The position numbers were made by a program, and so were the translations under genes. Positions 1 through 64,000 of a DNA stretch of 64,000 bases are shown here, piece by piece. Below the pieces are notes generated by a model. That model searched no databases and was not told the DNA's origin. It saw only the letters and a program-made list of their open reading frames with translations. This DNA is from Parcubacteria group bacterium (GTDB lineage Bacteria > Patescibacteriota > Minisyncoccia > Moranbacterales > UBA11712). How positions within the stretch are numbered: the stretch's first letter is position 1; every line of letters begins with the position of its first letter. Location of the stretch: assembly GCA_041659685.1 (NCBI GenBank), contig JBAZXV010000002.1:39527-103526 (forward strand). Direction: 5' to 3'.

Positions 1-657
1 AAGGAGTTGCATAGGCAAGGACTATTGCCAACTGATATTACTCACAATGTAAAATCATTCAAGCAAGATAAAAAGCATAAGAAAGACGGCCTAAATAGTG
101 AAGAAATGCAAATTCTTTCTTCGGCGATACACCAATCACCGGCAACACCTGATAATATGTGACTACGAGCTATCCTAAGCCTTCTGGCGCTGCAAGGATT
201 GAGGCAATGCGAAGTTATAAGGCTTGATTTTAAAGATGTCGACTTTATCGCTAAGACCGCGTTTATCACAGGCAAAGGAAGGGATGACAAAGAATTAATC
301 GATCTTCATCCTGAAACAGTTCAGGTGCTAAAGGAATATGTGAAGGCATGCAATATAGCGGATGGGCCGTTATTCGCAAGTCGGAGCAACAACAGCAAGG
401 GCAGACGGTTGACTACAAGGGCTTTGCGGGGGATTGTGCAAGTGTTTCTCAAAGGCTTGGGGATCGAAAAGGTTGTACATGGCTTCCGGCACTACTTCAC
501 GACCACTCTAGTCAAGAATTACAAGGGAGATCTACTTCAGGTTGCTAAATATACAAGACACCGGAGCCTTGAGATGCTTCAAGTCTACAATGACGATATA
601 AAGAGTAAAGATGACCTGCCAAGGTATTATGATGCGTTTAAAGAGATCGTTTTTTAG
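1..657 (+). pseudogene. Tyrosine recombinase (XerC/D-like integrase), 5'-truncated by the window edge and interrupted by an in-frame TGA at 160-162
   Basis: Frame-1 translation from nt 1 aligns with the catalytic domain of the intact paralog at 16891-17814 (KELHRQGLLPTDIT..., then LRAILSLLALQGLRQ..HGFRHYFTT..LEMLQVYND). The TGA aligns with an Arg codon of the paralog, so it looks like a CGA/AGA to TGA change. TGA is a real stop elsewhere in this window. Confidence 0.6.
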
Positions 658-676
658 CTTCAACTTCTCATAATCC

Positions 677-740
677 TAATTACAGGAAGTAGGAAAAGTA
701 TGACCAAACAGTCATGCTTTCCAAAACAAAGGAACGTCTT
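677..740. repeat. Integrase-proximal att-like site, copy 1 (TAATTACAGGAAGTAGGAAAAGTATGACCAAACAGTCATGC...CCAAAACAAAGGAACG); homologous to 18272-18330
   Basis: About 60 bp, roughly 75% identical to the sequence downstream of the paralogous integrase at 16891-17814. It contains an imperfect inverted repeat ATGAC/GTCAT. Flanking sequence over the next ~150 bp is also related. Confidence 0.45.
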
Positions 741-859
741 GAAGCGCTCTTTTTTTGTAAATTTTTTATAGAAAGAGAATTAGGCACCCTATGGCATCAC
801 CCCCGCCGGCAGCTTCGGGGCAAAATTAGGGGACCCTATAGTCGTATCGCGCCAAAACA

Positions 860-894
860 AAAAAGGGCTTCCGCCCGCGCAAAAAATAAAAAAG
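860..894. repeat. Short A-rich repeat with GGGCTTCCGCCCGC hairpin core (copy 1); the same motif recurs at 2667-2706
   Basis: AAAACAAAAAAGG(G)CTTCCGCCCGC(G/T)CAAAAAA(T/C)AAAAAAG is present on both sides of gene 934-2532. A GGGC/GCCC stem flanked by A-runs could act as a weak bidirectional terminator. Confidence 0.4.
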
Positions 895-933
895 GTGCCA
901 CTACTATTTATTGCTAAAATTAAGCATCGCTAA

Positions 934-2532
934 CTAATCCGTATCTAGATGCGGATTGTCCTTGTCGCAATATGTTTCCATAGTGTCATATAACTTCATA
1001 ATTTTTTTCTCGTATGATTGAATTACCTCAAGCAAGGCTTCTCTGTCTGCACGGATTCCCTTTTTTAGTAGCTTGTAAAGATTGTCATTCAGACGTTTAT
1101 TAGATGGATAATAGAAGTTTTGCAATTCTCTCATTTTTTTAAAACTTGGCGTATAGATAACTTGGTTTCCCATTACCATTGAGAAACTCAACCGATACGT
1201 TCTCTTCATAAACTCCCTTGCAATGGAGGACAACTGGTTATCAGAAAGGGCTAACGCTTTATCTTTAAGCTTTTCTTTTATTTTTGCGACATAATCTTTA
1301 AAGTCCTTATTTAGCAGCCACGCCAAATTAAAACAGACTTTTGGCGTTTTTTCTTTTTTAAGCAAATCTTCTCCTAATATCAGCATGCCATCTGTAAGAC
1401 AAAAAAACCGTATTTTTTCGGATGAAGGCGCCATGAATTTCTCCTCCGGCAATATTTTGCTCTCTAAAAAAATGTTTGCATTTTTTGATAGTATGTCCAA
1501 TACAAGTTTGGCGAGCAGTTCTTCTTTCTTATTATTCTCTCGCATTATGACGATAACATTCAAATTAGAAACGCCAGGGATAAAATCATCCCGAAAAATG
1601 CTACCAGTAAGGTAAACCGCACGTAAATTCTCTTTAAAAATTTTAGTTAAAATCTTATCAGCTAATCCAATAATAAATCTATTCGCTGAAGAAATAGAAC
1701 TAAGGCTATATGAGCTTCTCTTTGCTCTAACTAAATCATCTAATTTTAGGTATTCATTTATCAATTCGGCGCCTTTTTTCAAAGTAGGAAATCTGAAGTA
1801 ATTGATTGTGACCCTCGCCACTTCATCTACATTTTTTTCTATGGCACCCAAAGTATCTTTCATTTTATTTGAACCATCAGTCTGCCACAGCTGCACATTC
1901 TCCTCCATTTTTTCTGCAAGTTTCTTTTTACCATATTCACTTAAATGACTTTCGAATTTTGGATCCAACATGGACTTGAAAGAACTAGCACGCATATAGC
2001 TTTCCACCTTTGGAAGCGGATTTTTATAGTGGTGATAATGCGTCCTCTTTTTAAGAGCTTTTGCTATTACTCCATTTTGAGTATTGTCATCCCATTCTCT
2101 CAATAAATTTAGTAGTTTGGGTATTTTTTCTACATTTGGACTCTTGAGTAATCCCCTGAGGGTAGTTTTATTTTCGATTTTTTTCTTCAAGTAGTCCTTC
2201 CTCGGTGTTGCGATCGCTCCGACCATTTGGCAAAGTTTATCTTTTAACTGATGAGTGAGATCAAGAAAGTAGCCTTGATGGTACATGATGTAATCTTCGC
2301 GACTAATGGAGTGGTCTTTCAAAAAAGCCTCCTCCGGTAAACTTGAAACAAAAGACGCCGCAGCCCTTAACTCCCGGATAATCCTTTCAATATCATAAAT
2401 GTATTGTTGCGCTATGTTCCAATGGGAATGACCTTTGGGCACACGCCCCATTGCATAATTTTGGGGCTGCCTTAAATCACCTTTAATGCTTACTAAAATA
2501 AGCGACAGCTTCAATTTTTCAAACCAATTCAT
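934..2532 (-). CDS. Hypothetical protein (532 aa); possible degenerate minimal-nucleotidyltransferase-like segment (GS-x10-SNLNV)
   Basis: Long uninterrupted ORF with coding-like composition. The LTGSIFRDDFIPGVSNLNVIVIM segment resembles the MNT GS...DxD motif but with Asn in place of Asp. No confident family assignment. Confidence 0.5.
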   Translation of the reverse strand: MNWFEKLKLSLILVSIKGDLRQPQNYAMGRVPKGHSHWNIAQQYIYDIERIIRELRAAASFVSSLPEEAFLKDHSISREDYIMYHQGYFLDLTHQLKDKLCQMVGAIATPRKDYLKKKIENKTTLRGLLKSPNVEKIPKLLNLLREWDDNTQNGVIAKALKKRTHYHHYKNPLPKVESYMRASSFKSMLDPKFESHLSEYGKKKLAEKMEENVQLWQTDGSNKMKDTLGAIEKNVDEVARVTINYFRFPTLKKGAELINEYLKLDDLVRAKRSSYSLSSISSANRFIIGLADKILTKIFKENLRAVYLTGSIFRDDFIPGVSNLNVIVIMRENNKKEELLAKLVLDILSKNANIFLESKILPEEKFMAPSSEKIRFFCLTDGMLILGEDLLKKEKTPKVCFNLAWLLNKDFKDYVAKIKEKLKDKALALSDNQLSSIAREFMKRTYRLSFSMVMGNQVIYTPSFKKMRELQNFYYPSNKRLNDNLYKLLKKGIRADREALLEVIQSYEKKIMKLYDTMETYCDKDNPHLDTD

Positions 2533-2666
2533 TGTTTTTATATAATGTTTCCATTGTAATAACGGATAACCCCTGGACTTAATATAGGCCTTATTGTGCC
2601 CAAAAACAAGCGTTTTCGGTCAAAATATAAGGTATTTTATTAGTTAAAACCGTAGAATAATCCCTA

Positions 2667-2706
2667 AAACAAAAAAGGCTTCCGCCCGCTCAAAAAACAA
2701 AAAAGT
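2667..2706. repeat. Second copy of the AAAAAAGGCTTCCGCCCGC-containing repeat
   Basis: Near-identical 40-bp match to 860-894. Confidence 0.4.
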
Positions 2707-2718
2707 AGTCTCTAACAA

Positions 2719-4314
2719 CTAATCATTAAAAGAAAAAGTTTTTATTGACTTATTTATTCTAGCCTTATTATCATCAGCATCCTTTCCTTTTTCGTATGTA
2801 CCTAAAATTCGATACAACTTATTATCATAAACCGTATAATAGACGCTATCACCTAACCCTCCGAATTCACCGTTTTGTTTTTCGACCGACCAAGCTGTTC
2901 TGTAATAAACAGATTTTTTGTTGTCTATAAAAGCAATGCCTTTCTCCATTATTTTATGATCTGGAAACTTACTCGAAAAATCTGAAACTATACCCTCAAG
3001 ATATTTTTTGGCATTCTCATTGGAAGGATGATTTAAATCAAGCGAAGATAGTTCGTCTTTTTCTTGGCCTAAAATGTCTTTTTTAACGTCCGAATTTTCA
3101 GGTGTTTTATATACTATGACTTTCACAGATGTCATGAAAGAATCTCTTTTTTCTGATTCTATTGAAAAGAAATCCTCTGTTTTGTCGTTTGTATAAAGTT
3201 TCCATTCAATTGGTAGTTTTATACTAAATTTATAATCATCGTTTTTATATATTTTAGCTTCATTATCAGCAAAATCCTCTCTTAGCAAATTTACCAAATC
3301 TTCAAACGGCTGAATTATGCCTAGGTTTTCATAATTGCCATGACTTAACCAAGTTGGAACACCAGCTAAACAAACTTGATTATTAATTTTGGAAACAGCA
3401 AGGCCGCCAGAATTTCCTGAATCTATCTTGGCATCCGTATAAAAATTACCTTCTTCATTTATTCCACTGACGAGCCCTGATGTAATAATCAAGTGATAAT
3501 CTCGAGCTTCATTTTCCAATGTTCCATCGCTACCAGTTTTAAATGCAGCACTTGGGAAACCAAAAATGTAAATTTTATTCCCAACCATTTTATCTTTTGG
3601 ACAAGAAGGATAATTCTTTAGCATCCTATCTCTTAGGGTGAAATCGGTAGTATAAGGTCTTTCCTGCATTTCACCTCCAATTTTTTCAGCATACTTAAGC
3701 AACGCTACATCAAATTTCCCGTCCAAAAAATGACTACTGTCGTTATAATTATAAGTCCTAATCACTTCTTTGCGATTAAAAGAAGCGACACAGGCGTTTA
3801 GGTCTGGATTAGATGAGGCGTCTTTTAATTCAGCCACATGTCCATTTGTTAAAATGTAAGTGTTTTTATAATTAAATTCTTTTTCGTCAAAAGACTTTCC
3901 TTCTAATATATTTTTATCCAAAAGAGTTCCCGAACCAAAGATTGAGCCAAAGGTATTGTCCCCCGATCTTTCTTTACTAAAGCAATGAAGCAAAACTAAA
4001 GATTTAGAAATTTTATCTATTTCTTGACTATTAAGCTCGCCAGTTTGGCTGCTAGGGGAATCATCCCTCGATATTTTTTCGGCACTATTGATTAAGCTAC
4101 TATTAAAAAAATTAATTGGATTTTTAATAAAATAAAGAGAAATTAACGCAACTATTATTATGATGAAAAGCCCTACTGCATACCAGACTATTTTTTTAAC
4201 CTCTCTTTTTCTATGATTATAAGGATTACTTCTGGAAGTTAAATAGCTGCCACAATATTTGCATTTTATTGCCTCGTCTTGAATTTCTTCTGCGCAAAAG
4301 GGGCATTGTTTCAT
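2719..4314 (-). CDS. Membrane-anchored trypsin-like (S1/chymotrypsin-fold) serine protease with N-terminal zinc-ribbon
   Basis: N-terminus [23 protein letters not shown] is a CxxC...CxxC zinc ribbon, followed by one TM helix (VGLFIIIIVALISLYFI). Catalytic-triad contexts are TNGHVAELK (His), DVALLKY (Asp) and GNSGGLAVS (Ser). Confidence 0.75.
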   Translation of the reverse strand: MKQCPFCAEEIQDEAIKCKYCGSYLTSRSNPYNHRKREVKKIVWYAVGLFIIIIVALISLYFIKNPINFFNSSLINSAEKISRDDSPSSQTGELNSQEIDKISKSLVLLHCFSKERSGDNTFGSIFGSGTLLDKNILEGKSFDEKEFNYKNTYILTNGHVAELKDASSNPDLNACVASFNRKEVIRTYNYNDSSHFLDGKFDVALLKYAEKIGGEMQERPYTTDFTLRDRMLKNYPSCPKDKMVGNKIYIFGFPSAAFKTGSDGTLENEARDYHLIITSGLVSGINEEGNFYTDAKIDSGNSGGLAVSKINNQVCLAGVPTWLSHGNYENLGIIQPFEDLVNLLREDFADNEAKIYKNDDYKFSIKLPIEWKLYTNDKTEDFFSIESEKRDSFMTSVKVIVYKTPENSDVKKDILGQEKDELSSLDLNHPSNENAKKYLEGIVSDFSSKFPDHKIMEKGIAFIDNKKSVYYRTAWSVEKQNGEFGGLGDSVYYTVYDNKLYRILGTYEKGKDADDNKARINKSIKTFSFND

Positions 4315-4361
4315 GGGTTTTCCTAGTTAAAGTAAAATACTGCCTCGCTATTTGCTAAAAA

Positions 4362-5168
4362 TTACCAATATCTCGTTGCCTCGATAGCTTTCAAGTCCGC
4401 ATCATATTTTGCTCTTAATGCATCGCAGTCTATTGTAAACTGATTTCGAACCGCTTCGGCTCCACCGGAAAATGTCATGCCCCTATTGTTAAGATCCTCC
4501 ATTGTTGCGTCATAGGCTATCTGCAGTTTTCTTAGATCTCTATTATAATCATTTTCTAACTCCACAATGGATAAATTATAATCTGCTTTATCAAGTTCCA
4601 GCATTTTCGCGGCGTAAGTTGCGGCCTCTTCAGCTTCCCTTAATCTTTTTGCTTCGTCTTGCCTTGCTTGTTCAGCCGCCAAATCCGCTAAGCGCTTCGC
4701 TAAATCTGCTTGTATTTTTGCAAATTCGTCATTCCCCGAAGCAATGATAGGAGCAGTCGGACTGGCGATGATTTTTCCAGTTCTTTTCACTACTTTCGAA
4801 AGTGTTTGCGTAATAGTTCCGTTAGTCGCCTGCACACTCACCGTATTCACCGCCGAATCGAGAGGCACATTATATTTAAATGCGCCTTTTTTATTTGCTG
4901 TCAGGGTTGTTTTCTCTTGTCCGTTCACGCTGATTATCACCGTAAAGTACGCGCCCGTTTTCCCTGTTAGCTTAATTGAAGATTTTTTTGTTTTCTTTTT
5001 TACGCTAACTTTTAATTTAACGGCCTTTGCTTTCTTTTTAAGCGCATTGTAGGTTTTTGAATTTGCTGTGGATGCGCTGGAACTTGGAATCGAAATCGCC
5101 AAGCCGAATAAAAAAACAGCCAAAAAGACTGCGAGGGGAAGGCATACTTTTTTACGAGAGATTTTCAT
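4362..5168 (-). CDS. Secreted/lipoprotein-like hypothetical protein with C-terminal coiled coil
   Basis: N-terminal signal peptide MKISRKKVCLPLAVFLAVFLFGLAISIPSSSAS. Lys-rich beta-rich middle region. The C-terminal region is coiled-coil-like (AEQARQDEAKRLREAEEA). Confidence 0.55.
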   Translation of the reverse strand: MKISRKKVCLPLAVFLAVFLFGLAISIPSSSASTANSKTYNALKKKAKAVKLKVSVKKKTKKSSIKLTGKTGAYFTVIISVNGQEKTTLTANKKGAFKYNVPLDSAVNTVSVQATNGTITQTLSKVVKRTGKIIASPTAPIIASGNDEFAKIQADLAKRLADLAAEQARQDEAKRLREAEEAATYAAKMLELDKADYNLSIVELENDYNRDLRKLQIAYDATMEDLNNRGMTFSGGAEAVRNQFTIDCDALRAKYDADLKAIEATRYW

Positions 5169-5350
5169 TTTAATTATTTTAAGGATAAAAAAAGGACAAC
5201 CCTACTGGTTGTCGGACCCAACTAGGCAGGTTATGCCCAATTGTTTTAAGCAAGGTTGCCCATTTTCTGGCACAACCCTACTTTTGCTCGATAAAGAAAA
5301 GTTTATTTAGTTGGATCCGACACTTAAAAAATACCACCTAAATCACAAAA

Positions 5351-6199
5351 ATGCAACTTTTTGAGTTGATTTTTTCCCTTATTTACGGTAAAATAAGAGA
5401 AATTAAGATTAAAATGATGGATATAGTTGAGGTCAAAGAAAAAAAATGGGCGATGCTACTTGTTTTAGCCAGAATGTTAGATTATGAAATATCTGAAGAG
5501 AATGCAATTCTCCCTTTAATTTTAATCAGAGGTGAAACACGCAAGATTAAGAAAAATGTTACTGTAGATGACATAACCTACGAGATTGAAAATAATCTTT
5601 TAGAAAAAATTGTATTTGAATTACAAGTAGAAGGTATAATTCATCCTCCCTTGCTAACTCATAAAGGTTATTCATACTCAATTAGAAATAGAGAAAAGAT
5701 AGGACAAAGAATGGCAGAGCTTAATTCAATGGAGATTACATTGGATAAAATCCGGGATCGCTATGTCAAGAATGAAGCCATTGATAATAAAAAAAGACTT
5801 AAATCAATTCATCTTGTGACTAAATCTGTGGCCGTAGAGAATGTGATATTTCTGGTACTTGACGAAAGATTTGAAATGCCTATTCGTTTTGATACAAAAA
5901 ATCGCAAGGGAGAAGATACTACTATAAAAAAACTCCACGATATTGCGTATTTCGTGAACGCTCCGGGAAAGAGAGTCGGTTATAGCGAAAGGCTTGCTGA
6001 TAATATCAATAATGGGATTTTTAAAAAAAGACCAATTAAGGATTATATGAAAACGAATAAATTTGAAAAACCGACACTCGTGCAAAAATCAGAAGATGGA
6101 AATATTTTAGTTTTAAAAAATGAAATACTGATTAAAACAATGTTAATAAATGCTGTTCCAACGCAATATCAATCGTTGTATAAAGACAAGATAAAATAA
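5351..6199 (+). CDS. Hypothetical protein (first gene of a replication/integration module)
   Basis: 282-aa ORF followed by a rho-independent terminator. No recognisable motif. Confidence 0.45.
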   Translation: MQLFELIFSLIYGKIREIKIKMMDIVEVKEKKWAMLLVLARMLDYEISEENAILPLILIRGETRKIKKNVTVDDITYEIENNLLEKIVFELQVEGIIHPPLLTHKGYSYSIRNREKIGQRMAELNSMEITLDKIRDRYVKNEAIDNKKRLKSIHLVTKSVAVENVIFLVLDERFEMPIRFDTKNRKGEDTTIKKLHDIAYFVNAPGKRVGYSERLADNINNGIFKKRPIKDYMKTNKFEKPTLVQKSEDGNILVLKNEILIKTMLINAVPTQYQSLYKDKIK

Positions 6200-6247
6200 T
6201 CGATTTTCCGAATATCGTCCGAGAGAAAGCAGGTTAATAGTCAGAAT

Positions 6248-6275
6248 CACCTCGAAAAGGTGGTTTTTTTGTTTT
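6248..6275 (+). terminator. Rho-independent terminator (CACCTCGAAAAGGTGG followed by a T-run)
   Basis: 4-bp GC stem CACC/GGTG with a GAAAAG loop and TTTTTTTGTTTTG tail, downstream of gene 5351-6199. Confidence 0.5.
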
Positions 6276-6342
6276 GTTATCCGACCGCTCGGATAGATAT
6301 GATTTATGCAGATAGTCAGTTAATCACTCAAATTTAAATTAT

Positions 6343-6564
6343 ATGAAAAAAATAAAAGATCTAAACCAAGCTGCCTTCTTAAAGTTGAAAAAGCTCAAAC
6401 TACTTGGAGAATTGGAATGGTCTGATGATGTCGCTTACTTTGTTTTCGAAGATAATGGCCAAGCTGATCAACTAATTGAAACTTACATTAATAGCGAAGC
6501 TACTGGAAATCTCAAGGAATTTGCTGAAATTCAAAGAAGTTTGAAGCAAATGTTATTTAAATAA
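6343..6564 (+). CDS. Small hypothetical protein (73 aa)
   Basis: ORF in the same orientation and spacing as the surrounding module. No motif. Confidence 0.3.
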   Translation: MKKIKDLNQAAFLKLKKLKLLGELEWSDDVAYFVFEDNGQADQLIETYINSEATGNLKEFAEIQRSLKQMLFK

Positions 6565-6589
6565 CTCTTAAAATTAATATTTAAAAAAG

Positions 6590-6883
6590 ATGAAAATTTA
6601 TAATGAAAACCAAATAATAGAAAATCTAAAGAAATGTCCTCATTTCGATTTTTGTTCGCGTAATTTTTGTTCTCTAGATTTGGAGCTTCATTTTAGAAGC
6701 GGACGGGAACAGGATAAGTGTCGGTATATGAGATCGCCTCGATTAACAAAAGTGAAAGATAAGGAATTTATCACGGGAGGAGCCACTATGTCAGACGCGG
6801 TACTTAATTTCGTGCCTAGCGAGAATTTGGAGCGCTTAAACAAAGCTTCTCAAGAGCGTTGGCGAGAACTTAACGAAAATTAA
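6590..6883 (+). CDS. Small hypothetical Cys-containing protein (97 aa)
   Basis: Its stop abuts the start of the next gene at 6885, suggesting operon organisation. Confidence 0.35.
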   Translation: MKIYNENQIIENLKKCPHFDFCSRNFCSLDLELHFRSGREQDKCRYMRSPRLTKVKDKEFITGGATMSDAVLNFVPSENLERLNKASQERWRELNEN

Positions 6884-6884
6884 T

Positions 6885-7448
6885 ATGAATATGAAATATC
6901 AACCGCCAAAATTTAGAGATAAAGAACTTTTGGAAATATTCCCAGAGGCTCGAGAAATAATTCCCGAAAAAATAGGGGAATGGAAAATTGAGCTACGCAT
7001 GAATGAGCAGATTATTGAAGATTGCTTGGCTTCTATATATGGACAGGCAACAGATGATTTTTCGATCTGGTTTTCTGAAGAAGCGGCAAAAACTTTCTTG
7101 ATGCCTCCGATCATGGAGGCCGAAAAACACATTTTGCGATTAAAGAGGATGCTATCTATTTTCAGCCCAAGTGGGAAGAGGCTGGAACGCTGGCAGGATA
7201 AAATGGAAATCGCGCGACAGTACCCGATTTATGAGATCGCAAGCGGCAACCTTACGCTAAAACAGTCCGGGGATAAATTTTTGTCCCTTTGCCCATTCCA
7301 CGATGAAAAGCACGCTAGTTTTTTTATCTTTACCAAAACTAACACATTTCATTGTTTCGGATGTCAGGAACACGGCGATGTAATCAAATTAACAATGTAT
7401 TTGCACGGAATCAACTTCAAAGAGGCCGTGAGAATGCTACAAAATTAA
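6885..7448 (+). CDS. DNA primase-type CHC2 zinc-finger protein (phage/plasmid primase N-terminal domain)
   Basis: CPFHDEKHASFFIFTKTNTFHCFGCQEHGDVIKL matches the DnaG/phage-primase zf-CHC2 signature CPFH..PSF......CFGCG..GDVI. Confidence 0.6.
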   Translation: MNMKYQPPKFRDKELLEIFPEAREIIPEKIGEWKIELRMNEQIIEDCLASIYGQATDDFSIWFSEEAAKTFLMPPIMEAEKHILRLKRMLSIFSPSGKRLERWQDKMEIARQYPIYEIASGNLTLKQSGDKFLSLCPFHDEKHASFFIFTKTNTFHCFGCQEHGDVIKLTMYLHGINFKEAVRMLQN

Positions 7449-7449
7449 T

Positions 7450-8517
7450 ATGAATATTGAAGAAAAAAAGTTTGAAGAGATTAAAAATGAGGTCAAAAGC
7501 AAAGAGCATTTGAAGGACACTTTCAAGGCGATCAGCTTGAACCAGCTTTACTCCATGGAATTTCCAGCGAGCAAGTGGGTAATTGAAAAACTCATCCCAC
7601 ATGAAAGTATAACTATTATTTCCGGCGCTCCGGCGAGCTTCAAGTCATGGCTAATCCTAAGAATGGCTTTAGATATTGCCAAGGGAGAAAGCCTACTGGG
7701 TCAATTCAAATGCGAGAAATACAAAGTTCTAATTATCGATGAAGAAAATCATTTGCGTTTAGTCCAAGATAGGTTAAAGCGTTTGGGAGCTGAAGACAAT
7801 CTTCCTATCTTCTTTTTATCTCAAAAAGGATTTTTAGTTTCCAAAAAGGGAATGATCGAAAATGTGCTAGAGATATGCGGACAAGAAGAAATCGATGTTA
7901 TTTTTATTGATTCACTAGTTAGGATCAGTAAAGCGGAAGAAAATGATGCTTCCCAAATGTCAGAAGTTTTCAGAGGCATTAAGCAATTTTGCCAGAATGG
8001 TAAAACAGTAATTATTACTCATCACGAACGAAAAGAAGGCGCGGTAAAAGGTACTGCGCAAGCTAGATTAAGGGGATCTTCAGATATACAAGCCTCTGTT
8101 GATTGCCATTTGGCACTTCGAAGAGATAAAAATGATAAAACTAAATTAGTGGTAGAGCAAGCCAAGCTTCGAACAGATGAAGAAGCCGAATCATTTGAAG
8201 TGGCTGTTCAGAAGGTTGAAGGAAAAACAGAGTTTAGCTTTCTCGGCATGTATTCAAAAGACAAAAGCAAAATGGAGACAGCTAAAGAAATTATCCAATC
8301 TGTTTTGGAAGAAGAACAAGATGGGCTGTGCAGAAAAGAAATATTCCAGCGCGTGAGGGAGATTGAGAACATTAATGATAAGAGCATCAGAGAGGCCATC
8401 GAATACCTTTTGAGTGAGAAAATTATACTGGAAAAGAAAGGAGAAGGAAACACAAAAATATGTTATCTCGCAAAGTTTTATCAAGAAGAAATAGATCCGC
8501 AAGAAGCCTTAATCTAA
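7450..8517 (+). CDS. RecA-like AAA_25/RepA-DnaB-type helicase ATPase (mobile-element replicative helicase)
   Basis: Walker A-like IISGAPASFKSWLILRMALDIAKG and Walker B VLIIDEENH. The architecture is typical of phage P4-like or integrative-element primase-helicase pairs. Its start overlaps the stop of the upstream primase zinc-finger gene. Confidence 0.55.
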   Translation: MNIEEKKFEEIKNEVKSKEHLKDTFKAISLNQLYSMEFPASKWVIEKLIPHESITIISGAPASFKSWLILRMALDIAKGESLLGQFKCEKYKVLIIDEENHLRLVQDRLKRLGAEDNLPIFFLSQKGFLVSKKGMIENVLEICGQEEIDVIFIDSLVRISKAEENDASQMSEVFRGIKQFCQNGKTVIITHHERKEGAVKGTAQARLRGSSDIQASVDCHLALRRDKNDKTKLVVEQAKLRTDEEAESFEVAVQKVEGKTEFSFLGMYSKDKSKMETAKEIIQSVLEEEQDGLCRKEIFQRVREIENINDKSIREAIEYLLSEKIILEKKGEGNTKICYLAKFYQEEIDPQEALI

Positions 8518-8568
8518 AACGGCAAAACGGCAGTATATATATACATTGCCAAATTGCCGATTTAAAAA

Positions 8569-9507
8569 ATGAATCAGGATAATCTCGTCAAAATTGAAGA
8601 ATGTTTTCGAAACGCCAGTATCACTGACGAGCTTTGTCTTGCTTCCATAAAAAAATATACGAGTTCAATGAGAAAGTTTTTTGCAGTTATCGGCGACAAG
8701 AAGCTGGAAGATTTAAGTAATGAAGATATTGATAATTTTATAATTAAAATGAAAGGAGGTATTGATAATTCAACAATTAGAAGCGTAATTTATGCAGTCA
8801 AATGGATTGTAAAAAGCATGCAGAATAGGAGGGTGGTTTTTCAGCACTTAGATTTATTATTAATTAAACAACCCAAAATTATGAAAAAAGAAGTCAATTA
8901 TCTCACGGAAAATGAGATCGAGCAATTCATAAATTGTATCAAGAAAGATATTGATAAAAGGGAGACTGTGAAAAAAATCAGGTTTATGGCTTTTGTGATG
9001 TTGCTTTTGCAAACGGGGGCAAGAATTGGAGAAGTATTGTCTATAAATATTGAAGATATAAACAGGCAAAATAAAGAAATTCCGATTATTGGAAAAGGAA
9101 ATAAACCCGGGACGCTATTTTTGAGAGACGAGACAATAAATTGGATCATTAAATATCTATCAGTAAGAGGGGGTAATAACAAAGCATTATTCACTACCCT
9201 TAATGGAGAATCGCGATGGGAGCAAACAGATGCAGGCCGGTCTTTTAGGAGATACAGGAAAATGTCGGGGATAGCGAAGAAATTTACTATTCATACTCTA
9301 CGACATACCTTTGCCACCCATCTTTTGCAGGAAGGAAAACCACTGCCTACAGTTCAGGCCGCATTAAGGCATTCCGATCCGATGACGACACTTAGATTTT
9401 ATTCCGGCGCCGTTGAGAAAGCTAAAGTCAAAGAAATGATCAACGACCGACATTTTGATTTTATCCCACAGTCAGCCCTGAAAGCTGAGCCAAAAGTGGA
9501 TATATAG
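8569..9507 (+). CDS. Tyrosine site-specific recombinase / integrase
   Basis: C-terminal catalytic motifs HTLRHTFATHLLQEGKPLPTVQAALRHSDPMTTLRFY (the R..H..R..Y box) and ARIGEVLSINIEDI (box I Arg). Confidence 0.8.
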   Translation: MNQDNLVKIEECFRNASITDELCLASIKKYTSSMRKFFAVIGDKKLEDLSNEDIDNFIIKMKGGIDNSTIRSVIYAVKWIVKSMQNRRVVFQHLDLLLIKQPKIMKKEVNYLTENEIEQFINCIKKDIDKRETVKKIRFMAFVMLLLQTGARIGEVLSINIEDINRQNKEIPIIGKGNKPGTLFLRDETINWIIKYLSVRGGNNKALFTTLNGESRWEQTDAGRSFRRYRKMSGIAKKFTIHTLRHTFATHLLQEGKPLPTVQAALRHSDPMTTLRFYSGAVEKAKVKEMINDRHFDFIPQSALKAEPKVDI

Positions 9508-9625
9508 TAAAAGGATCAACTCAATAGGCATTTCTGAAAAACAAGCTTGTAATAGGCTTGTTTTGCTTTACTTTGCAGCTTTTTAGCAGTAAGATAAGTT
9601 TATATAAGGGATTATAGGATAATCT

Positions 9626-11179
9626 ATGCCTTCATTAAACTGGATCGGGAAAGAAGCCGTTGCAAACCACGATAAAGAGGTACCTTTTAAGCTGCTCCGA
9701 AAAGTTAAATCGGCCTCGGTAGGTGAAAATTCGCAAAATTTAATAATGCACGGGGATAATCTTGAGGCGCTGAAAGCCCTCATGCCTTTTTATGTTGGAA
9801 AAATAAAATGTATATACATTGATCCGCCGTACAATACCGGCAATGAAAAATGGATATATAACGACAGGGTTAATTCACCGAAAATAAGAAAGTGGATTGG
9901 TAGGGTGGTTGGAAGCGAAGCAGAAGATCTATCACGTCATGACAAATGGCTTTGCATGATGTATCCACGGCTAAAAATGTTGAAAGATTTATTGAGTAAT
10001 AACGGTGCTATATTTATCTCAATTGACGATGATGAGGGGCATTATTTGAAAGCTTTGTTGGATGATATTTTTGGTAGAGAAAATTTTGTCGCAAATATTA
10101 TTTGGGAAAAAAAGTATTCCCCTCAAAATGATGCGAAGTGGTTGTCCGATAGTCATGATCATATTTTGTTGTATGCAAAAGAGAAAGCCGTATGGCGCCC
10201 CAATCTATTGCCCCGAACGGAAGAGATGAATAATCGGTATAAAAATCCAGATAATGATCCACGTGGTTTATGGAAGTCGAGTGGTTTAGATGTGAAAACA
10301 TATTCAGCACATTATGATTTTCCAATAACAACACCCTCTGGCAGAACGGTGCAACCACCGCGAGGTGCTTGTTGGCGTGTATCAAAAGATCGATTTAAAG
10401 AATTAGTTGAGGATAATAGGATTTGGTTCGGGCCTGCAGGAAATAATGTGCCGTCAATAAAAAGATTTTTATCAGAAGTTCAAGATGGTGCAGTTTCTAA
10501 GACTATTTGGCTTAGAAAGGAAGTTGGTGACAATCAAGAGGCGAGGCAAATTTTGAAAGAACTTTTTCCTGAAAAGCACACTGATCTTTTTAATACGCCT
10601 AAACCCGTTAGACTCATTAATCGCATTCTTCAACTTTCGGTTGGCAAGAATGATTTGATCCTTGACTCCTTTGCCGGATCTGGGACAACTGGCCATGCGG
10701 TTTTGAATTTGAATAAGGAAGACGGCGGGAATAGGAAATTTATTTTAGTTGAAATGGAAGATAAAGTTGCCAAAGACATTACTGCCGAACGGGTAAAACG
10801 GGCGATCAAGAAATATAGATATAAAGACGGATTTGAATATTGCGAGCTAGATAAACCGCTGTTCAATGAAAAAGGGCAAATTGAGGAATCATGCGACTTT
10901 AACCAGTTTGCCACTTATATTTATTTCACGGAAACACAAAGGAACATTGATAAGAAAAGAATTAAAGGCAATTTTATTGGAGAGCTTGGCGGAACGGAAT
11001 ACCATCTGATCTATAAGGAAAAATATAAAAATGTTTTAAATGAATCTTTCTTAAAAAAGATTAAAAAAAGTGATAATAAAAAAGTGATTTATGCGGATAA
11101 GTGCCTGCTGGATGATGAAACACTAGCGAAATACAATATCCAGTTTAAGCAAATTCCGTATGAGGTTAAGGTTTATTGA
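9626..11179 (+). CDS. mod: Type III restriction-modification methyltransferase (Mod, N6-adenine)
   Basis: DPPYNTG motif IV. FDSFAGSGTTGHAV is an FxGxG SAM-binding motif located C-terminal to the DPPY motif (beta-class permutation). Followed by a DEAH helicase-nuclease Res gene. Confidence 0.85.
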   Translation: MPSLNWIGKEAVANHDKEVPFKLLRKVKSASVGENSQNLIMHGDNLEALKALMPFYVGKIKCIYIDPPYNTGNEKWIYNDRVNSPKIRKWIGRVVGSEAEDLSRHDKWLCMMYPRLKMLKDLLSNNGAIFISIDDDEGHYLKALLDDIFGRENFVANIIWEKKYSPQNDAKWLSDSHDHILLYAKEKAVWRPNLLPRTEEMNNRYKNPDNDPRGLWKSSGLDVKTYSAHYDFPITTPSGRTVQPPRGACWRVSKDRFKELVEDNRIWFGPAGNNVPSIKRFLSEVQDGAVSKTIWLRKEVGDNQEARQILKELFPEKHTDLFNTPKPVRLINRILQLSVGKNDLILDSFAGSGTTGHAVLNLNKEDGGNRKFILVEMEDKVAKDITAERVKRAIKKYRYKDGFEYCELDKPLFNEKGQIEESCDFNQFATYIYFTETQRNIDKKRIKGNFIGELGGTEYHLIYKEKYKNVLNESFLKKIKKSDNKKVIYADKCLLDDETLAKYNIQFKQIPYEVKVY

Positions 11180-11966
11180 TATGACTAAAAAGGGAAACGA
11201 AAGGATAGAGAAGTTAATAAAGGAAAGCGGAAATAATTTTCATTATCAGGTTGTAAATTTTTTACGTGAAAAGGCTTGGACTGTTTTAGTGAGTCCATAC
11301 TATAATGATTCTTTATCTGATAAATCCAAAGAGATTGATATAGTTGCAGAAAAGATTATCAACATTAAGGATAAGGTATTCGGAACAACTTTCGGTCAGC
11401 TTAAAATACGTTTTTTCATTGAATGTAAATACATAAATAATGATATTGCATTTTGGTTTGATGAAAGGGATAAAAATAAGGCTCGAGAATTAGTTATAAA
11501 GTCAACACCCTTAAAAGAGAATAATAGTTTTACGGACAAACACCATTATTTGGTTGATCAACCGGTGGCGAAACTATTTAGCTCAAATGCTAATAAGGAG
11601 GATGTAATATATAAAGCTCTGTCTCAAAGCCTTAATTCAATGATATATTTTGAAGGTAATCGTATTATTGTTGGCGAAGATTTTAGATCGGAAAATTATT
11701 ACACAATAAAATATCCAATAATTCTGTGCAATGGTTTTTCAAAATTTTACAAAGTAGAAGGAAGTGATTATTCACCCATTGATTATAATTTCCAATTGGA
11801 AGTGAACTACGCATACTTAGATAAAAATAAAAATAGCAGAAATGATTATCATTTGATAGATATTATTGACTTCAACAAACTGGATAATTTCTTAATAGAT
11901 TTAGAAAATGCAGACATTTCTGCGATTAGCGAAGTGCTTGCTTGGGATTGGAAAAACAATAATTAA
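11160..11966 (+). CDS. Hypothetical protein inserted between mod and res; possible PD-(D/E)xK nuclease-like core
   Basis: Overlaps the mod stop, and its own stop lies 6 nt before the res start. EIDIVAEK...FFIECKY resembles a D...E-x-K nuclease motif. Very AT-rich. The real start is probably M at 11181 (MTKKGNER). Confidence 0.4.
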   Translation: MRLRFIDMTKKGNERIEKLIKESGNNFHYQVVNFLREKAWTVLVSPYYNDSLSDKSKEIDIVAEKIINIKDKVFGTTFGQLKIRFFIECKYINNDIAFWFDERDKNKARELVIKSTPLKENNSFTDKHHYLVDQPVAKLFSSNANKEDVIYKALSQSLNSMIYFEGNRIIVGEDFRSENYYTIKYPIILCNGFSKFYKVEGSDYSPIDYNFQLEVNYAYLDKNKNSRNDYHLIDIIDFNKLDNFLIDLENADISAISEVLAWDWKNNN

Positions 11967-11971
11967 CCTAT

Positions 11972-14236
11972 ATGCAACTCAAAAAATATCAACAAAGGAC
12001 AATTGAAAAAGTTCAGGATTATTTGAAAGAACTTGCGAAGGCTGAGCCGAAATATGCTTTTATGGGATTGACTAATCAGCCATATAATAGCGACTTCTTC
12101 GGAGAAGTACCCTTTGTTTGCATAAAAATTCCAACTGGTGGTGGAAAGACGCTGGTCGGTTGTCATGTTGTCCGAGAAATTATGCAAACAATTCTTAAGC
12201 ATAAGATGGAACGGGGAATTGTGATGTGGTTTGTCCCTTCAGAAGCAATCAAGAGCCAAACACTTCGGAAATTCAAAGATCGCACGGATTGGCATAGGAG
12301 AATTTTGGATGAATCCTTTGAAAACGGAGTGAGGATTTTTTCCAATGAAGAGGCTTTGCGAATTAGGAAAGCGGACGTGAAGGACAATTTATGCATTATC
12401 ATTTCCAGCCTGGACGCTTTCCGAAAAGAAAAGAAGTTGCAGAATAAATACAAAGTCTATCAGGAAAATGGGGCATTGCTGGATCACTTTGAAAATATTC
12501 AAGAAAATGACGTTTTGGAAAAGGACGAGGAGAAAACGGTTATTAACTCACTAGCGAACGTGGTGAGGATGGATAACCCGCTTGTGGTGGTGGACGAGGG
12601 GCATAAAACAAAAACCCAGCTTTCCATTGATTTCTTGAAAGACTTGAATCCCAGTTTTATCATCGAGTACACGGCCACACCAAGAGGCGGAAGCAATATT
12701 TTGGTTGATATTTCTGCTTCCGAACTCAAAGAGGAACAAATGGTTAAAATTCCGATTGTGCTGGAAAGCGTCACGCAATGGCAGAATGCCGTGTCGGAAG
12801 GAATCGCTAAAAGGAAAGAATTGGAAAAAGAAGCCAAAAAACTCAAAGGTGAATATATCCGTCCGATAGTGCTATTGCAAGCCCAGCCGAAAAGCACGAC
12901 AAGCAATAATATTACAGTGGAACAGCTCAAGGAATTTTTACTAAATGCCAAGATAGCCGAAGACGAGATCGCCATCAAAACATCCGAAAGGAATGACATT
13001 GAGGGGGTGGATTTATTCAGCCGGAAATGCAAAATCCGCTATATTATTACGGTCAATGCTTTGGCCGAAGGATGGGATTGCTCCTTTGCCTATGTTTTAG
13101 TATCAGTTGCCAATTTGGGAGCTAAAATCGCCGTAGAGCAGATTATAGGGCGCATTATACGTATGCCAGAAGCAAAGAAAAAAGAGATCGAAGATTTAAA
13201 CCGCTCTTATATTTTTGCGTCAGCCCGGAACTTCAACGAATCAGCCACACAAATTATTTCCGGTTTGGAACACAATGGATACAGCCGGTTTGATCTAATC
13301 GCTTCAAAGCAAATTGGCGAAGCATATGAGTTAGAAGTTGAGCGTACAGTTAATAAAGATTTTTATGCTTCCATGATGAGCTTTGGGAACAAAATGCTAA
13401 CTTTTGAGGAATTGATAGGCGAAGATTTTGAACTGGCCAAACAGAATGCCGAATTTGACTTTGAAAATCACTATGACAATGACGGGCGGGCAATTATTGA
13501 TATTAGGGAGGATAAATGGATCAAGGGTAAACAGCAGACGTTGAAACTAACCATTCACGACAAAAATTTTTCCAAGGAGGAGCTAATTCAATGGCTGGAC
13601 AAGAGATTACGATTTATTTTGCTAGATAAAAGCGACAAAGTTGGATTTATCACGAAGGCCTTGGATTATCAATTAAAACACCGGTCTCTATTAGAGCTTT
13701 CAATTAATCGTTTTATCTTTTTGGAAAAACTCAATGAAGTGATAAATGGGATCTTGGAGGCATATGCAAAAAAGCGGTTTGATAAATTTATTGCTAGTAA
13801 GAAAATTTCAGTCAAGACATTTGATAAATTTCCAAAGACAATAATTTTGAATCAAGAAATACCTCAAGAGTTCAATAAAAGCTACTACAAGAAAATAGAC
13901 AAACTTAATAAAGAAGAATTAGCAATGATAGACAGGCTAGATTTGCAAACTTTGCCTAATATTGATTTCTGGATTCGCAACAGGGAAAAGAAAGACCCGT
14001 TTTATATTCAGGGCTGGCGGAAAGGAAAATTCTATCCAGACTTCATCGCTATTACCAAGAAAGGAAATATTGTCGCATTGGAATGGAAGGGAGAAGACAG
14101 AATTAGCAATGAAGACACGGGCTACAAAGTTTTGATTGGCGAACAATGGGCGAAATTAGGAAAAGGAAAATCGTATTTCTTTTTGGTGCATAATAAAAAT
14201 ATAGAGGAAGTGTTAAGCGGTTTGAAAAAATTATAG
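11972..14236 (+). CDS. res: Type III restriction enzyme Res subunit (SF2 helicase plus C-terminal PD-ExK endonuclease)
   Basis: Walker A IKIPTGGGKTLVGCH, DEAH-box VVVDEGHKT, helicase motif VI-like QIIGRIIRM. C-terminal FYPDFIAITKKGNIVALEWKGED is a PD...ExK motif. Confidence 0.85.
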   Translation: MQLKKYQQRTIEKVQDYLKELAKAEPKYAFMGLTNQPYNSDFFGEVPFVCIKIPTGGGKTLVGCHVVREIMQTILKHKMERGIVMWFVPSEAIKSQTLRKFKDRTDWHRRILDESFENGVRIFSNEEALRIRKADVKDNLCIIISSLDAFRKEKKLQNKYKVYQENGALLDHFENIQENDVLEKDEEKTVINSLANVVRMDNPLVVVDEGHKTKTQLSIDFLKDLNPSFIIEYTATPRGGSNILVDISASELKEEQMVKIPIVLESVTQWQNAVSEGIAKRKELEKEAKKLKGEYIRPIVLLQAQPKSTTSNNITVEQLKEFLLNAKIAEDEIAIKTSERNDIEGVDLFSRKCKIRYIITVNALAEGWDCSFAYVLVSVANLGAKIAVEQIIGRIIRMPEAKKKEIEDLNRSYIFASARNFNESATQIISGLEHNGYSRFDLIASKQIGEAYELEVERTVNKDFYASMMSFGNKMLTFEELIGEDFELAKQNAEFDFENHYDNDGRAIIDIREDKWIKGKQQTLKLTIHDKNFSKEELIQWLDKRLRFILLDKSDKVGFITKALDYQLKHRSLLELSINRFIFLEKLNEVINGILEAYAKKRFDKFIASKKISVKTFDKFPKTIILNQEIPQEFNKSYYKKIDKLNKEELAMIDRLDLQTLPNIDFWIRNREKKDPFYIQGWRKGKFYPDFIAITKKGNIVALEWKGEDRISNEDTGYKVLIGEQWAKLGKGKSYFFLVHNKNIEEVLSGLKKL

Positions 14237-14256
14237 GCATTTTATCAAAAGATAAC

Positions 14257-14886
14257 TTGAATAAACCAGAACATAAAAAAAGATTTGAAGAGTTGTTCAG
14301 ACTATTTACAGAAGCCCATTTATGCTTTTTTGTATGGAGGGGATTGCAGAAGAAAGAATACGAGAAATACTGGAAAAGAGATTCAAATTTTTGGAATGCC
14401 GTAATTTATTCATTACAAAGAACTTGGTTTCAAGCACTTGCTAATATTTATGAAGATTCGTCATATAGTAAAAAGAATAAAGTTATATCCGTTTACTCCC
14501 TTGTTTTGTTTCAAGAGGATGAGAAAAGAAGATCGGAATTAGAGAATATTTTGGATTCCAATAAAGTAGTTATTGAAAATATATCAAAACTTCGCCATCA
14601 TCAGTTATCTCATAATAATGCGAACTTCTTGTTAAATCCTAAATTAATGCTTCAGAAGTTTCCAATTAAACATGGTGATATTGAAAGACTTTTGCAATCA
14701 ACCGAAGAATTGCTTCGCTATCTCCATCCAGAAAATAATCATAGTTTTGCAATTTCAGGATTTGATGAAAAATGCGAAAAAGATTCCGGTAATATAATGA
14801 AAAAAATAGAATATTATCTTAAAAGAGAGAGGGAACACCAAGAAGAGATTCATTCAGGTAAAAAACCATATTCTGATTTTCCGTAG
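14257..14886 (+). CDS. Hypothetical protein; possible HEPN/AbiU2-like abortive-infection protein
   Basis: Immediately downstream of the Type III R-M system. Contains R-x5-H (KLRHHQLSHNNAN), compatible with a HEPN Rx4-6H motif. Weak. Confidence 0.35.
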   Translation: MNKPEHKKRFEELFRLFTEAHLCFFVWRGLQKKEYEKYWKRDSNFWNAVIYSLQRTWFQALANIYEDSSYSKKNKVISVYSLVLFQEDEKRRSELENILDSNKVVIENISKLRHHQLSHNNANFLLNPKLMLQKFPIKHGDIERLLQSTEELLRYLHPENNHSFAISGFDEKCEKDSGNIMKKIEYYLKREREHQEEIHSGKKPYSDFP

Positions 14887-15026
14887 CAATTGATATTCCC
14901 TATTGTAATTTCTTAAAAAGTGTAGTAGAATGTAAGTGTAAATTAACAACTTAATTCAGCTTTACATAAACAAGTTGATTCTTTGATCAACTTTTGCGAA
15001 AGTCCTGCTTCTTTTCTCCCGGAGAA

Positions 15027-15132
15027 CACCTCCTTTCTAGGGAGATACGGTGATATAGTGATATTCGTATCACTACAAACCTATACGGTCGTTAATAGAT
15101 TCAAGGCATACAGGGCAACCGCAAAAATTTGC
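15027..15132 (+). repeat. R1 element copy a (conserved ends CACCTCCTTTCTAGGGAGATACGGTG ... GGCAACCGCAAAAATTTGC; internal hairpin TAGTGATA-TTCG-TATCACTA)
   Basis: Member of a five-copy family (38811-38946, 42133-42261, 44184-44350, partial 50606-50626). The hairpin sequences differ between copies but complementarity is maintained. Confidence 0.6.
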
Positions 15133-15206
15133 AATTACAAGCTGAAAAATACCTCTTTGGTAATTTTTGGGCAAGAAGACTTACAGTTTCCGAATTGTAG
15201 GTCTTT

Positions 15207-16295
15207 TTGTTTATGAACGCCGAAAACAACATCTCCCCAAGAAGAGCTAGTTCCTACGCACATACGGATAGGGAGACTTGCTACATTTCCGACCATTTGG
15301 AAGGGTTTATGGAATACGGTGAGTATGAGCTGAATCTCGCGAAAATCACGATGGTCAAATACAAGGACGGGCTGATACATTTCACGAAGTATATCGGCGA
15401 CAAGGATGTGCGCGACATCACGCAGGCGGACATCATCAAGCTGAAACGCCTTATGCGGGAAAAGGGAGTGGGAGCATTGAGAGTCGGGACGGTTATTTGG
15501 GCTTTGCGAAGTTTTATGAATTATTGCAACAATTTTTTGGGCGTGCGGACTATAAACCCGAAATCAATAAGACCCCCGCGTGCCCCGAAGAGAGAAGTGA
15601 TTTTCCTCACGAAAGAGGAAGTCGGGCAGTTCGTCGATTCAATCGACACCTCAAAATTGATGGGGCTTCGTTTCAGGGCGTTGGTGGAAATCATTCTTGG
15701 GACGGGAATGAGAATCAGCGAAGTCTTGTCGCTCAACAGAAAAAACATCCCCTGGGAAAGCAAGGAAGCGAAAATCATCGGAAAAGGCAACAAGGAACGC
15801 GCGGTTTTCTTTACGGACAGGGCTTTAACTTGGATTCGGCGGTATTTGGAAAAAAGGTTTGATTCCAACGAGGCGGTGTTCGCGACGGAAGACGGGATGA
15901 GAAGGCTGAAACTGGACGACATATCGAAGTTTTTCATCGCGGCGCGGAAGAAGGCGGGAATGGACAAGCTCATCACGCCCCACATTTTGCGCCACACCGT
16001 TGCGACGAATTTGGTTTTCAATGGCTGTCCGCTTCCGCACGTCAAGGAGATTTTGGGGCACGAACTGCTGGATACGACTTGCAAATACTACCTTGGCGTG
16101 GACAAGGAACAAGCGAAAAAAGCTCATCGCGAATATCTAACTTTTAACACTTGGGAATCAAGACCAAGAAATGACCAACAACTACGAGAAAAAAGAGAAC
16201 GGCAAGAACGCGACCGGCAGGCCGCCGAAGTTCAGTTCGCCCGAAGAAATGGAAAGGATGGGAATGGAGCATATCGAGGAATGCAGGAAGAATGA
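15207..16295 (+). CDS. Tyrosine recombinase / integrase (GC-rich, likely foreign)
   Basis: RISEVLSLNRKNI (box I) and HILRHTVATNLVFNGCPLPHVKEILGHELLDTTCKYY (box II with catalytic Tyr). About 50% GC against a ~33% background. The 3' end probably lies before 16295 and overlaps the next ORF. Confidence 0.75.
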   Translation: MFMNAENNISPRRASSYAHTDRETCYISDHLEGFMEYGEYELNLAKITMVKYKDGLIHFTKYIGDKDVRDITQADIIKLKRLMREKGVGALRVGTVIWALRSFMNYCNNFLGVRTINPKSIRPPRAPKREVIFLTKEEVGQFVDSIDTSKLMGLRFRALVEIILGTGMRISEVLSLNRKNIPWESKEAKIIGKGNKERAVFFTDRALTWIRRYLEKRFDSNEAVFATEDGMRRLKLDDISKFFIAARKKAGMDKLITPHILRHTVATNLVFNGCPLPHVKEILGHELLDTTCKYYLGVDKEQAKKAHREYLTFNTWESRPRNDQQLREKRERQERDRQAAEVQFARRNGKDGNGAYRGMQEE

Positions 16296-16596
16296 CAAAC
16301 CTATCACCATTACGGGAATTTGCCTAAAACTGGACACAACCCGCCAGACTTTGCTGGATTATGAGAGGAAGAACGAGTTTTCTGACACGGTAAAAAGGCT
16401 TAAACTGCACGCCGAGAACTATGCCGAGGAAACTTTATACAACAAGAACGGGCGGGCGGTAGTCGGCGCGATTTTCGCGCTCAAGAATTTCGGCTGGAGC
16501 GACAAAATGGAATTTGAAAACAGCTACAAGCCTCAAATTATGACCGAGGAAGAACGGGAGAAAATGCGCGAGAGAATAAGGAATTTTGATGAGTAG
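16171..16596 (+). CDS. Phage terminase small subunit-like protein (prophage remnant)
   Basis: GRPPKFSSPEEMERMGMEHIEECRKNDKPITITGICLKLDTTRQTLLDYE...AVVGAIFALKNFGWSDK matches the conserved TerS pattern (GRP.kf....., HTH, ..FaLKn.GW.DK). No large terminase or structural genes follow. Confidence 0.55.
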   Translation: MTNNYEKKENGKNATGRPPKFSSPEEMERMGMEHIEECRKNDKPITITGICLKLDTTRQTLLDYERKNEFSDTVKRLKLHAENYAEETLYNKNGRAVVGAIFALKNFGWSDKMEFENSYKPQIMTEEEREKMRERIRNFDE

Positions 16597-16842
16597 AACT
16601 TTGAAAACGAAAGGCAAGTTGGTTGTGTTTTTGGTTTTTTGGCGTATAATATAGATACAATTGAATGTCCTAACCCTAGCGGATTTTCCCTAGGTATGGC
16701 GCATAATCCACTGCAACATAGAGACGGCTTTCTGTCTCGTTATCGCGTTGCAGTGGTTGCCGCCCGAAAGGGTGGTAGGTGAGTTCCGAAAGGCACTTAC
16801 CGACGAGCGGGAAGCCTTTTGTGTTTGTTGGAGGCTATGACG

Positions 16843-16888
16843 CCGTTATAACATTGCTTTCCGTTATAACATTTCACGTTATAACAGC
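16843..16888 (+). promoter_or_regulatory. Three direct repeats of CGTTATAACA (17-bp phasing) immediately upstream of the integrase start; candidate arm-type/operator sites
   Basis: CCGTTATAACATTGCTTTCCGTTATAACATTTCACGTTATAACAGCC. Each repeat has a palindromic GTTATAAC core. The integrase ATG is at 16891. Confidence 0.4.
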
Positions 16889-16890
16889 CT

Positions 16891-17814
16891 ATGGACATAA
16901 AATCATTAGAAACTATGCAAGACATAGATTTTCTCCAATATACGGCGAAGCGGATTTTTGATTTGCTGGATATAAGCGAAAACACCCGCGAAGACTATAA
17001 GTCGCGGGTTTATTTGTATTTGCGATTTGTTCAAGAAAACGGATACAACTTTAACAGCTTTCTCGACTTCAAAAGGGAATTGGAAAAAAGAACGGATTTG
17101 AGCACGGCGACAAAAAACAAATACTTGGCGACGGCAAAGATATTTCTCAAGGAACTGAATCGGCAAGGAATTATTCCCGCTGACATTACGCAAAATATAA
17201 AAACCTTCAAGCAAAGCAAGAAGCATAAACGGGAAGGCTTGAATGATGGTGAAATAAAATTGCTGGTTGATAGGTTCAAGCAGTTGCCAGCCACATCCGA
17301 AAGCACCCGTCTCAAAGCTATTTTAAGTCTGTTGATTTTTCAGGGGCTTCGCCAGATTGAAATTGTAAGGCTGGATATAAAGGATTTAGACTTCACGGCA
17401 AAGATGGCTTTCGTGCTAGGCAAAGGAAGGGACGACAAGGAATCGATAGATTTGCATCCTGAAACAATCAGGAATCTCAAGGAATACCTCAAAACAAACA
17501 AAATAGCGGACGGCGCGTTATTCACAAATAGAAGCAACAATGGAAAGGGTAAAAGAATCACGACCCGTGCTTTACGCGGTATAATCAAAACCATCCTTAA
17601 AGATTTGAAAATTGACAAGACTACGCACGGCTTCCGCCATTATTTCACTTCGAAGCTCATTGAGACTTACAAGGGCGATTTGCTGGAAGTTGCCCGCTAT
17701 ACCCGCCATAAGAGCCTTGAAATGTTGCAAGTCTACAATGACAACATCAAGCGCAAAGCCGATTTGCCGAGATATTATGAGACTTTCGGGGGCATAAAGT
17801 TATCAAGCGATTAG
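16891..17814 (+). CDS. Tyrosine recombinase XerC/D-like integrase (intact paralog of the pseudogene at 1-657)
   Basis: LRQIEIVRLDIKDLDF (box I region) and HGFRHYFTSKLIETYKGDLLEVARYTRHKSLEMLQVYND (box II with catalytic Tyr). About 70% amino-acid identity to the fragment at the window start. Confidence 0.85.
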   Translation: MDIKSLETMQDIDFLQYTAKRIFDLLDISENTREDYKSRVYLYLRFVQENGYNFNSFLDFKRELEKRTDLSTATKNKYLATAKIFLKELNRQGIIPADITQNIKTFKQSKKHKREGLNDGEIKLLVDRFKQLPATSESTRLKAILSLLIFQGLRQIEIVRLDIKDLDFTAKMAFVLGKGRDDKESIDLHPETIRNLKEYLKTNKIADGALFTNRSNNGKGKRITTRALRGIIKTILKDLKIDKTTHGFRHYFTSKLIETYKGDLLEVARYTRHKSLEMLQVYNDNIKRKADLPRYYETFGGIKLSSD

Positions 17815-17840
17815 TTTGAAATAAAAAGTAAAATAAAAAT

Positions 17841-18242
17841 ATGTTCTACGAAACATTCAGTTGGTGGGGATTGTTAGTTGTTTGCGTTGCGCTGGGATAT
17901 TCGCAGCAAATCGGAGCTTACGGCAGGGGACGGAAAAGCACGAAAATAGAAAACGTTTCCAATTTGCTGATTGTTATCGTATTCGTTGTCTCTTTTTTCA
18001 TAAGCGGTGTTTGGGGCGGAGTATTTCTTGTTTTGGCTTTCATTGTGGTAAATTCGACCATCACAAAATATATTATAAAGGCGACATTCCAAAAATCAAT
18101 CCGCTATACGCCGTTGGATAGGGAGGAAGTGCAAAGGCAGGTTATGGATGAGTTTATGGAGAAAAACAAAAATGTCGGCGATGGGTTCAGTATCGTGGAT
18201 GTTGAGAGGGAAGTAAGGAGGAGATTGAACATCAAAGATTGA
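17841..18242 (+). CDS. Small integral membrane protein (about 3 TM), hypothetical
   Basis: Hydrophobic helices WWGLLVVCVALGY, LLIVIVFVVSFFISGVWGGVFLVLAFIVV. Confidence 0.4.
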   Translation: MFYETFSWWGLLVVCVALGYSQQIGAYGRGRKSTKIENVSNLLIVIVFVVSFFISGVWGGVFLVLAFIVVNSTITKYIIKATFQKSIRYTPLDREEVQRQVMDEFMEKNKNVGDGFSIVDVEREVRRRLNIKD

Positions 18243-18271
18243 ACGGATTTCAGCCTTGAACTTCCGATAAC

Positions 18272-18330
18272 TATAATTACAGGAAATAGAAAAATATGAC
18301 CAAATGGTCATATCCAAAACACGGAAAAAC
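18272..18330. repeat. Integrase-proximal att-like site, copy 2, with perfect palindrome ATATGACC-AAAT-GGTCATAT (18294-18313)
   Basis: Homologous to 677-740. 8-bp perfect inverted arms separated by 4 bp. Confidence 0.5.
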
Positions 18331-18476
18331 GAAGCGAGCGGAAGCAAAGAAATAATTTTTTCGACACGCAAAACAAACCCGACCATCACCCCCCCACCCC
18401 CGTCTTGCCAATTAAAGTAGTATGTCGACGCTTGCCTCGCGCAAAAATAAAAAGACCTAAAAAATAAAATAAGAAA

Positions 18477-19148
18477 ATGAACAGAAAAATAAAAAGGTTT
18501 TTCAAAAGGCACTGGATAGAGATAATCATCCTCGCGGGAATTTATGCAATAGCGTTCGACAACAGGATTCCTTCGGGATTGGAATACAGACTGGGAAGAG
18601 GATATTTCGTTCCTTACGACAGCCATTTCCTTTTTTGGGTGAAACGAGGAACGCTCATAACTACGCGGGAATTGAGGTATTGGGCGATTATCTCGCCTTT
18701 GCAGTATGTTTTTTTGGCACTGGGACTAGTATTGCTTTTCAGGAAATACGTTCTGCCTTCGGTGAAGAAAGAGGGGCAAAAAAGAATCGTGCTTGTAGAC
18801 GACGAACAATTTATGCTGGATGTGTATAAAAATAAATTTCAAGAAAACGGCTATGCGGTTAAAACATACTTTATCCTTGAAGATGATTTCATAAAAGAGA
18901 TAGCCGACTTCAAGCCCGATGTTATTATGACCAACATCACGATGCCAAACATTGACGGCTTCCAATTCACGGAAAAACTCAAAAATAACGAAATGACCAA
19001 AAACATCAAAGTCGTCGCTTTAACCACTTGCAGCAGCCGTGAGGATAAAAGGAAAGGCTTTGCAGTCGGTATGGAGGATTATCTCGTCAAATCCAAATTC
19101 ACCCCCGATGAGGTTGTGAGGGAGATTGGCGATATTTTAAGGGATTGA
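18477..19148 (+). CDS. Membrane-anchored response-regulator receiver-domain protein (atypical: Asn at the phospho-acceptor position)
   Basis: Two N-terminal TM helices, then REC-domain motifs RIVLVDDE, ...PDVIMTNITMPNIDG, ALTTCSS, YLVKSKF. The position aligned to the phospho-Asp of DxxMP is N in MTNITMP. Confidence 0.65.
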   Translation: MNRKIKRFFKRHWIEIIILAGIYAIAFDNRIPSGLEYRLGRGYFVPYDSHFLFWVKRGTLITTRELRYWAIISPLQYVFLALGLVLLFRKYVLPSVKKEGQKRIVLVDDEQFMLDVYKNKFQENGYAVKTYFILEDDFIKEIADFKPDVIMTNITMPNIDGFQFTEKLKNNEMTKNIKVVALTTCSSREDKRKGFAVGMEDYLVKSKFTPDEVVREIGDILRD

Positions 19149-19313
19149 AATGCAGGAGTGTGAGAGATTATAATATCACCACGCCACCACCTTGTTATTA
19201 TGCAACTGCCTTGCGAAAAAAGAAAAAGACCCCTCAAATAAGCGGAAAAACTTTACTTTTCGCGGTTTTCAGAGTAGAGTGGAAAAGGAAATGGTTGAAA
19301 TAAAAAGGAAATT

Positions 19314-20798
19314 ATGCCCAAAATATCGCTTAAAGAGCTGGAGTCTTTTCTTTGGAAAAGCGCTGATATTCTTCGAGGAAAAATCGATTCCAGTGATTAT
19401 AAAAAATACATTTTCGGACTGCTTTTCTATAAGCGGATAAGTGATGTTTGGCTTGAAGAGCACGAGGAGTTTGCGAAAGAATATAAAAACACGGGCGCGG
19501 AAGAAGAGCCTTTTCACCGCTTCCAACTTCCCGAAGACGCACGCTGGGAAATTATTCAAAATGCTTCGCAGGAAATTGGCGTGAAACTCGACAAAATTTT
19601 TGACAAACTCACCAACGCCAACAGCCCGAAACTCGACAAAATTTTCGACGACCTCAACTTCGCTGATGCCGACCGCTTCCCGAACGATGTTCTTCAAAGA
19701 CTGATAAACCATTTTTCGCAATACAATTTCGGAAACACCTATATCAACTCGGACATTCTCGGCGACGCTTACGAATATCTCATCAAGCACTTTGCCGCCG
19801 ATGCGGGCAAAAAAGGCGGCGAGTTCTACACCCCGCGCGAAGTGGAGCGAGTAATAATCCAAATTTTGAAGCCCCACGAAAAAGACCATATCTATGACCC
19901 CACTTGCGGAAGCGGTGGTTTTTTATTGGAAGCCTATCATTTCGTCAAAGAAAAATACGGCAAGGAAGCGACGAGAAAAATATATCTTTATGGGCAGGAG
20001 ATGAACATCGGCACATACGCCATCGCTAAAATAAATATGTTTCTTCACGGGCTGGACGGCTCGGATATCAGGCGAGAGGACACTTTGCGAGAACCGCTTT
20101 TTAAAGACGAACTGGGCAACCTCAAGACTTTCGATATTGTCGTAGCTAATCCACCCTACTCAATCAAAGAATGGGCGCACGAACTTTTCGAAGCCGACAA
20201 ATTCGGCAGAAAAGACGGCTTTGACACCCCGCCCAGAAAAAACGCCGACTATGCTTTCGTCCTTCATATGATTGCCTCACTCAACAAAAACGGCAAAGCG
20301 GGAATCGTCCTGCCGCACGGCGTGCTTTTCCGAGGCGGAGCGGAAGGAAGAATCAGAAAACAGATAATCGACAAGGATTTGTTTGAGGCGATTGTGGCGC
20401 TTCCAGCAAAACTTTTCTATGGCACGGGCATTCCCGCTTGCATTTTGATACTGAATAAAAATAAGCCGAAGGAGCATAAAAATAAAATCTTGTTCATCGA
20501 CGCGGAAAAGGATTATCTTGAAGGCAAAAATCAAAATAGCTTGCGGGAGCAGGACATTGAAAAAATCATCAAAGCCTTTGACGGCTACAAGGATATTGTG
20601 AAATATGCGCGTGTTATCGGCTATGAGGAACTGAAAGAAAATGATTTCAATCTCAATGTGCGGCGTTATGTCGAAAATGGCGAAGATGAAGAAAAAATTG
20701 ATGTGAAAAAAGTTTGGGCAGAGCTCAAGGAGCTTGAAAAAGAGCGGGAGAAAATCGATGGGGAAGTGGCAGGGTTTATAAAAGAATTAGGATATTGA
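19314..20798 (+). CDS. hsdM: Type I restriction-modification methyltransferase subunit HsdM
   Basis: N-terminal HsdM_N-like LWKSADILRG. Motif I DPTCGSGGFL. Motif IV VVANPPYS. Confidence 0.9.
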   Translation: MPKISLKELESFLWKSADILRGKIDSSDYKKYIFGLLFYKRISDVWLEEHEEFAKEYKNTGAEEEPFHRFQLPEDARWEIIQNASQEIGVKLDKIFDKLTNANSPKLDKIFDDLNFADADRFPNDVLQRLINHFSQYNFGNTYINSDILGDAYEYLIKHFAADAGKKGGEFYTPREVERVIIQILKPHEKDHIYDPTCGSGGFLLEAYHFVKEKYGKEATRKIYLYGQEMNIGTYAIAKINMFLHGLDGSDIRREDTLREPLFKDELGNLKTFDIVVANPPYSIKEWAHELFEADKFGRKDGFDTPPRKNADYAFVLHMIASLNKNGKAGIVLPHGVLFRGGAEGRIRKQIIDKDLFEAIVALPAKLFYGTGIPACILILNKNKPKEHKNKILFIDAEKDYLEGKNQNSLREQDIEKIIKAFDGYKDIVKYARVIGYEELKENDFNLNVRRYVENGEDEEKIDVKKVWAELKELEKEREKIDGEVAGFIKELGY

Positions 20799-20799
20799 A

Positions 20800-21057
20800 A
20801 TGGGAAAAGATTATAAGCTTGAAATATCGGAATCAATAAAACTTGACGACTGGTCAAGAAATTTAGGCAAGTCGGGAGAAAAAGTTAAAGGTAAGCCCAA
20901 AAGGGAAATTGAGCAATATGTCGGGAATAGAGATAAGAACGTCGTTTCGGAATTTGAAAGATTGAGAGAAAAAAACAAAAAAACGAAAGTGATTCATAGG
21001 TTATGGAGAAGATTTGGGAATATTTTCAAAAAAGTTCACGAACACGAAAAAGAATAA
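20800..21057 (+). CDS. Small basic hypothetical protein (85 aa) within the Type I R-M operon
   Basis: Start adjoins the hsdM stop. No motif. Confidence 0.3.
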   Translation: MGKDYKLEISESIKLDDWSRNLGKSGEKVKGKPKREIEQYVGNRDKNVVSEFERLREKNKKTKVIHRLWRRFGNIFKKVHEHEKE

Positions 21058-21066
21058 ATTAACAAT

Positions 21067-21564
21067 ATGTCGGACGATAATAAAAATACTAAAGATGAGG
21101 AAATAAAAGAAAGAATAAGAGATGAAGATTTCAAAGCTTTGTGTAAGCAAAGAGAATCTCTTGATAAAGCGAGAATCCAAATGTCCAATGTCTTCGACAA
21201 GTATCTTCTAACTTTTTCGACTGGTGGTTTATTTTTGTCGGTTAGTTTCACAAATACGATTATAGGGAATGAAATAAACCAGAAGAATCTTTTGTCTATA
21301 GGCTGGATATTTTTGATAGTATCAATAATTTCAGTTTTATTTTCTTTCAATTTTAGTGAATATGCTCACGAAAGGCATATACAAATAGTCGATGCTCTTA
21401 TCAAAACCAAACGAAAAAAGAATAGCGAAGAAGGAGTGAATATAATTGTGAATATGGAAAATTGTTGGAAGAAGCCCTTGTTTATTTTTAGGTGGCTTGC
21501 GATTTTTGCTTTTATAAGCGGGATAATAATATTAAGCAGATTTTATTTCTTAAACATAAAATAA
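21067..21564 (+). CDS. Hypothetical membrane protein (about 3 TM) within the Type I R-M operon
   Basis: Charged N-terminus then TM helices (GGLFLSVSF..., IGWIFLIVSIISVLF, WLAIFAFISGIIILS). Confidence 0.4.
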   Translation: MSDDNKNTKDEEIKERIRDEDFKALCKQRESLDKARIQMSNVFDKYLLTFSTGGLFLSVSFTNTIIGNEINQKNLLSIGWIFLIVSIISVLFSFNFSEYAHERHIQIVDALIKTKRKKNSEEGVNIIVNMENCWKKPLFIFRWLAIFAFISGIIILSRFYFLNIK

Positions 21565-21750
21565 TGACAAATCAACCAAACGAGAAAAAAAGACCGACGG
21601 AAGAGCCTAAACCAGAGCCCTCCATCCCAGAAAGAGAAATTCCTGATTCTCCTCGCAGAGGGAGCGAACCACTCACGCCTGGAAGAGATGATAAAGGGCT
21701 GAATCCAAATGACATTTTTCCCGTTGAGGGAGGAGATAAAAAATAGATTT

Positions 21751-22989
21751 ATGTCAAAAGTCAGAGAAAAGCTAAAAGAAGAATGGATAAGAGTAAAGCT
21801 GGCAGATATAAGCCAGATAAAGAGAGGAGCATCTCCAAGACCAATTGGCGACCCTCGATATTTTTCAGATAAAGGAAGAGGTTGGATAAGAATATCCGAT
21901 GTATCAAAATCATATAAATATTTGAAAAGAACTAAACAATATTTATCTGAACTAGGAGAAGAGAGAAGTGTGAAGGTAGACAGAGGAGATTTAATTATGA
22001 GTATATGCGCTACGGTTGGCAAACCAATAATGATAAAAATACCAGCTTGTATTCACGATGGTTTTGTTTTGTTTGACAAATTGCATAAAAAAAAAGTTGA
22101 TACAGAGTTTCTTTTTTATGCTTTGCTAAATTCCGAGAATACATTTTTAGGAAGCGGGCAAACTGGCTCACAGAAAAACCTAAATACTACAATCGTAGGA
22201 AATACAGAAATTTTATTGCCTCCTATTTACAAGCAGAAAATAATCGCTGAAATTTTATCGAAGGTTGACGAGGATATCGAAAAAACGTGTGAGGTGATAA
22301 AAAAGTCGGAAAAAATAAAGAAGGGTTTAATGCGAGAACTTTTTACAAAAGGAATCGGACATAAAAAATTAAAAAAAACAAAATTGGGAATGATTCCTGA
22401 AGAGTGGGAGGTTTTATCACTAGGGGAAATGGGAATCTTTTCAAAAGGAAAAGGAATTTCAAAAAAAGAATTGATACCGACTGGTTTACCCGCAATACGA
22501 TACGGGGAAATATATACCAAGCATAATTTTATTATAAAAAAGTTTTATTCTTTTATATCTAAAAAAACAGCAAGTGAGAGCATTTCTATAAAAAAAGGCG
22601 ATATTCTGTTCACTGGTTCAGGAGAGACTCCAGAAGAAATTGGTAAATCTGTTGCATATTTAGGTGATGAGAAGGCGTATGCGGGGGGTGATATTATTAT
22701 ATTTTCGCCAAGTAAAGGCAACAGCCTCTTTTTGAGCTACCTCTTTAACAGTCCTTTGGTTAGAAATGATTTAACGAAATTGGGTCAGGGAAATTCAGTA
22801 GTGCATATGTATAAGGGGCTTCTGGAAAAAATAAAAGTTGCTATACCAAATATTGATGAACAAAATAATATCGCTGGAATCATTTCAAAGATTGATGAAA
22901 AAATTGATGGGTATAAAAAAACAAAGTCTAAACTTGAAACCCTCAAAAAAGGATTGATGCAGGATTTATTAAGTGCAAAAAATTTATGA
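21751..22989 (+). CDS. hsdS: Type I restriction-modification specificity subunit HsdS (two target-recognition domains)
   Basis: Canonical N-terminus EEWIRVKLADISQIKRGASP and central conserved LPPIYKQKIIAEILSKVDEDIEKT, with a repeated C-terminal LETLKKGLMQDLLS. The start is chosen at the ATG preceded by a GAGGGAGGAG Shine-Dalgarno sequence. The ORF track's alternative start is 21709. Confidence 0.85.
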   Translation: MSKVREKLKEEWIRVKLADISQIKRGASPRPIGDPRYFSDKGRGWIRISDVSKSYKYLKRTKQYLSELGEERSVKVDRGDLIMSICATVGKPIMIKIPACIHDGFVLFDKLHKKKVDTEFLFYALLNSENTFLGSGQTGSQKNLNTTIVGNTEILLPPIYKQKIIAEILSKVDEDIEKTCEVIKKSEKIKKGLMRELFTKGIGHKKLKKTKLGMIPEEWEVLSLGEMGIFSKGKGISKKELIPTGLPAIRYGEIYTKHNFIIKKFYSFISKKTASESISIKKGDILFTGSGETPEEIGKSVAYLGDEKAYAGGDIIIFSPSKGNSLFLSYLFNSPLVRNDLTKLGQGNSVVHMYKGLLEKIKVAIPNIDEQNNIAGIISKIDEKIDGYKKTKSKLETLKKGLMQDLLSAKNL

Positions 22990-24053
22990 AGAAGTATTTA
23001 TTCATCGATACAAATATATACATTCAGTGCTGCTTATTGGAACTAGAAGGAGATAATCTGGACACACTTAATGATTTAGAGAAGCTGTTGGAAAAAAATA
23101 AAGTGAAATTATTACTGCCCGAAGTGGTTGAGTTGGAATTTTACAAAAGGATAGAAGAGAAGATGGAAGAACTTAAAAATAAAATAGGAAGTTATAAAGA
23201 AAGCATCAACAAGGGAGATTTGGATAAAAAGATAAAGAAAGACCTGATAAAAAAATTGGGCGAGTGTATGAAGGATAGGGAAAAGAATACCGAAAAGGTA
23301 AAGAAGAAAATGGAAGAAATTTTTGAAAACAAAAAGTTTACAATCAAAAAGAATCTAGAAATAAACGAAAATAATTTAATAAACTCATACAAAACATTTT
23401 TATCTGGGAAGAAGCCATACAAAAAGGAAGGGAAAGGAGAAATACAACCAGATTGTTTAATTATTGAAACACTCGTCTCGTTCTTCAATGGAATCAGAAA
23501 ATACGATTTATTTTTTTGTAGTTCCAATAAAAAAGATTTTGCTCAACATCAAGGTGATAAAAAAGATTTGATAATTCATAGCGAAGTCGCAAAAAGATTC
23601 AAAAACATAAAATACTACGAAAATTTGTTCGAACTATTAAATGCAGAATTTGGTGGACAATATTCGGAGGAATCGATAAAGGAATTGAATGAAAAAGAAG
23701 CGGATATTTTTTATACAAAAAGTCCGTCCATAGATGCACTTGCGAGCATTAGAGGAACTGAATCGCCTACGAGATTAGGGGGCTTGGCTGATTATTACAA
23801 AGAGTGTCGGGCTTCTTTTGCAGATGTCAATAACGGAATAATACCCAATTCCGCGGCAATGAGAACTGGTAAAGATTCTTTGTCTCTTTTTGATGCGTCT
23901 TGTGCAATTCCCGAAGATAGTTTTCATCACGCTAGTTTTCGCCTAATGCCGCTAAAACGCTGCAAGAAATGTGGTGAATCATATGAGATTGGAGAGAATC
24001 GTTTGGTAGACGACGGATTATGTGATAAGTGTAGGAATAAAGGGTTAATGTAA
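22986..24053 (+). CDS. PIN-like N-terminal domain protein with central coiled coil and C-terminal Cys4 zinc ribbon (inserted between hsdS and hsdR)
   Basis: N-terminus MKKYLFIDTNIYIQC is a PIN-like acidic strand. Lys/Glu-rich coiled coil. C-terminal CKKCGESYEIG...CDKCRN. The ATGA start overlaps the hsdS stop. Confidence 0.45.
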   Translation: MKKYLFIDTNIYIQCCLLELEGDNLDTLNDLEKLLEKNKVKLLLPEVVELEFYKRIEEKMEELKNKIGSYKESINKGDLDKKIKKDLIKKLGECMKDREKNTEKVKKKMEEIFENKKFTIKKNLEINENNLINSYKTFLSGKKPYKKEGKGEIQPDCLIIETLVSFFNGIRKYDLFFCSSNKKDFAQHQGDKKDLIIHSEVAKRFKNIKYYENLFELLNAEFGGQYSEESIKELNEKEADIFYTKSPSIDALASIRGTESPTRLGGLADYYKECRASFADVNNGIIPNSAAMRTGKDSLSLFDASCAIPEDSFHHASFRLMPLKRCKKCGESYEIGENRLVDDGLCDKCRNKGLM

Positions 24054-24073
24054 ATTTATTGAACGAATAAAAA

Positions 24074-24937
24074 ATGAGCGATGAGTATATGGGCATACAA
24101 GAATATTTAGATAAAATAAAAGACGAATCAGAGGAGCGTTTCAATAATTTTGATATTGAGGAAATTGGTAGCAAAAGCATTAAATATATTTCTGACAACG
24201 CGTATCTAGAAAAACCAGTATGGTTAGGAGGAGACAATAAATATGTGTGTTTGTTTATTGATTTAGATAATTCATCAAAACTATCTTTCAAAAAACATCC
24301 AGCAACAATGGCGAAGATTTATGATTATTTTACTCAAAATATAGTCAATATTATGAGTGAAGGCGGTATAAACGCTGATTATATCGATATAAAAGGCGAT
24401 GGCGCGTTCGGGATATTTGAAGGTGAAAATGCTGTTTGGAAAGCTTTATGTTGCGCAGCTACTTTTAAAACATTTTTTGATAAGTATATTAGAAAAAAGT
24501 TCCAGACTGATTCGGATATAATAAATTGTAAAATGGCGATTGATATAGATAAAATACTGGTTAGAAAGTTGGGTAAAAAGGGGGATAAAAATAATAATGA
24601 GGTTTGGGCAGGCAGGGTTGTAAATAACACTGCAAAGATTTCCTCTCTAGCAAACGAAATTTACGATAAAGATGCGGGGATAAATAAAAATAGCAGAAGC
24701 TTGGTAATAATATCGGATAAAATTTATAGCAAACTTTTTGAAAAGCAAAACTACACGATAATCAGTTGCGGTTGTGATGGAAGCGGCGTTAAGACAAATA
24801 AAGCCAATATCTGGAGGGAATACAATTGTAGCGATAATAATAATGTAAATTGTGAAAAAGTATATTATACATCAACTCAATGGTGCGATATTCACGGAGA
24901 CGAATATATGAGTGAAATTTTGAAAAAAAATAATTAA
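24074..24937 (+). CDS. Class III nucleotidyl cyclase-homology (CHD) protein, copy 1; candidate Pycsar-like pyrimidine/purine cyclase
   Basis: CLFIDLDNSSKL matches the F.DI.GFT metal-Asp strand. IKGDGAFGIFEG matches the K..GDaymavf second-Asp strand. EVWAGRVVNNTAKISSLA matches the dvwGd.VN.AaR transition-state region. C-terminal Cys-rich tail. Confidence 0.55.
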   Translation: MSDEYMGIQEYLDKIKDESEERFNNFDIEEIGSKSIKYISDNAYLEKPVWLGGDNKYVCLFIDLDNSSKLSFKKHPATMAKIYDYFTQNIVNIMSEGGINADYIDIKGDGAFGIFEGENAVWKALCCAATFKTFFDKYIRKKFQTDSDIINCKMAIDIDKILVRKLGKKGDKNNNEVWAGRVVNNTAKISSLANEIYDKDAGINKNSRSLVIISDKIYSKLFEKQNYTIISCGCDGSGVKTNKANIWREYNCSDNNNVNCEKVYYTSTQWCDIHGDEYMSEILKKNN

Positions 24938-24945
24938 ATATAACT

Positions 24946-25656
24946 ATGGGATTAAAAGAGGAGATTACGGAAAAAGTAAAAGGTTATATGGGCTCTGCCT
25001 ACGAAATTACTGATGGCAATGTTATACCCGACAAGCAAAGCATTGGTTTTGGCGCAAAAGCGAAAAGATTAAAACACGCAATAGTTATGTATGCTGATTT
25101 GAGAGGTTCGAGGGGGATATTATCTGATAATACCAAACTATTAACCTGTAGAGCGCACAAATCTTTTTTATATGCCGCTGCCAAGTGCATAAGAAATGAA
25201 GATGGTCATTTGAGAAGTTTTAACGGCGATAGCTTATTGGCATTTTTTATCGGAGAAGATGCCGCGAAAAGAGCTGTTAGAGCGGCAATGAAAATTAAAT
25301 TTGCTGTTGTGAAAATCATCAATCCAATTTTAGAGGAAAAGGGAAAGAAAAAATTAAATTTTGGAATTGGTATCGGGCAGGGAGAAATTATGGTTGTTAA
25401 GAGCGGAGTTCCTGGCGAAGAAATGTATCAGGATTTGATATGGATTGGATGGGCGACATATCACGCTTTTGAATACGGCGACAGAGCAAGGTCTCCTCGG
25501 AATATCTGGATTTCAAAAAATGTCTATAAAACTATAGAGGATGATAAGAGCTTGACTCAATCTAATGGAAAAAGTATCTGGGTTTATAATGACGACCAAG
25601 AATTTTCTTTTGGGAAAGTTAGAGTATATAAAACCAGTTATCACTGGAATATATAA
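24946..25656 (+). CDS. Class III nucleotidyl cyclase-homology protein, copy 2 (possibly the degenerate partner of a heterodimer)
   Basis: AIVMYADLRGSRGI and SFNGDSLLAFFIGED reproduce the two Asp-containing strands. The downstream G..G...w.G region is present (GIGIGQGEIMVV...DLIWIGWATYHAF), but the Asn/Arg positions are not conserved. Confidence 0.5.
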   Translation: MGLKEEITEKVKGYMGSAYEITDGNVIPDKQSIGFGAKAKRLKHAIVMYADLRGSRGILSDNTKLLTCRAHKSFLYAAAKCIRNEDGHLRSFNGDSLLAFFIGEDAAKRAVRAAMKIKFAVVKIINPILEEKGKKKLNFGIGIGQGEIMVVKSGVPGEEMYQDLIWIGWATYHAFEYGDRARSPRNIWISKNVYKTIEDDKSLTQSNGKSIWVYNDDQEFSFGKVRVYKTSYHWNI

Positions 25657-25658
25657 AT

Positions 25659-26120
25659 ATGGAGCAACTGAAATTTATTCACAACACAATAATACATTGG
25701 ATAGACAAGACTGATAGCAAAGCGAATATAATACTCGCCTTGAAGCTTTTTATTTTGGGATATTTTTTGAAGGAGTTTCATATTCAAGATGTGGAGAAAT
25801 TTAAGCAATTTATTCTATTCATTTTTTTCTTTTCGTCTGCTCTATCATTCTTTTTTGTATTGAAAATAGTATATCCAAAGCTGTCTACGGGAGAGGCAAG
25901 TTCACTTCTTTATTTTAAGCATATTTCAGATAAATACAAATTTAATAAAAAGCAGGGAGCAGCTGACTACAAAAATCTAACCCCAGATAAATTAGAGCTA
26001 GATACTATAAATCAAATAATTTCGTTATCTATTGTCGCAACCGAAAAATATAGAGATTTACAAAAAAGCATTATCCTTTTATTTGTGGAAGTTATCTCGT
26101 TAACTATTCTATTTTTATGA
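25659..26120 (+). CDS. Small 3-TM membrane protein; candidate membrane-disrupting effector of the cyclase cassette
   Basis: 153 aa. Helices ANIILALKLFILGYFL, FILFIFFFSSALSFFFVLKIV and SIILLFVEVISLTILFL. Its start lies 3 nt after the stop of cyclase 2, and its stop lies 8 nt before the hsdR start. Confidence 0.45.
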   Translation: MEQLKFIHNTIIHWIDKTDSKANIILALKLFILGYFLKEFHIQDVEKFKQFILFIFFFSSALSFFFVLKIVYPKLSTGEASSLLYFKHISDKYKFNKKQGAADYKNLTPDKLELDTINQIISLSIVATEKYRDLQKSIILLFVEVISLTILFL

Positions 26121-26127
26121 AATAATT

Positions 26128-29049
26128 ATGCGTTTCAACGAACAGCACACAATCGAAAACCACATAATCAAATACTTCAAAAACGATTTGAAGTATGAAT
26201 ATGTAAAGCCTGATGAATTTGCCGAACTTCGCGAATTTGAAAATGAATACCTTATAACCCCGCTTTTTCAAGAATCAATCAAAAAACTCAACGGCATCGA
26301 GGACGACAATCTCGTTCAGCTTCTTGTGAAAGAACTCAAGAAAATCGACAACAATGAGGAATTTCTGAATGCCTTGCGAAACGGCATAAACCGCAAAGAC
26401 CCGAAGACAAACAAGAAAACCGACTACAAAGTCATCGATTTTGAAAAGCCTGAAAACAATCGTTTCATCATCACCAACCAATTCTATTTCGAGGGCAACA
26501 CCGAAAACATCCGCCCCGATATGATGATTTTCGTGAACGGCATTCCGATTGCGGACATCGAAGCGAAAAGCCCCACGGCTTCGGCGAGCGTGAGCTGGGA
26601 AAACGCCGTCGGGCAAATCAAGCGATACGAGAATGTCGCCCCGCGCCTTTTCATCCCTAACTGCTTCAATGTCGCGACTGACGGGACGGAGGCGGGCACG
26701 AGATATGGAGCGACAAATTCGCCGATTCAATACTTTTTTCAATGGAAAGACGAAGAGAACGCCAAGAAATTTGCGGGGAATCTGGAACTTGCGCTTTGGA
26801 ATCTTTTCGACAAAAGCCAGCTTCTCGACATCCTTAAGAATTTTATCGTCTTTGAAAAAGAGGAAGGAAAAACTATCAAGAAAATGTGCCGCTATCAGCA
26901 ATACCGCGCCGCCAACAGAATCCTTAAGAGAGTGGAGGATGGGAAAAAAAGAAAAGGGCTCATCTGGCACACGCAAGGGAGCGGAAAATCTTTGACAATG
27001 TTTTTCACGGCTTGGAAACTGCGCTATGCCGAGGGGCTCAAAAATCCCAAGGTTTTCATTTTAGTTGACCGCATTGACCTGGACGACCAGATTCACGACA
27101 CTTTCACAGCCTGCGGTGGGAAAAATATCATCAGAATCACTTCAAGAAAAAAACTTGAGGAAAAAATTACCAATGACGAACGGGGAATTTTCATCACAAC
27201 CATTCAGAAGTTCGCGGAGCTGGGAAGCGGCGTTCAAAACGAGAACAGCAATCTCATCGTGCTTGCCGACGAAGCCCATCGCACGAACGAGGGCATTTCG
27301 GGAATCAACGCCCGCTTTTCCTTTCGGGACGCTTTTTGGTTCGGCTTCACGGGAACGCCGATTGACAAGACGACTCTCAACACGCATCGCAATTTCGGAG
27401 AAGAGGGAGAGCGGTATTTGGACTACTATTCAATCCAGCAGGCGATTGACGACGGCGCGACGCTGCCCGTATATTTTGAAACAAGACTCTCGAAATATTT
27501 CATAAACGAAGAAGAATTAGACAAACAATTCGAGGAACTCACGGCGGGGCTTTCAGAAAAGCAAAAAGAAGAGCTCAAAAAAACGCACGGCAAAAAGGAA
27601 GCCATCGTGAAACTTGTGAAAAGAATCAGCGCTATCGCGACCGACATTGCCGAACACTACAAAATATATGTCCTGCCGAACAATTTCAAGGCGCAAGTGG
27701 TTTGCTACGACAAAGAGGCGTGTTTGATGTATAAAACGGCTCTCGACAAAATCATTCCTGAAAACTGGTCAAAAATTATCTATTCCACGGGCGACCCGAA
27801 TATTGAAGATTCTGAAATAAAGAAACACTACACCGCCAAAGACCAGCGCCGAAATATTATCGAGGCTTTCAAGGACAAAAACCAAGAGCCGAAAATCCTG
27901 ATTGTCTGCGATATGCTTCTCACGGGCTTTGACGCACCCATCGAGCAGGTGATGTATCTCGACAAGCCGCTTTTCGACCACAGCCTCTTGCAAGCTATCG
28001 CAAGGACGAATCGGGTATATCCAAATAAAGGCTGCGGGAAAATCATCGACTATTACGGCATTACGCGAAGTCTTGAAAAAGCCCTGGATTTTGACGAGAG
28101 CATTCTTGATTCGGCGTTGATTGACATTGCGCGGCTCAAAGAGCAGTTCAAGCAAAAACTCAAAGAATGCCTCGACTTGTTCGGCGGCATCAATATCGAA
28201 GACCCGTCCCTTGAGAACTTGCGGCGGGCTTTGCGGATTTTCGCCGACAACAAAGACAAGCAGAAACTTTTTGAAAATCTGTTCGCGAAAATCAAGCTGA
28301 TGTTTGAGATAATCTCGCCCGACCCGTTTTTGAAGCCGTATATCCGCCAAGTGGAATGGCTTACGAGTTTCAGCCTCGCGTATAATCGGGAGTTCAAAGC
28401 GCCGACCGAGGAAGAAATACGGATGGAAGAATATGGCGAGAAAATCAAGCAGCTTATTCAGGAAAAAGTGGATTTGCAAGGAATCATCAGAACTTTCAAA
28501 GAAATCAGCATCACGGATTTGTATCAGATGAAGCAACTTGAAAAAATGGAAGCCGAAGACAAGGCGCGGGCTCTTGAGAAAATGCTCAAGAGCGAAATAT
28601 CGATAAACATCGAAACCAACCCGACCTATCACAAATTCAGCGAGCGGCTGGTGAAAATCAAACGGGACTTCGAGGACAATCAGATTGATTTGGACAAAAA
28701 AATTCAAGAGCTTTGGAAATTGCGGGAGGATTTGGTGGACAAGCGGGATGAAGCCAAAAAACTGGGATATAATTTACAGGAATACGGCGTGTATGTGATT
28801 TCGCAAGAGTTTCTCGAAAACATTGAAACGAACAAAGAAATAAAGCCGTTCATTCAGGATATGGTGGAGGCTATCACCGAAACTCTCGACAAGGGCTGGC
28901 AGGAATCCTCAAAGCGGGAGGAGTTCGTGAAGGAAATTAAGCGCAAACTCACAAAACTTATTCTCAAAGATTACAAAGACAAAATTCAGGTTCGGGATTT
29001 TCCGAAATATATCAACAGGATAATAGATGTTGTTCAGCGAAAATTTTGA
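26128..29049 (+). CDS. hsdR: Type I restriction enzyme R subunit HsdR (SF2 DEAD/DEAH helicase-nuclease)
   Basis: N-terminal nuclease region (MMIFVNGIPIADIEAK is a PD-ExK-like motif). Walker A WHTQGSGKSLTMFF. DEAH LADEAHRTNEG. Motif VI-like QAIARTNRV. Confidence 0.9.
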   Translation: MRFNEQHTIENHIIKYFKNDLKYEYVKPDEFAELREFENEYLITPLFQESIKKLNGIEDDNLVQLLVKELKKIDNNEEFLNALRNGINRKDPKTNKKTDYKVIDFEKPENNRFIITNQFYFEGNTENIRPDMMIFVNGIPIADIEAKSPTASASVSWENAVGQIKRYENVAPRLFIPNCFNVATDGTEAGTRYGATNSPIQYFFQWKDEENAKKFAGNLELALWNLFDKSQLLDILKNFIVFEKEEGKTIKKMCRYQQYRAANRILKRVEDGKKRKGLIWHTQGSGKSLTMFFTAWKLRYAEGLKNPKVFILVDRIDLDDQIHDTFTACGGKNIIRITSRKKLEEKITNDERGIFITTIQKFAELGSGVQNENSNLIVLADEAHRTNEGISGINARFSFRDAFWFGFTGTPIDKTTLNTHRNFGEEGERYLDYYSIQQAIDDGATLPVYFETRLSKYFINEEELDKQFEELTAGLSEKQKEELKKTHGKKEAIVKLVKRISAIATDIAEHYKIYVLPNNFKAQVVCYDKEACLMYKTALDKIIPENWSKIIYSTGDPNIEDSEIKKHYTAKDQRRNIIEAFKDKNQEPKILIVCDMLLTGFDAPIEQVMYLDKPLFDHSLLQAIARTNRVYPNKGCGKIIDYYGITRSLEKALDFDESILDSALIDIARLKEQFKQKLKECLDLFGGINIEDPSLENLRRALRIFADNKDKQKLFENLFAKIKLMFEIISPDPFLKPYIRQVEWLTSFSLAYNREFKAPTEEEIRMEEYGEKIKQLIQEKVDLQGIIRTFKEISITDLYQMKQLEKMEAEDKARALEKMLKSEISINIETNPTYHKFSERLVKIKRDFEDNQIDLDKKIQELWKLREDLVDKRDEAKKLGYNLQEYGVYVISQEFLENIETNKEIKPFIQDMVEAITETLDKGWQESSKREEFVKEIKRKLTKLILKDYKDKIQVRDFPKYINRIIDVVQRKF

Positions 29050-29606
29050 TGAAAAGGCAAATCAAGCTCAAAAACAAGCAAGTCGAATATCTCGTGCGCA
29101 AAAGCCAGCGAGCCAAGCGGTTGCGCCTCGCGGTTTATTGTGATGGGAGTTTCGTCATCACCGTTCCGCAAGGACTGGATATACCGCGCGTCGAGGAATA
29201 CATTTTACGAAAAGCCGAGTGGGTGCTGGAGAAACTCAAGATAATGAAGAAGCGAAGCCGAAACGCCGCATTCGCAAAGCACAGCAAACGGGACTATGTG
29301 AAACTCAAAGAAAAGGCTTTGAAAATCGCCGAGCAAAAAGTGGATGAGTTCAACAAAATCTACGGATTCAAATTCAACAAAATTGCCATCAAGAACCAGA
29401 AGACCAGATGGGGGAGCTGTTCAAAGAAAGGGAATTTGAATTACAACTTCAAAATTGCGCTCCTTCCCGAAAAACACGCCGACTACATCATCGTTCACGA
29501 ACTGTGCCATTTGAAAGAGTTCAATCATTCGCGGAGATTTTGGAATCTCGTCGAACGATTAATTCCCGATTTCAAGGAGAGGATAAAGGAGATAAAAAAT
29601 TTGTAA
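29046..29606 (+). CDS. DUF45/YgjP-family zinc metallohydrolase (SprT-like), commonly linked to hsdR
   Basis: HExxH motif in IIVHELCHLKEFNHS. Its start overlaps the hsdR stop. Confidence 0.7.
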   Translation: MMKRQIKLKNKQVEYLVRKSQRAKRLRLAVYCDGSFVITVPQGLDIPRVEEYILRKAEWVLEKLKIMKKRSRNAAFAKHSKRDYVKLKEKALKIAEQKVDEFNKIYGFKFNKIAIKNQKTRWGSCSKKGNLNYNFKIALLPEKHADYIIVHELCHLKEFNHSRRFWNLVERLIPDFKERIKEIKNL

Positions 29607-29612
29607 AAAAAT

Positions 29613-29927
29613 ATGAAAAAATGTCAGTTTTGTGCGGAAGAAATACAAGATGAAGCAATAAAATGCCGATTTTGCGGTAGCTTATTAAATGGAAATACAT
29701 CCGCAGAAGCCCCAGCCATTCAAGTCGAAGTTCGTCCTCCCATTAAACAATTGAAAAAGGCATTTGGTTGTATAACAGCTGTGGTGATAGTCGTTTGGCT
29801 TTTAGAAGCAATGATTTTTATTCCCTGGGCTGTATTTTCTCACTCTTTTTTTCCAATAGCACTCCTAATATTCTTTGGTTTAGCGGGATTTGGCTTAATA
29901 GCATTTTGGAAGTGGTTTTATAAATAA
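29613..29927 (+). CDS. Small zinc-ribbon plus 2-TM membrane protein
   Basis: N-terminus [25 protein letters not shown] is nearly identical to the N-terminus of the protease at 2719-4314. Two hydrophobic helices follow. Confidence 0.5.
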
Positions 29928-29941
29928 ATATCATTAACAAT

Positions 29942-30862
29942 ATGCCAATATTCAAAATTGAAAAAAACAAACTCGCGCCGATAAATGAGAAAAAAATTGA
30001 CCTTGAAAAGGATATTCAGAAAATAACCGAAGAAAATCTCGAAACAGTTTTTAGTTTGAAGTTTGTGAGTTCAGAGTTCGCGCTTCACGGCTTTCGTATT
30101 GATACACTGGCTTTTGACAATGAGGCAAAATCTTTCGTGATTATAGAATTTAAGCGCGACAGGAGTTTCAGCGTTGTTGACCAGGGTTTTGCCTATCTTG
30201 CTTTGATGGTGAATAATAAATCGGATTTTATTTTGGAGTTCAATGAAAAGACAAGCAAGAATCTCAAACGGGAAGATGTTGACTGGTCGCAGTCGAGAGT
30301 AATGTTTGTTGCAAATTCTTTCACAAATTATCAGCAAAATGCAATCAACTTCAAAGATTTGCCGATTGAGCTTTGGGAAACGAAAGTCTTCGACAACGAC
30401 ACGATTTATTTTAATCAGATAATATCTTCCAACTCGCAGGAATCAATCAACAAATTGGTGAAAAATAAGGAAATTGAAAAAGTAAGTCGCGAAATAAAAA
30501 AATACGCGATTGATGACCACTTCAAAAAGGACTGGATACACACGAGGGAATTATTTGAGGAAATTCGAGAGAAGATATTGGCACTCGACGGCAGAATCGA
30601 GGAATCCGTGAAGAAATACTATATTGGCTATAAAATAGGGTTTTATAATATCTGTTCAATTCACTCCTACAAATCAAAGCTGATATTGCATCTTGTGAGA
30701 GTTGAGAAAAATGATTTGAAAGACCCCGAAAACAAAATTGAAATTATTCCTTGGGAGCAAAGAGGCTGGGGAAAACTTTGCGGCTATACAATTTCAAAAT
30801 CAGAAGACATAGATTATGCGCTGTTTCTCATTAAGCAGGTCTATGAAAAATTTTATAAATAA
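29942..30862 (+). CDS. Hypothetical protein with PD-(D/E)xK nuclease-like core
   Basis: RIDTLAFDNEAKSFVIIEFKR has a D...E-x-K spacing typical of restriction-endonuclease-fold proteins. Confidence 0.4.
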   Translation: MPIFKIEKNKLAPINEKKIDLEKDIQKITEENLETVFSLKFVSSEFALHGFRIDTLAFDNEAKSFVIIEFKRDRSFSVVDQGFAYLALMVNNKSDFILEFNEKTSKNLKREDVDWSQSRVMFVANSFTNYQQNAINFKDLPIELWETKVFDNDTIYFNQIISSNSQESINKLVKNKEIEKVSREIKKYAIDDHFKKDWIHTRELFEEIREKILALDGRIEESVKKYYIGYKIGFYNICSIHSYKSKLILHLVRVEKNDLKDPENKIEIIPWEQRGWGKLCGYTISKSEDIDYALFLIKQVYEKFYK

Positions 30863-30964
30863 TATGAAAATATCCAAACTAAAAAAAGGAAAAATTAAAA
30901 ATCGCAGAGGACAAAACATAGCAGTTTTGTTAGAAGAAGCCGAAAATCCGAAAGGTCTGCTTTT

Positions 30965-31642
30965 GTGATGCACGGACTTGGGGGGTTCAAAGAGCAACCG
31001 CATATCGAAACTTTCGCCCAAGCCTTCAAAGAAAAACATTACACGGTCATTCGCTTTGATACGACTAATACCTTTGGCGAAAGCGACGGCGATTATCAAG
31101 ATGCCACTACAACGAATTATTATGAGGATTTAGAGGATGTTATCAAGTGGGCTAAAGCGCAAGTTTGGTATAAAGAGCCGTTTGTTTTAGCTGGTCATAG
31201 TCTGGGAGGAATATGTTCTGCTCTTTATGCCGAGAAATATCCAAAAAAAGTTAAAGCTCTCGCTCCAATATCCACGGTTGTTTCAGGCGAATTGACTTTG
31301 AAAACCGATAGGGAAGATGTCAAAAATTGGGAAAAAACAGGCTGGAGAATTTCGCAGAGCAAATCAAAGCCAGGCGTGATAAAAAGGTTGCCTTGGTCGC
31401 ATATGGGAGACCGCTTGAAATATGATTTATTGCCCAATGTGAAAAAACTCACAATGCCAGTGTTGCTCATTGTGGGCGAAAAAGATAACTCAACTCCTCC
31501 AGAGCACCAAAAGATTCTTTTTGATAAACTGCCTGGCAAAAAGGAACTTCATATCATTAAAGGTTCTGAACACACCTTTAGGGAGCAGAAACATTTGGAT
31601 AAAATAAAACAAATTTTTCTTGATTGGATTGACAAGTTATAG
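30965..31642 (+). CDS. Alpha/beta-hydrolase-fold esterase/peptidase; the N-terminal about 34 codons appear to lie in another frame (30864-30968)
   Basis: LAGHSLGG nucleophile elbow (G-H-S-x-G), catalytic His near KGSEHTF. Upstream frame-0 ORF MKISKLKKGKIKNRRGQNIAVLLEEAENPKGLLL* reads like the missing beta1/oxyanion strand, which implies a -1 shift at a T-run. Confidence 0.65.
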   Translation: MMHGLGGFKEQPHIETFAQAFKEKHYTVIRFDTTNTFGESDGDYQDATTTNYYEDLEDVIKWAKAQVWYKEPFVLAGHSLGGICSALYAEKYPKKVKALAPISTVVSGELTLKTDREDVKNWEKTGWRISQSKSKPGVIKRLPWSHMGDRLKYDLLPNVKKLTMPVLLIVGEKDNSTPPEHQKILFDKLPGKKELHIIKGSEHTFREQKHLDKIKQIFLDWIDKL

Positions 31643-31919
31643 TTTTATGGCAACCATTCGCAAAAAAGTTTGGAAGGAATACTTTGGGAAGATAATCGCC
31701 AGAGAAAAGAGATTCGAGCTTCGCTTGGCTGATTTTGAAATCAACGAGGGCGACACTTTTGTTTTGGAAGAATGGGACAATGAAAAACAGGAATACACTG
31801 GTAGGAAAACTGAAACGACTGCAACCTACATACTCAAAACCAAAGACCTGCCATTTTGGTCGCAGGAAGAGGTTGATAAGTATGGTTTTCAAATAATTCA
31901 GTTTGATATAAAAAAATAA
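31620..31919 (+). CDS. DUF3850/ASCH-like PUA-fold small protein
   Basis: TIRKKVWKEYFGKIIAREKRFELRLADFEINEGDTFVLEEWD matches the DUF3850 K.W.e.F..i..G.K.fE.R.nD pattern. Confidence 0.45.
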   Translation: MIGLTSYSFMATIRKKVWKEYFGKIIAREKRFELRLADFEINEGDTFVLEEWDNEKQEYTGRKTETTATYILKTKDLPFWSQEEVDKYGFQIIQFDIKK

Positions 31920-31928
31920 ATAAAACTT

Positions 31929-32471
31929 ATGAAAAACGCAATAATATTACACGGCACGGGAGATTCGCCAAATGATTTTTGGTTTCCTTACCTTAAAAGA
32001 GAGTTAGAAGCACGAGGATATGAGGTGTGGATTCCCAGCCTTCCAAATGCAGACAATCCAAATTTGAAAGATTGGCTTCCATTTATCCTCGAAAATGGGA
32101 AGTTTTCTGCTGATACGATAATTATTGGTCATTCGGCTGGTGCTCAAATAATTTTGAGTCTTCTTGAAAAGATTGATGTAAAAGTCAGTCAGGTTATTTT
32201 AGTGTCTGGCTATGCTAAAGCACTCCGTAAGGATATGAACAGCGAAAAAAATGTTGATGAATATAACTGGGAGGAAATAAAACCAAAATCCCAGCGGTTT
32301 ATATTCATTAATTCCGATAATGACCCTTGGACTTGTGATGACAAGCAGGGAAGAATAATGTTTGATAATCTTGGCGGAATGCAGATTATTCTTCACGAGG
32401 GGCATATGGGTTCGACCACATATAAACAACCCTATAAGGAATTTCCATTATTACTAAATCTTATTAGCTAA
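31929..32471 (+). CDS. Serine hydrolase of the RBBP9/YdeN (Ser_hydrolase) alpha/beta family
   Basis: ILHGTGDSPNDFWFP..., IIIGHSAGAQ (GHSxG), and an LHEGHM catalytic-His region. Confidence 0.6.
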   Translation: MKNAIILHGTGDSPNDFWFPYLKRELEARGYEVWIPSLPNADNPNLKDWLPFILENGKFSADTIIIGHSAGAQIILSLLEKIDVKVSQVILVSGYAKALRKDMNSEKNVDEYNWEEIKPKSQRFIFINSDNDPWTCDDKQGRIMFDNLGGMQIILHEGHMGSTTYKQPYKEFPLLLNLIS

Positions 32472-32500
32472 CCCAATAAATATTATTTACAGATATTATA

Positions 32501-33402
32501 ATGGAACAGCCTAAATTTATAGAATTTAAAACGAAGGACGGACTAAAATTGCCTGGTCTGTTGTATGGGGTGAAAAAAACCGAAAAAATTGCTATATATT
32601 TGCACGGCAATGGAAGTTCATCAGTTTTTTATGACAAGACTGAAAATAAGATATTGGCGGATGCTCTTAAAAAACATAATATCTCAATAATGTTTTTCAA
32701 CAATAGAGGTGCTAACATTGTTAAGAAACTCGATGTGAAAAAAGGCGAAAGAAAAGAAAGAAAAAAATATGGAATGGCATTTGAGAAAATCAAAGAATGC
32801 ATTGAAGATATTGACGGAGCAATTTATTTTTTGGGCAAGCTGGGTTATAAAGAATTTTATTTGATTGGTTCGTCCACAGGGGCTAATAAAGTTTGCGTAT
32901 ATAATTTCTATAAACCTAAAAATCAAATTATTAAGTATGTTTTGCTTTCTGGTGGTGATGATACAGGTATTTATTACCAATTACTTGGAAAAAAGAGATT
33001 TGTCGAATTGTTGTCTAAAGCGAATAAAAAAATCAAAGCTGGCAAGGGTGAAGAAATTATTTCCGAGCTATTAGCTTATGACCTTATATTTTCCCACAAA
33101 GGTTTCTATGATATTGCCAATCCTGATGGGGACTATAATGTATTTCCGTTTTACGAAGAATTGAAAAAAATAATTTATCCACCAAAATCCGCTTTCGACA
33201 TTTTAAATCAATAAAAAAGCCGACATTAGTTGTATATGGTGAGTTGGACAAATATACTTGGGGAGATGCCAATAAGGTCGTGAGTATTTTGAGAGATTTT
33301 AAACCAAATTTCAAATACGAAGTTATAAAGGGAGCGGGTCATTCATTTGAAAAATACGAAGCTCAAATGGCTAAGACTGTGGCTGGCTGGCTTAACCGCT
33401 AG
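32501..33402 (+). pseudogene. Alpha/beta-hydrolase gene split by a -1 frameshift near 33200-33215 (N-terminal part 32501-33214, C-terminal part to 33402)
   Basis: N-terminal ORF has IYLHGNGSS and LIGSSTGANKV motifs. The downstream frame encodes KKPTLVVYGELD...KGAGHSFEKYE, the catalytic-His strand typical of this fold. The junction lies in an A6-7 homopolymer. Confidence 0.55.
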
Positions 33403-33498
33403 TATAATTTCAACAGAAAAAGCGAAGGTGATTACGAAAAAAATGTGTGAGTAGGCTATAAGGCAAATAGATAAGATACTCTGGAATTTGTATGCGCT

Positions 33499-34098
33499 AT
33501 GAGACAAAAATTTTCAAAAAAAATATTTTCGGATGAGGATGCATTCCATATGAGCACTCCCGAAATTATCGGAGAACATATTTCAAATCAATTAGCTCAT
33601 TATAAGACTTGTGCCGAGTTATGCTGTGCTGTTGGTATGCTTTCGGTTCAATTGGCAAAGCGAATGGATAAAGTTTTTGCGATTGATATTGACGAGAAGA
33701 GAATAAGCGATAGCAGAAAAAATGCTGAGCTTTATGGAGTTGCCGAAAAAATAAAATTCATCAAGGGTAATGTATTGGATGAACATTTACTCAAAAAATT
33801 AACAGCAGAGGTCGTTATCCTTGACCCTGACTGGAGTAGGAAAGGGATGTCCAAATCATTGCACGTGGTAAGTATTGACGATACCCAACCAAGTTTACGA
33901 GAAATGTTTAACTTAGCGAAGAAGCTTATCTCGAAAAATATTGTAGTGAGAATTCCAAAAACCTTTAACCTCTCGACTATTTCAGAGTTGGGGATTTGTA
34001 AAATCGAGAATATTATTTGGGATGGAGAAATAAAATTCAAAATAGCTTATTTTTTGGAAGGAATAAATAGCAGTGAGGAAGTCGATTTCGTATTTTAA
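33499..34098 (+). CDS. Class I SAM-dependent methyltransferase (amino-methyltransferase-like, DPDW motif)
   Basis: Motif I-like ELCCAVGMLSVQLA, acidic FAIDID, and motif IV-like VVILDPDW (compare DPPW/DPPY). Confidence 0.45.
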   Translation: MRQKFSKKIFSDEDAFHMSTPEIIGEHISNQLAHYKTCAELCCAVGMLSVQLAKRMDKVFAIDIDEKRISDSRKNAELYGVAEKIKFIKGNVLDEHLLKKLTAEVVILDPDWSRKGMSKSLHVVSIDDTQPSLREMFNLAKKLISKNIVVRIPKTFNLSTISELGICKIENIIWDGEIKFKIAYFLEGINSSEEVDFVF

Positions 34099-34230
34099 TT
34101 TCTGCTATAAAACAATGAAAGACAAATTAGAAGTATATTTGAAAGAGAAGATACTGCCTGATTTAGAAAAAAGTCGTGAAAGAGGAATCGAAGCCAAAGC
34201 AGTATTTCATAAAATTTTCAGACTGATTTT

Positions 34231-35229
34231 ATGAATAAGAAAGTTAAATTCGGCATAATATTGGGAATAGGCTTGCTTCTTATTGCAGGATTATTCATAG
34301 CATATCGAATACTTTTTGGTGCGCCTCAAAAGCAAGGGGGAAGCGAAATTTTTACGGTTGGGATGAAGCAGGATGAATCGCAAATTTTGGATAAACTAAA
34401 GAGCCAAGGCTTTATCAGAAATAAGTTGGCATTCAATTTAGTTCTGTCTCTTACACGCCAGCACGGAAAGATAACTCCTGGCGGATATAACTTATCCAAA
34501 AATTTAAGCGTTTGGCAATTGGAAAATAAAATAACCGCTGCTCCTGATATGAAATGGGTTGTAATTCCCGAAGGCTGGAGAAAAGAACAAGTAGGGGAAC
34601 TTCTGACGAAAACTTTCAACTGGAGCGATGATGAGCTTGTGAAATGGAATACGGTCTACACCAAAATGAGGATTGATTATATTGAAGGAACATATTTTCC
34701 CGACACTTATCTCATTCCAGTAAACGAAAACGGCTTGGATGTTGCCAATCGGATGGCAAGACGTTTTGATGAACAATTCGCTCCCTATATCAACCAATTT
34801 GCCCAGCAAAACATTGTCTGGACAACGGGAATCAAAATGGCTTCGATTATCCAGCGGGAAGCTGGAGGGAAAGATGATATGCCCATCATTGCGGGGATAA
34901 TGTGGAATCGGCTTAATCAGGGAATGAATTTGGAGGTGGATGCGACTGTTCAGTATGCACGAGGGAAAACTGATACAGGTTGGTGGGCGCCTATCAAGCC
35001 AGAAGACATAACCAACATTGATTCTCCGTATAACACTTATAAATATAAAGGCTTGCCCCCGCATCCAATTGACAGTCCTGGAATTGATGCGATTGAGGCG
35101 GTCTTGCATCCCGCGGAAACGGACTGCCTATATTATTTGCACGATAGCAATCGGCAAATTCATTGTGCCAAAACATACGAAGGGCACCAAGCAAATATTG
35201 AGCAATATTTAGAAAAAGTGGAAAAATAA
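34231..35229 (+). CDS. mltG: Endolytic murein transglycosylase MltG (YceG family)
   Basis: N-terminal TM helix. YceG-family signatures IPEGWRKEQVGELL, YFPDTYLI, SIIQREAG, YNTYKYKGLPPHPIDSPG. Confidence 0.8.
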   Translation: MNKKVKFGIILGIGLLLIAGLFIAYRILFGAPQKQGGSEIFTVGMKQDESQILDKLKSQGFIRNKLAFNLVLSLTRQHGKITPGGYNLSKNLSVWQLENKITAAPDMKWVVIPEGWRKEQVGELLTKTFNWSDDELVKWNTVYTKMRIDYIEGTYFPDTYLIPVNENGLDVANRMARRFDEQFAPYINQFAQQNIVWTTGIKMASIIQREAGGKDDMPIIAGIMWNRLNQGMNLEVDATVQYARGKTDTGWWAPIKPEDITNIDSPYNTYKYKGLPPHPIDSPGIDAIEAVLHPAETDCLYYLHDSNRQIHCAKTYEGHQANIEQYLEKVEK

Positions 35230-35292
35230 TAAGGATTATCCCAAGCGTCCCCGTCTTTCTTATATAATCTCATACAATCTTATATAGTCGGA

Positions 35293-35502
35293 ATGAGCAA
35301 GAAAAAAATCAAAAAAGAAATCGAGATGTATGTTAAGTGCTTAAAATGCGGCGAGGAAATCAAGGGTGATACAAATAAGAAGATGATTCCCTGCAAATGC
35401 GGCACAATTGAGGTTGACGGGTGCGAATTTTATATACGGATTATCGGCAACAAGCAGGATTATAAAATGATTCCGCGAAAATTAAAGAATAGCACGAACT
35501 GA
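35293..35502 (+). CDS. Small zinc-ribbon protein (69 aa)
   Basis: CLKCGEEI...CKCGTIEVDGC is a CxxC...CxC arrangement. Confidence 0.35.
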   Translation: MSKKKIKKEIEMYVKCLKCGEEIKGDTNKKMIPCKCGTIEVDGCEFYIRIIGNKQDYKMIPRKLKNSTN

Positions 35503-35755
35503 ACTTCCCTATTTGACAAGAAATATGAGGGGTATATAATAACACTAACGTTCGGGGATGCGGTTTTCGAAAGGCTAGACGGGGATGAGCGAGAACTGCA
35601 AGAACTGTAAAAAAGATTTTCAAAAGACACTAAAAAGACGCTCAAGAGGCATTGAGAAGATGTCCAAAAGCTTATTTTAGTGTCTTTTTTTTGTTATCAA
35701 AAGAACGCGCGTAAATCTCGTTTTTAAAAGTTAATAATTTTTTAAGTTAAAATTT

Positions 35756-36118
35756 ATGAAAATGCCAAAGAGACCTCGAAACTTCGAGGTATTCGTCAGA
35801 GAAAGGGTGAGAGAGCCTGTGCCGTATTACTCATTTTTTCTTGATATGGTCGACGGCGAGAGTGTGCCAGCCGCGCTGGTTATGTCACTCATTTACGACG
35901 CCTATTGCCAAAGAAATGGGAAAGACAATGTATTGTATTTGGAAGATGATATTGCGTATCGCACGGGTTTGCCGAAAGAGCAATGCGAAGATGCTATTGA
36001 AATTTGGGAACGGATGGGGGTCTTGAAGGTTGATAAAATGAGCGAGGAAAAGGCAGTGTATGAAGTCAACTTGAAGTTGATTTTCGAGTTCTTGGTCAGT
36101 GGTTATTTTGGCAGGTAA
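35756..36118 (+). CDS. Hypothetical protein (GC-rich mobile module)
   Basis: ORF with elevated GC, upstream of a Rep-like gene and an integrase. Confidence 0.35.
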   Translation: MKMPKRPRNFEVFVRERVREPVPYYSFFLDMVDGESVPAALVMSLIYDAYCQRNGKDNVLYLEDDIAYRTGLPKEQCEDAIEIWERMGVLKVDKMSEEKAVYEVNLKLIFEFLVSGYFGR

Positions 36119-36165
36119 ACGTGGTTGTCTAAAAAAACGTGCAGACGGCAAGCCACGGATATTAA

Positions 36166-37299
36166 GTGAGTTCCAAAAAGATTTTCACGAGAAATTTTAT
36201 GTCCGATTCCCTCAAAATTTATGCGCACAAAGAACGCGGGCACATCTTCATAAATTTTTTTGAGGGAATAGAAAAATGGGAAGCTGTAGAATTACTAAAG
36301 GATGTCGTTATTCCTAAATTCCGGTTTCAAGTCAGTAGCAGGCGCGAGGAAGGGAGCTGGGGAAGCATCATATCGGTTTTTTGGAAGGGACGGAGACTTG
36401 GAGGAATCAATTTGAAAACGGGTAAATTTTCCGTTGATACGAAACAGGGTTTGAGGCAAGGTGTGGAAGAACTGCTGGCGCAACTAGGGAAATACATCCC
36501 ACTCGATGTTTCGTGGATACATTACGATTATGTCGAAATTTGCACCCGTTTTCCGCGGGAACACTTCCAAAGAGCCGTCGAGATAATGCGGGAATTTAAG
36601 GAGAAATACCGAACCACCCAGTCGATATTGCATACGAAGGAACACGATTCCATAGACGGAGTTGCCGAATGTCTAGCCAATAATATGTTGTTTTCCAATC
36701 GCGTGCTAAATCTGAAAATTTACAGATTTTACGATTATGACACGGACAAGAAGTTTCGTTTTAAGAACATACGGGGCGAATCGCTTTTGAAAAATCCTAA
36801 ATTTGAAATTCAGATAGATGAGCCAGAGACGATGGAAAATGCCCTCCGCGAAGCCGTGCCGATTATGATTGCCTTTTTCAAAGAATTAGGTTGTGAGCCG
36901 ACAGCGATGGATGAGACGGATGAAATTGACGATTATCAACTGGTTGAGCAGACGGCGGGATTTGAGAAATACGGGCAAAAGATTTTTGACAACATTTCTA
37001 GGGGAAACAAAATTTATATCCCGCATTTATACGGCTTCGATTTTACGGGAGGAAGGGAGGCGAGGAGAAACAAAATGCTTGCGCTGGTTGCGAAGAAACC
37101 GCGGACAATAAAGGAAATAAAGGAGGAATTGAATGTTTGCAGAAACACGATAAGCGCGGATTTGAAATGGCTGGAAGAGAGGAGGCTAATTGAAGTTCGC
37201 GGACGGCACGGTCTGGCGCATTATCACGCCGCAACCCTGCCGCGAGACTGGGATAACATACCCGCCCCAGCCTGCTCAAACGCAAATATCAAGTTATAA
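36166..37299 (+). CDS. Hypothetical protein with C-terminal winged-helix DNA-binding domain (possible replication initiator or regulator of the element)
   Basis: C-terminal ALVAKKPRTIKEIKEELNVCRNTISADLKWLEERRLIEV is a wHTH. Confidence 0.4.
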   Translation: MSSKKIFTRNFMSDSLKIYAHKERGHIFINFFEGIEKWEAVELLKDVVIPKFRFQVSSRREEGSWGSIISVFWKGRRLGGINLKTGKFSVDTKQGLRQGVEELLAQLGKYIPLDVSWIHYDYVEICTRFPREHFQRAVEIMREFKEKYRTTQSILHTKEHDSIDGVAECLANNMLFSNRVLNLKIYRFYDYDTDKKFRFKNIRGESLLKNPKFEIQIDEPETMENALREAVPIMIAFFKELGCEPTAMDETDEIDDYQLVEQTAGFEKYGQKIFDNISRGNKIYIPHLYGFDFTGGREARRNKMLALVAKKPRTIKEIKEELNVCRNTISADLKWLEERRLIEVRGRHGLAHYHAATLPRDWDNIPAPACSNANIKL

Positions 37300-37311
37300 C
37301 CGATTATATCA

Positions 37312-38307
37312 ATGGATGAGAAGACAAAAAATCTAGTCGAAGAATTTCTGCTCAAATCCGAAGCGAAGGGAGAAATTTCTGACTCCACGGTCGTGAAGTA
37401 TCGAAGTCTCCTTCTTTACTTTTTCAAATTGATGGGCAAAAGCATTTTCAATTTGACGGCTGGAGACTTTGATAATTTCATAGTCCAGAAGAAGAATTAC
37501 GAAGAGAAGCCTGTCCTAGCTACAACGCTTCGAAACTACGCTTTCGCTCTTCGGAAATTCGTCGCTTATCTCAAAAAAAACGGCGTGGATTTGAAAATCG
37601 GTGCAAGCGATATTGAGATTCCCAAGGATAAGCGGAAGCGCAAGCCCGTTTATCTGACCGATGAAGAGGTGCTTCGTTTCCTTGCCGCTATTTCGGAAGA
37701 CGGGACTGAATTGCGTGTAGTTCGGTTCTATACTCTTGTTCAGCTCCTGCTTGATTCGGGGTCAAGAATCAGCGAAGCATTGTCCGTAAAGGTAAAAGAC
37801 ATTGACTGGGAGAAGCGGACGGTGGATATTGTCGGCAAGAATGACAAGGAGAGGACGCTTATGTTTGGAAGCGAAGCTGAACAATGGCTCAAACGATATT
37901 TGGCGAGGCGCAAGAGCGATAACGAGTATCTGTTCACTACGATAGACGGCAAGAGGCAATGGAAGAAGTTTGAGATTGATGACCTCTTTCGACGATACGC
38001 CAAGAAGGCTGGGATAACCAAGCAAACGACCGCCCACGCTATGCGCAGGACTTGTGCCACGCGGATGTTGCGCAGGGGTCTTAAAATCAACGATGTTTCA
38101 TATCTGCTGGGACACGCAGATTCGCAGACCACTCTAAAGTATTATATCGGCGTTCCCACTACAGACGAGTTGCGCGAGAAGATAACCGACGACTACTACA
38201 AGTTCGCTCCCGAATCGGAACTGAAAAGGCTCGGCTTTCAAAACAAGGCTGGTTTAGCTGGTGCGGGCGACGCTAATGATGATTTGCCCCATTGTCCCAA
38301 ATGGTAG
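37312..38307 (+). CDS. Tyrosine recombinase / integrase
   Basis: SRISEALSVKVKDI (box I) and HAMRRTCATRMLRRGLKINDVSYLLGHADSQTTLKYY (box II with catalytic Tyr). Confidence 0.8.
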   Translation: MDEKTKNLVEEFLLKSEAKGEISDSTVVKYRSLLLYFFKLMGKSIFNLTAGDFDNFIVQKKNYEEKPVLATTLRNYAFALRKFVAYLKKNGVDLKIGASDIEIPKDKRKRKPVYLTDEEVLRFLAAISEDGTELRVVRFYTLVQLLLDSGSRISEALSVKVKDIDWEKRTVDIVGKNDKERTLMFGSEAEQWLKRYLARRKSDNEYLFTTIDGKRQWKKFEIDDLFRRYAKKAGITKQTTAHAMRRTCATRMLRRGLKINDVSYLLGHADSQTTLKYYIGVPTTDELREKITDDYYKFAPESELKRLGFQNKAGLAGAGDANDDLPHCPKW

Positions 38308-38326
38308 CGTCGCCCGCGCCAGCTAA
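38254..38326. repeat. 22-bp near-perfect inverted repeat (TTAGCTGGTGCGGGCGACGCTA / TAGCGTCGCCCGCGCCAGCTAA) forming a long hairpin across the integrase stop codon
   Basis: One mismatch in 22 bp, 29-nt loop. Candidate terminator or att/recombination site. Confidence 0.5.
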
Positions 38327-38810
38327 ATGGTATAGCATCACTAAATAAATGAAATCAATCGAACGAAAATTTAAGGAGATTAAGGGAAAGAAGCCGTGGC
38401 TAAGTTCGCATAGTCATTTCGTCGAGGCGATAACGGGCAAGAGATTCAGCTCAAAGACAATGCGGATTTGGTTTTATAAACTTGTCGAAAAAGACGACTA
38501 CGACAAAAGCAACAAAAAAGAGGTGTTGGAATATCTGGAGTCGCGATTGAAACCTTTGAGGACGGAAAAAAACAGGGGGTAAAGGGGTCTAGGAGACGCG
38601 AAAAAAACGAAGACGGTGTATTTTGCATTCCAGGGAGATATGAAACGCTGGGCGCGAGAATAAAAAAATTGACAACTCGAAAATTTTTTGCTAGACTTCT
38701 TTTAGAAAGTGATGATATTTCCCAAAGATAATCAATTTTTTGCAATCGAGATTCGGTAAGTCGACTTGTCCACAATTCAAATTTTTGGCTTGTCCTAAGT
38801 CCGCCCCACT

Positions 38811-38946
38811 CACCTCCTTTCTAGGGAGATACGGTGAAAGAGTTGATGTTCAGCATCAACTTCTCAATCCTAAATGGTCGTTCGTTAGCCTTCGGGCTGA
38901 TGGATAAAATAGACTCAAAAGCATCAGGACAACCGCAAAAGTTTGC
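38811..38946 (+). repeat. R1 element copy b (hairpins AGTTGATG-TTCAG-CATCAACT, AGCC-TTCG-GGCT, CTGATG...CATCAG)
   Basis: Same conserved 5' (CACCTCCTTTCTAGGGAGATACGGTG) and 3' (GACAACCGCAAAAGTTTGC) ends as the other copies. Confidence 0.6.
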
Positions 38947-39074
38947 GAATAAAATTATGAAAGCATCAATTTGCCAAAAACACATGCATCAAATCAATCC
39001 TTCTTTCAAGGTTGGTTTTTGATGTGACTTTTTTGCATAGACACTAAAGACGAGCCCTGAAACGGGCTCGTCTT

Positions 39075-39971
39075 TTGAATTTCAACATTCTGGAGGAAAG
39101 AAAAATGAGTTCTTTGCAAAAATTTGTTTTGGGAATCCCGAATCCCGGCAGCAGCCTTTTTGATTCAACAGTTCAGCTGTTTAATAAAATTGGCGTGCAA
39201 GTTGCCTATAACGGGCGGGCCTTCGAGGGAGAGATTGAGGGCGTTGATATATTCGGTAAGGCATGTTTGATGCGCCCTCAGGATATTCCCAATGCTATCT
39301 CGAAAGGCACCCTCGATTGTGGCATCTGCGGGTGGGATTGTGTTGTGGAGAGCGGCTTAGAAAATAAGCTTGTGAAGATTTCTGAGCTGAATTACGGCAA
39401 GAAATTGACAAAACCTGTGAGGATTGTGGCTTTTTCAAGAAAATTCTCAACCCTTAAAGAAAATGAGAGTATTACCGTCACCACCGAATACCCCAACATT
39501 ACGAGGGCGGCTTTCAAAAACATTCCTCAGGAAAACATTGATTTTTCCTACGGGACTACGGAGGCAAAGGTTGCAGCAGGAATGTATGATTATGGGGTCT
39601 GCGTGACCGAAGGGGGGAAAAGCCTAATTGATAACAACCTGCAAATTGTTCGGGTGCTCTTGGTTTCACCGACCGTGTTCATGGCAAAACTCGAAGCACC
39701 GGAACTGGAAAGTTTCGGGAAGATGTTGGAAGGGGCATTGCTTGCGAAAAAATTACAACTCATCACAATGAATGCCGATGCAAGCGTGAAGGATGAGATA
39801 CTTTCGATTCTTCCCGCGCTAAAATCCCCAACGGTCAGCAGGTTGGAGGATGGGGGGTACAGCATTTCGACCGTAGTCGAAACTAAGGATGTGGCAAATC
39901 TCTTGCTCAAACTGAGACAGCTCGGAGCAGCGGGTATTATCGGAACTGATATCAACTTCGCTATCAAATGA
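39075..39971 (+). CDS. hisG: ATP phosphoribosyltransferase, long form (HisG)
   Basis: KFVLGIPNPGSSLFDSTVQLFNKIG and LMRPQDIPNAISKGTLDCGICGWDCVVESG match the HisG R..DIP..V..G..D.GI.G.D...E block. C-terminal regulatory domain present. Confidence 0.7.
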   Translation: MNFNILEERKMSSLQKFVLGIPNPGSSLFDSTVQLFNKIGVQVAYNGRAFEGEIEGVDIFGKACLMRPQDIPNAISKGTLDCGICGWDCVVESGLENKLVKISELNYGKKLTKPVRIVAFSRKFSTLKENESITVTTEYPNITRAAFKNIPQENIDFSYGTTEAKVAAGMYDYGVCVTEGGKSLIDNNLQIVRVLLVSPTVFMAKLEAPELESFGKMLEGALLAKKLQLITMNADASVKDEILSILPALKSPTVSRLEDGGYSISTVVETKDVANLLLKLRQLGAAGIIGTDINFAIK

Positions 39972-39984
39972 TTTATCACTAGAA

Positions 39985-40416
39985 TTGCCTGATGCCGTTC
40001 GCTTCCAAAAAATGGGAGATAAACCAATGAAATGTGAGAAGTGTGTGTCGAGGTGCGCATGGTGCAAAAAACCAATATGTGACAGGTGCAATTTTACTTC
40101 ACAGAGTTATCTATCGGAAAGGTACAGGAAATGGAGGGAAGTCAAAAAAATAGGGATAATAATTCTTCGTGAATACGAGGAAGAAACACGTTTCATCGGA
40201 TTTTGTTCTTTGCTCCTCGGGGATTTTGCCAGGCGGAATAACCTAATTGTGGAATGCAGAGTGAGAGATTCTCCGTTCCGCAATCAAAGAGTTCTTTATC
40301 TTCACTTAGAAGAGGGAGGTACGTGCCATACCTTAGAAATTTCCAAGAAAAAGAAAATAATTTCTTTCAGCTGGCATTTTCCCATCGAGATCCTTAGGAA
40401 TGTCGATGCCAGATAG
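39985..40416 (+). CDS. Hypothetical Cys-rich protein
   Basis: N-terminal CEKCVSRCAWCKKPICDRC cluster. Confidence 0.3.
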   Translation: MPDAVRFQKMGDKPMKCEKCVSRCAWCKKPICDRCNFTSQSYLSERYRKWREVKKIGIIILREYEEETRFIGFCSLLLGDFARRNNLIVECRVRDSPFRNQRVLYLHLEEGGTCHTLEISKKKKIISFSWHFPIEILRNVDAR

Positions 40417-40500
40417 GCCGGTTTGAAATCGGCAAGCCAGCCGCAGAACAGCCCGAAGCATTGCTCCGGGCTCTTACTTTTTGTTTGAATTCAGCCGCGG

Positions 40501-41157
40501 ATGCTATACAATGCTAATATGATCTATCTAATAGGCGGGCCGCCCAAATGCGGCAAAACAACACTGGCGAAAAAATTGTCCAAACATCTGGAAGTGCAAT
40601 GGATCTCAGCGGACACCTTGCAATCCATAGCTTTTGCATACACTGTGAAAAAAGATGTGCCAAAAAAGTTTCCATGGCGAGTCGCGAGGAAAAAGGCGGG
40701 CAGAGGCAATGACCTGGCATTCTCTGCATATTCTTCTGCTCAAATTGTCAGGAAGTACCGATCGCAAGCCAAAGCAACATGGCCAGCAATTGATATGGTT
40801 GCGGCATCGGAAATAAATGATAGGAATGACTATATAATCGAGGGTTATCAAGTCGAGCCCAGGCTGGCGGACAAGCTTACGAAGAAATACGGAAAGAAAA
40901 ACATTCGGACGATTTTTCTGATTCGAACCGACAAACAAACTTTATTAAAAGATATCAAGAAAAGCACAACACTGAATGATTGGATAAAGTCCAGGACGAA
41001 AAACGAGGAAACTTTTGGAAAAATAGCAGAGATGATATCCAGGTACGGCTTGGAGATCGGGAGGGAGACAAAAAAATATAAGATCCCGGCTTTAAACATG
41101 GATAAGAATTTTGAGGGACAAATAAGGGAAGTAATAAAATTCTTAAAACAGAATTAA
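40501..41157 (+). CDS. P-loop NTPase / small-molecule kinase-like protein
   Basis: Walker A IGGPPKCGKTTLAKKL. Confidence 0.5.
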   Translation: MLYNANMIYLIGGPPKCGKTTLAKKLSKHLEVQWISADTLQSIAFAYTVKKDVPKKFPWRVARKKAGRGNDLAFSAYSSAQIVRKYRSQAKATWPAIDMVAASEINDRNDYIIEGYQVEPRLADKLTKKYGKKNIRTIFLIRTDKQTLLKDIKKSTTLNDWIKSRTKNEETFGKIAEMISRYGLEIGRETKKYKIPALNMDKNFEGQIREVIKFLKQN

Positions 41158-41357
41158 TCGCAAAAACTTGCGATACTTTAGATAGCTGAAATAGGGATAA
41201 AACCCTGTTTCAGCGTTATCACCCAGGAGATGATTCATTTCAAGGGAGATTTTTGGAGTCCGCTTCGCTTGACTTCAGATTCGCTTGTTGATAGCATTTA
41301 ATGAGGCTAAAAAGGGGGATTCAGTCCCTTACAAACTAAAAGAAAAGGGGGCATATT

Positions 41358-41837
41358 ATGCCTGAAAAGCCAAATTATGACGTGTCAATTTACGGTGGTC
41401 GTCTTTTGACCTTAGATACAGTTGTCCCAGAGAAATATGTCTGGGAATTTATGAAGGAATTTGGGGAAGCTTGGGAAGTTGAAAAACAGGGGCTTCCTTT
41501 CAAATCCGTGGATGGCTATTATAAGCATCCTAATGGTTGGCACGTCCAGGTGAAAATTGGCGACATAGATGAAGAAAAGTTTTATAATTTCATCCGTGGA
41601 TTCTGTCAACAAAGAGGTCTTTCATTCCGTGAACCGACCAGATACCTTCTCGGTTTCTTGCGGACTTTGCGGCAGCTGGAGGAAAGAGCCAACAAGACCC
41701 CCGCACCAGACCTGCTGGATATTTTGCCGCCTAAGGATGAAATTGAGCGGCTTCTGCAAATCGCTCAACATCTAAATTTCCTCTACCTAAACCATCAGGG
41801 GTTCCAAATTACCGAAAAATACCAGAAGAAGGTTTAA
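41358..41837 (+). CDS. Hypothetical protein
   Basis: 159-aa ORF preceded by GGGGG Shine-Dalgarno-like sequence. Confidence 0.4.
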   Translation: MPEKPNYDVSIYGGRLLTLDTVVPEKYVWEFMKEFGEAWEVEKQGLPFKSVDGYYKHPNGWHVQVKIGDIDEEKFYNFIRGFCQQRGLSFREPTRYLLGFLRTLRQLEERANKTPAPDLLDILPPKDEIERLLQIAQHLNFLYLNHQGFQITEKYQKKV

Positions 41838-42132
41838 GGGGGGAGAATGGCAGCCTACACTGCGTGCATCAGTTATGGGCAGAGAAAAAGTCTGCTTTTT
41901 CCCTTGTGTGGTGCGAAGTCCTTCAGTGCTCGCTGTGCGACTGATGAAGAAGCCATTAGAACATTTCGAAGTATTGCCATCAAAGATTTCTTTTGCATGT
42001 TTCACAAAATCACGGTTGCAATACACCAGGGTCAGCGGTTTGTATTTGAAGGCTGCGTACAACCACTTTAACTTTCCAGGGCAACTGCCCAGCCAGGCTT
42101 TCACGAGTCTGGCTTTTTTCTTTCCAGATTTT

Positions 42133-42261
42133 TTTCTAGGGAGATACGGTTGAGAGCTCCGACTTATCGGAGTAAGAACCCATACAGTCGTTAGACTTCT
42201 TGGCAGCCCGCCTGCGCTCTTCTGAGCTACGGCGAGGCGAAGGACAACCGCAAAAGTTTGC
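42133..42261 (+). repeat. R1 element copy c (hairpin CTCCGA-CTTA-TCGGAG); left direct repeat of the Fic cassette
   Basis: About 111 bp near-identical to copy d at 44238-44350. Confidence 0.65.
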
Positions 42262-42296
42262 GGGTATTTTAATAGCAAGAGCACCTTCTTTACTGG

Positions 42297-42854
42297 GTGT
42301 TTTTCTGTTATTATTTCGATATGAACAAAATATATTTCATCAGTGGTGTTTGCGGCGTCGGGAAATCAACTATAATGCCTTATCTAAAATTATCGCTTCC
42401 TCAGAGTGAGTACAGGGTCTTCGATTTCGATGAAAGAGGCGTTCCTGAAAATGCCGACCGCAACTGGAGGATTTCTGAATCAAAACATTGGATTGAGGAA
42501 GGGAATAAATTGTTGCAAGAAAATATAAACACTGTTATTTGCGGCTTCATAAAACCTGATGACCTTCCGAATTCATCAGATGAAAAATCAGCTGAAATCA
42601 GACTGATTCTTTTGAATGCGGAACCAGAAATAATCCGCCAAAGACTTATAAAGCGATATACCAAAAACAATGTTTTTGACGAATCGCAAAAAGTAATCGG
42701 CAAACCAGTTAATGAGTTTATTGAGAGCAATGTTTATTTTTCCACGAATATGAGAGATATTTTCAAAGAACGAGGCTGTCTGATAGTGGATACTTCAAAT
42801 CTAACGCCCGAGGAAGTGGCAAGAGAAGTGGTAAATATTATCTTAAAAGACTGA
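42297..42854 (+). CDS. P-loop kinase-like ATPase (AAA_33/zeta-toxin-like fold), first gene of the Fic cassette
   Basis: Walker A ISGVCGVGKSTIMPYL. Confidence 0.5.
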   Translation: MFFCYYFDMNKIYFISGVCGVGKSTIMPYLKLSLPQSEYRVFDFDERGVPENADRNWRISESKHWIEEGNKLLQENINTVICGFIKPDDLPNSSDEKSAEIRLILLNAEPEIIRQRLIKRYTKNNVFDESQKVIGKPVNEFIESNVYFSTNMRDIFKERGCLIVDTSNLTPEEVAREVVNIILKD

Positions 42855-42888
42855 CTGCAAAAGTTTATAATAATCTTGCGCTTGCCGG

Positions 42889-42945
42889 TTTGTATACATC
42901 TGTTGACATAATGTATACAAACTACTATACTTTGTATACATTATT
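42889..42945 (+). promoter_or_regulatory. Three TTGTATACA palindromic repeats upstream of the fic start codon; candidate operator
   Basis: GTTTGTATACATCTGTTGACATAATGTATACAAACTACTATACTTTGTATACATTA. A TTGACA -35-like hexamer is embedded. Confidence 0.45.
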
Positions 42946-42964
42946 AATTGAATGTAAACAAACT

Positions 42965-44107
42965 ATGAAAAACATCAAAATTGGCTCGTATATAGCTCAA
43001 AAGGAAGGTTTTAAGGCTTTTACCCCCAATCCATTCCCTCCAAAGGGCGGCTTTGATTTTGAACCGAAAATTTCGAAAAAAAATGATGAAGCGACCCGAC
43101 TATTGGGAAAGCTGGATGGAATTACAAAACTGCTGCCTGATTCCGATTTCTTCCTTTTGATGTATCTGCGAAAAGATGCCGCATCTTCAAGTCAAATTGA
43201 AGGGACAAGGGCGTCTATGATAGACGCAATTGCCGCAGAAGCGGATATAGATACGAATATGCCAGAGGATGTAGACGACATATTGCATTACATCAAAGCT
43301 CTTAATTATGGAATGAAGCGGGTAACTGATGATAATTTTCCTATGACTTTGCGGTTTATTCGTGAGCTTCACAGACAGTTGATGCATAAAGCACGCTCAA
43401 CTCATTTTTCCGACCCTGGAGAATTTCGTAAAAGTCAAAATTGGATTGGCGGCACTCGTCCAGATAATGCTCGTTTTGTTCCGCCGTCTATCATTGATAT
43501 GCAAAAAGCTCTCGGTGATTTGGAAAAATTTATTCATACCGAGGATAATATCCCGACTGTGATCAAAGCAGGAATTATTCACGCCCAATTCGAGACTGTC
43601 CATCCTTTTTTGGATGGAAACGGCAGAACTGGCAGGATGCTAATTACTTTTTATCTTTGGAAAGAGGGATATCTGGAGAAGCCAGTGTTGTTTTTGTCTT
43701 CCTTTTTCAAAAAACACCAAAAACTTTATTACGAAAAACTTTTCGGCTACCACAACGGAAATATTTTCGAGTGGATAGATTTTTTTCTTGACGGTGTTAT
43801 TGAAATTGCCAATGAAGCCATAGATATCGTGGGAAAAATTACCATCCTGCGTCAAAAAGATATAATGAAAATCCAAAAATTGGGCAAGCGATCTTCTGAA
43901 AGCGGAGCCGTTGTTTTGCCGAAATTATACGGTCAGCCGATTGTGAATGCCAATGTTATCCAAAAGTGGACTGGATTTACTCGTGCTGGGGCGCAAACTG
44001 TAATCGACAGATTTATCAAAATGGGAATCCTGGTTCCTAAGGATAAAGACAAAAAATACGGACAGGCGTATATTTACAAGGAATATGTGGATATATTTAA
44101 CGAATAG
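42965..44107 (+). CDS. fic: Fic/Doc-family protein (AMPylation toxin family) with C-terminal winged-helix
   Basis: Canonical Fic motif VHPFLDGNGRTGR. The ORF track gives 42890 as the start. The ATG at 42965 (MKNIKIG) lies downstream of the operator repeats and is preferred. Confidence 0.8.
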   Translation: MKNIKIGSYIAQKEGFKAFTPNPFPPKGGFDFEPKISKKNDEATRLLGKLDGITKLLPDSDFFLLMYLRKDAASSSQIEGTRASMIDAIAAEADIDTNMPEDVDDILHYIKALNYGMKRVTDDNFPMTLRFIRELHRQLMHKARSTHFSDPGEFRKSQNWIGGTRPDNARFVPPSIIDMQKALGDLEKFIHTEDNIPTVIKAGIIHAQFETVHPFLDGNGRTGRMLITFYLWKEGYLEKPVLFLSSFFKKHQKLYYEKLFGYHNGNIFEWIDFFLDGVIEIANEAIDIVGKITILRQKDIMKIQKLGKRSSESGAVVLPKLYGQPIVNANVIQKWTGFTRAGAQTVIDRFIKMGILVPKDKDKKYGQAYIYKEYVDIFNE

Positions 44108-44183
44108 GAGGAGATTGAAAAATAAAATCAACACGACATCCTCGATCCTCCATGAATCACCTCCCTGCACAAGGCAGGTAAAC

Positions 44184-44350
44184 TTTCTGGGGAGATCTTT
44201 ATCCCGTAGTAAAGCATCAGCTTTTACTGCTGGGATAGTTGAGAGCTCCGATCTATCGGAGTAAGAACCCATACAGTCGTTAGACTTCTTGGCAGCCCGC
44301 CTGCGCTCTTCTGAGCTACGGCGAGGCGAAGGACAACCGCAAAAGTTTGC
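44184..44350 (+). repeat. R1 element copy d with an extra inserted hairpin (TATCCC...GGGATA); right direct repeat of the Fic cassette
   Basis: 3' 113 bp near-identical to copy c. 5' TTTCTGGGGAGAT conserved. Confidence 0.65.
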
Positions 44351-44508
44351 TATTTCAAAGAGCACCACATCAGGTGCTTTCTGTGTTATTTGCCAAGAAG
44401 CGACCGACCAGAGGGAGATATTTAGAGTCCGCTCCGCTTGACGATAATTTTATTTATTTACGCAAAAGTATATTCGGAGTAAAATATAGTGGTAAAAACC
44501 AAAATTAA

Positions 44509-45732
44509 ATGTGCCATACTGACTTAATTCTATTCATATTTTCTTTTTCCATATTGCTTTTTGCGGCGATTGTTTTCGGTCGCTTGGCTCAAAAACTCAG
44601 AATGCCGAAAATAATAGGAGAACTCTTGGGAGGAATTGTGTTCGGGCCGACAATTTTGGGAACATTTTTTCCCGAGATTCAAACTTGGCTCTTTTCTTAT
44701 TCCGACTCGATTCTTGTTTCCAGAGATGTTCTGATAAAATTTGGTGCGATTCTGCTTCTTTTTGTAATCGGTCTGGAAGTCAATCTTTCCAAAATTAAAG
44801 AACTTAAAAAAACTATCGTTTGGACAAGCATCTTTGGTTCGGCATTTCCATTTATTTTAGGAGCAGCGTCTGTTTTTCTTTTTCCGAGAGTCTGGAATTA
44901 TATTCCTTCTGAAAACGAGTGGCTTTTGCCTTTGTTTATCGGAACTGCCCTGTCCATTTCCGCTCTTCCTGTTATTGCAAGGATTCTGATGGATTTGGGG
45001 ATACTTAAAAGCAAGGTCGGCTCAATTATCTTGGCTACCGCTACGATTGACGACATTGTCGGCTGGATTCTTTTTGCCCTCATTACTGCATATTTCGTTC
45101 CAGCGGGAGTCAGTCAGATAAATCCTCTGATAACGGTAGCTGTTGTTTTGGCGATGTTTTTCTTTGCTATTACTTATGGTAACAGATTAACCAAAAAATT
45201 TATTGCTTGGAGCGAAAAAATGGAAGACGGAGACAATATTTTTTTAGGATTAACCTTGGTTTTAGTCCTTGTTTTTTCCGCTTTGGCGGAACGAATCGGT
45301 ATTCACGCAGTTCTGGGAGCTTTTCTTGTCGGCTTGGCTTTTTCTAATTGCGAACCGCACAAAATGCACGACTCGCTTCGCAAAGTGGTGATGTCGGTTT
45401 TTTCTCCTTTGTATTTCGTTTCAGTCGGATTGGGAGTGAACCTAATCAAAAATTTCGATTTGACTTTGGCATTGATTGTCTTGGGAATTGCCATCATTGG
45501 AAAAGTTGGCGGAGTTTGGCTGGGAGCCAGAATATCCAAATTAAGCGACAGGGAATCACTGGCGATTGGATTCGGAATGAACGCCAGAGGAGCGGTGGGA
45601 ATTATTCTCGTCACCTCAGCCCATCAGGCGGGAATAATAGACGAGAGAGTGTATGTGGCTCTTTTGGTAATGGCGATATTGACCAGTCTTATCAGCGGTC
45701 CGATGATGAAAAAAATACTCCAAGGCGGGTAA
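44509..45732 (+). CDS. CPA2-family cation:proton antiporter (KefB/NapA-like Na+/H+ exchanger)
   Basis: About 12 TM helices with typical Na_H_Exchanger segments LGGIVFGPTILG, ATIDDIVGWILFALI, GMNARGAVGIIL. Confidence 0.7.
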   Translation: MCHTDLILFIFSFSILLFAAIVFGRLAQKLRMPKIIGELLGGIVFGPTILGTFFPEIQTWLFSYSDSILVSRDVLIKFGAILLLFVIGLEVNLSKIKELKKTIVWTSIFGSAFPFILGAASVFLFPRVWNYIPSENEWLLPLFIGTALSISALPVIARILMDLGILKSKVGSIILATATIDDIVGWILFALITAYFVPAGVSQINPLITVAVVLAMFFFAITYGNRLTKKFIAWSEKMEDGDNIFLGLTLVLVLVFSALAERIGIHAVLGAFLVGLAFSNCEPHKMHDSLRKVVMSVFSPLYFVSVGLGVNLIKNFDLTLALIVLGIAIIGKVGGVWLGARISKLSDRESLAIGFGMNARGAVGIILVTSAHQAGIIDERVYVALLVMAILTSLISGPMMKKILQGG

Positions 45733-45934
45733 ATTTTAATTTCACCGCAAACGCCTTAGATGGCGTTTTTGCTGTCTGCCCTGCTTCGAGTGGATTGACC
45801 TAATAATATATTCAAGATAAAATTCAATAAAGCTATCTTTCAATATCCCAGACGTTTCCCCAAGCGTCGCCAATGGGATTGATACGCTCCTCTGATTGGG
45901 AAGGCAAAGGTCGAGCTAATCAACCATCAAATCA

Positions 45935-46144
45935 ATGAAAAAAATGGAACAAGATGAAAAGGAAAACTTCGAAAAAGAAGCATCGGAGGCAGTCAAGAAA
46001 AGAATTCTTGATAATCTCTCATCTAATAGAAATTGGAGGAGCTGGGGTTCCTGGTTCAGCTGGGGCTCGCCCGTGGGACTGGGATTATTCCTAATCTCCA
46101 TCGGTATCTTCATTCTTCTTCTGCATTATTCGGGAATTTTCTAG
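45935..46144 (+). CDS. Small Trp-rich single-TM protein (69 aa)
   Basis: WRSWGSWFSWGS followed by a TM helix. A hairpin/T-run terminator follows at 46163-46195. Confidence 0.35.
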   Translation: MKKMEQDEKENFEKEASEAVKKRILDNLSSNRNWRSWGSWFSWGSPVGLGLFLISIGIFILLLHYSGIF

Positions 46145-46162
46145 ACCGAATATTTGCAGGCA

Positions 46163-46195
46163 AAAAACCGTCAGAAATGGCGGTTTTTTTGCTGT
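46163..46195 (+). terminator. Rho-independent terminator (AAAAAACCG...CGGTTTTTTT)
   Basis: Stem with A/U extension and a 7-T tail. Confidence 0.45.
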
Positions 46196-46510
46196 CTACT
46201 CCGGAGCGGACAACTCGTCCGTTTTGACCCGAAACACTTTCTGCGGAACTATCATCCAGAAAGCATTTCCTTAAATACGTATTTTAATACTTACCTCGGT
46301 AAGTATTTTTTTTGGCCGAAGCACCTAGCACTAACACCGCCCTGCAATGTTTTTAATATGCTTGAAAAAACAGAATAAAACCCTGTTTTTTTTCGAAGCC
46401 ATCGACACAGGCGGATAGAACTGAATCGGTAAGCGATTTTAATGCATATAGGCCTTCGGACATAAGCAAATAATGATGTATAATAGAGCCAGGACATTTT
46501 GGAATAACTT

Positions 46511-49500
46511 ATGTTTATAGAAGTAAAATCCGAGGAGAGGAAAATAGGGCCGGAATCAGTTGAACAGATGGAAAGCGCGGAAACTATTGCCAAAGAGAAG
46601 ACGCCGGAAGAACAGCGGGCAGAGAATATTGAACTCATGACTCAAAGAGCCAGGCATTTTATTGCGGAAAAAAAAGCCGAAAAGGAGAAAAAAAATGCCC
46701 GCAGGGAACTGGAATCCGTTCCGCAGGATGTAGACCGGCCGGAAGGGCGGCAGAATGAAGAAGCGGAAGATGCACAAGAAAAACCGGGAGAGCAGAAGGG
46801 AATCATTTCAGGATTGAAAGATAAATACAGGCTATGGAAGCTGAAGCGGAGCGGATTTCCTGATCCCGGGAAAGCCTTGGGATTTTTTGAATATATAAGC
46901 AGCAGGGCAGATTCAACTTTAAAATTCGACAGCGACACCCTGAATCTGATAAGGGATACATTCAGAGCGACAAACGACCCGATTGCTTTTTATGAAAAAA
47001 TAAAGCAGCTGAACTTAAAGATCGCGCAGCCGATTATCAAACCCAATTACGGCTTAGGAACTTTGATGAGGGATCCGGATATATTTAAGAAGCTTGACCT
47101 TTGGCAGTCAGTCAATGAATCACTGGGATTTGGCGATGCAAATTCTTCGGGAGACGATCTCAGATATTTTTGCGGAGAAACCGAACTGCACGCCGGATTA
47201 TCCGCTGAAAATTTGAACCGGATCAGTCAATTGCGGAATTTATCGGGGTCGCTTTTTTCTGTGAGCGATCTGAACTGGCTGGCAAATTGCGTGGAGGACA
47301 GGCATACTTTTGAGTCGTTGGGAAAACTCTTGGGAAGTGAATATGCAAAAAACCTCAGAGACAAAAATATACTCAGAGTGGAAGACTTGGCAAAAAAACT
47401 GAAAGATCTCGACGCGAGCGGAATGACAGAGAGTCTGTTAATCGGAGCCGATATGAATTTGGATGTCGGGAGCGCCATAAGAGAGCTGACCTCCGAAGAT
47501 GAAGAAGAAAAAGCGGCGAGTGTCGAAAAAACAAAGGCATTGGAGCTGGAAGAACGAGCGAAAGACGAAAAATTCCGGGAGCTCGCCGGGGATCTCTCGC
47601 TCTTTTCCGGAAAGGATTTTGGAATAAATGAATACCAAAAATTGGAGAGCCTTTACCAATGGCACAAGGATTACGCGCTGGCTTTTGCGCAAGCTTTTGA
47701 GGATTTGGGTATCCTTAATCGATCCCAGGAAGGAACACTAAACCTTGAAGAATTCGAAGACACCCTGGGCCATTGGAAAAATGAGGCCGGATATGGCAGT
47801 CCGGAAGTTTTTTTCGCCCTTCTGGATCCTTCGTTCAATGAAATGATCTCAATTTTGAAAAGAGAGAAAGGCGACTTCAAGACAAGGGATATATTCAGAT
47901 ATGCTTTCCTGTATGCCCGAGAGCCGGAAGTCATTAAATCTTTGGAATCGGATGAAGGCAAAGAACTCCTGCAATTTTTTACGGAACGCGGAATGGATTT
48001 TCTGGGACACGCAGAATTTTTTAAGCATCCCGGAATTGCCAAAATGCTCAAAGGATATGATGAATTTTTTGATATTCAAAAAGGTTGGTCGCTAGACGGA
48101 TTTTTGGAGTTGTATAATCGAGGTGAGACGGCCAATGAATTATTAGATTACCTGAAAGAAAATAAATTCAAACCGGATGGAAAATTTGAGATCAATAAAA
48201 TCCCGCTTCTCGTTAAAATTCACAGCATCAAGGATTCCATCGATGCCGAATACTTCAGGAAATATCCCAATTTTTTTCTCAGCGAAAAGACTGTGGACTT
48301 TATAATAAGCGATCCAAGCAAAGCTCCCGACGTTTTTTCCTTGGCCGAAGACGGCTATCTTGAAGGGCAGAATTTCCAATCCATAAGGTGGTTTCTTCAA
48401 GACAACCTTGAAGACATTCTTGCTATTCCCCGTGAAAAAAGAGACACATATATGAAGCTTTACCGCCGATTGGACGGCTCTCCTTCTCAGGAGATACAAC
48501 GGCTGAAAAAAGAGCTTACCAGGGAACTGTTGAAACTGGATGAACCGGAAAGTGCATACCAGAGAATAGAAGAAATATTTATCACGAACAATTTGCCGCC
48601 GGTCGGAAAGATTTATAAAGTATTTGCGGTAATTCATTCTCCTGCCGCAATGCAAGAACTCCTGGAAAGCAACGACAGGCTTAGTCCGTGTCTCAGGGAG
48701 TCTTCGGTGAGAAAAAGATATACTACAATATACAGAGATCTTTTGAACATTCACATCAAGTCCGGGAACCGGATTCTGAGAGATTATCTGGAAGTCGCGA
48801 ATGAGGGACAGGGCATCTTCGACAAGATGGAAACAGAGGGCGAGGAAAGCCTGAATAATGAAGAGAGGAGAAAGGCGGAATTTGTCCTGAAAAAACTGAA
48901 AACGCTGTGGGAAAATTCATCGCGAGGGATGCGAATGGATCCAAACAATCTCAGCATAAACGACGGGCTTGGCAATTTTTATAATAATTTGAAGACATCA
49001 ATAGGTGCCAAGGAAGGGCAGACGGTCACGGCCCGAATTTCCCAAATGTTTTTAGCGCCTGCCGGATACCAAAGCATAGAGCACGTGTTGGCCGCAATGA
49101 ATGAAGCCAAAGGAAAGGCCGGCACGCGCGGTCTCGAAACGGCAGATCTCCTGCGAAAAGGAGAATTTAATATCAAGGCGGGAGATGTCATCAAAGGCAT
49201 GCCATCTGGCAGGATGGGAGCAATCTTGCAGGGCGGAGCGGTGGCAGGAGAATATTTAGGCAGTGAATCATCATCGGATTCCACTCCTTATGACTCCGAT
49301 GTTTTCAGGGTGTCTGATTTAGGGGGAAATGCGGATTTTTCGGAAAATATCAAAAAATATTTTGGTGAGGGATACGGAGATGTCAATATTATTGTAAGAG
49401 ACAGGGGCCAATTCGACGAAACTTCCAAAGGAAGCTCCAGGGGGTATGATCCTTCCAAGCTGGAACTGTTCAGAACCGGAGTGATTTCGAACGAACATTA

Positions 49501-50587
49501 CGGGATTCGGACCGGCTTTCCTTCAAGTGAGATAGACTTGATGGTTGTCAGCGAAAACACCAAACAAGATGAAAAAAGGATGTCAAAGCTCTTTTTTGAT
49601 ATCGCCGAAAACGGATTTTATATCCCCGTTGCTGATACTTCCGGGAAATTGATTTTTAGTCCGGAGCAATATGAAGAATACCGAAGAATATTCAGAGGCC
49701 TGGAAAGATTTGATGGAAACAAGTTTGAATATCTGAACACGAAAGAAGGCGATCAAAACTACGATGAGGTGGAGAGGATTCGAAGGGAATTCAAAGAGGA
49801 TAGGGACCGCGTTGCGGCTCTGTCTCAGAAAATTAGAGACATGATAACCGACGTGTTGCGACAGCACGAAGTCACGTTGCGGGATAATCTGGACAACAGC
49901 ATCTTAGGCGCCGAACTAATGGACATAGGGTCCACGGCGAGGCATACTAATGCGATCGGGGATTATGATTTTGACCTGACTTTGCGGCTGGATGACCGGG
50001 ACATGGACAAAATAGGTGATATTGTCCGGGACCTCCAGGCCGGATTGCAGGCTGAAAGTTATTCAGATTCTCACGGAGATGAAAAAGGTGGCTACCAATT
50101 GAGGGCTAAACAGGGCCGCTTGTCCGGAGAAAATCCGGCGGATATCGACATTGGCTTTGTCCGCAAGTCCGACCTCGTTTATTTCGGATCTCACGAAGCC
50201 GTGCAGGAGCGTTTGGATTGGATAAAAAATAATATTAGCGAAGAGGCTTATGAAAAAACGATTGCGAACGTTATTCTGGCAAAAAAAATTCTGAAAGAAG
50301 GCAAAGCTTATAAGCGCGTGGAAGACGGCGGGATGGGCGGCATCAGTGTTGAGAATTGGATATTGCTCAACAGCGGCAATCTTGTCGAAGCATTCAGAAC
50401 TTTTTTGGCTGCTGCGATCGATGAAAACGGAACCCAGGTTCCGTTGGATGAATTCAAGCAGAAATACAAGATCCTTAATCCGGGAATGAATCTCAAAAAG
50501 CTTTATCATGACAATTATACGATGAATTTGAAGGAAGGGGGATATAACGCAATGATAAAAACCATTGAAAATTATCTCAAAGGTTGA
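46511..50587 (+). CDS. Giant (1358 aa) acidic protein with C-terminal Pol-beta-superfamily nucleotidyltransferase domain; candidate secreted/effector NTase (AMPylase-like)
   Basis: N-terminal charged coiled coil. At about aa 1140, MDIGSTARHTNAIGDYDFDLTLRL is the hG[GS]-x9-13-DhD NTase motif. A downstream third acidic strand ADIDIGFVRK. About 47% GC. Confidence 0.6.
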   Translation: MFIEVKSEERKIGPESVEQMESAETIAKEKTPEEQRAENIELMTQRARHFIAEKKAEKEKKNARRELESVPQDVDRPEGRQNEEAEDAQEKPGEQKGIISGLKDKYRLWKLKRSGFPDPGKALGFFEYISSRADSTLKFDSDTLNLIRDTFRATNDPIAFYEKIKQLNLKIAQPIIKPNYGLGTLMRDPDIFKKLDLWQSVNESLGFGDANSSGDDLRYFCGETELHAGLSAENLNRISQLRNLSGSLFSVSDLNWLANCVEDRHTFESLGKLLGSEYAKNLRDKNILRVEDLAKKLKDLDASGMTESLLIGADMNLDVGSAIRELTSEDEEEKAASVEKTKALELEERAKDEKFRELAGDLSLFSGKDFGINEYQKLESLYQWHKDYALAFAQAFEDLGILNRSQEGTLNLEEFEDTLGHWKNEAGYGSPEVFFALLDPSFNEMISILKREKGDFKTRDIFRYAFLYAREPEVIKSLESDEGKELLQFFTERGMDFLGHAEFFKHPGIAKMLKGYDEFFDIQKGWSLDGFLELYNRGETANELLDYLKENKFKPDGKFEINKIPLLVKIHSIKDSIDAEYFRKYPNFFLSEKTVDFIISDPSKAPDVFSLAEDGYLEGQNFQSIRWFLQDNLEDILAIPREKRDTYMKLYRRLDGSPSQEIQRLKKELTRELLKLDEPESAYQRIEEIFITNNLPPVGKIYKVFAVIHSPAAMQELLESNDRLSPCLRESSVRKRYTTIYRDLLNIHIKSGNRILRDYLEVANEGQGIFDKMETEGEESLNNEERRKAEFVLKKLKTLWENSSRGMRMDPNNLSINDGLGNFYNNLKTSIGAKEGQTVTARISQMFLAPAGYQSIEHVLAAMNEAKGKAGTRGLETADLLRKGEFNIKAGDVIKGMPSGRMGAILQGGAVAGEYLGSESSSDSTPYDSDVFRVSDLGGNADFSENIKKYFGEGYGDVNIIVRDRGQFDETSKGSSRGYDPSKLELFRTGVISNEHYGIRTGFPSSEIDLMVVSENTKQDEKRMSKLFFDIAENGFYIPVADTSGKLIFSPEQYEEYRRIFRGLERFDGNKFEYLNTKEGDQNYDEVERIRREFKEDRDRVAALSQKIRDMITDVLRQHEVTLRDNLDNSILGAELMDIGSTARHTNAIGDYDFDLTLRLDDRDMDKIGDIVRDLQAGLQAESYSDSHGDEKGGYQLRAKQGRLSGENPADIDIGFVRKSDLVYFGSHEAVQERLDWIKNNISEEAYEKTIANVILAKKILKEGKAYKRVEDGGMGGISVENWILLNSGNLVEAFRTFLAAAIDENGTQVPLDEFKQKYKILNPGMNLKKLYHDNYTMNLKEGGYNAMIKTIENYLKG

Positions 50588-50605
50588 TGAATGGACTTAG
50601 CGGCA

Positions 50606-50626
50606 GGGACAACCGCAAAAGTCTGC
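50606..50626 (+). repeat. Partial R1 3'-end copy e (GGGACAACCGCAAAAGTCTGC) immediately after the giant-gene stop, followed by two hairpins
   Basis: Matches only the conserved 3' end of R1. Hairpins GCTATA/TATAGC and GACAGG/CCTGTC follow. Confidence 0.45.
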
Positions 50627-50989
50627 TATAGCTTCGTATAGCGGAGACAGGGGTAAGGTCCTGTCCCAATGAGCCTTTTTATATTAAAAACAAATCCAGA
50701 GATGATTTCAAAACAGCTCTCGATTTCTGGTGCAATCACGCTTTGGTTTATGATTCAAAGGCAATGGATTATGCCTTCGAATCTTCGGTAATTTGCGGGG
50801 TTGATTTCGGGCATACCACGCCGATAATTACTTTTCCGATAGGAGGCAAAGCGAAACTTATGGCAGGAAAAGACGGCATAAAGCTGGAAATTATCGAGCA
50901 TTGATCTGAAAGCATAGCTTTATATATCGCAGATAATCATGACAGTTATATAAAGTATTTATCCGAAACTAGCAAAATACTATTAAAAA

Positions 50990-51541
50990 ATGACCAAAAA
51001 AGCTAAAAAAATAATATTGATTCCAAGCAACGATATCAGTTCCTTGAATCAATTATCAGGCACGAATACTCTGCTGAGGTGTGAAGAAGCCCTAAAGCTG
51101 TGGAAAACGGGCGGGTATGATGTCATTGTTGCTTCGGGAGGCCGCACCTGCAAAAAAGAAATCCAAACCATTCCCGCCGCCGATATCATGAAGCAATGGC
51201 TGATTTTAAATAAAGTCGATGAAAGCAAGATCTTGAGTGAAAATAAGTCGCTTGATACTTATACAAATATGCATTACTCTCTGAAATTGCTGGAAAAAAA
51301 TAATATTTCCTCTAAAAATTTAACTGTTGTCAGCCATTGGGCGCATTTACTCAGGATAAAAATAATTTTACGGAGAAATTATGAGATTAGACCCATTTGC
51401 GTTCCAGTTAAATATAAATTATCGATTGTTGGATGGCTGCGAGAAATTATTTGGTTCTTCTATCACTTAATGGATAAGACGGGCAATGGCTTTCTTGAAC
51501 AAGAAGTGCGAAAAATAGTTGAAAAGAGAGCCTCTTCGTAG
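50990..51541 (+). CDS. DUF218/YdcF (ElyC/SanA)-family protein
   Basis: IILIPSNDIS...DVIVASGG...SLDTYTNMHYS...VVSHWAHLLR pattern. Confidence 0.5.
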   Translation: MTKKAKKIILIPSNDISSLNQLSGTNTLLRCEEALKLWKTGGYDVIVASGGRTCKKEIQTIPAADIMKQWLILNKVDESKILSENKSLDTYTNMHYSLKLLEKNNISSKNLTVVSHWAHLLRIKIILRRNYEIRPICVPVKYKLSIVGWLREIIWFFYHLMDKTGNGFLEQEVRKIVEKRASS

Positions 51542-51748
51542 CCGCTTTATATCGGCGGGCAATATTTTAAGACTCCAGGCTTCCCAGTCCTGATTATTAT
51601 TTTGACTTGGATCGAATTTGATTCTTTCAAAATTAAACGGATTGTCTTCTTTTTTCCAAAAATAAATATCGAATAACGATTGACATAACGCCAAAAAAGA
51701 TTAGAATAATAATTTGGAGTAAATATAAAGAGATGGAGGAAGATTTGC

Positions 51749-52240
51749 ATGTGGGTTGCTATCAGTGGAAGCTGGAGAAGGATCAACGGGGCGGTGAAAC
51801 GGGATGTGGAGACAACAGTGAGTCAGATATTGTCCCGCGGAGACGGAATAGTTTCAGGAGGTTTTCCCGGGGTCGATTATGTCGCGACCGTAAAAGCGCT
51901 CCGGCATTGTCCCAATGCCGAGAAAATAAGAATCATTCTTCCCGTCACGCTGGAGCTCTATGCTCTGCAATATGCCGATTGGGTGGGGGAAGGGGCCGTT
52001 AGCGACAGGCAGGCCCGGTCGGTTCTTATGCAGCTTTCGGAGCTGAAAGAAATCAACCCGAGGTCCATTGTGGAAAATAGAAATAGCGCGCTAGCTTGCT
52101 GTTCTGGCCGCAATACGGCTATGATTCGGCGGGCTGACTCCCTGGAGGCGTTCTATATTAACTTGAGCAAAGGCGAAGATACCATTAACACTGCTTTCGC
52201 CAAGGGAATTCCCGTCAGAGTCAGGACCTACGCGATATAA
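51749..52240 (+). CDS. Rossmann-fold DprA/Smf/LOG-like (SLOG superfamily) small protein
   Basis: GIVSGGFPGVDYVATVKAL resembles the DprA vvSG.A.GID..aH..AL motif. Confidence 0.4.
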   Translation: MWVAISGSWRRINGAVKRDVETTVSQILSRGDGIVSGGFPGVDYVATVKALRHCPNAEKIRIILPVTLELYALQYADWVGEGAVSDRQARSVLMQLSELKEINPRSIVENRNSALACCSGRNTAMIRRADSLEAFYINLSKGEDTINTAFAKGIPVRVRTYAI

Positions 52241-52267
52241 AGGGGTATCTGCCCATAAATTTTTTTA

Positions 52268-52303
52268 AGTCCCGAAGACAGCGATCTTCGGGACTGTATT
52301 TTT
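52268..52303 (+). terminator. Rho-independent terminator (AGTCCCGAAGA-CAGCGA-TCTTCGGGACT followed by GTATTTTT)
   Basis: 11-bp perfect stem and T-rich tail, 28 nt after the stop of gene 51749-52240. Confidence 0.6.
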
Positions 52304-52695
52304 AATGGGTCCCAAAAAATAATTTTTTGGGATTGGACTGGCCAAAATAATCATCCGTCTTGGCGGAATGGATAAAATAGGCTTTAAAGTATATGCCAGG
52401 TTTAACCGAAAAAGTTTGCAAATACCTTGAGAAGACAAGCAAAAAAACGTCCGAAATATGGTGTTTTTTCGTTGCGGAAAATCTGTTGGTAATGTCTCTG
52501 TTTTTTGGTAAGATAAACGGGCAGACAGTGGTTGGATGAAATTGATACAATAAAAATGATCAAGATTTACGATAAAAATTGCAGAGATATTTTTCAATAC
52601 TTATTTTTGAGAAAGAAATTAAGACCAATTTTATTTACTTGGAGCTTTGAGTATTTTTGATGTTGGAAGGATGATAATTCCATAAAATATCAAAA

Positions 52696-53718
52696 ATGAC
52701 AAAAATCAATTTTTCAAAGGTTTCTTCCGGAGCAGAAGGAACGAGTTTTAAAGCAATAAAGCGGTTTATCGACGACAATTTTCTTCACTTCAATGCTGCG
52801 GCGCTCAAAGACGCTTCGCAAGGATACATTGATCATTTGGAAAGAGGCGGAAAAATGATGGTGACCCTCGCAGGAGCAATGAGTACGGCGGAACTTGGCA
52901 TTACGCTCTCCGAAATGATCCGGCAGGACAAGATTAACGCAATCACCTGCACTGGAGCAAATCTCGAAGAGGATATTTTCAATTTGGTCGCCCATGAACA
53001 TTACAAGCGAGTTCCAAATTACAGGGATTTGTCCCCGGAGGACGAAGAAAGGCTCTTCAGCGAAAAATTCAATCGGGTGACGGACACTTGTATTCCGGAA
53101 GAGGAAGCGATGAAGCGGATTGAAGTGCAGATGTGGGATTTGTGGCAGGCGGCCGATAGCGCGGGAGAAAGACTGTTTCCTTATGAATATATGTACCAGT
53201 TGCTTCGTTCGGGCCGTCTCGAAAAATATTTTCAGATCAATCCGAAAAACTCTTGGCTGCTCGCGGCCGCGGAGAAAAATCTGCCAATCTTCGTTCCCGG
53301 CTGGGAAGATTCGACGCTGGGCAATATGTTTGTCGCCTTTGTCAGGAGGGAAAAGGTTTCAGGATTCCAAATTGTAAAAAGCGGAACGGAAACAATGGAT
53401 TTTCTTGTGGATTGGTATTTGGAGAATACAAAAAGAAGTTCTATCGGATTTTTTCAGATCGGCGGCGGCATTGCGGGTGATTTTCCGATTTGCGTTGTTC
53501 CGCTGATTCAGCAGGACTTGAAAGAAGATTGCCGTCTCTGGGGATATTTTTGCCAGATTTCTGACAGCACAACATCCTATGGATCATACAGCGGGGCTGT
53601 TCCGAACGAGAAAATTACCTGGGGAAAGCTCGGAAAAGACACTCCGCGATTTGTAATTGAAAGCGATGCCAGCATTGTCGCGCCGCTTATGTTCGCGTAC
53701 ATACTTGGAAGAAACTGA
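52696..53718 (+). CDS. Deoxyhypusine synthase-like protein (DHS family)
   Basis: ITCTGANLEEDIFNL matches the TTAGGVEEDL block of deoxyhypusine synthases. Glycine-rich GGGIAGDFP NAD-binding region. Confidence 0.7.
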   Translation: MTKINFSKVSSGAEGTSFKAIKRFIDDNFLHFNAAALKDASQGYIDHLERGGKMMVTLAGAMSTAELGITLSEMIRQDKINAITCTGANLEEDIFNLVAHEHYKRVPNYRDLSPEDEERLFSEKFNRVTDTCIPEEEAMKRIEVQMWDLWQAADSAGERLFPYEYMYQLLRSGRLEKYFQINPKNSWLLAAAEKNLPIFVPGWEDSTLGNMFVAFVRREKVSGFQIVKSGTETMDFLVDWYLENTKRSSIGFFQIGGGIAGDFPICVVPLIQQDLKEDCRLWGYFCQISDSTTSYGSYSGAVPNEKITWGKLGKDTPRFVIESDASIVAPLMFAYILGRN

Positions 53719-54261
53719 AATATTGGAAATAATTGCAGAAACTTGTGATATAAACAAAGATAAATCTGTCACAATAAGGCCTTGCAACCGAAAAAATCCG
53801 CAACTTCCAATTGCGATTTTTTCGTTTGTGAGATATTTAAAATACAATCATGGGGAAAAATCGATTTCGGATTATCAAAAAAGACTTATAGATGGGAATC
53901 AAGAAATAATATCCCATAAAAATTGTATGCAATTTTAGAAAAACAATTTTATTCTCCGGCCTAAGAATATTTTGATCAAAACATGAAAAATCCTAACAAA
54001 AAATGAATTATGCCTTATTCATCACGGCCGCCAAGCGTCACTTATAAAGTGAAACCTCGAAGAAACGGATGGATACTTCGTGTGTAAGCCCGGGGAGCTT
54101 CATTGATTGAAAAATAAAATATTTTTTTGGAAGAGTTTTCGGGTCTCTTCCTTGCTATATCTTTCGGTTTGGATTTTAGAAAAAAATTTTGATATAATAA
54201 ATACAACAAAGTCCATAATCTTTTGCGCCTTGTTTTATTAATAAGATAGCCGTTTAAATTT

Positions 54262-55254
54262 ATGCGAAAACAAAAAACAAAAACATTTTTTGCGGAACTA
54301 ATCTCTCCGATAAAAAATCTCTTTAATCATGACCAAGAGCCTCTTCTTCATACGATTGAATGGGTTTTTATTTTGTTTGCGTTTTTTATAATTGGATTTT
54401 CGGTAATATATTACCAGAACACGATTAAACTGTATGAAAAATTCAGCGATAAATTTCTTGGAAGCAAGGAGGCGCTGATACAAACCCCCGAAGAAGAAAA
54501 ATTATTTACGGGAGAAGTTGTTCCTGAGCCGGTTGATACCACTGATTGGGACGCCTATCAAAACAAATGGTACGGTTTCGAAATCAAGCATCCGGATTCC
54601 TGGAAAAACAACACGCAATATAAAACGGCAACCGAAAAGAGCGCCGTCTATGAGACTATCTATAAATTTAGAAAAGAAGGAGAAGGCACGGATGAGGCTT
54701 TTGCGGGGTATGATGTAAAAATATACTTGGCGAAAAAGGTCCAAAAAATTGAAAATACCAATGATGTTCACAAGAAAGACGGGGCGCCTGAAGATGCAGG
54801 CGAATGCCCCTTGCCTTCGGAAGAAATTAAATCGGAAGGTAATGACCTGGAGCTCCAAAAAATCAGCATCGATGACATCAATTCCTGTTATGAACCGGCC
54901 TATTTCTACAGCATTGCGAAAGGAGACTATATTTATAATATCGTTCCGGCTGTTTCCGAAAGCGGCGAAAGATATTCCAATCCGGAAAAAGAAACAAGCG
55001 TGCAGTTCCCGGAATATAAAGAGGCTGTCAATTCTTTCGGATTTATTCCGGTAGTCAGGCCCCAATCCAAGCCCAAGCCAAAAATAACGGCGAGAAAACC
55101 GGTTGCGGCTAAGTTGGTGAACGGAAAACTGGTTTGTGCGAAGAAGAACGATAAGCCTCATAAAAGCAAAAAGAAAAGTCACAAGCCGGGGCATCTTGAC
55201 CTTGAATGTTGCCTTGATCCGGATGAGACTCCGAATCCTTGGTGTACTTATTGA
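54262..55254 (+). CDS. Membrane-anchored hypothetical protein with Lys/Pro-rich linker and C-terminal Cys cluster
   Basis: N-terminal TM helix WVFILFAFFIIGFSVIYY. C-terminal ECCLDPDETPNPWC. Followed by a terminator. Confidence 0.45.
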   Translation: MRKQKTKTFFAELISPIKNLFNHDQEPLLHTIEWVFILFAFFIIGFSVIYYQNTIKLYEKFSDKFLGSKEALIQTPEEEKLFTGEVVPEPVDTTDWDAYQNKWYGFEIKHPDSWKNNTQYKTATEKSAVYETIYKFRKEGEGTDEAFAGYDVKIYLAKKVQKIENTNDVHKKDGAPEDAGECPLPSEEIKSEGNDLELQKISIDDINSCYEPAYFYSIAKGDYIYNIVPAVSESGERYSNPEKETSVQFPEYKEAVNSFGFIPVVRPQSKPKPKITARKPVAAKLVNGKLVCAKKNDKPHKSKKKSHKPGHLDLECCLDPDETPNPWCTY

Positions 55255-55273
55255 GAAAACAAAAAATATTCAA

Positions 55274-55298
55274 AAAACCCGCCTGGCGGGTTTTTTGT
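55274..55298 (+). terminator. Rho-independent terminator (AAAAACCCGCC-TG-GCGGGTTTTTTG)
   Basis: Perfect 6-bp GC stem with flanking A/T runs. Confidence 0.65.
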
Positions 55299-55346
55299 GG
55301 AATACAGCCGCTTGACAATATCAATGTGTATTGATATAATCTTATT

Positions 55347-55658
55347 ATGACGAAAGGATGCTGCCGGGAAAATTCAAAAGAAACGAAAGGGATCCTAAGG
55401 CTGAATGAATTTTTAAGAATCATTTCGGACGTAAACCGTTTGCGGATTTTGTGCCTTCTGACCAAAGGGGAGCGTTGTGTATGTGAGATATTTGAAGCAT
55501 TGAAATTGCCCCAAAATTTGGTTTCCCATCATTTGGCGAAACTCAAAAAACTATTATTAGTGGATGAGCGGCGGGAAGGCACATTCGTCGTCTACAGCAT
55601 TAACCGGAAAGCTCTGAAGCAGTATAAGGCTTTGTTTAATCAAATAATCAGAAACTAG
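55347..55658 (+). CDS. arsR: ArsR/SmtB-family metalloregulatory transcriptional repressor
   Basis: RLRILCLLTKGERCVCEIFEALKLPQNLVSHHLAKL is an ArsR HTH with CVC metal-sensing cysteines. Confidence 0.75.
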   Translation: MTKGCCRENSKETKGILRLNEFLRIISDVNRLRILCLLTKGERCVCEIFEALKLPQNLVSHHLAKLKKLLLVDERREGTFVVYSINRKALKQYKALFNQIIRN

Positions 55659-55662
55659 TCCT

Positions 55663-55896
55663 ATGGATATCAAAATTCTGGGTACGGGCTGTCCCAATTG
55701 CCGGAAACTGGAAGCCAACACAGAACAAGCGTTGGAAGAATTAAAAATAAAAGCGGACATAGAAAAAGTCACCGAAATTAAGGATATTATGAGCTATGGC
55801 ATATTGGGAACGCCGGCGCTGGTTGTCGATGGAGAAATAAAAGTATATGGACGAGTGCCTGAGACGAAGGAAATTAAGGAATTATTAAAAAAATAA
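55663..55896 (+). CDS. Thioredoxin-fold redox-active disulfide protein (77 aa)
   Basis: GTGCPNC CxxC motif. GTPALVVDG thioredoxin-like strand. Confidence 0.6.
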   Translation: MDIKILGTGCPNCRKLEANTEQALEELKIKADIEKVTEIKDIMSYGILGTPALVVDGEIKVYGRVPETKEIKELLKK

Positions 55897-55898
55897 TT

Positions 55899-56867
55899 AT
55901 GAGCATATTCTATCCCGTTCAAATATTTTCCGACTGGCTGACGCATTCTGTTTTTGGAATTGCTCAAAATACACTGCTGGCTTCGGCAGTCAATTTCTTC
56001 ATTTTTGACACCATCAAAATTTTCCTGCTTCTGGCTGTGATAATTTTTGCAGTTTCCATTATTCGTTCTTTTCTTCCGCCGGAGAAAATCAGAACAATAC
56101 TTTCCAGCGAAAAAAAATATTTTGGCAATGTTTTGGCTTCGCTCCTTGGAATAATTACTCCGTTTTGCACCTGTTCGGCTATTCCTTTGTTTTTGGGATT
56201 TCTTGAGGCCGGAGTGCCCCTGGGAACAACTTTTTCCTTTCTTGTCGCCTCTCCGATGATAAACGAAGTGGCCCTGGTCTTGCTTTTTGGTCTTTTTGGG
56301 TGGAAAATTACCCTGCTGTATATTTTCAGCGGATTGATAATTTCCATTCTTTCGGGAATTGTCATCGGGCATCTGAAAGTGGAAAATCTCGTTGAAGAAT
56401 TTGTTTATAAGAACAAACAAAGCGGACAATTGAAACTGCCGGAGATGACATGGAAACAGAGAGCGGACTACGCCAGAAATTATACAATCGGAATAATTAA
56501 AAAAGTTTGGATATATGTAATTATCGGAATTGGCATCGGAGCCTGGATTCACGGCTATGTGCCGACTGACTTCCTGGCCCGATACGCGTCTTCGGATAAA
56601 TGGTATGCCGTGCCCTTGGCGGTTTTAGTGGGTATACCGCTCTACTCAAATGCAGCAGGTATAATACCTTTGGTAAGCGTCCTCACGGAGAAGGGGGTAA
56701 GTCTTGGGACGACACTGGCTTTTATGATGGCGGTAACGGGACTCTCGCTTCCGGAATTTATGATTCTTAAAAAGGTAATGAAGCTTAAACTGATTGTCAT
56801 TTTTGCAGGAATTGTGGGGATTGGCATACTTTTCACGGGGTATTTGTTTAATCTAGTATTGCGCTGA
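55899..56867 (+). CDS. arsP: ArsP-like permease (putative organoarsenical efflux permease)
   Basis: Multi-TM protein with the ITPFCTCSAIPLF motif, similar to the TPFCSCS signature of ArsP permeases. Located in an arsR-trx operon. Confidence 0.55.
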   Translation: MSIFYPVQIFSDWLTHSVFGIAQNTLLASAVNFFIFDTIKIFLLLAVIIFAVSIIRSFLPPEKIRTILSSEKKYFGNVLASLLGIITPFCTCSAIPLFLGFLEAGVPLGTTFSFLVASPMINEVALVLLFGLFGWKITLLYIFSGLIISILSGIVIGHLKVENLVEEFVYKNKQSGQLKLPEMTWKQRADYARNYTIGIIKKVWIYVIIGIGIGAWIHGYVPTDFLARYASSDKWYAVPLAVLVGIPLYSNAAGIIPLVSVLTEKGVSLGTTLAFMMAVTGLSLPEFMILKKVMKLKLIVIFAGIVGIGILFTGYLFNLVLR

Positions 56868-57079
56868 AAATCATTTTTAATTTTCGAAAGAGCGCGCCCT
56901 GTTTATTATCCTGCGACGGCTAAATCGCGGCTGTCGCATCAACTTCGAAAAATATTTCTTTGTATAATCCGGGGTTTGGCGGAAACGCGAATATTAAGAT
57001 TAATGAGGCAGGCAAAGCTTTCCGCTTTGCTTCGGTCCATGTTTTTGTAATAAAATAAGAAACATTAAGAATTAAAAAA

Positions 57080-57328
57080 ATGGTGACTTTCTTTGGTATT
57101 ACAGCAGGCGTTCTCAATACAATCAGGCTTTTTCCCCAGGTTTGGAAAAGCTGGAAAACAAAAAAGACCCGGGATCTTTCCGGGTATTTTGTGGCCATTC
57201 TTTTTTTCCAGTCCGTTTTTATTATTCTCTATGGAATCTACAAGCCGGATCATATTATACTTTGGACAAACGTGAGTCCGCTTGTTTGCTCAGTCTTTTT
57301 GGCGAGATTCAAAATAAAGTATAAATAA
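57080..57328 (+). CDS. SemiSWEET (PQ-loop/MtN3) sugar transporter, 3-TM
   Basis: 82 aa. PQ-loop motif RLFPQVWKSWKTKKTRDLS. Confidence 0.65.
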   Translation: MVTFFGITAGVLNTIRLFPQVWKSWKTKKTRDLSGYFVAILFFQSVFIILYGIYKPDHIILWTNVSPLVCSVFLARFKIKYK

Positions 57329-57364
57329 TATTCTTCAGGCGAAAAATCCTCAGGAAGTTGTTTT

Positions 57365-58375
57365 TTACTGAGTGTTGTTGAGAACTTCTTTAGCCGCCTT
57401 CCAAAATTCGGGGCGGTTCTGTTTTGTTTTCAGCCAATACCACCATTCGGCGCCCCAAAGATAATTTTCGGGAAAACCGACTTGTTCGGCGTAAGAAATA
57501 TTTTCCTGAAACTGAGCGAGGTTCATTGATTTTTCCTGCTCTTCAAGTGTGAGATCATAAATCAGCTTCGGCCCCCACGGTTCGGCCTGGAGTTCAGAAA
57601 CAACAATCGGTTTTTCAGGGTTGAACAAATGGACAACATTGGCTTTGAACCAGAAAAATCTGGGCGGCAAAGGGTAATGAAAATAGCCTCCGGCTTTGGG
57701 GCTATAAATAACGCGGTACATTGTCGTCCCGAAAATATCCGCTCGATTGGCGGCCGGCACCCAAATAGAAAGTTCGCCGCTGTCGGTCACCATGATTTTG
57801 TGGTTCGGATCTGCTTCACGGACAAGCGCCACTTCCCGGTCCAGGAAGTTTTTATCCGTTATTGCGCATTCTCCAAACGAAAGGAAGGGTTCATTGTCCA
57901 CTTGCCAGAGATAAAGGTTGGGGATATCCCGATACCGCTTTACGGATTCGGACATGAAGTTTATTAAATCATCCTCTTTCTCATTTTCAGGAAGTTTATC
58001 CGTCCAGACCGGAGCATGGCATTCCGGCCATCGGGGAAGCTTCCGTCCCGCGACCAAAATCAATTCAACATCCCGTTTTTTCGCTTCTTCAATCATCCAA
58101 TCATAATCAGCAAAATTATATTTTCCCGCCTGAGACTCAATATCCTGCCAGTAAAGGGGGAGGCGGACCCTTTTTACGCCGAGGTCATCAAGAACGGCAA
58201 GATAATTTTCCCGCCAGTCGAGCCCCATTTCCGTCGAAAAAGGTTTTGAAAAAGCGACGCCCCATTTAATGTCGTCGGGATTATCGGCGAGCCCGGTTGG
58301 CCTTCTGATAAGATAAAGAAACGCCAGCGCAAAAACGGCGAGAATAATAATTGTTTTTTTGAACCCTATTTTCAT
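57365..58375 (-). CDS. Secreted glycoside hydrolase, TIM-barrel GH5-like (clan GH-A)
   Basis: N-terminal signal/anchor. WQVDNEPF contains the NEP acid/base motif of clan GH-A. Confidence 0.5.
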   Translation of the reverse strand: MKIGFKKTIIILAVFALAFLYLIRRPTGLADNPDDIKWGVAFSKPFSTEMGLDWRENYLAVLDDLGVKRVRLPLYWQDIESQAGKYNFADYDWMIEEAKKRDVELILVAGRKLPRWPECHAPVWTDKLPENEKEDDLINFMSESVKRYRDIPNLYLWQVDNEPFLSFGECAITDKNFLDREVALVREADPNHKIMVTDSGELSIWVPAANRADIFGTTMYRVIYSPKAGGYFHYPLPPRFFWFKANVVHLFNPEKPIVVSELQAEPWGPKLIYDLTLEEQEKSMNLAQFQENISYAEQVGFPENYLWGAEWWYWLKTKQNRPEFWKAAKEVLNNTQ

Positions 58376-58398
58376 ATTTTTTTATTTAAGAGTGTTTT

Positions 58399-59295
58399 TT
58401 AAAGAAAAACGAGGATTGTTCCGGCGGTAATCAGGGCTATCCCGGCGGCCTTGGAAAAAACATTTGCGAAACTTTTATGCCGAATGAATACTTTTCTGAA
58501 GTAAAAAGACATTCCGAAAGCGAAAACGAAGGTCAGAAGATACTGTACGGAAACAAGCGCGCTGACCACAGCGACGCTTCCAAGGAAAATTCCATAATTA
58601 ATGAGCAGCATCCCTATTCCCGCGATAGTTTTGGCCGTTATTGTTCCGAACAGATTGACAAGGCTGCGTTTTACGGATTTTCTTTTCCAATTGGCGCGTA
58701 TCTCTTTTCGGAAAGAAGGGAGTACGAGAGACAAAAGAGCGCCGGAAAAAATTCCGAGCCGGTTGAAAACATAGCCCGCCAGAAAATTTTGCCCGTTATA
58801 AGAATATTTGAGCATCACGAGGGAAATCGACGAGAGGAGAGCGGCCAGAAGCACCATCTGCCATCCTGAAAAAAATCTTTTCCTGTAGAATTTAAAAGAA
58901 ATAAAAAAACCTCCGGCGACGAGGAGAAGAATGGCGATTAATATCAGCTGATGAATTTGTTCATGGAGAAAAAGGAAGCAAAAAAGCAGAGTAAGGAGCG
59001 TTATCGCCGCTCCCTGCAGAGTATAAACTCTTTCAGCTGATGACCGGAGGAGAGCGCTGAAGAGAAGCCCCAGCGAGACATAGAAAATAATTCCGGAGGA
59101 ATAGGTTATTAAAAAAGGAGTCAAGCCGCCCCACTTGAGACCGAAAGGAGAGAGCGCGACAGTAAAAAGAGAAAAAAAACCGGTATAGAAAGTATAGAGG
59201 CGCCAACCCTTGAGTCTTCCGGCCAGAAGATATTTACTGATGATCGCTTCGACTGCGAGAAGCGCGTATCCCGAAATGGCGAACGAAATCCACAT
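58399..59295 (-). CDS. Integral membrane transporter, DMT/EamA-like
   Basis: About 10 TM helices in two halves. No catalytic motifs. Confidence 0.4.
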   Translation of the reverse strand: MWISFAISGYALLAVEAIISKYLLAGRLKGWRLYTFYTGFFSLFTVALSPFGLKWGGLTPFLITYSSGIIFYVSLGLLFSALLRSSAERVYTLQGAAITLLTLLFCFLFLHEQIHQLILIAILLLVAGGFFISFKFYRKRFFSGWQMVLLAALLSSISLVMLKYSYNGQNFLAGYVFNRLGIFSGALLSLVLPSFRKEIRANWKRKSVKRSLVNLFGTITAKTIAGIGMLLINYGIFLGSVAVVSALVSVQYLLTFVFAFGMSFYFRKVFIRHKSFANVFSKAAGIALITAGTILVFL

Positions 59296-59425
59296 ATGAT
59301 TTAATCTTTGATATTTATTTTATCCGTTTGCTGCAATGCGTCAGCGCATTGCAACAGGATTGACTCTGTCTTTTTGCGCTAAATTGGAAGAATTTCCCTG
59401 AAAATCTCATCAAAAGAATAAAAAA

Positions 59426-60697
59426 TTACGGTTCAGCGCGGGGAGTCAGTTTGTTTTCTTTGCAAATTTTCGCGAATTCATACGCGCTGGGACGAATTCT
59501 GCGTTCCATGGTTTTATAGTCCACTTCAATGAGTCCGAATCGCGGCCAAAAACCGCGCACTTCCGGCATTTCAAAGTTATCCAAGAATGACCAGTAAAGA
59601 TAACCTCTCACATCCACTCCGTCTTGGATGGCCCGGTGAATCCAATAAAGATGTTCCTTCACAAATCTTTCCCGTTGAACATCCGCGGAGTCCGCCAATC
59701 CGTTTTCGGTAATATAAATCGGGAGATTGTATTTATGGATTTTTTTCAGGACATGATAAATTCCCTTTGGACAGATCTCCCAACCGAGGTCCGTTTTATC
59801 CTTCAGGGGAATTTTTCTCTCCCTATGAGCGACTATGATTCTGATGTAATAGTTATAGCCTATAAAGTCCAGGTAACCCTTGGATCTTTTGAGAAAAAAA
59901 TTACTGAAACCGCTCAGAAAAGAGGCTAATAATTTATTGATGGGTTTCCATATTTCAACTTGGAAAAAAACTGCGCTATGCGCGAAGCCCGCCTTGGATT
60001 TTGGACTGATATTGTGAATAATTCCATATGATTTTTTGTAGGCTTTCAGCAGATTAAAGTATGCTTTCAGAAAATAGAAAGGGTTCTTTTTTCCGGGCGG
60101 TTGGGTGCCTAACAAATAACTGAATCCCGTGTAAACATTGGGCTCGTTTATCACAAGCCAGAATCTCACGTCTTCTCCCAAAGATCTCAATATCTTTTCA
60201 ATGTATCTTTCGAAGAATGACACTGATTTTTTTGAAACCCATCCTCCTTTTTCATTGAACCAGACGGGATTAGTGAAATGCCAAAGCGTCACGAACGGTT
60301 CCATACCGCGCGCGCGGATCGCACGGATGACTTTTCGGTAGTGTTCTATTTCGTGTTCGTCGAACTCTCCTTCTTTGGGCTCGATTCGCGACCATTCGAT
60401 GGAAATGCGGAAGGCATTCATGTTCAACGATTCAGCAATATCAAAATCTTTCTCGTAGCGGTTATAATGTTCGCAGGCGCGGCCGGAAATATAATTTTCG
60501 GGATCAAACATTTCGGGAAATTTTTCTTGCTGCCAGCGCGCCCATTTCGTTTTTGCTTTGCCGGCAAGGCGCTTTGCGTTTTCCTTTTCCCACTCCGTCC
60601 AATCATTCATATTTCCTCCTTCGACTTGGTGGGCCGAAATCGCCGCCCCCCAAAGGAATCCTTTCGGAAATCGCAAAGATTTATTTTTATCTTCCAT
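59426..60697 (-). CDS. bglA: Glycoside hydrolase family 1 beta-glucosidase
   Basis: Acid/base LVINEPNV (NEP) and nucleophile YITENG. N-terminal FLWGAAISAHQVEG. Confidence 0.85.
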   Translation of the reverse strand: MEDKNKSLRFPKGFLWGAAISAHQVEGGNMNDWTEWEKENAKRLAGKAKTKWARWQQEKFPEMFDPENYISGRACEHYNRYEKDFDIAESLNMNAFRISIEWSRIEPKEGEFDEHEIEHYRKVIRAIRARGMEPFVTLWHFTNPVWFNEKGGWVSKKSVSFFERYIEKILRSLGEDVRFWLVINEPNVYTGFSYLLGTQPPGKKNPFYFLKAYFNLLKAYKKSYGIIHNISPKSKAGFAHSAVFFQVEIWKPINKLLASFLSGFSNFFLKRSKGYLDFIGYNYYIRIIVAHRERKIPLKDKTDLGWEICPKGIYHVLKKIHKYNLPIYITENGLADSADVQRERFVKEHLYWIHRAIQDGVDVRGYLYWSFLDNFEMPEVRGFWPRFGLIEVDYKTMERRIRPSAYEFAKICKENKLTPRAEP

Positions 60698-60789
60698 ACT
60701 CTAATTTTATCACAAATGAGGATATTCAGGTATTAAGAGGTTATTTTGTGCTATAATTCAAATAAGGCTAAAATTAATGCCAAAAATAT

Positions 60790-61527
60790 ATGAAACAAAA
60801 AGAAAACGGACCATCCCAAAGCAATAGTATTCCGGCTTCTCCTCAAAAAAACAGCAATAAGACGCTTTTTTGGATATTGGGCGGATGCCTGGCGCTGTTT
60901 ATAATAACCATACTTGTTGTCGGGGGACTGGTTTTTTGGGGGTATAAGAAAATTAATCGGGCAGCCGATTATAATAAACGCCAAATTGAAGAGCGGCAAA
61001 ACGAGATGAATAAACCAAAAGAGAGTCCGCAAAGCATAAGCGAGCCGGCGCCGAAGGTTATCAGCGAAGAGCCGCAGATCAATTCCGGCGGGGCGCAAAG
61101 CGCAGAGGGCGCGCAGCCTTTTGCAGGGGAAAGACAAATCGGATACATCAAAAAAGTTTACGCAAAAAACGGCGTTGATTATATTGATATAGATTATATC
61201 CAATGGCTTACGGGAACGGAAGCGGAGAAAGCCATGCGCGAGGACGGTGAATGCCCGAAAACGGGAGAATGCGTCGTGCTGGACGATTATTATATCCGAA
61301 ACGTCAATTCTCTGATTCGCACTTTTGAAATTGCGGCGGATGCGGAAATTACAATGCAAACTTATTCAATGGAGAAAACCGGGAAAATTCAGCCCGAAAA
61401 AATAAGTTTTGACCAGTTGAGCCGTCTGTTTGCGCCAAGCGCGGATCCAAGATTTAAAGATGTTCCCTATATTGTCGAAATCAGCAGCAATAAAATCACA
61501 AAAATAAACGAGCAATACATTCCCTGA
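60790..61527 (+). CDS. Membrane-anchored or secreted hypothetical protein
   Basis: N-terminal TM helix LFWILGGCLALFIITILVVGGLVFW. Ser/Pro-rich linker. Cys-containing C-terminal domain. Confidence 0.4.
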   Translation: MKQKENGPSQSNSIPASPQKNSNKTLFWILGGCLALFIITILVVGGLVFWGYKKINRAADYNKRQIEERQNEMNKPKESPQSISEPAPKVISEEPQINSGGAQSAEGAQPFAGERQIGYIKKVYAKNGVDYIDIDYIQWLTGTEAEKAMREDGECPKTGECVVLDDYYIRNVNSLIRTFEIAADAEITMQTYSMEKTGKIQPEKISFDQLSRLFAPSADPRFKDVPYIVEISSNKITKINEQYIP

Positions 61528-61679
61528 TGCGGCGGTGGCACTCCAAAAAAATCCGGGTTTGATATTTAGGCTTGCGGCGGCCAGGAGCGGGAGATGCATA
61601 GACAGATTATCAAGTATTTGGGATAATTATTTCAGATAAATTTTAAGTTGGAGGCCGGTCCTCCTTTTATTTAATAAAA

Positions 61680-63206
61680 ATGAAAAACATTCAAATTCTA
61701 ATCGTGGATATGGGGTCGCAATACACTTTGGTCATCGGAAGAACGCTCAGAGAGATGGGATACCGGAGCGCGATTTTGTCTCCGGGAAAAACTGAAGGCT
61801 GGCTCAAATCCAATAAACCAAGCGCAATTATCCTGTCAGGCGGGAGCGCGAGCGTCTATGAAGAAAATTCTCCGCAGCCCCCCAAAAATATCTTTAAAAT
61901 AAATGTTCCTGTTCTGGGCGTGTGCTATGGCATGCAATGGATCGCGCACACCGGGGGCGGCCGGGTCATCTCACACCATGAGCGAAAAGAATATGGTGAA
62001 GCGACAGCAGAGTTTGACACAAAAGACCTCTTGTTCCATGGCATAAAAAAGAAAAGTGTGGTTTGGGCAAGTCATGGAGACAGCGTGGAAAAAGTGCCGG
62101 ATGGATTCAAGGTAATTGCCAGATCCGGGGATGGGAAAATAATCGAAGCCATGAGCAGTCCGGCAAAAAAAATATGGGGCGTTCAATTTCATCCCGAGGT
62201 TACGCATTCCAGGGAAGGCAAAAAAGTTTTGATTAACTTTATCGAACGAATCGCAAGATGTGAAAAAGATTGGCAGCCGGCAGACATGATTAACGACATT
62301 CGAAATGAAGTTTCGAAAGCGATGCAAACTAAAAAGGCCATTATTGGCTTTAGCGGCGGAGTTGATTCAACAGCGCTTTCGGCCGTCATTGCGCCGGTCT
62401 CCGGGAAAAATCTCTTGGCCGTCTGCATCGATACGGGAGGACTCCGCAGAAATGAACTCGAAGAAATAAAATTTAATGCCCAGGCGGCAGGCGTAAAACT
62501 GAAAATCGTAAAAGCCTCAGATCGGTTTCAAAAAGCAATCGGGAAGCAGACCCATTCGGAACTGAAGCGCAAAAATTTCAAAAAAATTTACGGCCGTATT
62601 TTTGAGGAAGAAGCCAGGAAGTTCAAAGCTGATTTCATTGTGCAGGGGAGTCTTGCCACCGATCTTATCGAATCGGGATCCGCCGGAAAAGCCGACCTTA
62701 TAAAATCACACCACAACGTGGGGCTTAATCTTAAAGTGAAGGAATTGCATCCATTCCGAAATCTCTTTAAGTATGAAGTGCGGGAACTGGCGCGGTCGCT
62801 CAAGCTTCCGCAGTCCGTTTCGGGAAGGCAGCCCTTTCCGGGCCCGGGTCTTTTCATCCGAGTAATTGGAGAACCGCCGACAAAAGACAGGCTTGAAATT
62901 GTCCGTTGGGCGGACGGTGAGGTAACCGATATTCTCAAAAAACATAAGGTCTATCAGGGTGTTTCCCAGCTCATCGTGGCGCTGGACTGCCAGCGGACAG
63001 TCGGTATCAAGGGTGATGGGCGCGTCTATGCCTATTCAGTTATTGTGCGCGGAGTGAAAACTCTGGATTTTATGACCGCCGAAGGTTATCAATTTTCAGC
63101 CGATGTCCGGCGTGAGATATCAAACTCCGTCACCAAGCATCCAAGGATTGTCCGTGTCTTTTTCGACGAAACCAATAAGCCGCCGGCGACGACGGAGATG
63201 GAGTAA
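61680..63206 (+). CDS. guaA: GMP synthase (glutamine-hydrolysing)
   Basis: GATase catalytic Cys block GVCYGMQ. ATP-PPase P-loop GFSGGVDS. C-terminal dimerisation domain. Confidence 0.9.
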   Translation: MKNIQILIVDMGSQYTLVIGRTLREMGYRSAILSPGKTEGWLKSNKPSAIILSGGSASVYEENSPQPPKNIFKINVPVLGVCYGMQWIAHTGGGRVISHHERKEYGEATAEFDTKDLLFHGIKKKSVVWASHGDSVEKVPDGFKVIARSGDGKIIEAMSSPAKKIWGVQFHPEVTHSREGKKVLINFIERIARCEKDWQPADMINDIRNEVSKAMQTKKAIIGFSGGVDSTALSAVIAPVSGKNLLAVCIDTGGLRRNELEEIKFNAQAAGVKLKIVKASDRFQKAIGKQTHSELKRKNFKKIYGRIFEEEARKFKADFIVQGSLATDLIESGSAGKADLIKSHHNVGLNLKVKELHPFRNLFKYEVRELARSLKLPQSVSGRQPFPGPGLFIRVIGEPPTKDRLEIVRWADGEVTDILKKHKVYQGVSQLIVALDCQRTVGIKGDGRVYAYSVIVRGVKTLDFMTAEGYQFSADVRREISNSVTKHPRIVRVFFDETNKPPATTEME

Positions 63207-63209
63207 AAA

Positions 63210-64000
63210 ATGAATTTATCACTTCTCGAAAAACTGAAAAAGTGGCAAAACGAGCGGGCGCGGCGGGATAATATCGAAGCCTATCGCGTTTTGCCTTATT
63301 TGACGCTGGAAGAAATCGCGAGGCGTGAGCCCCGGACATCTGCGGAACTTCTTGAAGTCAAAGGAATTAAAGAAAAGAAAATGGCGCGGTACGGAAAGGA
63401 AATTCTGGCGATTGTGAATGAAGCGCCGGATGATCAAGGCTTGACCTTTCTCCCCCCGACGTTACGTCGGGGTTCCTCAAGGTCGAACCTTGCAGACGAC
63501 AATATTTTTGAAGTCGGGGAATATTTGGATTTTTTGAATCTGAAGCTCCTTGACGCCGAGGCGAAAATAAAAGGAGAAGTGTCCAGTGTTGAAAATCGGG
63601 GAAACTATATTTTTTTTGGGATAAAGGATAAAGAGAACGAAAGCCTTTTGAATTGTTTTATCTGGGGAAATGACTATCGGATCAGCGGCGTAGAGCTTGA
63701 AGAGGGAATGGAAGTCGTCATCTGGGGCTATCCAAATGTGTATAAACCGAGCGGGAGACTTTCATTTCAAACCAAACTCATTGAAATTGTGGGAGAAGGA
63801 GCGCTTAAAAAAGCCTATGACGAGCTGAAAAGAAAGCTGGAAAGTGAGGGTGTGTTTGCGCCGGAGCGAAAAAAAATAATTCCCGATTTTTCCCATAAAA
63901 TAGGGCTTATCACATCACATCAGGGCGCAGCGATCGGAGATTTCACGTCTAATCTGGGAAGTTACGGTTTTCAGATAAAATTCTATGACACCCGAGTGGA
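63210..64000 (+). CDS. xseA: Exodeoxyribonuclease VII large subunit with an N-terminal HRDC-like domain; 3'-truncated by the window end
   Basis: ORF is open to the window end. The XseA OB-fold/catalytic block is NYIFFGIKDKENESLLNCFIWG...VVIWGYPNVYKPSGRLSFQ...IGLITSHQGAAIGDF. It is preceded by IEAYRVLPYLTLEEIARREPRTSAELLEVKGIKEKKMARYGKEILAIV, an HRDC consensus. Confidence 0.7.
   Translation, partial: MNLSLLEKLKKWQNERARRDNIEAYRVLPYLTLEEIARREPRTSAELLEVKGIKEKKMARYGKEILAIVNEAPDDQGLTFLPPTLRRGSSRSNLADDNIFEVGEYLDFLNLKLLDAEAKIKGEVSSVENRGNYIFFGIKDKENESLLNCFIWGNDYRISGVELEEGMEVVIWGYPNVYKPSGRLSFQTKLIEIVGEGALKKAYDELKRKLESEGVFAPERKKIIPDFSHKIGLITSHQGAAIGDFTSNLGSYGFQIKFYDTRV

Follow-up and report, generated by a model that had tools for sequence, protein, structure and literature searches.

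A Pycsar module with two cyclase genes and an independent PIN_12 passenger in a Type I restriction–modification operon of a Parcubacteria bacterium

Positions 24074-26120 of the window (the whole 64,000-nucleotide stretch of DNA that was analysed) hold a three-gene Pycsar module. Pycsar, in which a cyclic-nucleotide synthase is paired with an effector that damages membranes, is a known anti-phage system and is present here in a recurrent but uncharacterised variant with two cyclase genes. The sole unusual feature of this module is its second cyclase gene, whose catalytic residues are altered. The module shares the hsdS–hsdR interval of a Type I restriction–modification (R-M) operon with a PIN_12/zinc-ribbon gene, so that the interval hosts two independent passengers. 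That the locus consists of a Pycsar module and an unrelated PIN passenger within a Type I R-M operon we consider highly probable, and to the overall explanation, which adds parallel action of the two cyclases, we assign a probability of roughly 0.6.

Layout and composition of the host operon

The locus comes from an uncultured Parcubacteria MAG, a candidate-phyla-radiation bacterium. The region is one co-directional Type I R-M operon composed of hsdM, two small open reading frames (ORFs), hsdS, the passengers, hsdR and the gene of a YgjP-like peptidase, with the following features (E values after the matched profiles or structures):

19145-19174, + strand: sigma-70-like promoter match TTGAAA-18-TATAAT, candidate operon promoter upstream of hsdM (11/12 matches, the best in 18800-30000)
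19314-20798, + strand: hsdM, Type I R-M methyltransferase subunit (N6_Mtase 8e-114, HsdM_N 6e-27)
20800-21057, + strand: small embedded ORF, 85 aa, Lys/Glu-rich (no match in family searches, no homologue in related loci)
21067-21564, + strand: small embedded ORF, 165 aa; two hydrophobic segments, 72-100 and 136-164, towards the C terminus (no meaningful match in family searches)
21709-22989, + strand: hsdS, Type I specificity subunit; two target-recognition domains present (Methylase_S 8e-33, two stretches)
22986-24053, + strand: PIN_12 nuclease-like protein, 355 aa (PF16289 9e-17, residues 5-185); first 4 nt shared with the end of hsdS
24074-24937, + strand: PycC-1, clade-D-type pyrimidine (uridylate) cyclase; zinc site at the C terminus (PADLOC PDLC02369 3e-73, PDB 8jsz 6e-34)
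24946-25656, + strand: PycC-2, cyclase related to the clade B enzyme BcPycC (PADLOC PDLC02367 5e-63, PDB 7r65 2e-23)
25659-26120, + strand: PycTM, Pycsar transmembrane effector, 153 aa, 2 nt downstream of PycC-2 (PF18967 9e-10, PADLOC PDLC02364 3e-26)
26128-29049, + strand: hsdR, Type I restriction subunit (SWI2_SNF2 5e-70, HSDR_N 5e-35, ResIII 1e-26, T1R_D3-like 7e-20)
29046-29606, + strand: YgjP-like metallopeptidase (PF01863 3e-43); 4-nt overlap with the hsdR stop

By profile search the Type I R-M set is intact, with hsdM, an hsdS that has both target-recognition domains, and hsdR. The promoter match upstream of hsdM is to be taken as suggestive because promoter-like sites are, overall, just as numerous as expected from shuffled sequence. 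Between hsdS and hsdR, the four ORFs lie where the original prediction had placed them, all on the + strand (355, 287, 236 and 153 aa), and the flanking genes are those it named; its gene spacings of 3 and 8 nt, however, were wrong, as we measure 20 nt between the PIN_12 gene and PycC-1, 8 nt between PycC-1 and PycC-2, and 2 nt between PycC-2 and PycTM. Overlapping start and stop codons had been described on both sides of the four genes, which holds for hsdS and the PIN_12 gene (ATGA, 4 nt) but not for PycTM and hsdR, where there is a 7-nt gap.

The description of these genes as an AT-rich block within a GC-richer operon is accurate for the genes themselves (33.3% GC for PIN_12, 31.6% for PycC-1, 37.0% for PycC-2 and 29.2% for PycTM, compared to 44.2% for hsdM and 44.9% for hsdR, the latter thus 45% and not 48%). 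The AT-rich tract nevertheless starts before them: the two small ORFs that follow hsdM (33.3% and 30.1%) and hsdS itself (33.1%) are equally AT-rich, and the steps in composition therefore fall at about 20800 and 26200. A search of the block for marks of a discrete mobile insert found neither flanking repeats, nor internal + strand terminators, nor a tRNA.

Payne et al. 2024 ('guilt-by-embedding') describe defence genes as commonly embedded in Type I R-M operons, and the original view of these operons as hosts of such genes agrees both with that work and with the loci surveyed here. At least five other loci also carry Pycsar genes flanked by hsd genes, and in two of them hsdR is again paired with the YgjP gene; the main text of Payne et al. 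2024 makes no mention of Pycsar as an embedded system. The arrangement resembles that of PrrC and of TgvAB (Vibrio cholerae VPI-2), where passenger defence genes are likewise co-directional between hsd genes, and differs from embedding of that type in that two unrelated passengers and two small ORFs share one operon.

The Pycsar genes and their catalytic residues

Profile, PDB-sequence and fold evidence agree in strong support of the proposed core reading, a Type I R-M operon that houses a Pycsar-type module made of two class III cyclase homologues and the transmembrane protein, and comparison with PycC profiles and structures upheld the cyclase fold, for PycC-1 by sequence and for PycC-2 also with an AF2 model. 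The system is not an undescribed one, as was first thought, since all three genes match existing PADLOC PycC or PycTM models over their full length.

In PycC-1, the cyclase motifs initially picked out are real, namely FIDLDNSS (61-68), IKGDGAF (106-112) and VWAGRVVNNTAK (177-188). They provide the metal-binding Asp residues D63 and D109, and the transition-state positions (G+4 and G+8 of the W.G motif) are Asn186 and Lys190. Its zinc ligands C232/C234/C271/H274 align with C221/C223/C260/H263 of the Anabaena clade D cyclase AnPycC (PDB 8jsz), and its UTP-pocket residues F61/K107/F112 correspond to F60/K104/F109 of the same enzyme, in which both the zinc ligands and the F/K/F residues are experimentally required for cUMP synthesis and defence (PMC11224242). 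Given that these pocket residues are kept, the predicted product of PycC-1 is most likely cUMP. The two enzymes thus share the CxC...CxxH zinc site, the F/K/F pocket, both metal Asp residues and the Asn/Lys pair, and in both loci a class III-fold PycC lies beside a short PycTM (PMC11224242). The Anabaena locus differs in that no second cyclase of another clade stands between the cyclase and AnPycTM, and in that it stands alone, compared to the embedding in a Type I R-M operon of a candidate-phyla-radiation host.

PycC-2 finds its best match, in sequence as well as in fold (TM-score of 0.88 for a model with a pLDDT of 93.5), in BcPycC, the clade B cUMP synthase of Burkholderia cepacia (PDB 7r65), with which it shares its length, the metal Asp pair and a Tyr two residues before the first Asp. 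Its cyclase motifs are likewise real, MYADLRGS (48-55), FNGDSLL (92-98) and IWIGWATYHAFE (165-176), and the metal Asp residues D51 and D95 are kept. From the motif residues it follows, as originally noted, that the canonical Asn and Lys/Arg are missing: where BcPycC has the transition-state Asn/Lys, PycC-2 has Tyr172 and Glu176. Because it lacks these transition-state-stabilising residues, the activity and product of PycC-2 are uncertain. The base-selecting residues Y50, D94 and R97 of BcPycC are only partly kept (Y49, N93 and S96), which makes PycC-2 a relative of BcPycC and not a typical clade B member; in its family, the N93 position is N in 108 of 120 sequences and the S96 position is S or G throughout. 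The partners also differ, as BcPycC works with a TIR effector and PycC-2 is accompanied by a transmembrane one.

The replacement is not peculiar to this gene. Among 120 homologues of PycC-2, the Tyr is found in 119 and the Glu in 100, with D51, R53, S55 and D95 invariant, and among the nearest 50%-identity clusters roughly 7 of 150 are Tyr variants. Judged from these alignments, the Tyr/Glu state marks a whole small subclade of cyclases to which PycC-2 belongs. Since PADLOC PycC models recognise this subclade, and it can be the only cyclase beside PycTM, the Asn and Lys/Arg may not be strictly required.

For the effector, the Pfam match scores 39.3 bits against a gathering cut-off of 27.2, and the PADLOC match extends across residues 2-151. 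The protein had been described as almost entirely three hydrophobic helices; three hydrophobic segments are indeed present (24-42, weak; 48-73; 133-153), but so is a hydrophilic stretch of about 60 residues (74-132). Nor is it too small for a Pycsar effector, as had been argued from the lack of room for a ligand sensor: it aligns over its whole length with PycTM models of 154-165 positions, and its size is standard among known PycTM effectors, including one that partners a clade D cyclase (PMC11224242).

The PIN_12/zinc-ribbon gene as a separate passenger

The protein encoded upstream of PycC-1 matches the PIN_12 family with 62.4 bits (cut-off 32) and ends in a CxxC...CxxC zinc ribbon (C326/C329 and C346/C349). 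Residues D8, E51 and D156 are invariant across 27 sequences of the family, whose conservation is confined to the PIN domain (about residues 1-230), whereas the C-terminal 120 residues are variable. PIN domains are nucleases found in many defence and toxin systems, and this protein is probably a putative nuclease-type toxin or a defence gene of its own.

The original prediction had joined it to the Pycsar genes in a four-gene cassette, in which it would answer the cyclic-nucleotide signal as a second effector, a nuclease. Its position is consistent with such a role, as it precedes PycC-1 by 20 nt within one operon and on one strand, and is translationally coupled to hsdS. Its relatives speak against it: none of 94 related Pycsar loci has a PIN_12 homologue and, conversely, the seven contexts examined for its 26 homologues hold neither a cyclase nor PycTM, with R-M genes adjoining the homologue in four of them and one repeating the hsdS–PIN_12–hsdR order without Pycsar. 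The variable C-terminal region contains no cNMP-binding, CARF or SAVED-like domain, and the family has no conserved nucleotide-sensor domain. We therefore regard a role as second effector as very improbable and the supposed cassette as two unrelated modules, with the PIN_12 gene an independent embedded passenger outside Pycsar.

Two cyclases beside one effector

We surveyed 46 non-redundant, fully flanked related loci, inspecting up to 6 kb on either side, and found two cyclase genes with one PycTM in 16 and one cyclase with PycTM in 30. The nearest relatives of all three Pycsar genes share the triples of two other loci (74%, 62% and 51% identity). Of the fully flanked non-redundant loci with a Tyr/Glu cyclase, 11, or approximately half, have it as the only cyclase beside PycTM, so that it is found on its own roughly as frequently as with a partner, and D-type cyclases stand alone with PycTM in at least seven loci. 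In the tree of Tyr/Glu cyclases the paired loci are scattered, with partners of three kinds (D, D' and C') and varying gene orders (C,D,TM; D',C,TM; C,TM,C'; and D,C,TM here), several of the loci having PycTM between the two cyclases. When a two-cyclase locus includes a Tyr/Glu cyclase, its partner always has the canonical Asn/Lys.

A similar set is found on plasmid pAO1 of Paenarthrobacter nicotinovorans (NZ_CP089294.1, 19271-22372), with several cyclase genes (a tandem pair and a divergent one of zinc-finger type) and one annotated 'Pycsar system effector family protein'. As in our locus, one of the tandem cyclases is without the Asn (Ser there), such that the pair consists of an Asn/Lys and a Ser/Lys enzyme. 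Unlike here, both tandem cyclases are clade-B-like (DGDR pocket), the D-like gene lies on the opposite strand and the set is plasmid-borne, outside any R-M operon.

These patterns bear on the earlier proposal that the two cyclases form an obligate heterodimer. PycC-1 and PycC-2 would then pair head-to-tail and asymmetrically, as do C1 and C2 of mammalian adenylyl cyclase or the two fused domains of clade A PycC, with the Asp pair of PycC-2 and the Asn/Lys of PycC-1 forming the competent site and the other site, where the PycC-1 Asp pair faces the PycC-2 Tyr/Glu, being degenerate or regulatory. The residues suit this arrangement, as PycC-2 keeps both metal Asp yet has Tyr172/Glu176 in place of Asn/Lys and PycC-1 holds all four catalytic residues, and so do the 8 nt between the genes, the Asn/Lys partner beside every Tyr/Glu cyclase in two-cyclase loci and the tandem pair of pAO1. 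Clade A PycC (for example P. aeruginosa PaPycC, PDB 6YII), with two consecutive cyclase domains in one chain, sets a precedent for a pseudo-heterodimeric Pycsar cyclase; in it, as in C1/C2, two different cyclase-homology units cooperate (PMC11224242), and both would be the nearest known analogues if PycC-1 and PycC-2 heterodimerise. In those proteins, however, the units are fused in one chain, whereas PycC-1 and PycC-2 are encoded separately and belong to two clades, both of which are also found as the sole cyclase beside PycTM. The absence of strict co-occurrence, the 11 loci with a solitary Tyr/Glu enzyme having no second cyclase in flanks of up to 6 kb, makes an obligate heterodimer unlikely. 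Tyr and Glu are conserved in paired and unpaired members and are therefore a trait of the clade, not complementary decay; reciprocal loss of the C1/C2 kind was not found, as only PycC-2 is altered while PycC-1 and all D and D' partners keep Asp, Asp, Asn and Lys. The partner family moreover switches among close relatives of PycC-2, and PycTM may come between the cyclases. We thus view the asymmetric heterodimer as doubtful; a facultative heteromer may exist.

Alternatively, PycC-1 and PycC-2 might differ in their product, one yielding cUMP and the other cCMP, for instance, or one a cyclic pyrimidine nucleotide and the other cGMP, with PycTM accepting either or needing both, in which case phage nucleotide-degrading enzymes or sponges would be less able to defeat the system. 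The base pockets do differ (F61/K107/F112 compared to Y49/N93/S96), different PycC clades make cUMP or cCMP (PMC11224242), and phage Apyc1 degrades Pycsar signals (PMC9117128). With a PycC-2 base pocket that is only partly BcPycC-like, and with cGMP-making Pycsar-related cyclases reported in a recent preprint, two different products might follow. But cUMP is the product of all of clades A-D and cCMP that of clade E only (PMC11224242), and PycC-1 is clade-D-like while PycC-2 matches clade B far better (2e-23) than clade E (0.016), which renders a two-signal system improbable.

We put parallel action of the two cyclases, as opposed to a heteromer or to two distinct signals, at even odds or slightly better. 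As parallel enzymes, PycC-1 and PycC-2 would be separate and separately triggered synthases that share one effector. By its gene content the module would be a Pycsar abortive-infection defence, in which phage infection would activate one or both cyclases to make a 3',5'-cyclic pyrimidine monophosphate, and the response of PycTM would compromise the membrane and arrest or kill the infected cell. The module may thereby serve as a backup for the R-M system once a phage escapes restriction, and two cyclases working in parallel would give it a broader range of phage cues or a higher signal output.

A Pycsar module within a Type I restriction–modification operon

From hsdM to a YgjP-like peptidase, positions 19314-29606 of the window hold an uninterrupted series of plus-strand genes in our list of open reading frames (ORFs), with four genes, here called A to D, lying between hsdS and hsdR.

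Genes of the operon, with the source of each assignment
19314-20798, plus strand, hsdM (Pfam)
20800-21057 and 21067-21564, plus strand, two small ORFs (ORF list)
21709-22989, plus strand, hsdS (Pfam)
22986-24053, plus strand, gene A, PIN_12 (PF16289, 9e-17)
24074-24937, plus strand, gene B, PycC-1 (PADLOC PDLC02369, 3e-73)
24946-25656, plus strand, gene C, PycC-2 (PADLOC PDLC02367, 5e-63)
25659-26120, plus strand, gene D, PycTM (Pfam PycTM and PADLOC PycTM)
26128-29049, plus strand, hsdR (Pfam)
29046-29606, plus strand, YgjP-like metallopeptidase (Pfam)

On every sequence-level criterion tested, except the Asn/Lys pair of gene C, this locus is a member of Pycsar, the anti-phage system in which infection activates the synthase PycC, which makes a cyclic pyrimidine upon which PycTM damages the membrane and the infection is aborted (PMC11224242, PMC9117128). 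The original prediction of an undescribed system therefore does not hold, and what stands of it is the Pycsar-type core of two cyclase homologues and a transmembrane (TM) protein, borne out by PADLOC, PDB-sequence and Pfam PycTM matches and by the fold of gene C. Gene D reaches 39.3 bits against Pfam PycTM (gathering score 27.2), is matched end to end by the PADLOC PycTM models (154-165 positions, 3e-26) and has, besides three hydrophobic segments, a hydrophilic part of roughly 60 residues. It had been considered too small to include a ligand sensor; its size is ordinary for the PycTM class, so that a ‘missing sensor’ does not set this locus apart. For the cyclases, Pfam has no match to gene B and scores gene C at 0.0034, below threshold, and because it is weak for both, PADLOC and PDB searches were needed. 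NCBIfam gave no meaningful match for six proteins, the four of the cassette and the two encoded between hsdM and hsdS.

The spacings from hsdS to hsdR are, in gene order, -4, 20, 8, 2 and 7 nt, which agrees with the predicted overlap of hsdS and the PIN gene but not with the overlap at the hsdR side or with the spacings initially proposed. The cassette is indeed AT-rich (29-37% GC compared to 44-45% in hsdM and hsdR), but this is not limited to it: hsdS and the two small ORFs have just as low a GC content, and the compositional island therefore spans about 20800-26200. No direct or inverted repeats delimiting an insert were found around the cassette, and no plus-strand terminators within the operon; the best promoter-like site is predicted at 19145-19174, 5' of hsdM. 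The two small ORFs encode an 85-residue Lys/Glu-rich protein and a 165-residue protein with two C-terminal hydrophobic segments, with neither a family match nor a homologue in related loci. At the other end, the metallopeptidase start shares 4 nt with the hsdR stop, and the same pair of genes recurs in unrelated Type I operons (loci L059 and L091).

The operon is preceded by a tyrosine recombinase (16891-17814) and a membrane-anchored response-regulator receiver protein (18477-19148) and followed by a zinc-ribbon membrane protein (29613-29927), a DUF5655 protein (29942-30862) and a DUF3850 protein (31620-31919). These surroundings (16891-19148 and 29613-31919) look like a small island context, despite the absence of tRNA genes from the whole window.

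A canonical cyclase and a Tyr/Glu subclade of PycC

The PADLOC PycC model matches gene B over its full length, and by sequence it matches the crystallized clade D uridylate cyclase AnPycC of Anabaena (8jsz, 6e-34). Both metal-binding aspartates (D63 and D109) and the Asn/Lys pair (N186 and K190) are kept, the zinc ligands specific to clade D are present (C232, C234, C271 and H274), and F61, K107 and F112 are the equivalents of AnPycC F60, K104 and F109, mutation of which abolishes cUMP synthesis and defence (PMC11224242).

Gene C resembles the cUMP synthase BcPycC of Burkholderia cepacia (7r65) both by sequence (2e-23) and by fold, its AlphaFold2 model (63 homologues, pLDDT 93.5) having 7r65 as top PDB match with TM-scores of 0.88/0.91. 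Counted from the conserved W.G motif, class III cyclases have their transition-state Asn at G+4 and Arg at G+8. PycC enzymes have Asn/Lys there (GRAANYAAK in BcPycC, GRVVNNTAK in gene B), and gene C, with GWATYHAFE, has Tyr172 and Glu176. Of its 120 closest homologues, 119 carry the Tyr and 100 the Glu; D51, R53, S55, G94 and D95 are invariant, and by neighbour joining the Tyr/Glu sequences group into a single clade that lies within Asn/Lys relatives. This conservation within one clade rules out decay of a single gene as the origin of the pair.

Searched exhaustively with gene C, 1.84 billion representatives gave 932 clusters at E ≤ 1e-3, and among the best 150 of these, 106 have Asn/Lys, 11 Asn/Arg and about seven Tyr. 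Two residues past the first metal-binding aspartate, R53 is invariant in both the Tyr/Glu clade and its Asn-bearing relatives, some of which replace the Lys/Arg with Val or Ala; it may be a relocated phosphate-binding residue. The literature that we searched, which did not include Tal et al. 2021, holds no description of a Tyr/Glu PycC subclade or of an architecture with two cyclases and one effector, and we found no published explanation of how a PycC subclade could function with this pair where others carry the catalytic Asn/Lys.

Two cyclases for one effector

To count such architectures, we took 46 non-redundant loci flanked on each side by 900 nt or more: 30 have one cyclase and PycTM, and 16 two cyclases and one PycTM. 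No published reason was found why about one-third of related loci hold two cyclase genes per effector, and a search within the Pucsar preprint turned up no mention of two cyclases or a heterodimer. We sorted the cyclases into groups D (the gene B family), D' (a family more distant from it), C (the gene C type) and C' (relatives of C that bear Asn/Lys). The Tyr/Glu cyclase is the only cyclase beside PycTM in 11 fully flanked loci; in a similar number it is paired, and its partners come from three groups, D, D' and C'. The genes stand in several orders (C,D,TM; D',C,TM; C,D',TM; C,TM,C'; TM,C',C; and D,C,TM in the window), lone and paired loci interleave in the tree, and one D-partnered locus (L058) falls among D'-partnered ones. 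D-family cyclases also occur alone with PycTM (loci L001, L007 and L009-L013). No catalytic residue is missing from any D or D' partner, and complementary degeneration is thus absent. The census thus argues against the obligate heterodimer of genes B and C that the original prediction had proposed.

What was observed are the families, the residue states and the layout of the operon. Beyond that, PycC-1 would produce cUMP and PycC-2 would probably be active by itself despite its Tyr/Glu pair, since members of its clade do without a partner gene; both cyclases would be parallel inputs into a single effector, and the Pycsar module, presumably co-transcribed with the restriction–modification (R-M) system, would serve as its backup. 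It is doubtful that PycC-1 and PycC-2 instead form an asymmetric heteromer. Some cooperation is favoured by the canonical partner that the Tyr/Glu cyclase always has in two-cyclase loci and by the closest relatives of the window locus (L015 and L027), in which the three genes have stayed together (74%, 62% and 51% identity). An obligate complex is at odds with the 11 fully flanked loci without a partner. When all ORFs around the lone Tyr/Glu cyclases were clustered, no other conserved partner gene emerged; the neighbours are methyltransferases, HTH regulators, recombinases and hsd genes. That the two cyclases make two different signals is quite improbable. We likewise regard it as unlikely that the Tyr172/Glu176 cyclase is unconventional as a stand-alone synthase, acting in an asymmetric heteromer with a canonical PycC or making a second, different nucleotide. 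If it were, two-cyclase Pycsar would be a distinct functional subtype with a regulatory site or a dual signal, and would parallel, in bacteria and with split genes, clade A PycC or the C1/C2 cyclases of eukaryotes.

Multi-cyclase loci extend beyond uncultured bacteria to plasmid pAO1 of Paenarthrobacter nicotinovorans (NZ_CP089294.1, 19271-22372; locus L105), which has three cyclase genes and one annotated Pycsar effector. Two of them are tandem and BcPycC-like, with Asn/Lys and Ser/Lys. The third is zinc-finger D-like, divergently transcribed and annotated only as hypothetical.

A PIN_12 passenger and Pycsar among embedded defence genes

Gene A had been predicted to form a four-gene cassette with the Pycsar genes. 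Profiles of the window proteins, searched against all ORFs of 94 related Pycsar loci (14 from genomes and 80 from metagenomes), found no gene A homologue there, and a 5.8-billion-protein collection holds only 26, making a family of 27 sequences, mostly from candidate-phyla-radiation bacteria. None of seven contexts of these homologues contains a cyclase or PycTM.

Contexts of gene A homologues
L095, adjoins a Shedu and Schlafen-like helicase pair
L100, in another Type I operon, flanked by hsdS and hsdR
L102, adjoins a LexA-methyltransferase fusion
L103, after a Type IIG enzyme
L104, after Type III-like genes
L096 and L098, non-defence surroundings

As each occurs without the other, gene A is a separate passenger that tends to adjoin R-M systems, the four-gene cassette falls away, and with contexts so disjoint it is highly improbable that the PIN protein is a second effector of the Pycsar signal. 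D8, E51 and D156 are invariant in the family, its C-terminal third is poorly conserved and about half of its members end in CxxC...CxxC. Since it recurs beside R-M and other defence genes and no PADLOC model matches it, the PIN_12/zinc-ribbon family is a candidate stand-alone defence or toxin protein.

In five further loci, Pycsar genes lie between same-strand hsd genes, either hsdM and hsdS (L013 and L059, the latter with two cyclases) or hsdS and hsdR (L035, L040 and L091), and about eight more have hsd genes within their flanks. That Type I R-M operons house defence genes is established, with TgvAB as one case (PMC11411939) and with a ‘guilt-by-embedding’ survey (Payne et al. 2024), in the main text of which Pycsar is not mentioned. 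Another heavily loaded Type I operon from a similar organism (L100) holds a Schlafen/AlbA_2 protein and several unknown ORFs. The commonest neighbour of the related Pycsar modules, in 19 loci, is a fusion of a LexA-like repressor/S24 peptidase and a DNA methyltransferase (for example, L058, 3786-5486, minus strand), which also neighbours the PIN_12 homologue in L102 (3240-4811, minus strand).

The locus leaves the basic picture of Pycsar and R-M unchanged. It places Pycsar among the systems that are found time and again inside Type I R-M operons, and flags a PIN_12/zinc-ribbon protein found beside several R-M types as a defence candidate. PycC is thought to be the phage sensor in Pycsar systems, so that loci with two cyclases may reveal how signalling defences come to respond to more triggers or withstand phage counter-defence.

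What the first reader, a model, noticed from the sequence alone, without database searches (positions are those of the whole stretch)
42133..44350. Fic toxin cassette (P-loop kinase plus Fic) bracketed by 112-bp direct repeats with a triple TGTATACA operator
- Seen in sequence: near-identical R1 copies at 42150-42261 and 44238-44350 bound a two-gene unit, the kinase at 42297-42854 and the Fic gene at 42965-44107 with its HPFLDGNGRTGR motif.
- The fic promoter contains three palindromic TTGTATACA boxes at roughly 22-25-bp spacing, overlapping a TTGACA hexamer. This is consistent with autorepression, possibly by the C-terminal winged helix of the Fic protein.
- The ORF track's upstream start at 42890 would translate through the operator and is probably wrong.
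- Direct-repeat-flanked toxin cassettes suggest mobilisation by homologous or site-specific recombination at the R1 elements.
Basis: partly seen in the sequence, partly recalled or inferred. Interest (0 to 1): 0.55.

Follow-up and report, generated by a model that had tools for sequence, protein, structure and literature searches.

The report
Phage-defence Fic gene between rRNA-trailer copies
The "cassette" is a self-regulated, horizontally travelling anti-phage Fic gene (SoFic type) beside an unrelated small kinase; the two repeats around them are stray copies of the structured RNA stretch that normally follows the 16S ribosomal RNA gene, and in related genomes such copies mark the ends of inserted mobile DNA.

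Summary
The sequence features are real: a 113-nt direct repeat (98% identical), a P-loop ORF, a Fic gene and three TGTATACA palindromes.

The interpretation needs revision.
- **Fic gene.** It is a full-length SoFic-type, class II Fic protein, a known single-gene anti-phage system. Homologues with 80-94% amino-acid identity occur across several phyla. In every homologue locus fetched (three groups of contigs), the same promoter and TGTATACA boxes at 21-bp spacing precede the gene (the KSB1-like group keeps two exact boxes). Autorepression through its C-terminal winged helix is plausible and has a precedent in CccR.
- **Kinase.** It is not a partner: it is absent from every other Fic locus fetched (three groups of contigs), and its one homologue elsewhere has no Fic beside it.
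- **R1.** It is not a private repeat. It belongs to a structured element family that starts exactly at the 16S rRNA 3' end in related Patescibacteria. Its 3' motif pairs with the 16S 5' leader, so it is the 3' strand of the pre-16S processing stem plus a terminator.
- **Orphan copies.** They form co-oriented arrays in mobilome regions, often next to tyrosine integrases. One relative has a 7.4-kb integrase-bearing island bounded by two copies.

The local R1-kinase-Fic-R1 layout looks like a juxtaposition of two blocks, an R1-kinase block and a Fic-R1 block.

The parts
42091..42114 (+). Terminator-like hairpin plus T run that closes the preceding unit. It is conserved upstream of the homologous element in Moranbacteria (L003).
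42133..42261 (+). R1-A, an orphan copy of the 16S rRNA 3'-trailer (3' ETS) element with the short 5' type. The block 42149-42261 is the 113-nt repeat.
   Evidence: nhmmer profile score 87; alignment A2; repeat
42277..42304 (+). Intrinsic-terminator-like hairpin that belongs to the R1 module. The kinase ATG follows 16 nt later, with no promoter match between.
   Evidence: the same hairpin type follows many family members
42321..42854 (+). Small P-loop NTPase or kinase of 177 aa (AAA_18). Its function is unknown, and it is not a conserved neighbour of Fic.
   Evidence: Pfam 31.7 bits; weak PDB hit 4cvn; 83% aa homologue in L004 without Fic
42891..42940 (.). Operator: three TGTATACA palindromes at 42891, 42912 and 42933, spaced 21 bp. 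They are interleaved with the promoter TTGACA (42903-42908), 17 nt, TATACT (42926-42931).
   Evidence: conserved upstream of Fic in L031-L041
42965..44107 (+). SoFic-type class II Fic protein of 380 aa. It has Fic_N and Fic domains, the inhibitory motif S75SQIEG, the catalytic motif H213PFLDGNGRTGR, and a C-terminal winged helix.
   Evidence: Pfam; PADLOC SoFic E=2.3e-106; PDB and Foldseek hits to SoFic 3eqx/3zcn and to 7cb8; model secondary structure for residues 329-371
44154..44164 (+). GAATCACCTCC, a remnant of the 16S 3' tail and island-side arm that precedes many non-16S copies. Here 19 unrelated nt follow it before R1-B starts.
44184..44350 (+). R1-B, an orphan 16S 3'-trailer element with the long 5' type (an extra stem). 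The block 44238-44350 is the 113-nt repeat.
44359..44380 (+). Terminator-like hairpin of the R1-B module.
44413..44438 (+). Companion motif 'block 2' (GGGAGAT-N5-GAGTCCGCTCCGCT, running into TTGAC). It follows R1 terminators in many loci, including 16S-adjacent ones. A second copy lies at 41244-41269.
38818..38946 (+). Another full family member, 510 nt downstream of a tyrosine integrase gene (37312-38307) and upstream of a HisG-like gene.
15034..15132 (+). Another full family member, 75 nt upstream of a tyrosine integrase gene (15207-16295).
41158..41174 (+). A 3' fragment of the element (TCGCAAAAACTTGCGAT) directly after the stop codon of the second P-loop gene. A terminator and block 2 follow it.
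50604..50626 (+). A 3' fragment of the element (GGGACAACCGCAAAAGTCTGC), 17 nt after the stop codon of the 1358-aa gene.

Best explanation
The interval is a junction inside a large defence and mobile-DNA region of a Parcubacteria/Moranbacteria-like bacterium. It is not a self-contained two-gene toxin cassette.

**1. The Fic gene.**
- It is a SoFic-type AMP-transferase, a known single-gene abortive-infection defence.
- It is kept in check by its own N-terminal inhibitory helix.
- By inference, it also represses its own promoter. Its C-terminal winged helix would bind the three TGTATACA palindromes, which sit on one face of the DNA (21-bp phasing) and bracket the -35 and -10 hexamers.
- The promoter, operator and gene travel together between phyla as one unit.

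**2. The kinase.** It is an unrelated neighbour.

**3. The R1 repeats.**
- They are orphan copies of the 3' external transcribed spacer of 16S rRNA.
- In relatives the element starts at the last bases of 16S. Its conserved 3' motif pairs with the 16S 5' leader to form the pre-rRNA processing stem, and a terminator follows.
- By inference, tyrosine-integrase islands in this lineage insert at this site and duplicate it.
- Serial insertion and later recombination between copies would then leave co-oriented arrays of copies and 3' fragments between small blocks of accessory genes.

**4. The local order.**
- It is best read as an R1-kinase block joined to a Fic-R1 block.
- The 98% identity of the two copies would come from recent homologous exchange or gene conversion between neighbouring copies.

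**Shown versus inferred.**
- Shown: family membership, the 16S adjacency, the leader complementarity, operator conservation and the lack of a kinase partnership.
- Inferred: DNA binding by Fic, integration at the element, and how the two copies became identical.
For: **Fic.**
- PADLOC SoFic profile, full length, E=2.3e-106.
- Pfam Fic_N and Fic domains.
- Best solved relatives are SoFic and 7cb8.
- The inhibitory and catalytic motifs are invariant across 23 homologues.
- Homologues are 80-94% identical in CPR, KSB1, Omnitrophica, Actinobacteria and Sphingobacteriia records.

**Operator.**
- Same boxes, same 21-bp spacing and same hexamers in L031-L041 (the L039-L041 group keeps two exact boxes), with homology starting at box 1.
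- The octamer is found only there in the window. Among the 47 fetched loci it occurs only in front of Fic or at the Fic-promoter remnant in L007.
- CccR is an experimental precedent.

**Kinase.** It is absent from all other Fic contexts and present without Fic in L004.

**R1.**
- 33 distinct full copies were aligned.
- Rfam places the 16S 3' end where the element begins in L028, L018, L023 and L007.
- The leader sequence GCAAATTTTTGTGGTTGTCC, about 200 nt upstream of 16S in L026 and L028, is complementary to the R1 3' motif.
- The P2 hairpin has changes on both sides at 6 of 6 pairs.

**Islands.**
- L007 has 16S, an element, then peptidase, integrase, exonuclease, HTH-Fic and PIF1 genes, then a second element. 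The two elements share a 68-nt identical block.
- An integrase lies 385 nt after the 16S-adjacent element in L028.
- Window integrases sit next to the elements at 15034 and 38818.
- Arrays are seen in L003, L004, L014, L026 and L030.

**Block structure.**
- Fic-R1 is linked in L031/L042, where there is no R1 upstream of Fic.
- R1-kinase is linked in L004.
- Antiporter homologues have no R1 upstream.
- A and B are 98% identical, against 77-88% among the other window copies.
Against: - No integrase lies between R1-A and R1-B.
- No empty site or circular junction was found, so the origin of the A/B identity is unresolved.
- The window holds no 16S gene. The integration-at-16S model therefore needs secondary sites or later rearrangement to explain the window copies.
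- Integrases near the elements could be coincidental in a region that has four of them.
- No copy was found in viral contigs.
- Orphan copies keep intact hairpins and terminators, which could mean they are selected for a function of their own.
- The kinase starts right after the R1-A terminator with no recognisable promoter, in two genomes. That pattern would also fit a leader role for R1.
- Binding of Fic to the boxes is untested.
Confidence: 0.6

Rival explanations
1. Kinase plus Fic form a two-gene toxin-modulator cassette that moves as a unit by recombination between its private flanking repeats.
For: - A 113-nt direct repeat, 98% identical, bounds exactly these two genes.
- Both genes have slightly lower G+C than their surroundings.
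- Fic proteins can be toxic, and a small partner (AS1) has been reported for E. coli Sofic.
Against: - None of the other Fic loci fetched (three groups of contigs, 84-94% identical proteins) has the kinase.
- The kinase homologue in L004 is followed by DUF5320 and DUF134 genes, not Fic.
- The inhibitory helix is in cis.
- Fic carries its own promoter, so the two genes are not one operon.
- The repeats belong to a family with dozens of copies elsewhere.
Confidence: 0.08
2. The 2.1-kb unit is an integrase-less, cis-mobilisable element. R1-A and R1-B would be its attL and attR, made when a circular kinase-Fic molecule carrying one R1 copy integrated into a resident R1 copy, using an integrase supplied in trans.
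For: - The identity block has sharp borders at both ends.
- L007 shows that an integrase-bearing island can sit between two such copies.
- Four integrase genes are present in the window.
Against: - R1-kinase and Fic-R1 occur as separate linked blocks in other genomes.
- In L007 the identity block is the 5' part of the element, whereas here it is the 3' part.
- No excision products or empty sites were seen.
- R1-B has its own complete long-type 5' part, preceded by a truncated arm (44154-44164). That points to a more complex history.
Confidence: 0.15
3. R1 copies are functional RNA modules selected at each site, for example a leader or attenuator controlling the gene downstream, or a processing and termination insulator between transcription units. 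Their repetition would then have nothing to do with mobility.
For: - Structure is conserved with compensatory changes and optional hairpins at fixed positions.
- Every copy is co-oriented with the genes and followed by a terminator.
- The kinase ATG follows the terminator without a promoter in two genomes.
- A promoter-like site at 38669-38697 lies upstream of the copy at 38818.
Against: - There is no Rfam match.
- Downstream genes are unrelated: HisG-like, kinase, antiporter, integrase and hypotheticals.
- The hairpin types of orphan copies match types found next to 16S genes in other genomes, as expected for copies of the trailer.
- The most conserved blocks are explained by pairing with the 16S leader, which orphan copies lack.
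- 5'-truncated fragments are fused to gene ends.
- Copies are confined to the mobilome part of the window.
Confidence: 0.15
4. The array is an integron-like cassette array and R1 is an attC-type single-strand recombination site.
For: - Arrays are co-oriented, with one structured repeat per 1-3 genes.
- Structure is conserved while the sequence in the hairpins varies.
Against: - No RYYYAAC ... GTTRRRY core pair in the attC order on either strand (reading of the sequence).
- The ends of the element do not form the single long imperfect hairpin of an attC.
- The genes carry their own promoters and terminators.
- The element is contiguous with 16S rRNA and pairs with its leader.
- The integrases were not tested for the IntI-specific insertion.
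Confidence: 0.02
5. The repeat is an assembly artefact, a chimeric join at a repeated sequence.
For: - The window comes from a metagenome assembly.
- Other assemblies break at the repeat.
Against: - Independent contigs from two samples span R1-A to the kinase and Fic (L016/L047), and the kinase and Fic to the unique 5' part of R1-B (L001).
- Only the R1-B to antiporter join lacks independent support.
Confidence: 0.03

Closest known systems
SoFic single-gene anti-phage system (Shewanella SO_4266 type, class II Fic; PADLOC SoFic; bioRxiv 10.1101/2022.05.11.491447; PMC12249575)
   Same: - Same domain order: Fic_N, Fic, then a C-terminal winged helix.
- Same cis inhibitory motif and same catalytic motif.
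- Full-length profile match, and SoFic structures are the best matches to the predicted model.
- It lies in a defence island with type I and type III restriction-modification, AbiU2, PIN and PycTM genes.
   Different: - Only about 21-26% identity to the solved proteins.
- It is below NCBIfam's equivalog cut-off (116 bits against 550).
- No conserved AS1-like small ORF was seen downstream.
- The host is a CPR bacterium.
- Defence activity is untested.
CccR of Yersinia pseudotuberculosis (Fic plus C-terminal HTH, autorepressor; PMC9755527)
   Same: - Same 380-aa architecture.
- N-terminal inhibitory helix.
- Palindromic sites at the -35 and -10 regions of its own promoter.
   Different: - The operator sequence and layout differ. 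CccR has two 10-nt inverted repeats separated by 26 nt. Here there are three 8-bp palindromes at 21-bp phasing.
- There is no T6SS context.
- Binding is not shown here.
Genomic islands that integrate into the 3' end of structural RNA genes (tRNA, tmRNA, ffs) and accumulate in tandem, including integrase-less derivatives bounded by att sites (CIME-type elements; named from my own knowledge)
   Same: - Direct repeats duplicate part of an RNA gene region.
- An integrase lies near one end (L007, L028, window 15034).
- Copies and 3' fragments form tandem arrays between accessory genes.
   Different: - The target is the 16S rRNA 3' end and its trailer, not a tRNA-like gene. I found no report of this in the searchable literature.
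- The duplicated segments are long (68-113 nt) and differ in which part of the element is duplicated.
- Integration itself is inferred, not shown.
Pre-16S rRNA processing stem (5' leader paired with 3' trailer, the RNase III substrate in model bacteria; established knowledge)
   Same: - The R1 family begins at the 16S 3' end.
- Its conserved blocks are complementary to the leader.
   Different: - The window copies are orphan 3' strands with no 16S and no leader copy nearby.
- Multi-copy dispersal of a trailer is not a feature of the classical system.
Modular intergenic repeats such as BOX, ERIC and Correia elements (from my own knowledge)
   Same: - Modular and structured.
- Transcribed-strand bias.
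- Many copies between genes.
   Different: - R1 has no terminal inverted repeats or target duplications.
- It is homologous to a functional rRNA flank.
- It is clustered in mobilome regions rather than dispersed.

Membership tests
SoFic-type class II Fic protein (defence system SoFic) | Catalytic Fic motif HxFx(D/E)GNGRxxR | tested here: met
   HPFLDGNGRTGR at residues 213-224, invariant in 23 homologues
SoFic-type class II Fic protein (defence system SoFic) | Inhibitory helix motif (S/T)xxxE(G/N) located N-terminally in the same polypeptide | tested here: met
   S75-S-Q-I-E79-G80, invariant in the alignment; the same arrangement is described for CccR and SoFic
SoFic-type class II Fic protein (defence system SoFic) | Full-length match to family profiles (Fic_N, Fic, C-terminal domain) | tested here: met
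   PADLOC PDLC03963 E=2.3e-106 over residues 15-379; Pfam Fic_N and Fic. The NCBIfam SoFic equivalog scores only 116 bits, below its 550-bit cut-off, so it is a family member and not an equivalog.
SoFic-type class II Fic protein (defence system SoFic) | C-terminal winged helix-turn-helix domain | tested here: met
   Model: helices 329-336 and 340-352, then strands 356-358 and 369-371, with pLDDT about 60-81 for residues 321-380. Full-length Foldseek matches to SoFic 3zcn/3eqx. The phmmer alignment to 7cb8 reaches residue 374. Overall model confidence is modest (pLDDT 62).
SoFic-type class II Fic protein (defence system SoFic) | AMPylation activity and protection against phage | not testable with these tools
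   Needs toxicity, AMPylation and plaque assays
CccR-like autoregulated Fic | Palindromic operator overlapping the -35/-10 region of its own promoter and conserved with the gene | tested here: met
   Three TGTATACA boxes at 21-bp spacing around TTGACA-17-TATACT, conserved in the three groups of homologue contigs fetched
CccR-like autoregulated Fic | Binding of the C-terminal domain to the operator and repression | not testable with these tools
   Needs EMSA or footprinting and reporter assays
Class I Fic toxin-antitoxin module (FicT/FicA, VbhT/VbhA type) | A separate small antitoxin gene that supplies the inhibitory helix, co-transcribed and co-conserved with the toxin | tested here: not met
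   The inhibitory motif is in cis. The upstream neighbour is a 177-aa P-loop protein absent from all other Fic loci. Fic has its own promoter.
16S rRNA 3' external transcribed spacer / processing-stem strand | Contiguous with the mature 16S 3' end | tested here: met
   Met for family members in L028, L018, L023 and L007, where the Rfam 16S end coincides with the element start within 2 nt. Not met for the four window copies, which are orphans; the window has no rRNA.
16S rRNA 3' external transcribed spacer / processing-stem strand | Complementarity to the 16S 5' leader | tested here: met
   The leader GCAAATTTTTGTGGTTGTCC at L028 2086-2105 and L026 8825-8844 pairs with GGACAACCGCAAAAGTTTGC (20 pairs, 2 of them G-U). 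AGTCTATT pairs with AATAGACT.
16S rRNA 3' external transcribed spacer / processing-stem strand | Cleavage by RNase III or other maturation nucleases | not testable with these tools
   Needs RNA end mapping or in vitro cleavage
Integrative island attachment site at a structural RNA gene | Island bounded by direct repeats that duplicate part of the target, with a tyrosine integrase inside | tested here: met
   Met in L007: a 68-nt identical block at 54-121 and at the second copy near 7640, with integrase at 1450-2372 (frameshifted). Not met for the R1-A/R1-B unit, which has no integrase.
Integrative island attachment site at a structural RNA gene | Empty site in relatives, or excised circular form | tested here: inconclusive
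   No empty site was retrievable.
Integron cassette array (attC sites) | RYYYAAC ... GTTRRRY cores in attC order, forming one imperfect hairpin | tested here: not met
   Reading of the sequence: the GTT-type core comes first and the AAC-type core last on both strands. The multi-hairpin architecture also differs.
Known riboswitch or cis-regulatory RNA (Rfam 15) | Match to a curated covariance model | tested here: not met
   No hit on R1 at gathering score, or at E up to 10

The most novel reading that the evidence does not exclude
In this branch of the Patescibacteria, the 3' end of the 16S rRNA gene together with its structured trailer may be a dedicated landing site for tyrosine-integrase islands. 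Repeated insertion would build integron-like, co-oriented arrays of accessory and defence gene blocks, each closed by a copy of the pre-rRNA processing-stem strand and its terminator. The orphan copies keep 20 nt of complementarity to the 16S 5' leader and intact hairpins. They could also act as RNA, either by pairing with pre-16S in trans or by recruiting the same processing nucleases to island transcripts.
Probability: 0.3. Interest if true: 0.7.

Novelty: new variant of a known kind. Interest (0 to 1): 0.5.

Why it matters
**The Fic gene.** It is an ordinary member of a known defence family. This locus adds one testable detail: a compact promoter-operator that is conserved with the gene across phyla. 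That points to self-repression as part of what lets a toxic gene spread.

**The flanking repeats.** These are the more interesting part.
- They show that a piece of the ribosomal RNA precursor has been copied many times into variable regions of small CPR genomes.
- If the 16S 3' flank is a true integration hotspot, that would explain how these reduced genomes acquire and stack accessory genes.
- It would also give a simple sequence marker (the R1 profile) for finding island boundaries in metagenome bins.
- It warns assemblers and binners about repeats that carry 16S-like tails.

Tried and rejected
**Ideas about R1 that were rejected.**
- Riboswitch readings (ykkC-like, PRPP, Na+/Li+). Rfam gave nothing on R1 at gathering score or at E up to 10, and the downstream genes are unrelated.
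- tRNA or tmRNA genes as the repeat. There are none in the window.
- A minus-strand reading of CACCTCCTTTCT as a Shine-Dalgarno site. No start codon follows at a usable distance in the copies checked.
- attC or integron. The core order is wrong.
- Phage origin. Two scans of viral contigs with the 3' and 5' motifs found nothing.

**Searches that gave no usable result.**
- Exact-protein look-ups for an empty site or alternative neighbours returned only fragments of the same genome.
- tblastn for a Fic remnant in L007, behind the promoter remnant, found none.
- The string CTGCAAAAGTTTAT after the kinase stop codon resembles the R1 3' end. It is absent from the L004 homologue and is treated as chance.
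- Literature searches for integration at the 16S 3' end, and for integrons in Patescibacteria, returned nothing relevant.

**Not pursued.**
- An alternative helix (CGGTTG with CAACCG) closing the element showed mismatches rather than covariation. RNAalifold preferred UGGUCGUU with GACAACCG, which is conserved but barely covaries.
- The AlphaFold model from a shallow alignment reached only pLDDT 62.


Full report
**1. Observation**

The reported features are present.
- The repeat finder gives one 113-nt direct repeat, 42149-42261 and 44238-44350, 98% identical. The two mismatches lie in a hairpin loop.
- Between the copies lie a P-loop ORF and a 380-aa Fic ORF at 42965-44107.
- The P-loop ORF most likely starts at the ATG at 42321. 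The GTG at 42297 overlaps the U tract of a terminator hairpin.
- Three TGTATACA octamers lie at 42891, 42912 and 42933, exactly 21 bp apart. They are interleaved with TTGACA (42903-42908), 17 nt, TATACT (42926-42931).
- The octamer occurs nowhere else in the 64-kb window; 0.26 occurrences are expected.
- Contigs from two other assemblies cover R1-A, the kinase and Fic, and the kinase, Fic and the 5' part of R1-B. The layout is therefore not an assembly chimera, except that the R1-B to antiporter join has no independent support.

**2. The Fic gene**

- Pfam finds Fic_N and Fic domains.
- The PADLOC SoFic profile matches over the whole length, E=2.3e-106.
- The NCBIfam SoFic model matches below its equivalog cut-off.
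- The best solved relatives are a Mycobacterium Fic protein (7cb8) and Shewanella SoFic. SoFic structures are also the best Foldseek matches to a modest-confidence model. The C-terminal end of that model shows two helices followed by a beta hairpin, the winged-helix pattern.
- The catalytic motif H213PFLDGNGRTGR and the cis inhibitory motif S75-x3-E79-G80 are invariant in 23 homologues. This is a class II Fic protein that carries its own inhibitory helix.
- SoFic is a published single-gene anti-phage system (10.1101/2022.05.11.491447; PMC12249575).
- The surrounding 8.5-38 kb holds type III and type I restriction-modification systems, an AbiU2 HEPN protein, a PIN protein, a Pycsar-type effector and four tyrosine integrases. 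It is a defence and mobilome island.

**3. Mobility and operator of the Fic gene**

- The 120 best database homologues are 79-100% identical. They come from Parcubacteria, Moranbacteria, Magasanikbacteria, Komeilibacteria, KSB1, Omnitrophica, Actinobacteria and Sphingobacteriia records. This points to horizontal transfer.
- Contigs were fetched for three of these homologues. One is a close relative (L031-33). One is a second CPR group (L034-38). One carries a protein that a source names KSB1 (L039-41). The neighbours of Fic differ completely among the three.
- In all of them the same promoter and the same boxes at the same 21-bp spacing precede the gene, and homology begins at box 1. In the KSB1-like group box 1 is degenerate.
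- Across all 47 fetched loci the octamer occurs only in front of Fic, or at a Fic-promoter remnant in L007.
- The travelling unit is therefore operator, promoter and Fic together.
- CccR is a 380-aa Fic protein with the same architecture. It has been shown to repress its own promoter through palindromes at -35 and -10, using its C-terminal HTH (PMC9755527).
- Autorepression here is a well-founded inference. It has not been shown.
- The start at 42890 proposed by the ORF track is wrong. Homologues are 380-382 aa, and the -10 hexamer lies downstream of 42890.

**4. The kinase is not a partner**

- The 177-aa protein only reaches generic P-loop families: AAA_18 at 31.7 bits, and a weak PDB hit to a Fap7-like adenylate kinase. 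It has no PADLOC hit.
- It is absent from every other Fic locus.
- Its only homologue among the fetched loci (83% aa, in Moranbacteria GW2011_GWC2_40_12) also follows an R1 element. That homologue is followed by DUF5320 and DUF134 genes, not Fic.

**5. What R1 is**

*A family, not a private repeat*
- The conserved 3' motif GGACAACCGCAAAAGTTTGC occurs four times in the window.
- Scans of genome and metagenome collections found it mainly on Patescibacteria/Moranbacteria-type contigs, often several times per contig. About seven hits on unrelated contigs look like chance matches.
- An nhmmer profile finds full copies in the window at 15034-15132, 38818-38946, 42133-42261 and 44184-44350, and dozens in the fetched loci.

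*Architecture*
- The 33 distinct full copies share one plan:
  - TTTCTAGGGAGATA, with an optional stem;
  - CGGTGAAG or CGGTTGAG, then hairpin P2;
  - AACCCATATGGTCGTT, with an optional hairpin;
  - AATAGAC, with an optional hairpin;
  - CAGGACAACCGCAAAAGTTTGC, then an intrinsic terminator.
- Often a second motif follows, GGGAGAT-N5-GAGTCCGCTCCGCT.
- P2 has changes on both sides at all six pairs. In total 93.6% of cells are paired, against 82% in shuffles and 32-66% when the partner is slid.
- Rfam has no family for it.

*Link to 16S rRNA*
- In L028, L018, L023 and L007, Rfam places the 3' end of 16S rRNA within two bases of the element's first base. TTTCT is the end of the 16S anti-Shine-Dalgarno tail.
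- In the two loci that include the 16S 5' flank, the leader reads GCAAATTTTTGTGGTTGTCC about 200 nt upstream of 16S. This is complementary to the R1 3' motif (20 pairs, two of them G-U). The leader also has AGTCTATT opposite AATAGACT.
- R1 is therefore the 3' strand of the pre-16S processing stem, together with its terminator.
- The window has no rRNA gene and no leader-sense copy. Its copies are orphans.

**6. Orphan copies and mobile DNA**

- In L007 the 16S-adjacent copy and a second copy 7.4 kb away share a 68-nt identical block, ATCACCTCC ... CCTATACG.
- Between them lie a trypsin-like peptidase, a frameshifted tyrosine integrase, an RNase T-type exonuclease, an HTH-Fic protein, a PIF1 helicase and a remnant of the SoFic promoter. 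This is the anatomy of an integrated island.
- In L028 an integrase 81% identical to that of L007 lies 385 nt after the 16S-adjacent copy.
- In the window, an integrase gene starts 75 nt after the copy at 15034, and another ends 510 nt before the copy at 38818.
- Many non-16S copies are preceded by a shared arm, TCCCACGRATCACCTCC, that differs from the 16S sequence upstream of GATCACC. This suggests a common island-borne source.
- In Moranbacteria contigs, and directly downstream of 16S genes, the copies form co-oriented arrays with one copy per one to three genes. Among those genes a HEPN/nucleotidyltransferase pair, an HTH-Fic protein and a sigma factor were recognised by reading the sequences, not by Pfam.
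- 5'-truncated fragments are fused to gene ends: window 41158 and 50604, L024, and L003 at 6101.
- Hairpin types of orphan copies match types found next to 16S genes in other genomes, and one genome can hold several types. That fits copies imported with mobile DNA.
- Integration at this site is an inference. No excision product, empty site or phage copy was found.

**7. The local arrangement**

- In the close relative L031/L042 (Fic 94%, antiporter 90% identical), Fic is followed about 60 nt later by the arm and an R1 copy.
- That relative has no R1 and no kinase upstream of Fic. About 6.8 kb of DpnI-type restriction-modification and other genes separate Fic-R1 from the antiporter.
- Antiporter homologues in three genomes have no R1 upstream.
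- The window's order therefore joins an R1-kinase block (as in L004) to a Fic-R1 block (as in L031).
- At 44154-44164 the arm GAATCACCTCC is cut off. After 19 unrelated nt, a complete long-type element begins, which marks a further junction.
- R1-A and R1-B are 98% identical over 113 nt, against 77-88% for the other window pairs. Their 5' parts and downstream spacers differ.
- I attribute this to recent homologous exchange or gene conversion between neighbouring copies. En-bloc integration of a kinase-Fic circle remains possible (rival, 0.15).

**8. Verdict**

- The Fic gene is a new member of a known defence family, with a conserved self-operator.
- The kinase is a bystander.
- The repeats are orphan copies of the 16S 3' trailer. 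They mark junctions in an accreted mobilome region.
- The idea that the 16S 3' flank is an island landing site in this lineage is the most novel reading. I give it a probability of about 0.3.

Noticed in passing
window 16667-16797: A LOOT RNA (Rfam RF03000, 58 bits) sits between an integrase and gp3-like terminase ORF (15207-16596) and a second integrase (16891-17814). This is an RNA of unknown function in a clearly mobile context.
   Followed up: no
window 8569-38307: A large defence and mobilome island. It holds four tyrosine integrases (8569, 15207, 16891, 37312), type III restriction-modification (9626-14236), AbiU2 HEPN (14257-14886), type I restriction-modification (19314-29049) with embedded PIN (22986-24053) and PycTM-like (25659-26120) genes, and YgjP.
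   Followed up: partly
window 42206-42238 and 44295-44327; L026 8876-8908: The G+C-rich hairpin inside R1-A and R1-B (GCCCGCCTGCGCTCTTCTGAGCTACGGCGAGGC) is 31/33 identical to a hairpin on the opposite (5' leader) strand of the 16S processing stem in L026. Hairpin modules seem to be exchanged between the leader and trailer sides.
   Followed up: partly
window 41244-41269 and 44413-44438; many loci: A second conserved motif, GGGAGAT-N5-GAGTCCGCTYCGCT(TGAC), lies roughly 60-110 nt after the R1 3' end, also next to 16S genes. It may be a promoter-proximal element, or the start of another RNA.
   Followed up: partly
window 42321-42854; L004 6452-6985: The small kinase gives a weak hit to a Fap7-like adenylate kinase (PDB 4cvn, E=3e-4; Pfam AAA_18). 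From my own knowledge, Fap7 helps mature the 3' end of small-subunit rRNA in archaea and eukaryotes. In two genomes this gene sits directly after a 16S-trailer copy. This may be coincidence.
   Followed up: no
window 44085-44264: A 59-aa ORF overlaps the Fic stop codon and runs into R1-B (50 aa from the internal TTG). A 47-aa antitoxin, AS1, was reported downstream of E. coli Sofic (PMC12249575). The ORF is interrupted in the 94% identical relative L031, so it is probably not real. Gene callers also placed a 46-aa ORF at the same spot in L034-L038.
   Followed up: partly
L007 5772-5834: A remnant of the SoFic promoter, with two TGTATACA boxes and the first codons of Fic, survives inside the integrase-bearing island without any Fic gene behind it (tblastn negative).
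   Followed up: yes
window 39075-39971 and 46511-50587: A stand-alone HisG-like ATP phosphoribosyltransferase and a 1358-aa protein with no Pfam or NCBIfam match lie in the same R1-punctuated region. A lone HisG is odd for a CPR bacterium with little biosynthesis.
   Followed up: no
L026 11265-12168; L022 1490-2463: In two relatives the Rfam 16S match stops about 0.9 kb before the true 3' end. In L026 an ORF with a LAGLIDADG-like motif (11485-12075) lies between. This looks like an insertion near the 16S 3' end, read from the sequence and not tested.
   Followed up: no
L002 590-625: A non-16S copy that keeps about 30 nt of 16S 3' sequence (GCGGAAGCTGTGGATGGATCACCTCCTTTCT), preceded by unrelated A+T-rich DNA. 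The length of 16S tail carried by orphan copies ranges from none to about 30 nt.
   Followed up: no

Follow-up and report, generated by a model that had tools for sequence, protein, structure and literature searches.

A 1358-aa protein encoded in a 64,000-nt stretch of Parcubacteria DNA (the window) ends in a module, conserved across a large family, that joins an ADP-ribosyltransferase (ART)-fold domain to a bilobed Pol-β-superfamily nucleotidyltransferase (NTase) of the CCA/PAP/TUT type. A limited full-text literature search found no description of such a fusion, and the combination looks new. We tentatively favor the view, plausible from the relatives of the two domains, that the protein is a soluble cytoplasmic multidomain enzyme that would use NAD+ and NTPs and act on the ends of nucleic acids, probably RNA. 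The preliminary description recognized the NTase and proposed a secreted AMPylating effector partnered with a nearby Fic protein; it overlooked the ART-fold domain, whose presence changes the functional picture. An ART-fold domain joined to an RNA-tailing-type NTase makes nucleic-acid modification inside the cell the likelier function.

The ORF (Table 1) is intact and its product acidic (D+E 241 vs. K+R 192), as first described, with charged residues making up 45% of the first 100 aa; its GC content, initially given as ~47%, measures 44.5%, compared with 40% for the whole window. The product is identical to the NCBI entry [quoted passage not shown] from a Parcubacteria MAG, and the full-length query has no significant match among Pfam, NCBIfam, or PDB sequences.

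Table 1. Features of the giant ORF and its surroundings, in window coordinates.
Feature	Position (nt)	Strand	Basis or remark
Complete ORF, 1358 aa + stop	46511..50587	+	ATG start, no interruption
Promoter-like site CGGACA-16-TATAAT	46457..46484	+	27 nt 5' of ATG; consensus match only
Variable N-terminal region, aa 1-640	46511..48430	+	First ~100 aa highly charged
All-helical domain, aa 641-885 (245 aa)	48431..49165	+	Opens family-wide module; conservation and AF2 model
ART-fold domain, aa 886-1065	49166..49705	+	Structural matches and conservation
Bilobed Pol-β NTase, aa 1066-1358	49706..50584	+	AF2 model, Foldseek, conservation
69-aa Trp-rich ORF, hydrophobic tail	45935-46144		Upstream
Fic gene	42890-44107	Same as giant ORF	2.4 kb upstream
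113-nt direct repeat (R1), two full copies	42149-42261, 44238-44350		98% identity
R1 3' core GGACAACCGCAAAAGTCTGCTAT	50606-50629	+	Directly after giant ORF stop codon
LD-carboxypeptidase remnant	~50700-50905		Beyond R1 core; both features exist

A word-indexed homologue search with the full-length protein returned a single relative, probably because the low-complexity N-terminus crowded the candidate list; repeated with a C-terminal alignment, the search uncovered a family defined by a conserved C-terminal module of ~720 aa behind variable N-termini. A cutoff of E≤1e-3 yields 1074 cluster representatives (50% identity) and one of E≤1e-30 yields 688; almost every one matches the whole module, located at its C-terminus. 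Members are found in 337 species genomes, mostly of Patescibacteria, plus gut "Bacilli" MAGs, and record titles place them chiefly in Patescibacteria and other MAGs with small genomes; the scanned IMG/VR viral contigs contain no member. The family has no significant match to any Pfam, NCBIfam, or PADLOC model, and a limited full-text search found no paper describing it. A very large fraction of patescibacterial proteins is unannotated, and an unnamed family with more than 1000 clusters at 50% identity here gains a concrete two-enzyme assignment.

Residues 1-640 are conserved in only the ~9-10 closest relatives and contain no transmembrane (TM) segment, signal peptide, or Pfam domain. Across the family, N-termini diverge fast and split into many BLAST clusters, and a Pfam search of the 23 longest members revealed no recurrent N-terminal domain; we presume that this region serves targeting or regulation. 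The module that follows was modeled with AF2 (aa 641-1358; pLDDT 89.6, pTM 0.89). Its helical domain carries the near-invariant motifs S657-P-S659-x-E661 and N693-x-x-P696-x-x-x-K700, together with D743, S751, and R873, and residues 641-1065, part of the ~900 aa initially thought to lack motifs, are strongly conserved family-wide and contain the ART-fold domain. Near-invariant polar residues across ~190 divergent members argue that the ART-fold and NTase domains are both under selection as enzymes. In at least four members (P0032, P0039, P0043, and L078) the NTase is replaced by an HD-like tail with H..HD..H..D motifs that matches Pfam HD weakly (E 8.7e-3).

The C-terminus is, on the strength of the model, a Pol-β-superfamily NTase, as the preliminary description held: fold comparison finds the minimal NTase α/β fold in aa 1066-1358, arranged as a long N-terminal helix, a catalytic lobe, and a helical lobe, and homologues retain the motif residues. 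The reported G-S-x11-D-x-D motif lies within MDIGSTARHTNAIGDYDFDLTL at aa 1137-1158 (nt 49919-49984), with G1140-S1141 separated by 11 residues from D1153-x-D1155, and the reported downstream acidic strand DIDIGFV at aa 1211-1217 supplies the third carboxylate, D1213. Of the 188 members that cover this part of the alignment, all have G1140, S1141, and D1153, 187 have D1155, and 185 have D1213, so the motif is real rather than a chance match. The helical lobe carries K1258, Y1267, K1268, and GGxGGxxxE1281-N-W. A Foldseek search with the modeled module matched 1r89, a CCA-adding enzyme, at E 1.2e-4; CdnG and OAS1 (14.0 and 13.5 in the structural comparison) ranked below RNA-tailing enzymes.

These matches bear directly on the proposal that the protein is a GlnE/DrrA-type AMPylase working as a functional pair with Fic. 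In its favor are the conserved motif and third acidic residue, the Fic gene that indeed lies nearby, and Fic-domain genes within ~2 genes of the family gene at two other loci, L042 and L055. The fold, however, is of the bilobed CCA/PAP/TUT/OAS type, GlnE, GlnD, and DrrA are not among the structural matches listed, and no GlnE-family Pfam or NCBIfam model matches. The two other loci are the only ones of 84 with a Fic-motif ORF, and their Fic subtypes differ; clustering of neighbors across 85 homologous loci revealed no recurring partner gene. Locally, a Na+/H+ exchanger gene and, by reading of the sequence, terminator-like hairpins separate Fic from the giant ORF, and the AAA+Fic gene pair is bracketed by the R1 repeats like an inserted cassette, which suggests independent insertion and makes the Fic adjacency look incidental. 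In the explanation we favor, the protein is no protein AMPylase of the GlnE/DrrA type and its proximity to Fic is fortuitous; a functional AMPylation pair is very improbable. Other flanking features of the preliminary description are present: the small Trp-rich membrane protein corresponds to the upstream 69-aa ORF, and the downstream R1 3' fragment, which represents the last ~22 nt of the repeat, is one of five same-strand copies in the window.

The other half of the module was recognized from structure. Fold comparison of the model indicates a split β-sheet ART fold in aa 886-1065, and this domain most resembles the lobe of the RNA 2'-phosphotransferase Tpt1/KptA that binds NAD+, and DarT, an ssDNA thymidine ADP-ribosyltransferase; nearly all of the ~30 matches ranked next are ARTs. 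Its conserved residues are D892, K895, D923, T925, P926, D928, D930, E985, H996, R1000, T1001, G1002, Y1037, P1039, and R1058. In a weak hhalign alignment, Lys895 occupies the first catalytic position, canonically His or Arg (the His of the Tpt1 H-G-T), and the conserved Y955, E985, and H996 are candidate catalytic residues relative to the H-Y-E/R-S-E triad. PDB profile searches begun from either the ART-like domain or the entire module returned no matches, PF01885 matched none of 34 members even at E≤1, and hhalign comparison of the ART-like profile with E. coli KptA and with a 98-KptA alignment, itself shallow in that the listed KptA homologues are all ≥59% identical to the query, gave E values of 0.24 and 0.035 with a probability below 2%.

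We infer a nucleic-acid substrate because nucleic acids are what the closest relatives of both domains act on, Tpt1 and DarT for the ART and CCA/PAP/TUT for the NTase. We posit that the two domains share this substrate, most likely an RNA such as tRNA: the ART-like domain would catalyze NAD+-dependent modification, or removal, of a group on it, the NTase would extend or rebuild its 3' end with NTPs, and the overall outcome would be RNA-end healing or marking. If both domains act on RNA, they would provide minimal-genome organisms with a new pathway for processing or marking RNA ends. Several observations weigh against an RNA-repair reading: a long, fast-evolving N-terminus is unexpected for a housekeeping RNA-repair enzyme, the surroundings in the window are rich in restriction-modification (R-M), integrase, and SoFic genes, the ART-like domain has no significant sequence-profile link to Tpt1, and Lys895 replaces the canonical His/Arg. 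It is possible, but doubtful, that the family represents a new class of bifunctional enzyme, specific to ultra-small bacteria that depend on a host (Patescibacteria and reduced gut Bacilli), in which NAD+ chemistry and the addition of nucleotides without a template are coupled on a single substrate via an ART-fold reaction not yet described. The unorthodox ART site, with Lys for His/Arg and an invariant Asp cluster, would carry out this reaction; the enzyme might (i) attach to RNA ends, or take off them, a mark linked through ADP-ribose or phosphate or (ii) make a new NAD-derived nucleotide signal. A site rich in Lys and Asp could enlarge the range of reactions known for the ART fold.

The genomic setting invites another explanation, a single-protein conflict or anti-phage system in which the N-terminus would sense an invader and either a CD-NTase/OAS-like signal or ART-like ADP-ribosylation or NAD+ depletion would block phage or cell growth, by analogy with DarT, CmdT, and CBASS. 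The giant ORF sits at the edge of a region that holds Type I and Type III R-M genes, two integrases, and the SoFic cassette; the N-termini diverge rapidly; two copies reside in one gut MAG (L052, L073); and DarT-like and CmdT-like ARTs are defence toxins acting on DNA or mRNA (PMC11618068). A PADLOC "Cyclase" match at aa 1122-1187 points the same way but is below significance (E 0.0094, 13.6 bits), and no Cap-type effector gene lies nearby. Moreover, the 148 flanking ORFs in 40 homologous loci are mainly housekeeping (aaRS, topoisomerase, alanine racemase, SecDF, GreA) with scattered defence matches, macro-domain families are absent from their most frequent Pfam families, and none of the 85 loci reveals a conserved antitoxin-like or macro-domain partner. 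We consider a defence role unlikely.

Export is harder still to reconcile with the family. An episymbiont effector or toxin, delivered into a host bacterium without a Sec signal, could use the ART-like and NTase domains to modify host proteins or nucleic acids, and the concentration of the family in Patescibacteria and small-genome MAGs, as well as its large, variable, unannotated N-terminal regions, would suit such a role. Yet a simple hydropathy scan found a signal-peptide-like N-terminus in none of 176 complete members and a TM-like stretch in only seven, the 1358-aa protein itself reaching a maximum 19-residue hydropathy of 1.04, and no immunity-like or secretion-system gene is conserved beside the family gene. 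Members keep their C-terminus constant and vary their N-terminus, the reverse of polymorphic toxins, and among ARTs it is Tpt1 and DarT, which act on nucleic acids, rather than protein-targeting toxins that match best. Translocation is thus quite improbable, and the reading of the locus as two AMPylators and a secreted effector is unsupported.

An intracellular enzyme acting on nucleic-acid ends, the reading we favor, can be set against several known systems. The NTase resembles the archaeal class I CCA-adding enzyme (A. fulgidus, PDB 4x4n/1r89) in its G-S...D-x-D...D catalytic lobe and helical second lobe, the head and neck of class I enzymes, and in having K1258 and Y1267 as a Lys-x8-Tyr pair and GGxGG...E-N-W as a Gly-rich segment, which seem to resemble the triphosphate-binding K152/Y161 and "GFSGY" region of AfCCA. 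In contrast to AfCCA, it aligns over only ~215 of 436 residues with no sequence-level match, lacks the tRNA-binding body and tail domains, the protein ending ~290 aa after the NTase start, and is preceded in one polypeptide by a long N-terminus, a helical domain, and an ART-fold domain. A housekeeping CCA-adding enzyme is ruled out, since the family occurs in only 337 species genomes, a minority, and is devoid of tRNA-binding domains. Canonical PAP and the non-canonical poly(A) polymerases/TUTs (Cid1, TUT7, GLD-2, URT1, CutA) share the bilobed fold but are eukaryotic, lack detectable sequence similarity, and occur in another domain context; compared with CBASS CD-NTases and OAS/cGAS, the protein has no adjacent Cap effector or regulatory genes, and its match to a CD-NTase model is insignificant.

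On the ART side, a strand-helix "x-G-x ... I-L-x-x-G" segment aligns with the H-G-T helix of Tpt1/KptA, with Lys in place of the His. The winged-helix RNA lobe of Tpt1/KptA is absent, the preceding domain being all-helical, and the phosphate-binding Arg-His-Arg-Arg tetrad is missing. The invariant acidic cluster D923/D928/D930 leads into strand 2, whereas E. coli KptA, by reading of its sequence, has Arg before the corresponding strand; such a cluster speaks against a nucleophilic phosphate, barring the participation of a metal. DarT and the mRNA ART CmdT are only 9-10% identical to the domain, which belongs to a multidomain protein accompanied by neither a DarG or macro-domain antitoxin nor a chaperone. 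Bacterial class II CCA-adding enzymes join an NTase to an HD domain with 2',3'-cyclic phosphodiesterase and phosphatase activity, and a minority of the family carries an HD-like domain instead of the NTase. RlaP (PF10127) is a characterized Pol-β NTase dedicated to RNA repair (PMC12776372). We propose an analogy with both, an NTase acting on RNA 3' ends combined with an end-healing activity; in this family the NTase belongs to another class without sequence homology, and the healing partner would be an NAD+-dependent ART-like domain.

The giant ORF is uninterrupted from its ATG start and encodes an acidic protein of 1358 aa (D+E 241 versus K+R 192; charged residues make up 45% of aa 1–100), identical to one annotated as hypothetical in a Parcubacteria-group MAG. 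Its GC content is 44.5% (40% for the window) rather than the 47% or so given in the preliminary description, and a promoter-like site lies 27 nt 5′ of the ATG. With this protein as the query, neither Pfam nor NCBIfam nor the PDB sequences gave a significant match. A distant homolog, P0002, is 29% identical, aligns only over aa 642–1358, and retains the G-S...D-x-D signature; the C-terminal alignment of the two proteins served as the query for a second round of searches, in which a word-indexed search recovered 47 relatives, with no Pfam domain among them, and an exhaustive HMMER search recovered 1074 cluster representatives at E≤1e-3 (688 at E≤1e-30). In nearly all of the 150 HMMER matches listed, the whole module of ~750 columns is present at the C-terminal end of the protein. 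The extensions that precede it range from 5 to 2342 aa (median 724) and fall into many BLAST clusters with no recurrent Pfam domain, and aa 1–640 of the giant-ORF protein are recognizable in only about 9–10 close relatives. A 793-aa homolog, P0004 (L004:8001-10382), begins inside or beside an IS (rve transposase) gene (L004:7211-8020), and its short N terminus probably results from truncation by the IS insertion.

The motif MDIGSTARHTNAIGDYDFDLTL (aa 1137–1158) and the downstream acidic strand DIDIGFV (aa 1211–1217), previously read as the signature of a nucleotidyltransferase (NTase), are both present, and the motif proves genuine when 193 family members are aligned to the module profile and near-invariant positions are sought: G1140, S1141, R1144, T1146, D1153, D1155, D1213, K1258, Y1267, K1268, E1281, and a GGxGG segment stand out in the NTase. 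The stretch before it, said to carry no motifs, is conserved just as strongly, with near-invariant positions in the helical region, aa 641–885 (S657, S659, E661, N693, P696, K700, D743, S751, R873), and in aa 886–1065 (D892, K895, G909, E914, D923, T925, P926, D928, D930, E985, H996, G998, R1000, T1001, G1002, Y1037, P1039, R1058). The putative active sites of both catalytic folds are thus conserved.

An AlphaFold2 model of aa 641–1358 was built from 49 sequences (pLDDT 89.6, pTM 0.89). Foldseek against the PDB places the archaeal class I CCA-adding enzyme 1r89 first (E 1.2e-4), followed by yeast PAP, Cid1/TUT4, NF90/NF45, CdnC/CdnE/CdnD, and cGAS; the scored structural matches of the NTase are the A. 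fulgidus CCA-adding enzyme (15.8), Cid1 (15.3), PAP-alpha (15.2), TUT7 (14.6), NF90 (14.5), CdnG (14.0), OAS1 (13.5), and CdnC (13.3). GlnE, GlnD, and DrrA, to which the domain had been likened, are absent from the structural matches listed, and the predicted NTase is therefore of the bilobed CCA/PAP/TUTase/OAS/CD-NTase type.

The model gives aa 886–1065 an ADP-ribosyltransferase (ART) fold. Its nearest structural relatives are Tpt1 and DarT, which, like the CCA/PAP/TUT relatives of the NTase, are nucleic-acid enzymes; later in the ranking are SopF, OspC3, CteC, heat-labile enterotoxin, Scabin, pertussis toxin, and PARPs. At the profile level, no link to Tpt1 emerges: Pfam finds no match to this domain in 34 members at E≤1, and hhalign scores are not significant against either E. 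coli KptA (E 0.24) or a 98-sequence KptA alignment (E 0.035). The short, nonsignificant hhalign alignments set K895-G896 on the KptA H-G-T and the next helix on a KptA helix, in agreement with the fold match. The domain thus has an ART fold, yet belongs to neither the Tpt1 nor the DarT family.

Some members (P0032, P0039, P0043, and a Peribacteria locus, L078:7294-8000) end the module after the ART-like domain and have no NTase. In its place is an HD-like tail of ~210 aa with H..HD..H..D motifs (LHD[LIV]GKP, QHEYT, DAGSYT); Pfam HD matches one of three tails scanned, weakly (E 8.7e-3), and the tail profile has a weak match (E 0.3) in the HD region of 3wfo, the class II A-adding enzyme of Aquifex. 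The constant core of the family is thus the helical and ART-like pair, joined at the C terminus by a domain that processes nucleotides or phosphates. The family lies outside all Pfam, NCBIfam, and PADLOC models, and neither it nor any fusion of an ART with a CCA/PAP-type NTase is described in the full-text literature covered, which leaves most subscription-journal papers outside. Both catalytic folds are already well known; what looks new in this undescribed family is the way it combines them, and its ART active site is atypical.

A scan that took a single genome from each GTDB species finds relatives in 337 stretches. Judged by the record titles of the best 80 of these, the Patescibacteria carriers include Saccharibacteria, Uhrbacteria, Magasanikbacteria, Paceibacterota, Zambryskibacteria, Moraniibacteriota, Komeilibacteria, Nomurabacteria, Taylorbacteria, and Peribacteria. 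About 30 of the 80 are gut MAGs titled "uncultured Bacilli" (many of loci L047–L085) from human Hadza, rabbit, mouse, and roe deer hosts, and one MAG, MGBC165900, has two copies (L052 and L073). In several third-party bins titled "uncultured Gammaproteobacteria", the copies are closest to those of Patescibacteria, and IMG/VR viral contigs contain no relative. A signal-peptide-like N terminus, expected of the secreted effector proposed earlier, is found in 0 of 176 complete members, and a TM-like stretch in 7; a translocated effector, delivered by a route that needs no Sec signal, is an improbable reading.

Conserved partners are likewise lacking. Clustering of ORFs from 85 loci yields no neighbor family in more than five, and three homologs examined individually have unrelated, housekeeping neighbors. 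Across 40 loci, 148 ORFs flanking the family gene were scanned with Pfam and PADLOC; most are housekeeping genes (aaRS, topoisomerase, alanine racemase, SecDF, GreA, TGT), and defense matches are scattered (HerA, mad3/mad8, WYL, and Fic in two ORFs). A single-protein defense or conflict system, in which CD-NTase/OAS-like and DarT-like logic would be combined, is an unlikely alternative, though a more credible one than translocation.

In the window itself, the region before the giant ORF is rich in defense and mobility genes (see the table): Type III and Type I R-M systems and two tyrosine recombinases lie in the 30 kb upstream, and an Rfam LOOT RNA match follows just 3′ of the first integrase. 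The Fic protein is a PADLOC SoFic match (E 2.7e-106), and a 113-nt direct repeat with 98% identity flanks its gene together with that of an AAA-ATPase. The 22- to 23-nt 3′ core of this repeat, GGACAACCGCAAAAGTYTGCTAT, recurs in five intergenic copies, with 0 expected by chance, and contains the palindrome GCAAA-AG-TTTGC; the last copy, directly past the giant-ORF stop codon, is the "R1 3′ fragment" noted before and is real. The two recombinase genes lie nearby, and the element may serve in recombination, mark a cassette boundary, or have a regulatory role. Given the bracketing repeats and nearby mobility genes, the Fic gene looks like an independently inserted cassette, and its proximity to the giant ORF is no evidence of common function. 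Fic-motif (HPFL[DE]GNGR) ORFs occur near a family gene in only two other, unrelated loci (L042:1647-2498, 283 aa; L055:2731-3279, 182 aa), about two genes upstream; they differ in subtype and are too few for a conserved link, so that the Fic-paired AMPylase proposed in the preliminary description is hardly tenable.

Downstream of the giant ORF, an LD-carboxypeptidase remnant without a start reads as a pseudogene fragment, and a 163-aa ORF may be a truncated gene because its DprA match is weak and partial.

Features of the window
Feature	Position	Remarks
Region rich in defense and mobility genes	7450-29049	
Type III R-M	9626-11179; 11972-14236	methylase; Res
GGACAACCGCAAAAGTYTGCTAT core copies	15113; 38927; 42242; 44331; 50607	+ strand
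Tyrosine recombinases	15207-16295; 37312-38307	
LOOT RNA	16667-16797 (+)	58.2 bits, above gathering score
Type I R-M	19314-20798; 21709-22989; 26128-29049	HsdM; HsdS; HsdR
Region rich in defense and mobility genes	37312-44107	
P-loop/AAA-type genes	40501-41157; 42297-42854	second, AAA-ATPase beside Fic
113-nt direct repeat	42149-42261; 44238-44350	
Fic gene	42890-44107	SoFic
Na+/H+ exchanger gene	44509-45732	
Small Trp-rich ORF	45935-46144	69 aa, hydrophobic tail; as described before
Giant ORF	46511-50587 (+)	
LD-carboxypeptidase C-terminal remnant	~50700-50905 (+)	...VDFGHTTPIITFPIGGKAKL...; Peptidase_S66C, E 2.2e-4; between giant ORF and DUF218 gene
163-aa ORF	51749-52240	DprA profile positions 47-96, E about 0.007-0.009
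Deoxyhypusine-synthase-family gene	52696-53718	PF01916, E 6e-41

We tentatively posit that the family protein is a cytoplasmic enzyme that would use NAD+ and NTPs to modify or heal nucleic-acid ends, probably those of RNA. This reading is favored by the substrates of the structural relatives, by the alternation of NTase and HD-like tail, and by the existence of dedicated RNA-repair NTases such as RlaP (PMC12776372); what speaks against it is an ART site that is acidic and unorthodox, an N terminus that evolves fast, and the defense-rich setting of the gene in this window. The winged-helix lobe and Arg-His-Arg-Arg tetrad of Tpt1 are missing, and an invariant Asp cluster leads into strand 2, whereas in the KptA sequence an Arg precedes the matching strand. 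The NTase, in turn, is without the body and tail domains of CCA-adding enzymes. The alternation of NTase and HD within the family is reminiscent of bacterial CCA-adding enzymes of class II, in which the HD domain is responsible for 3′-end healing.
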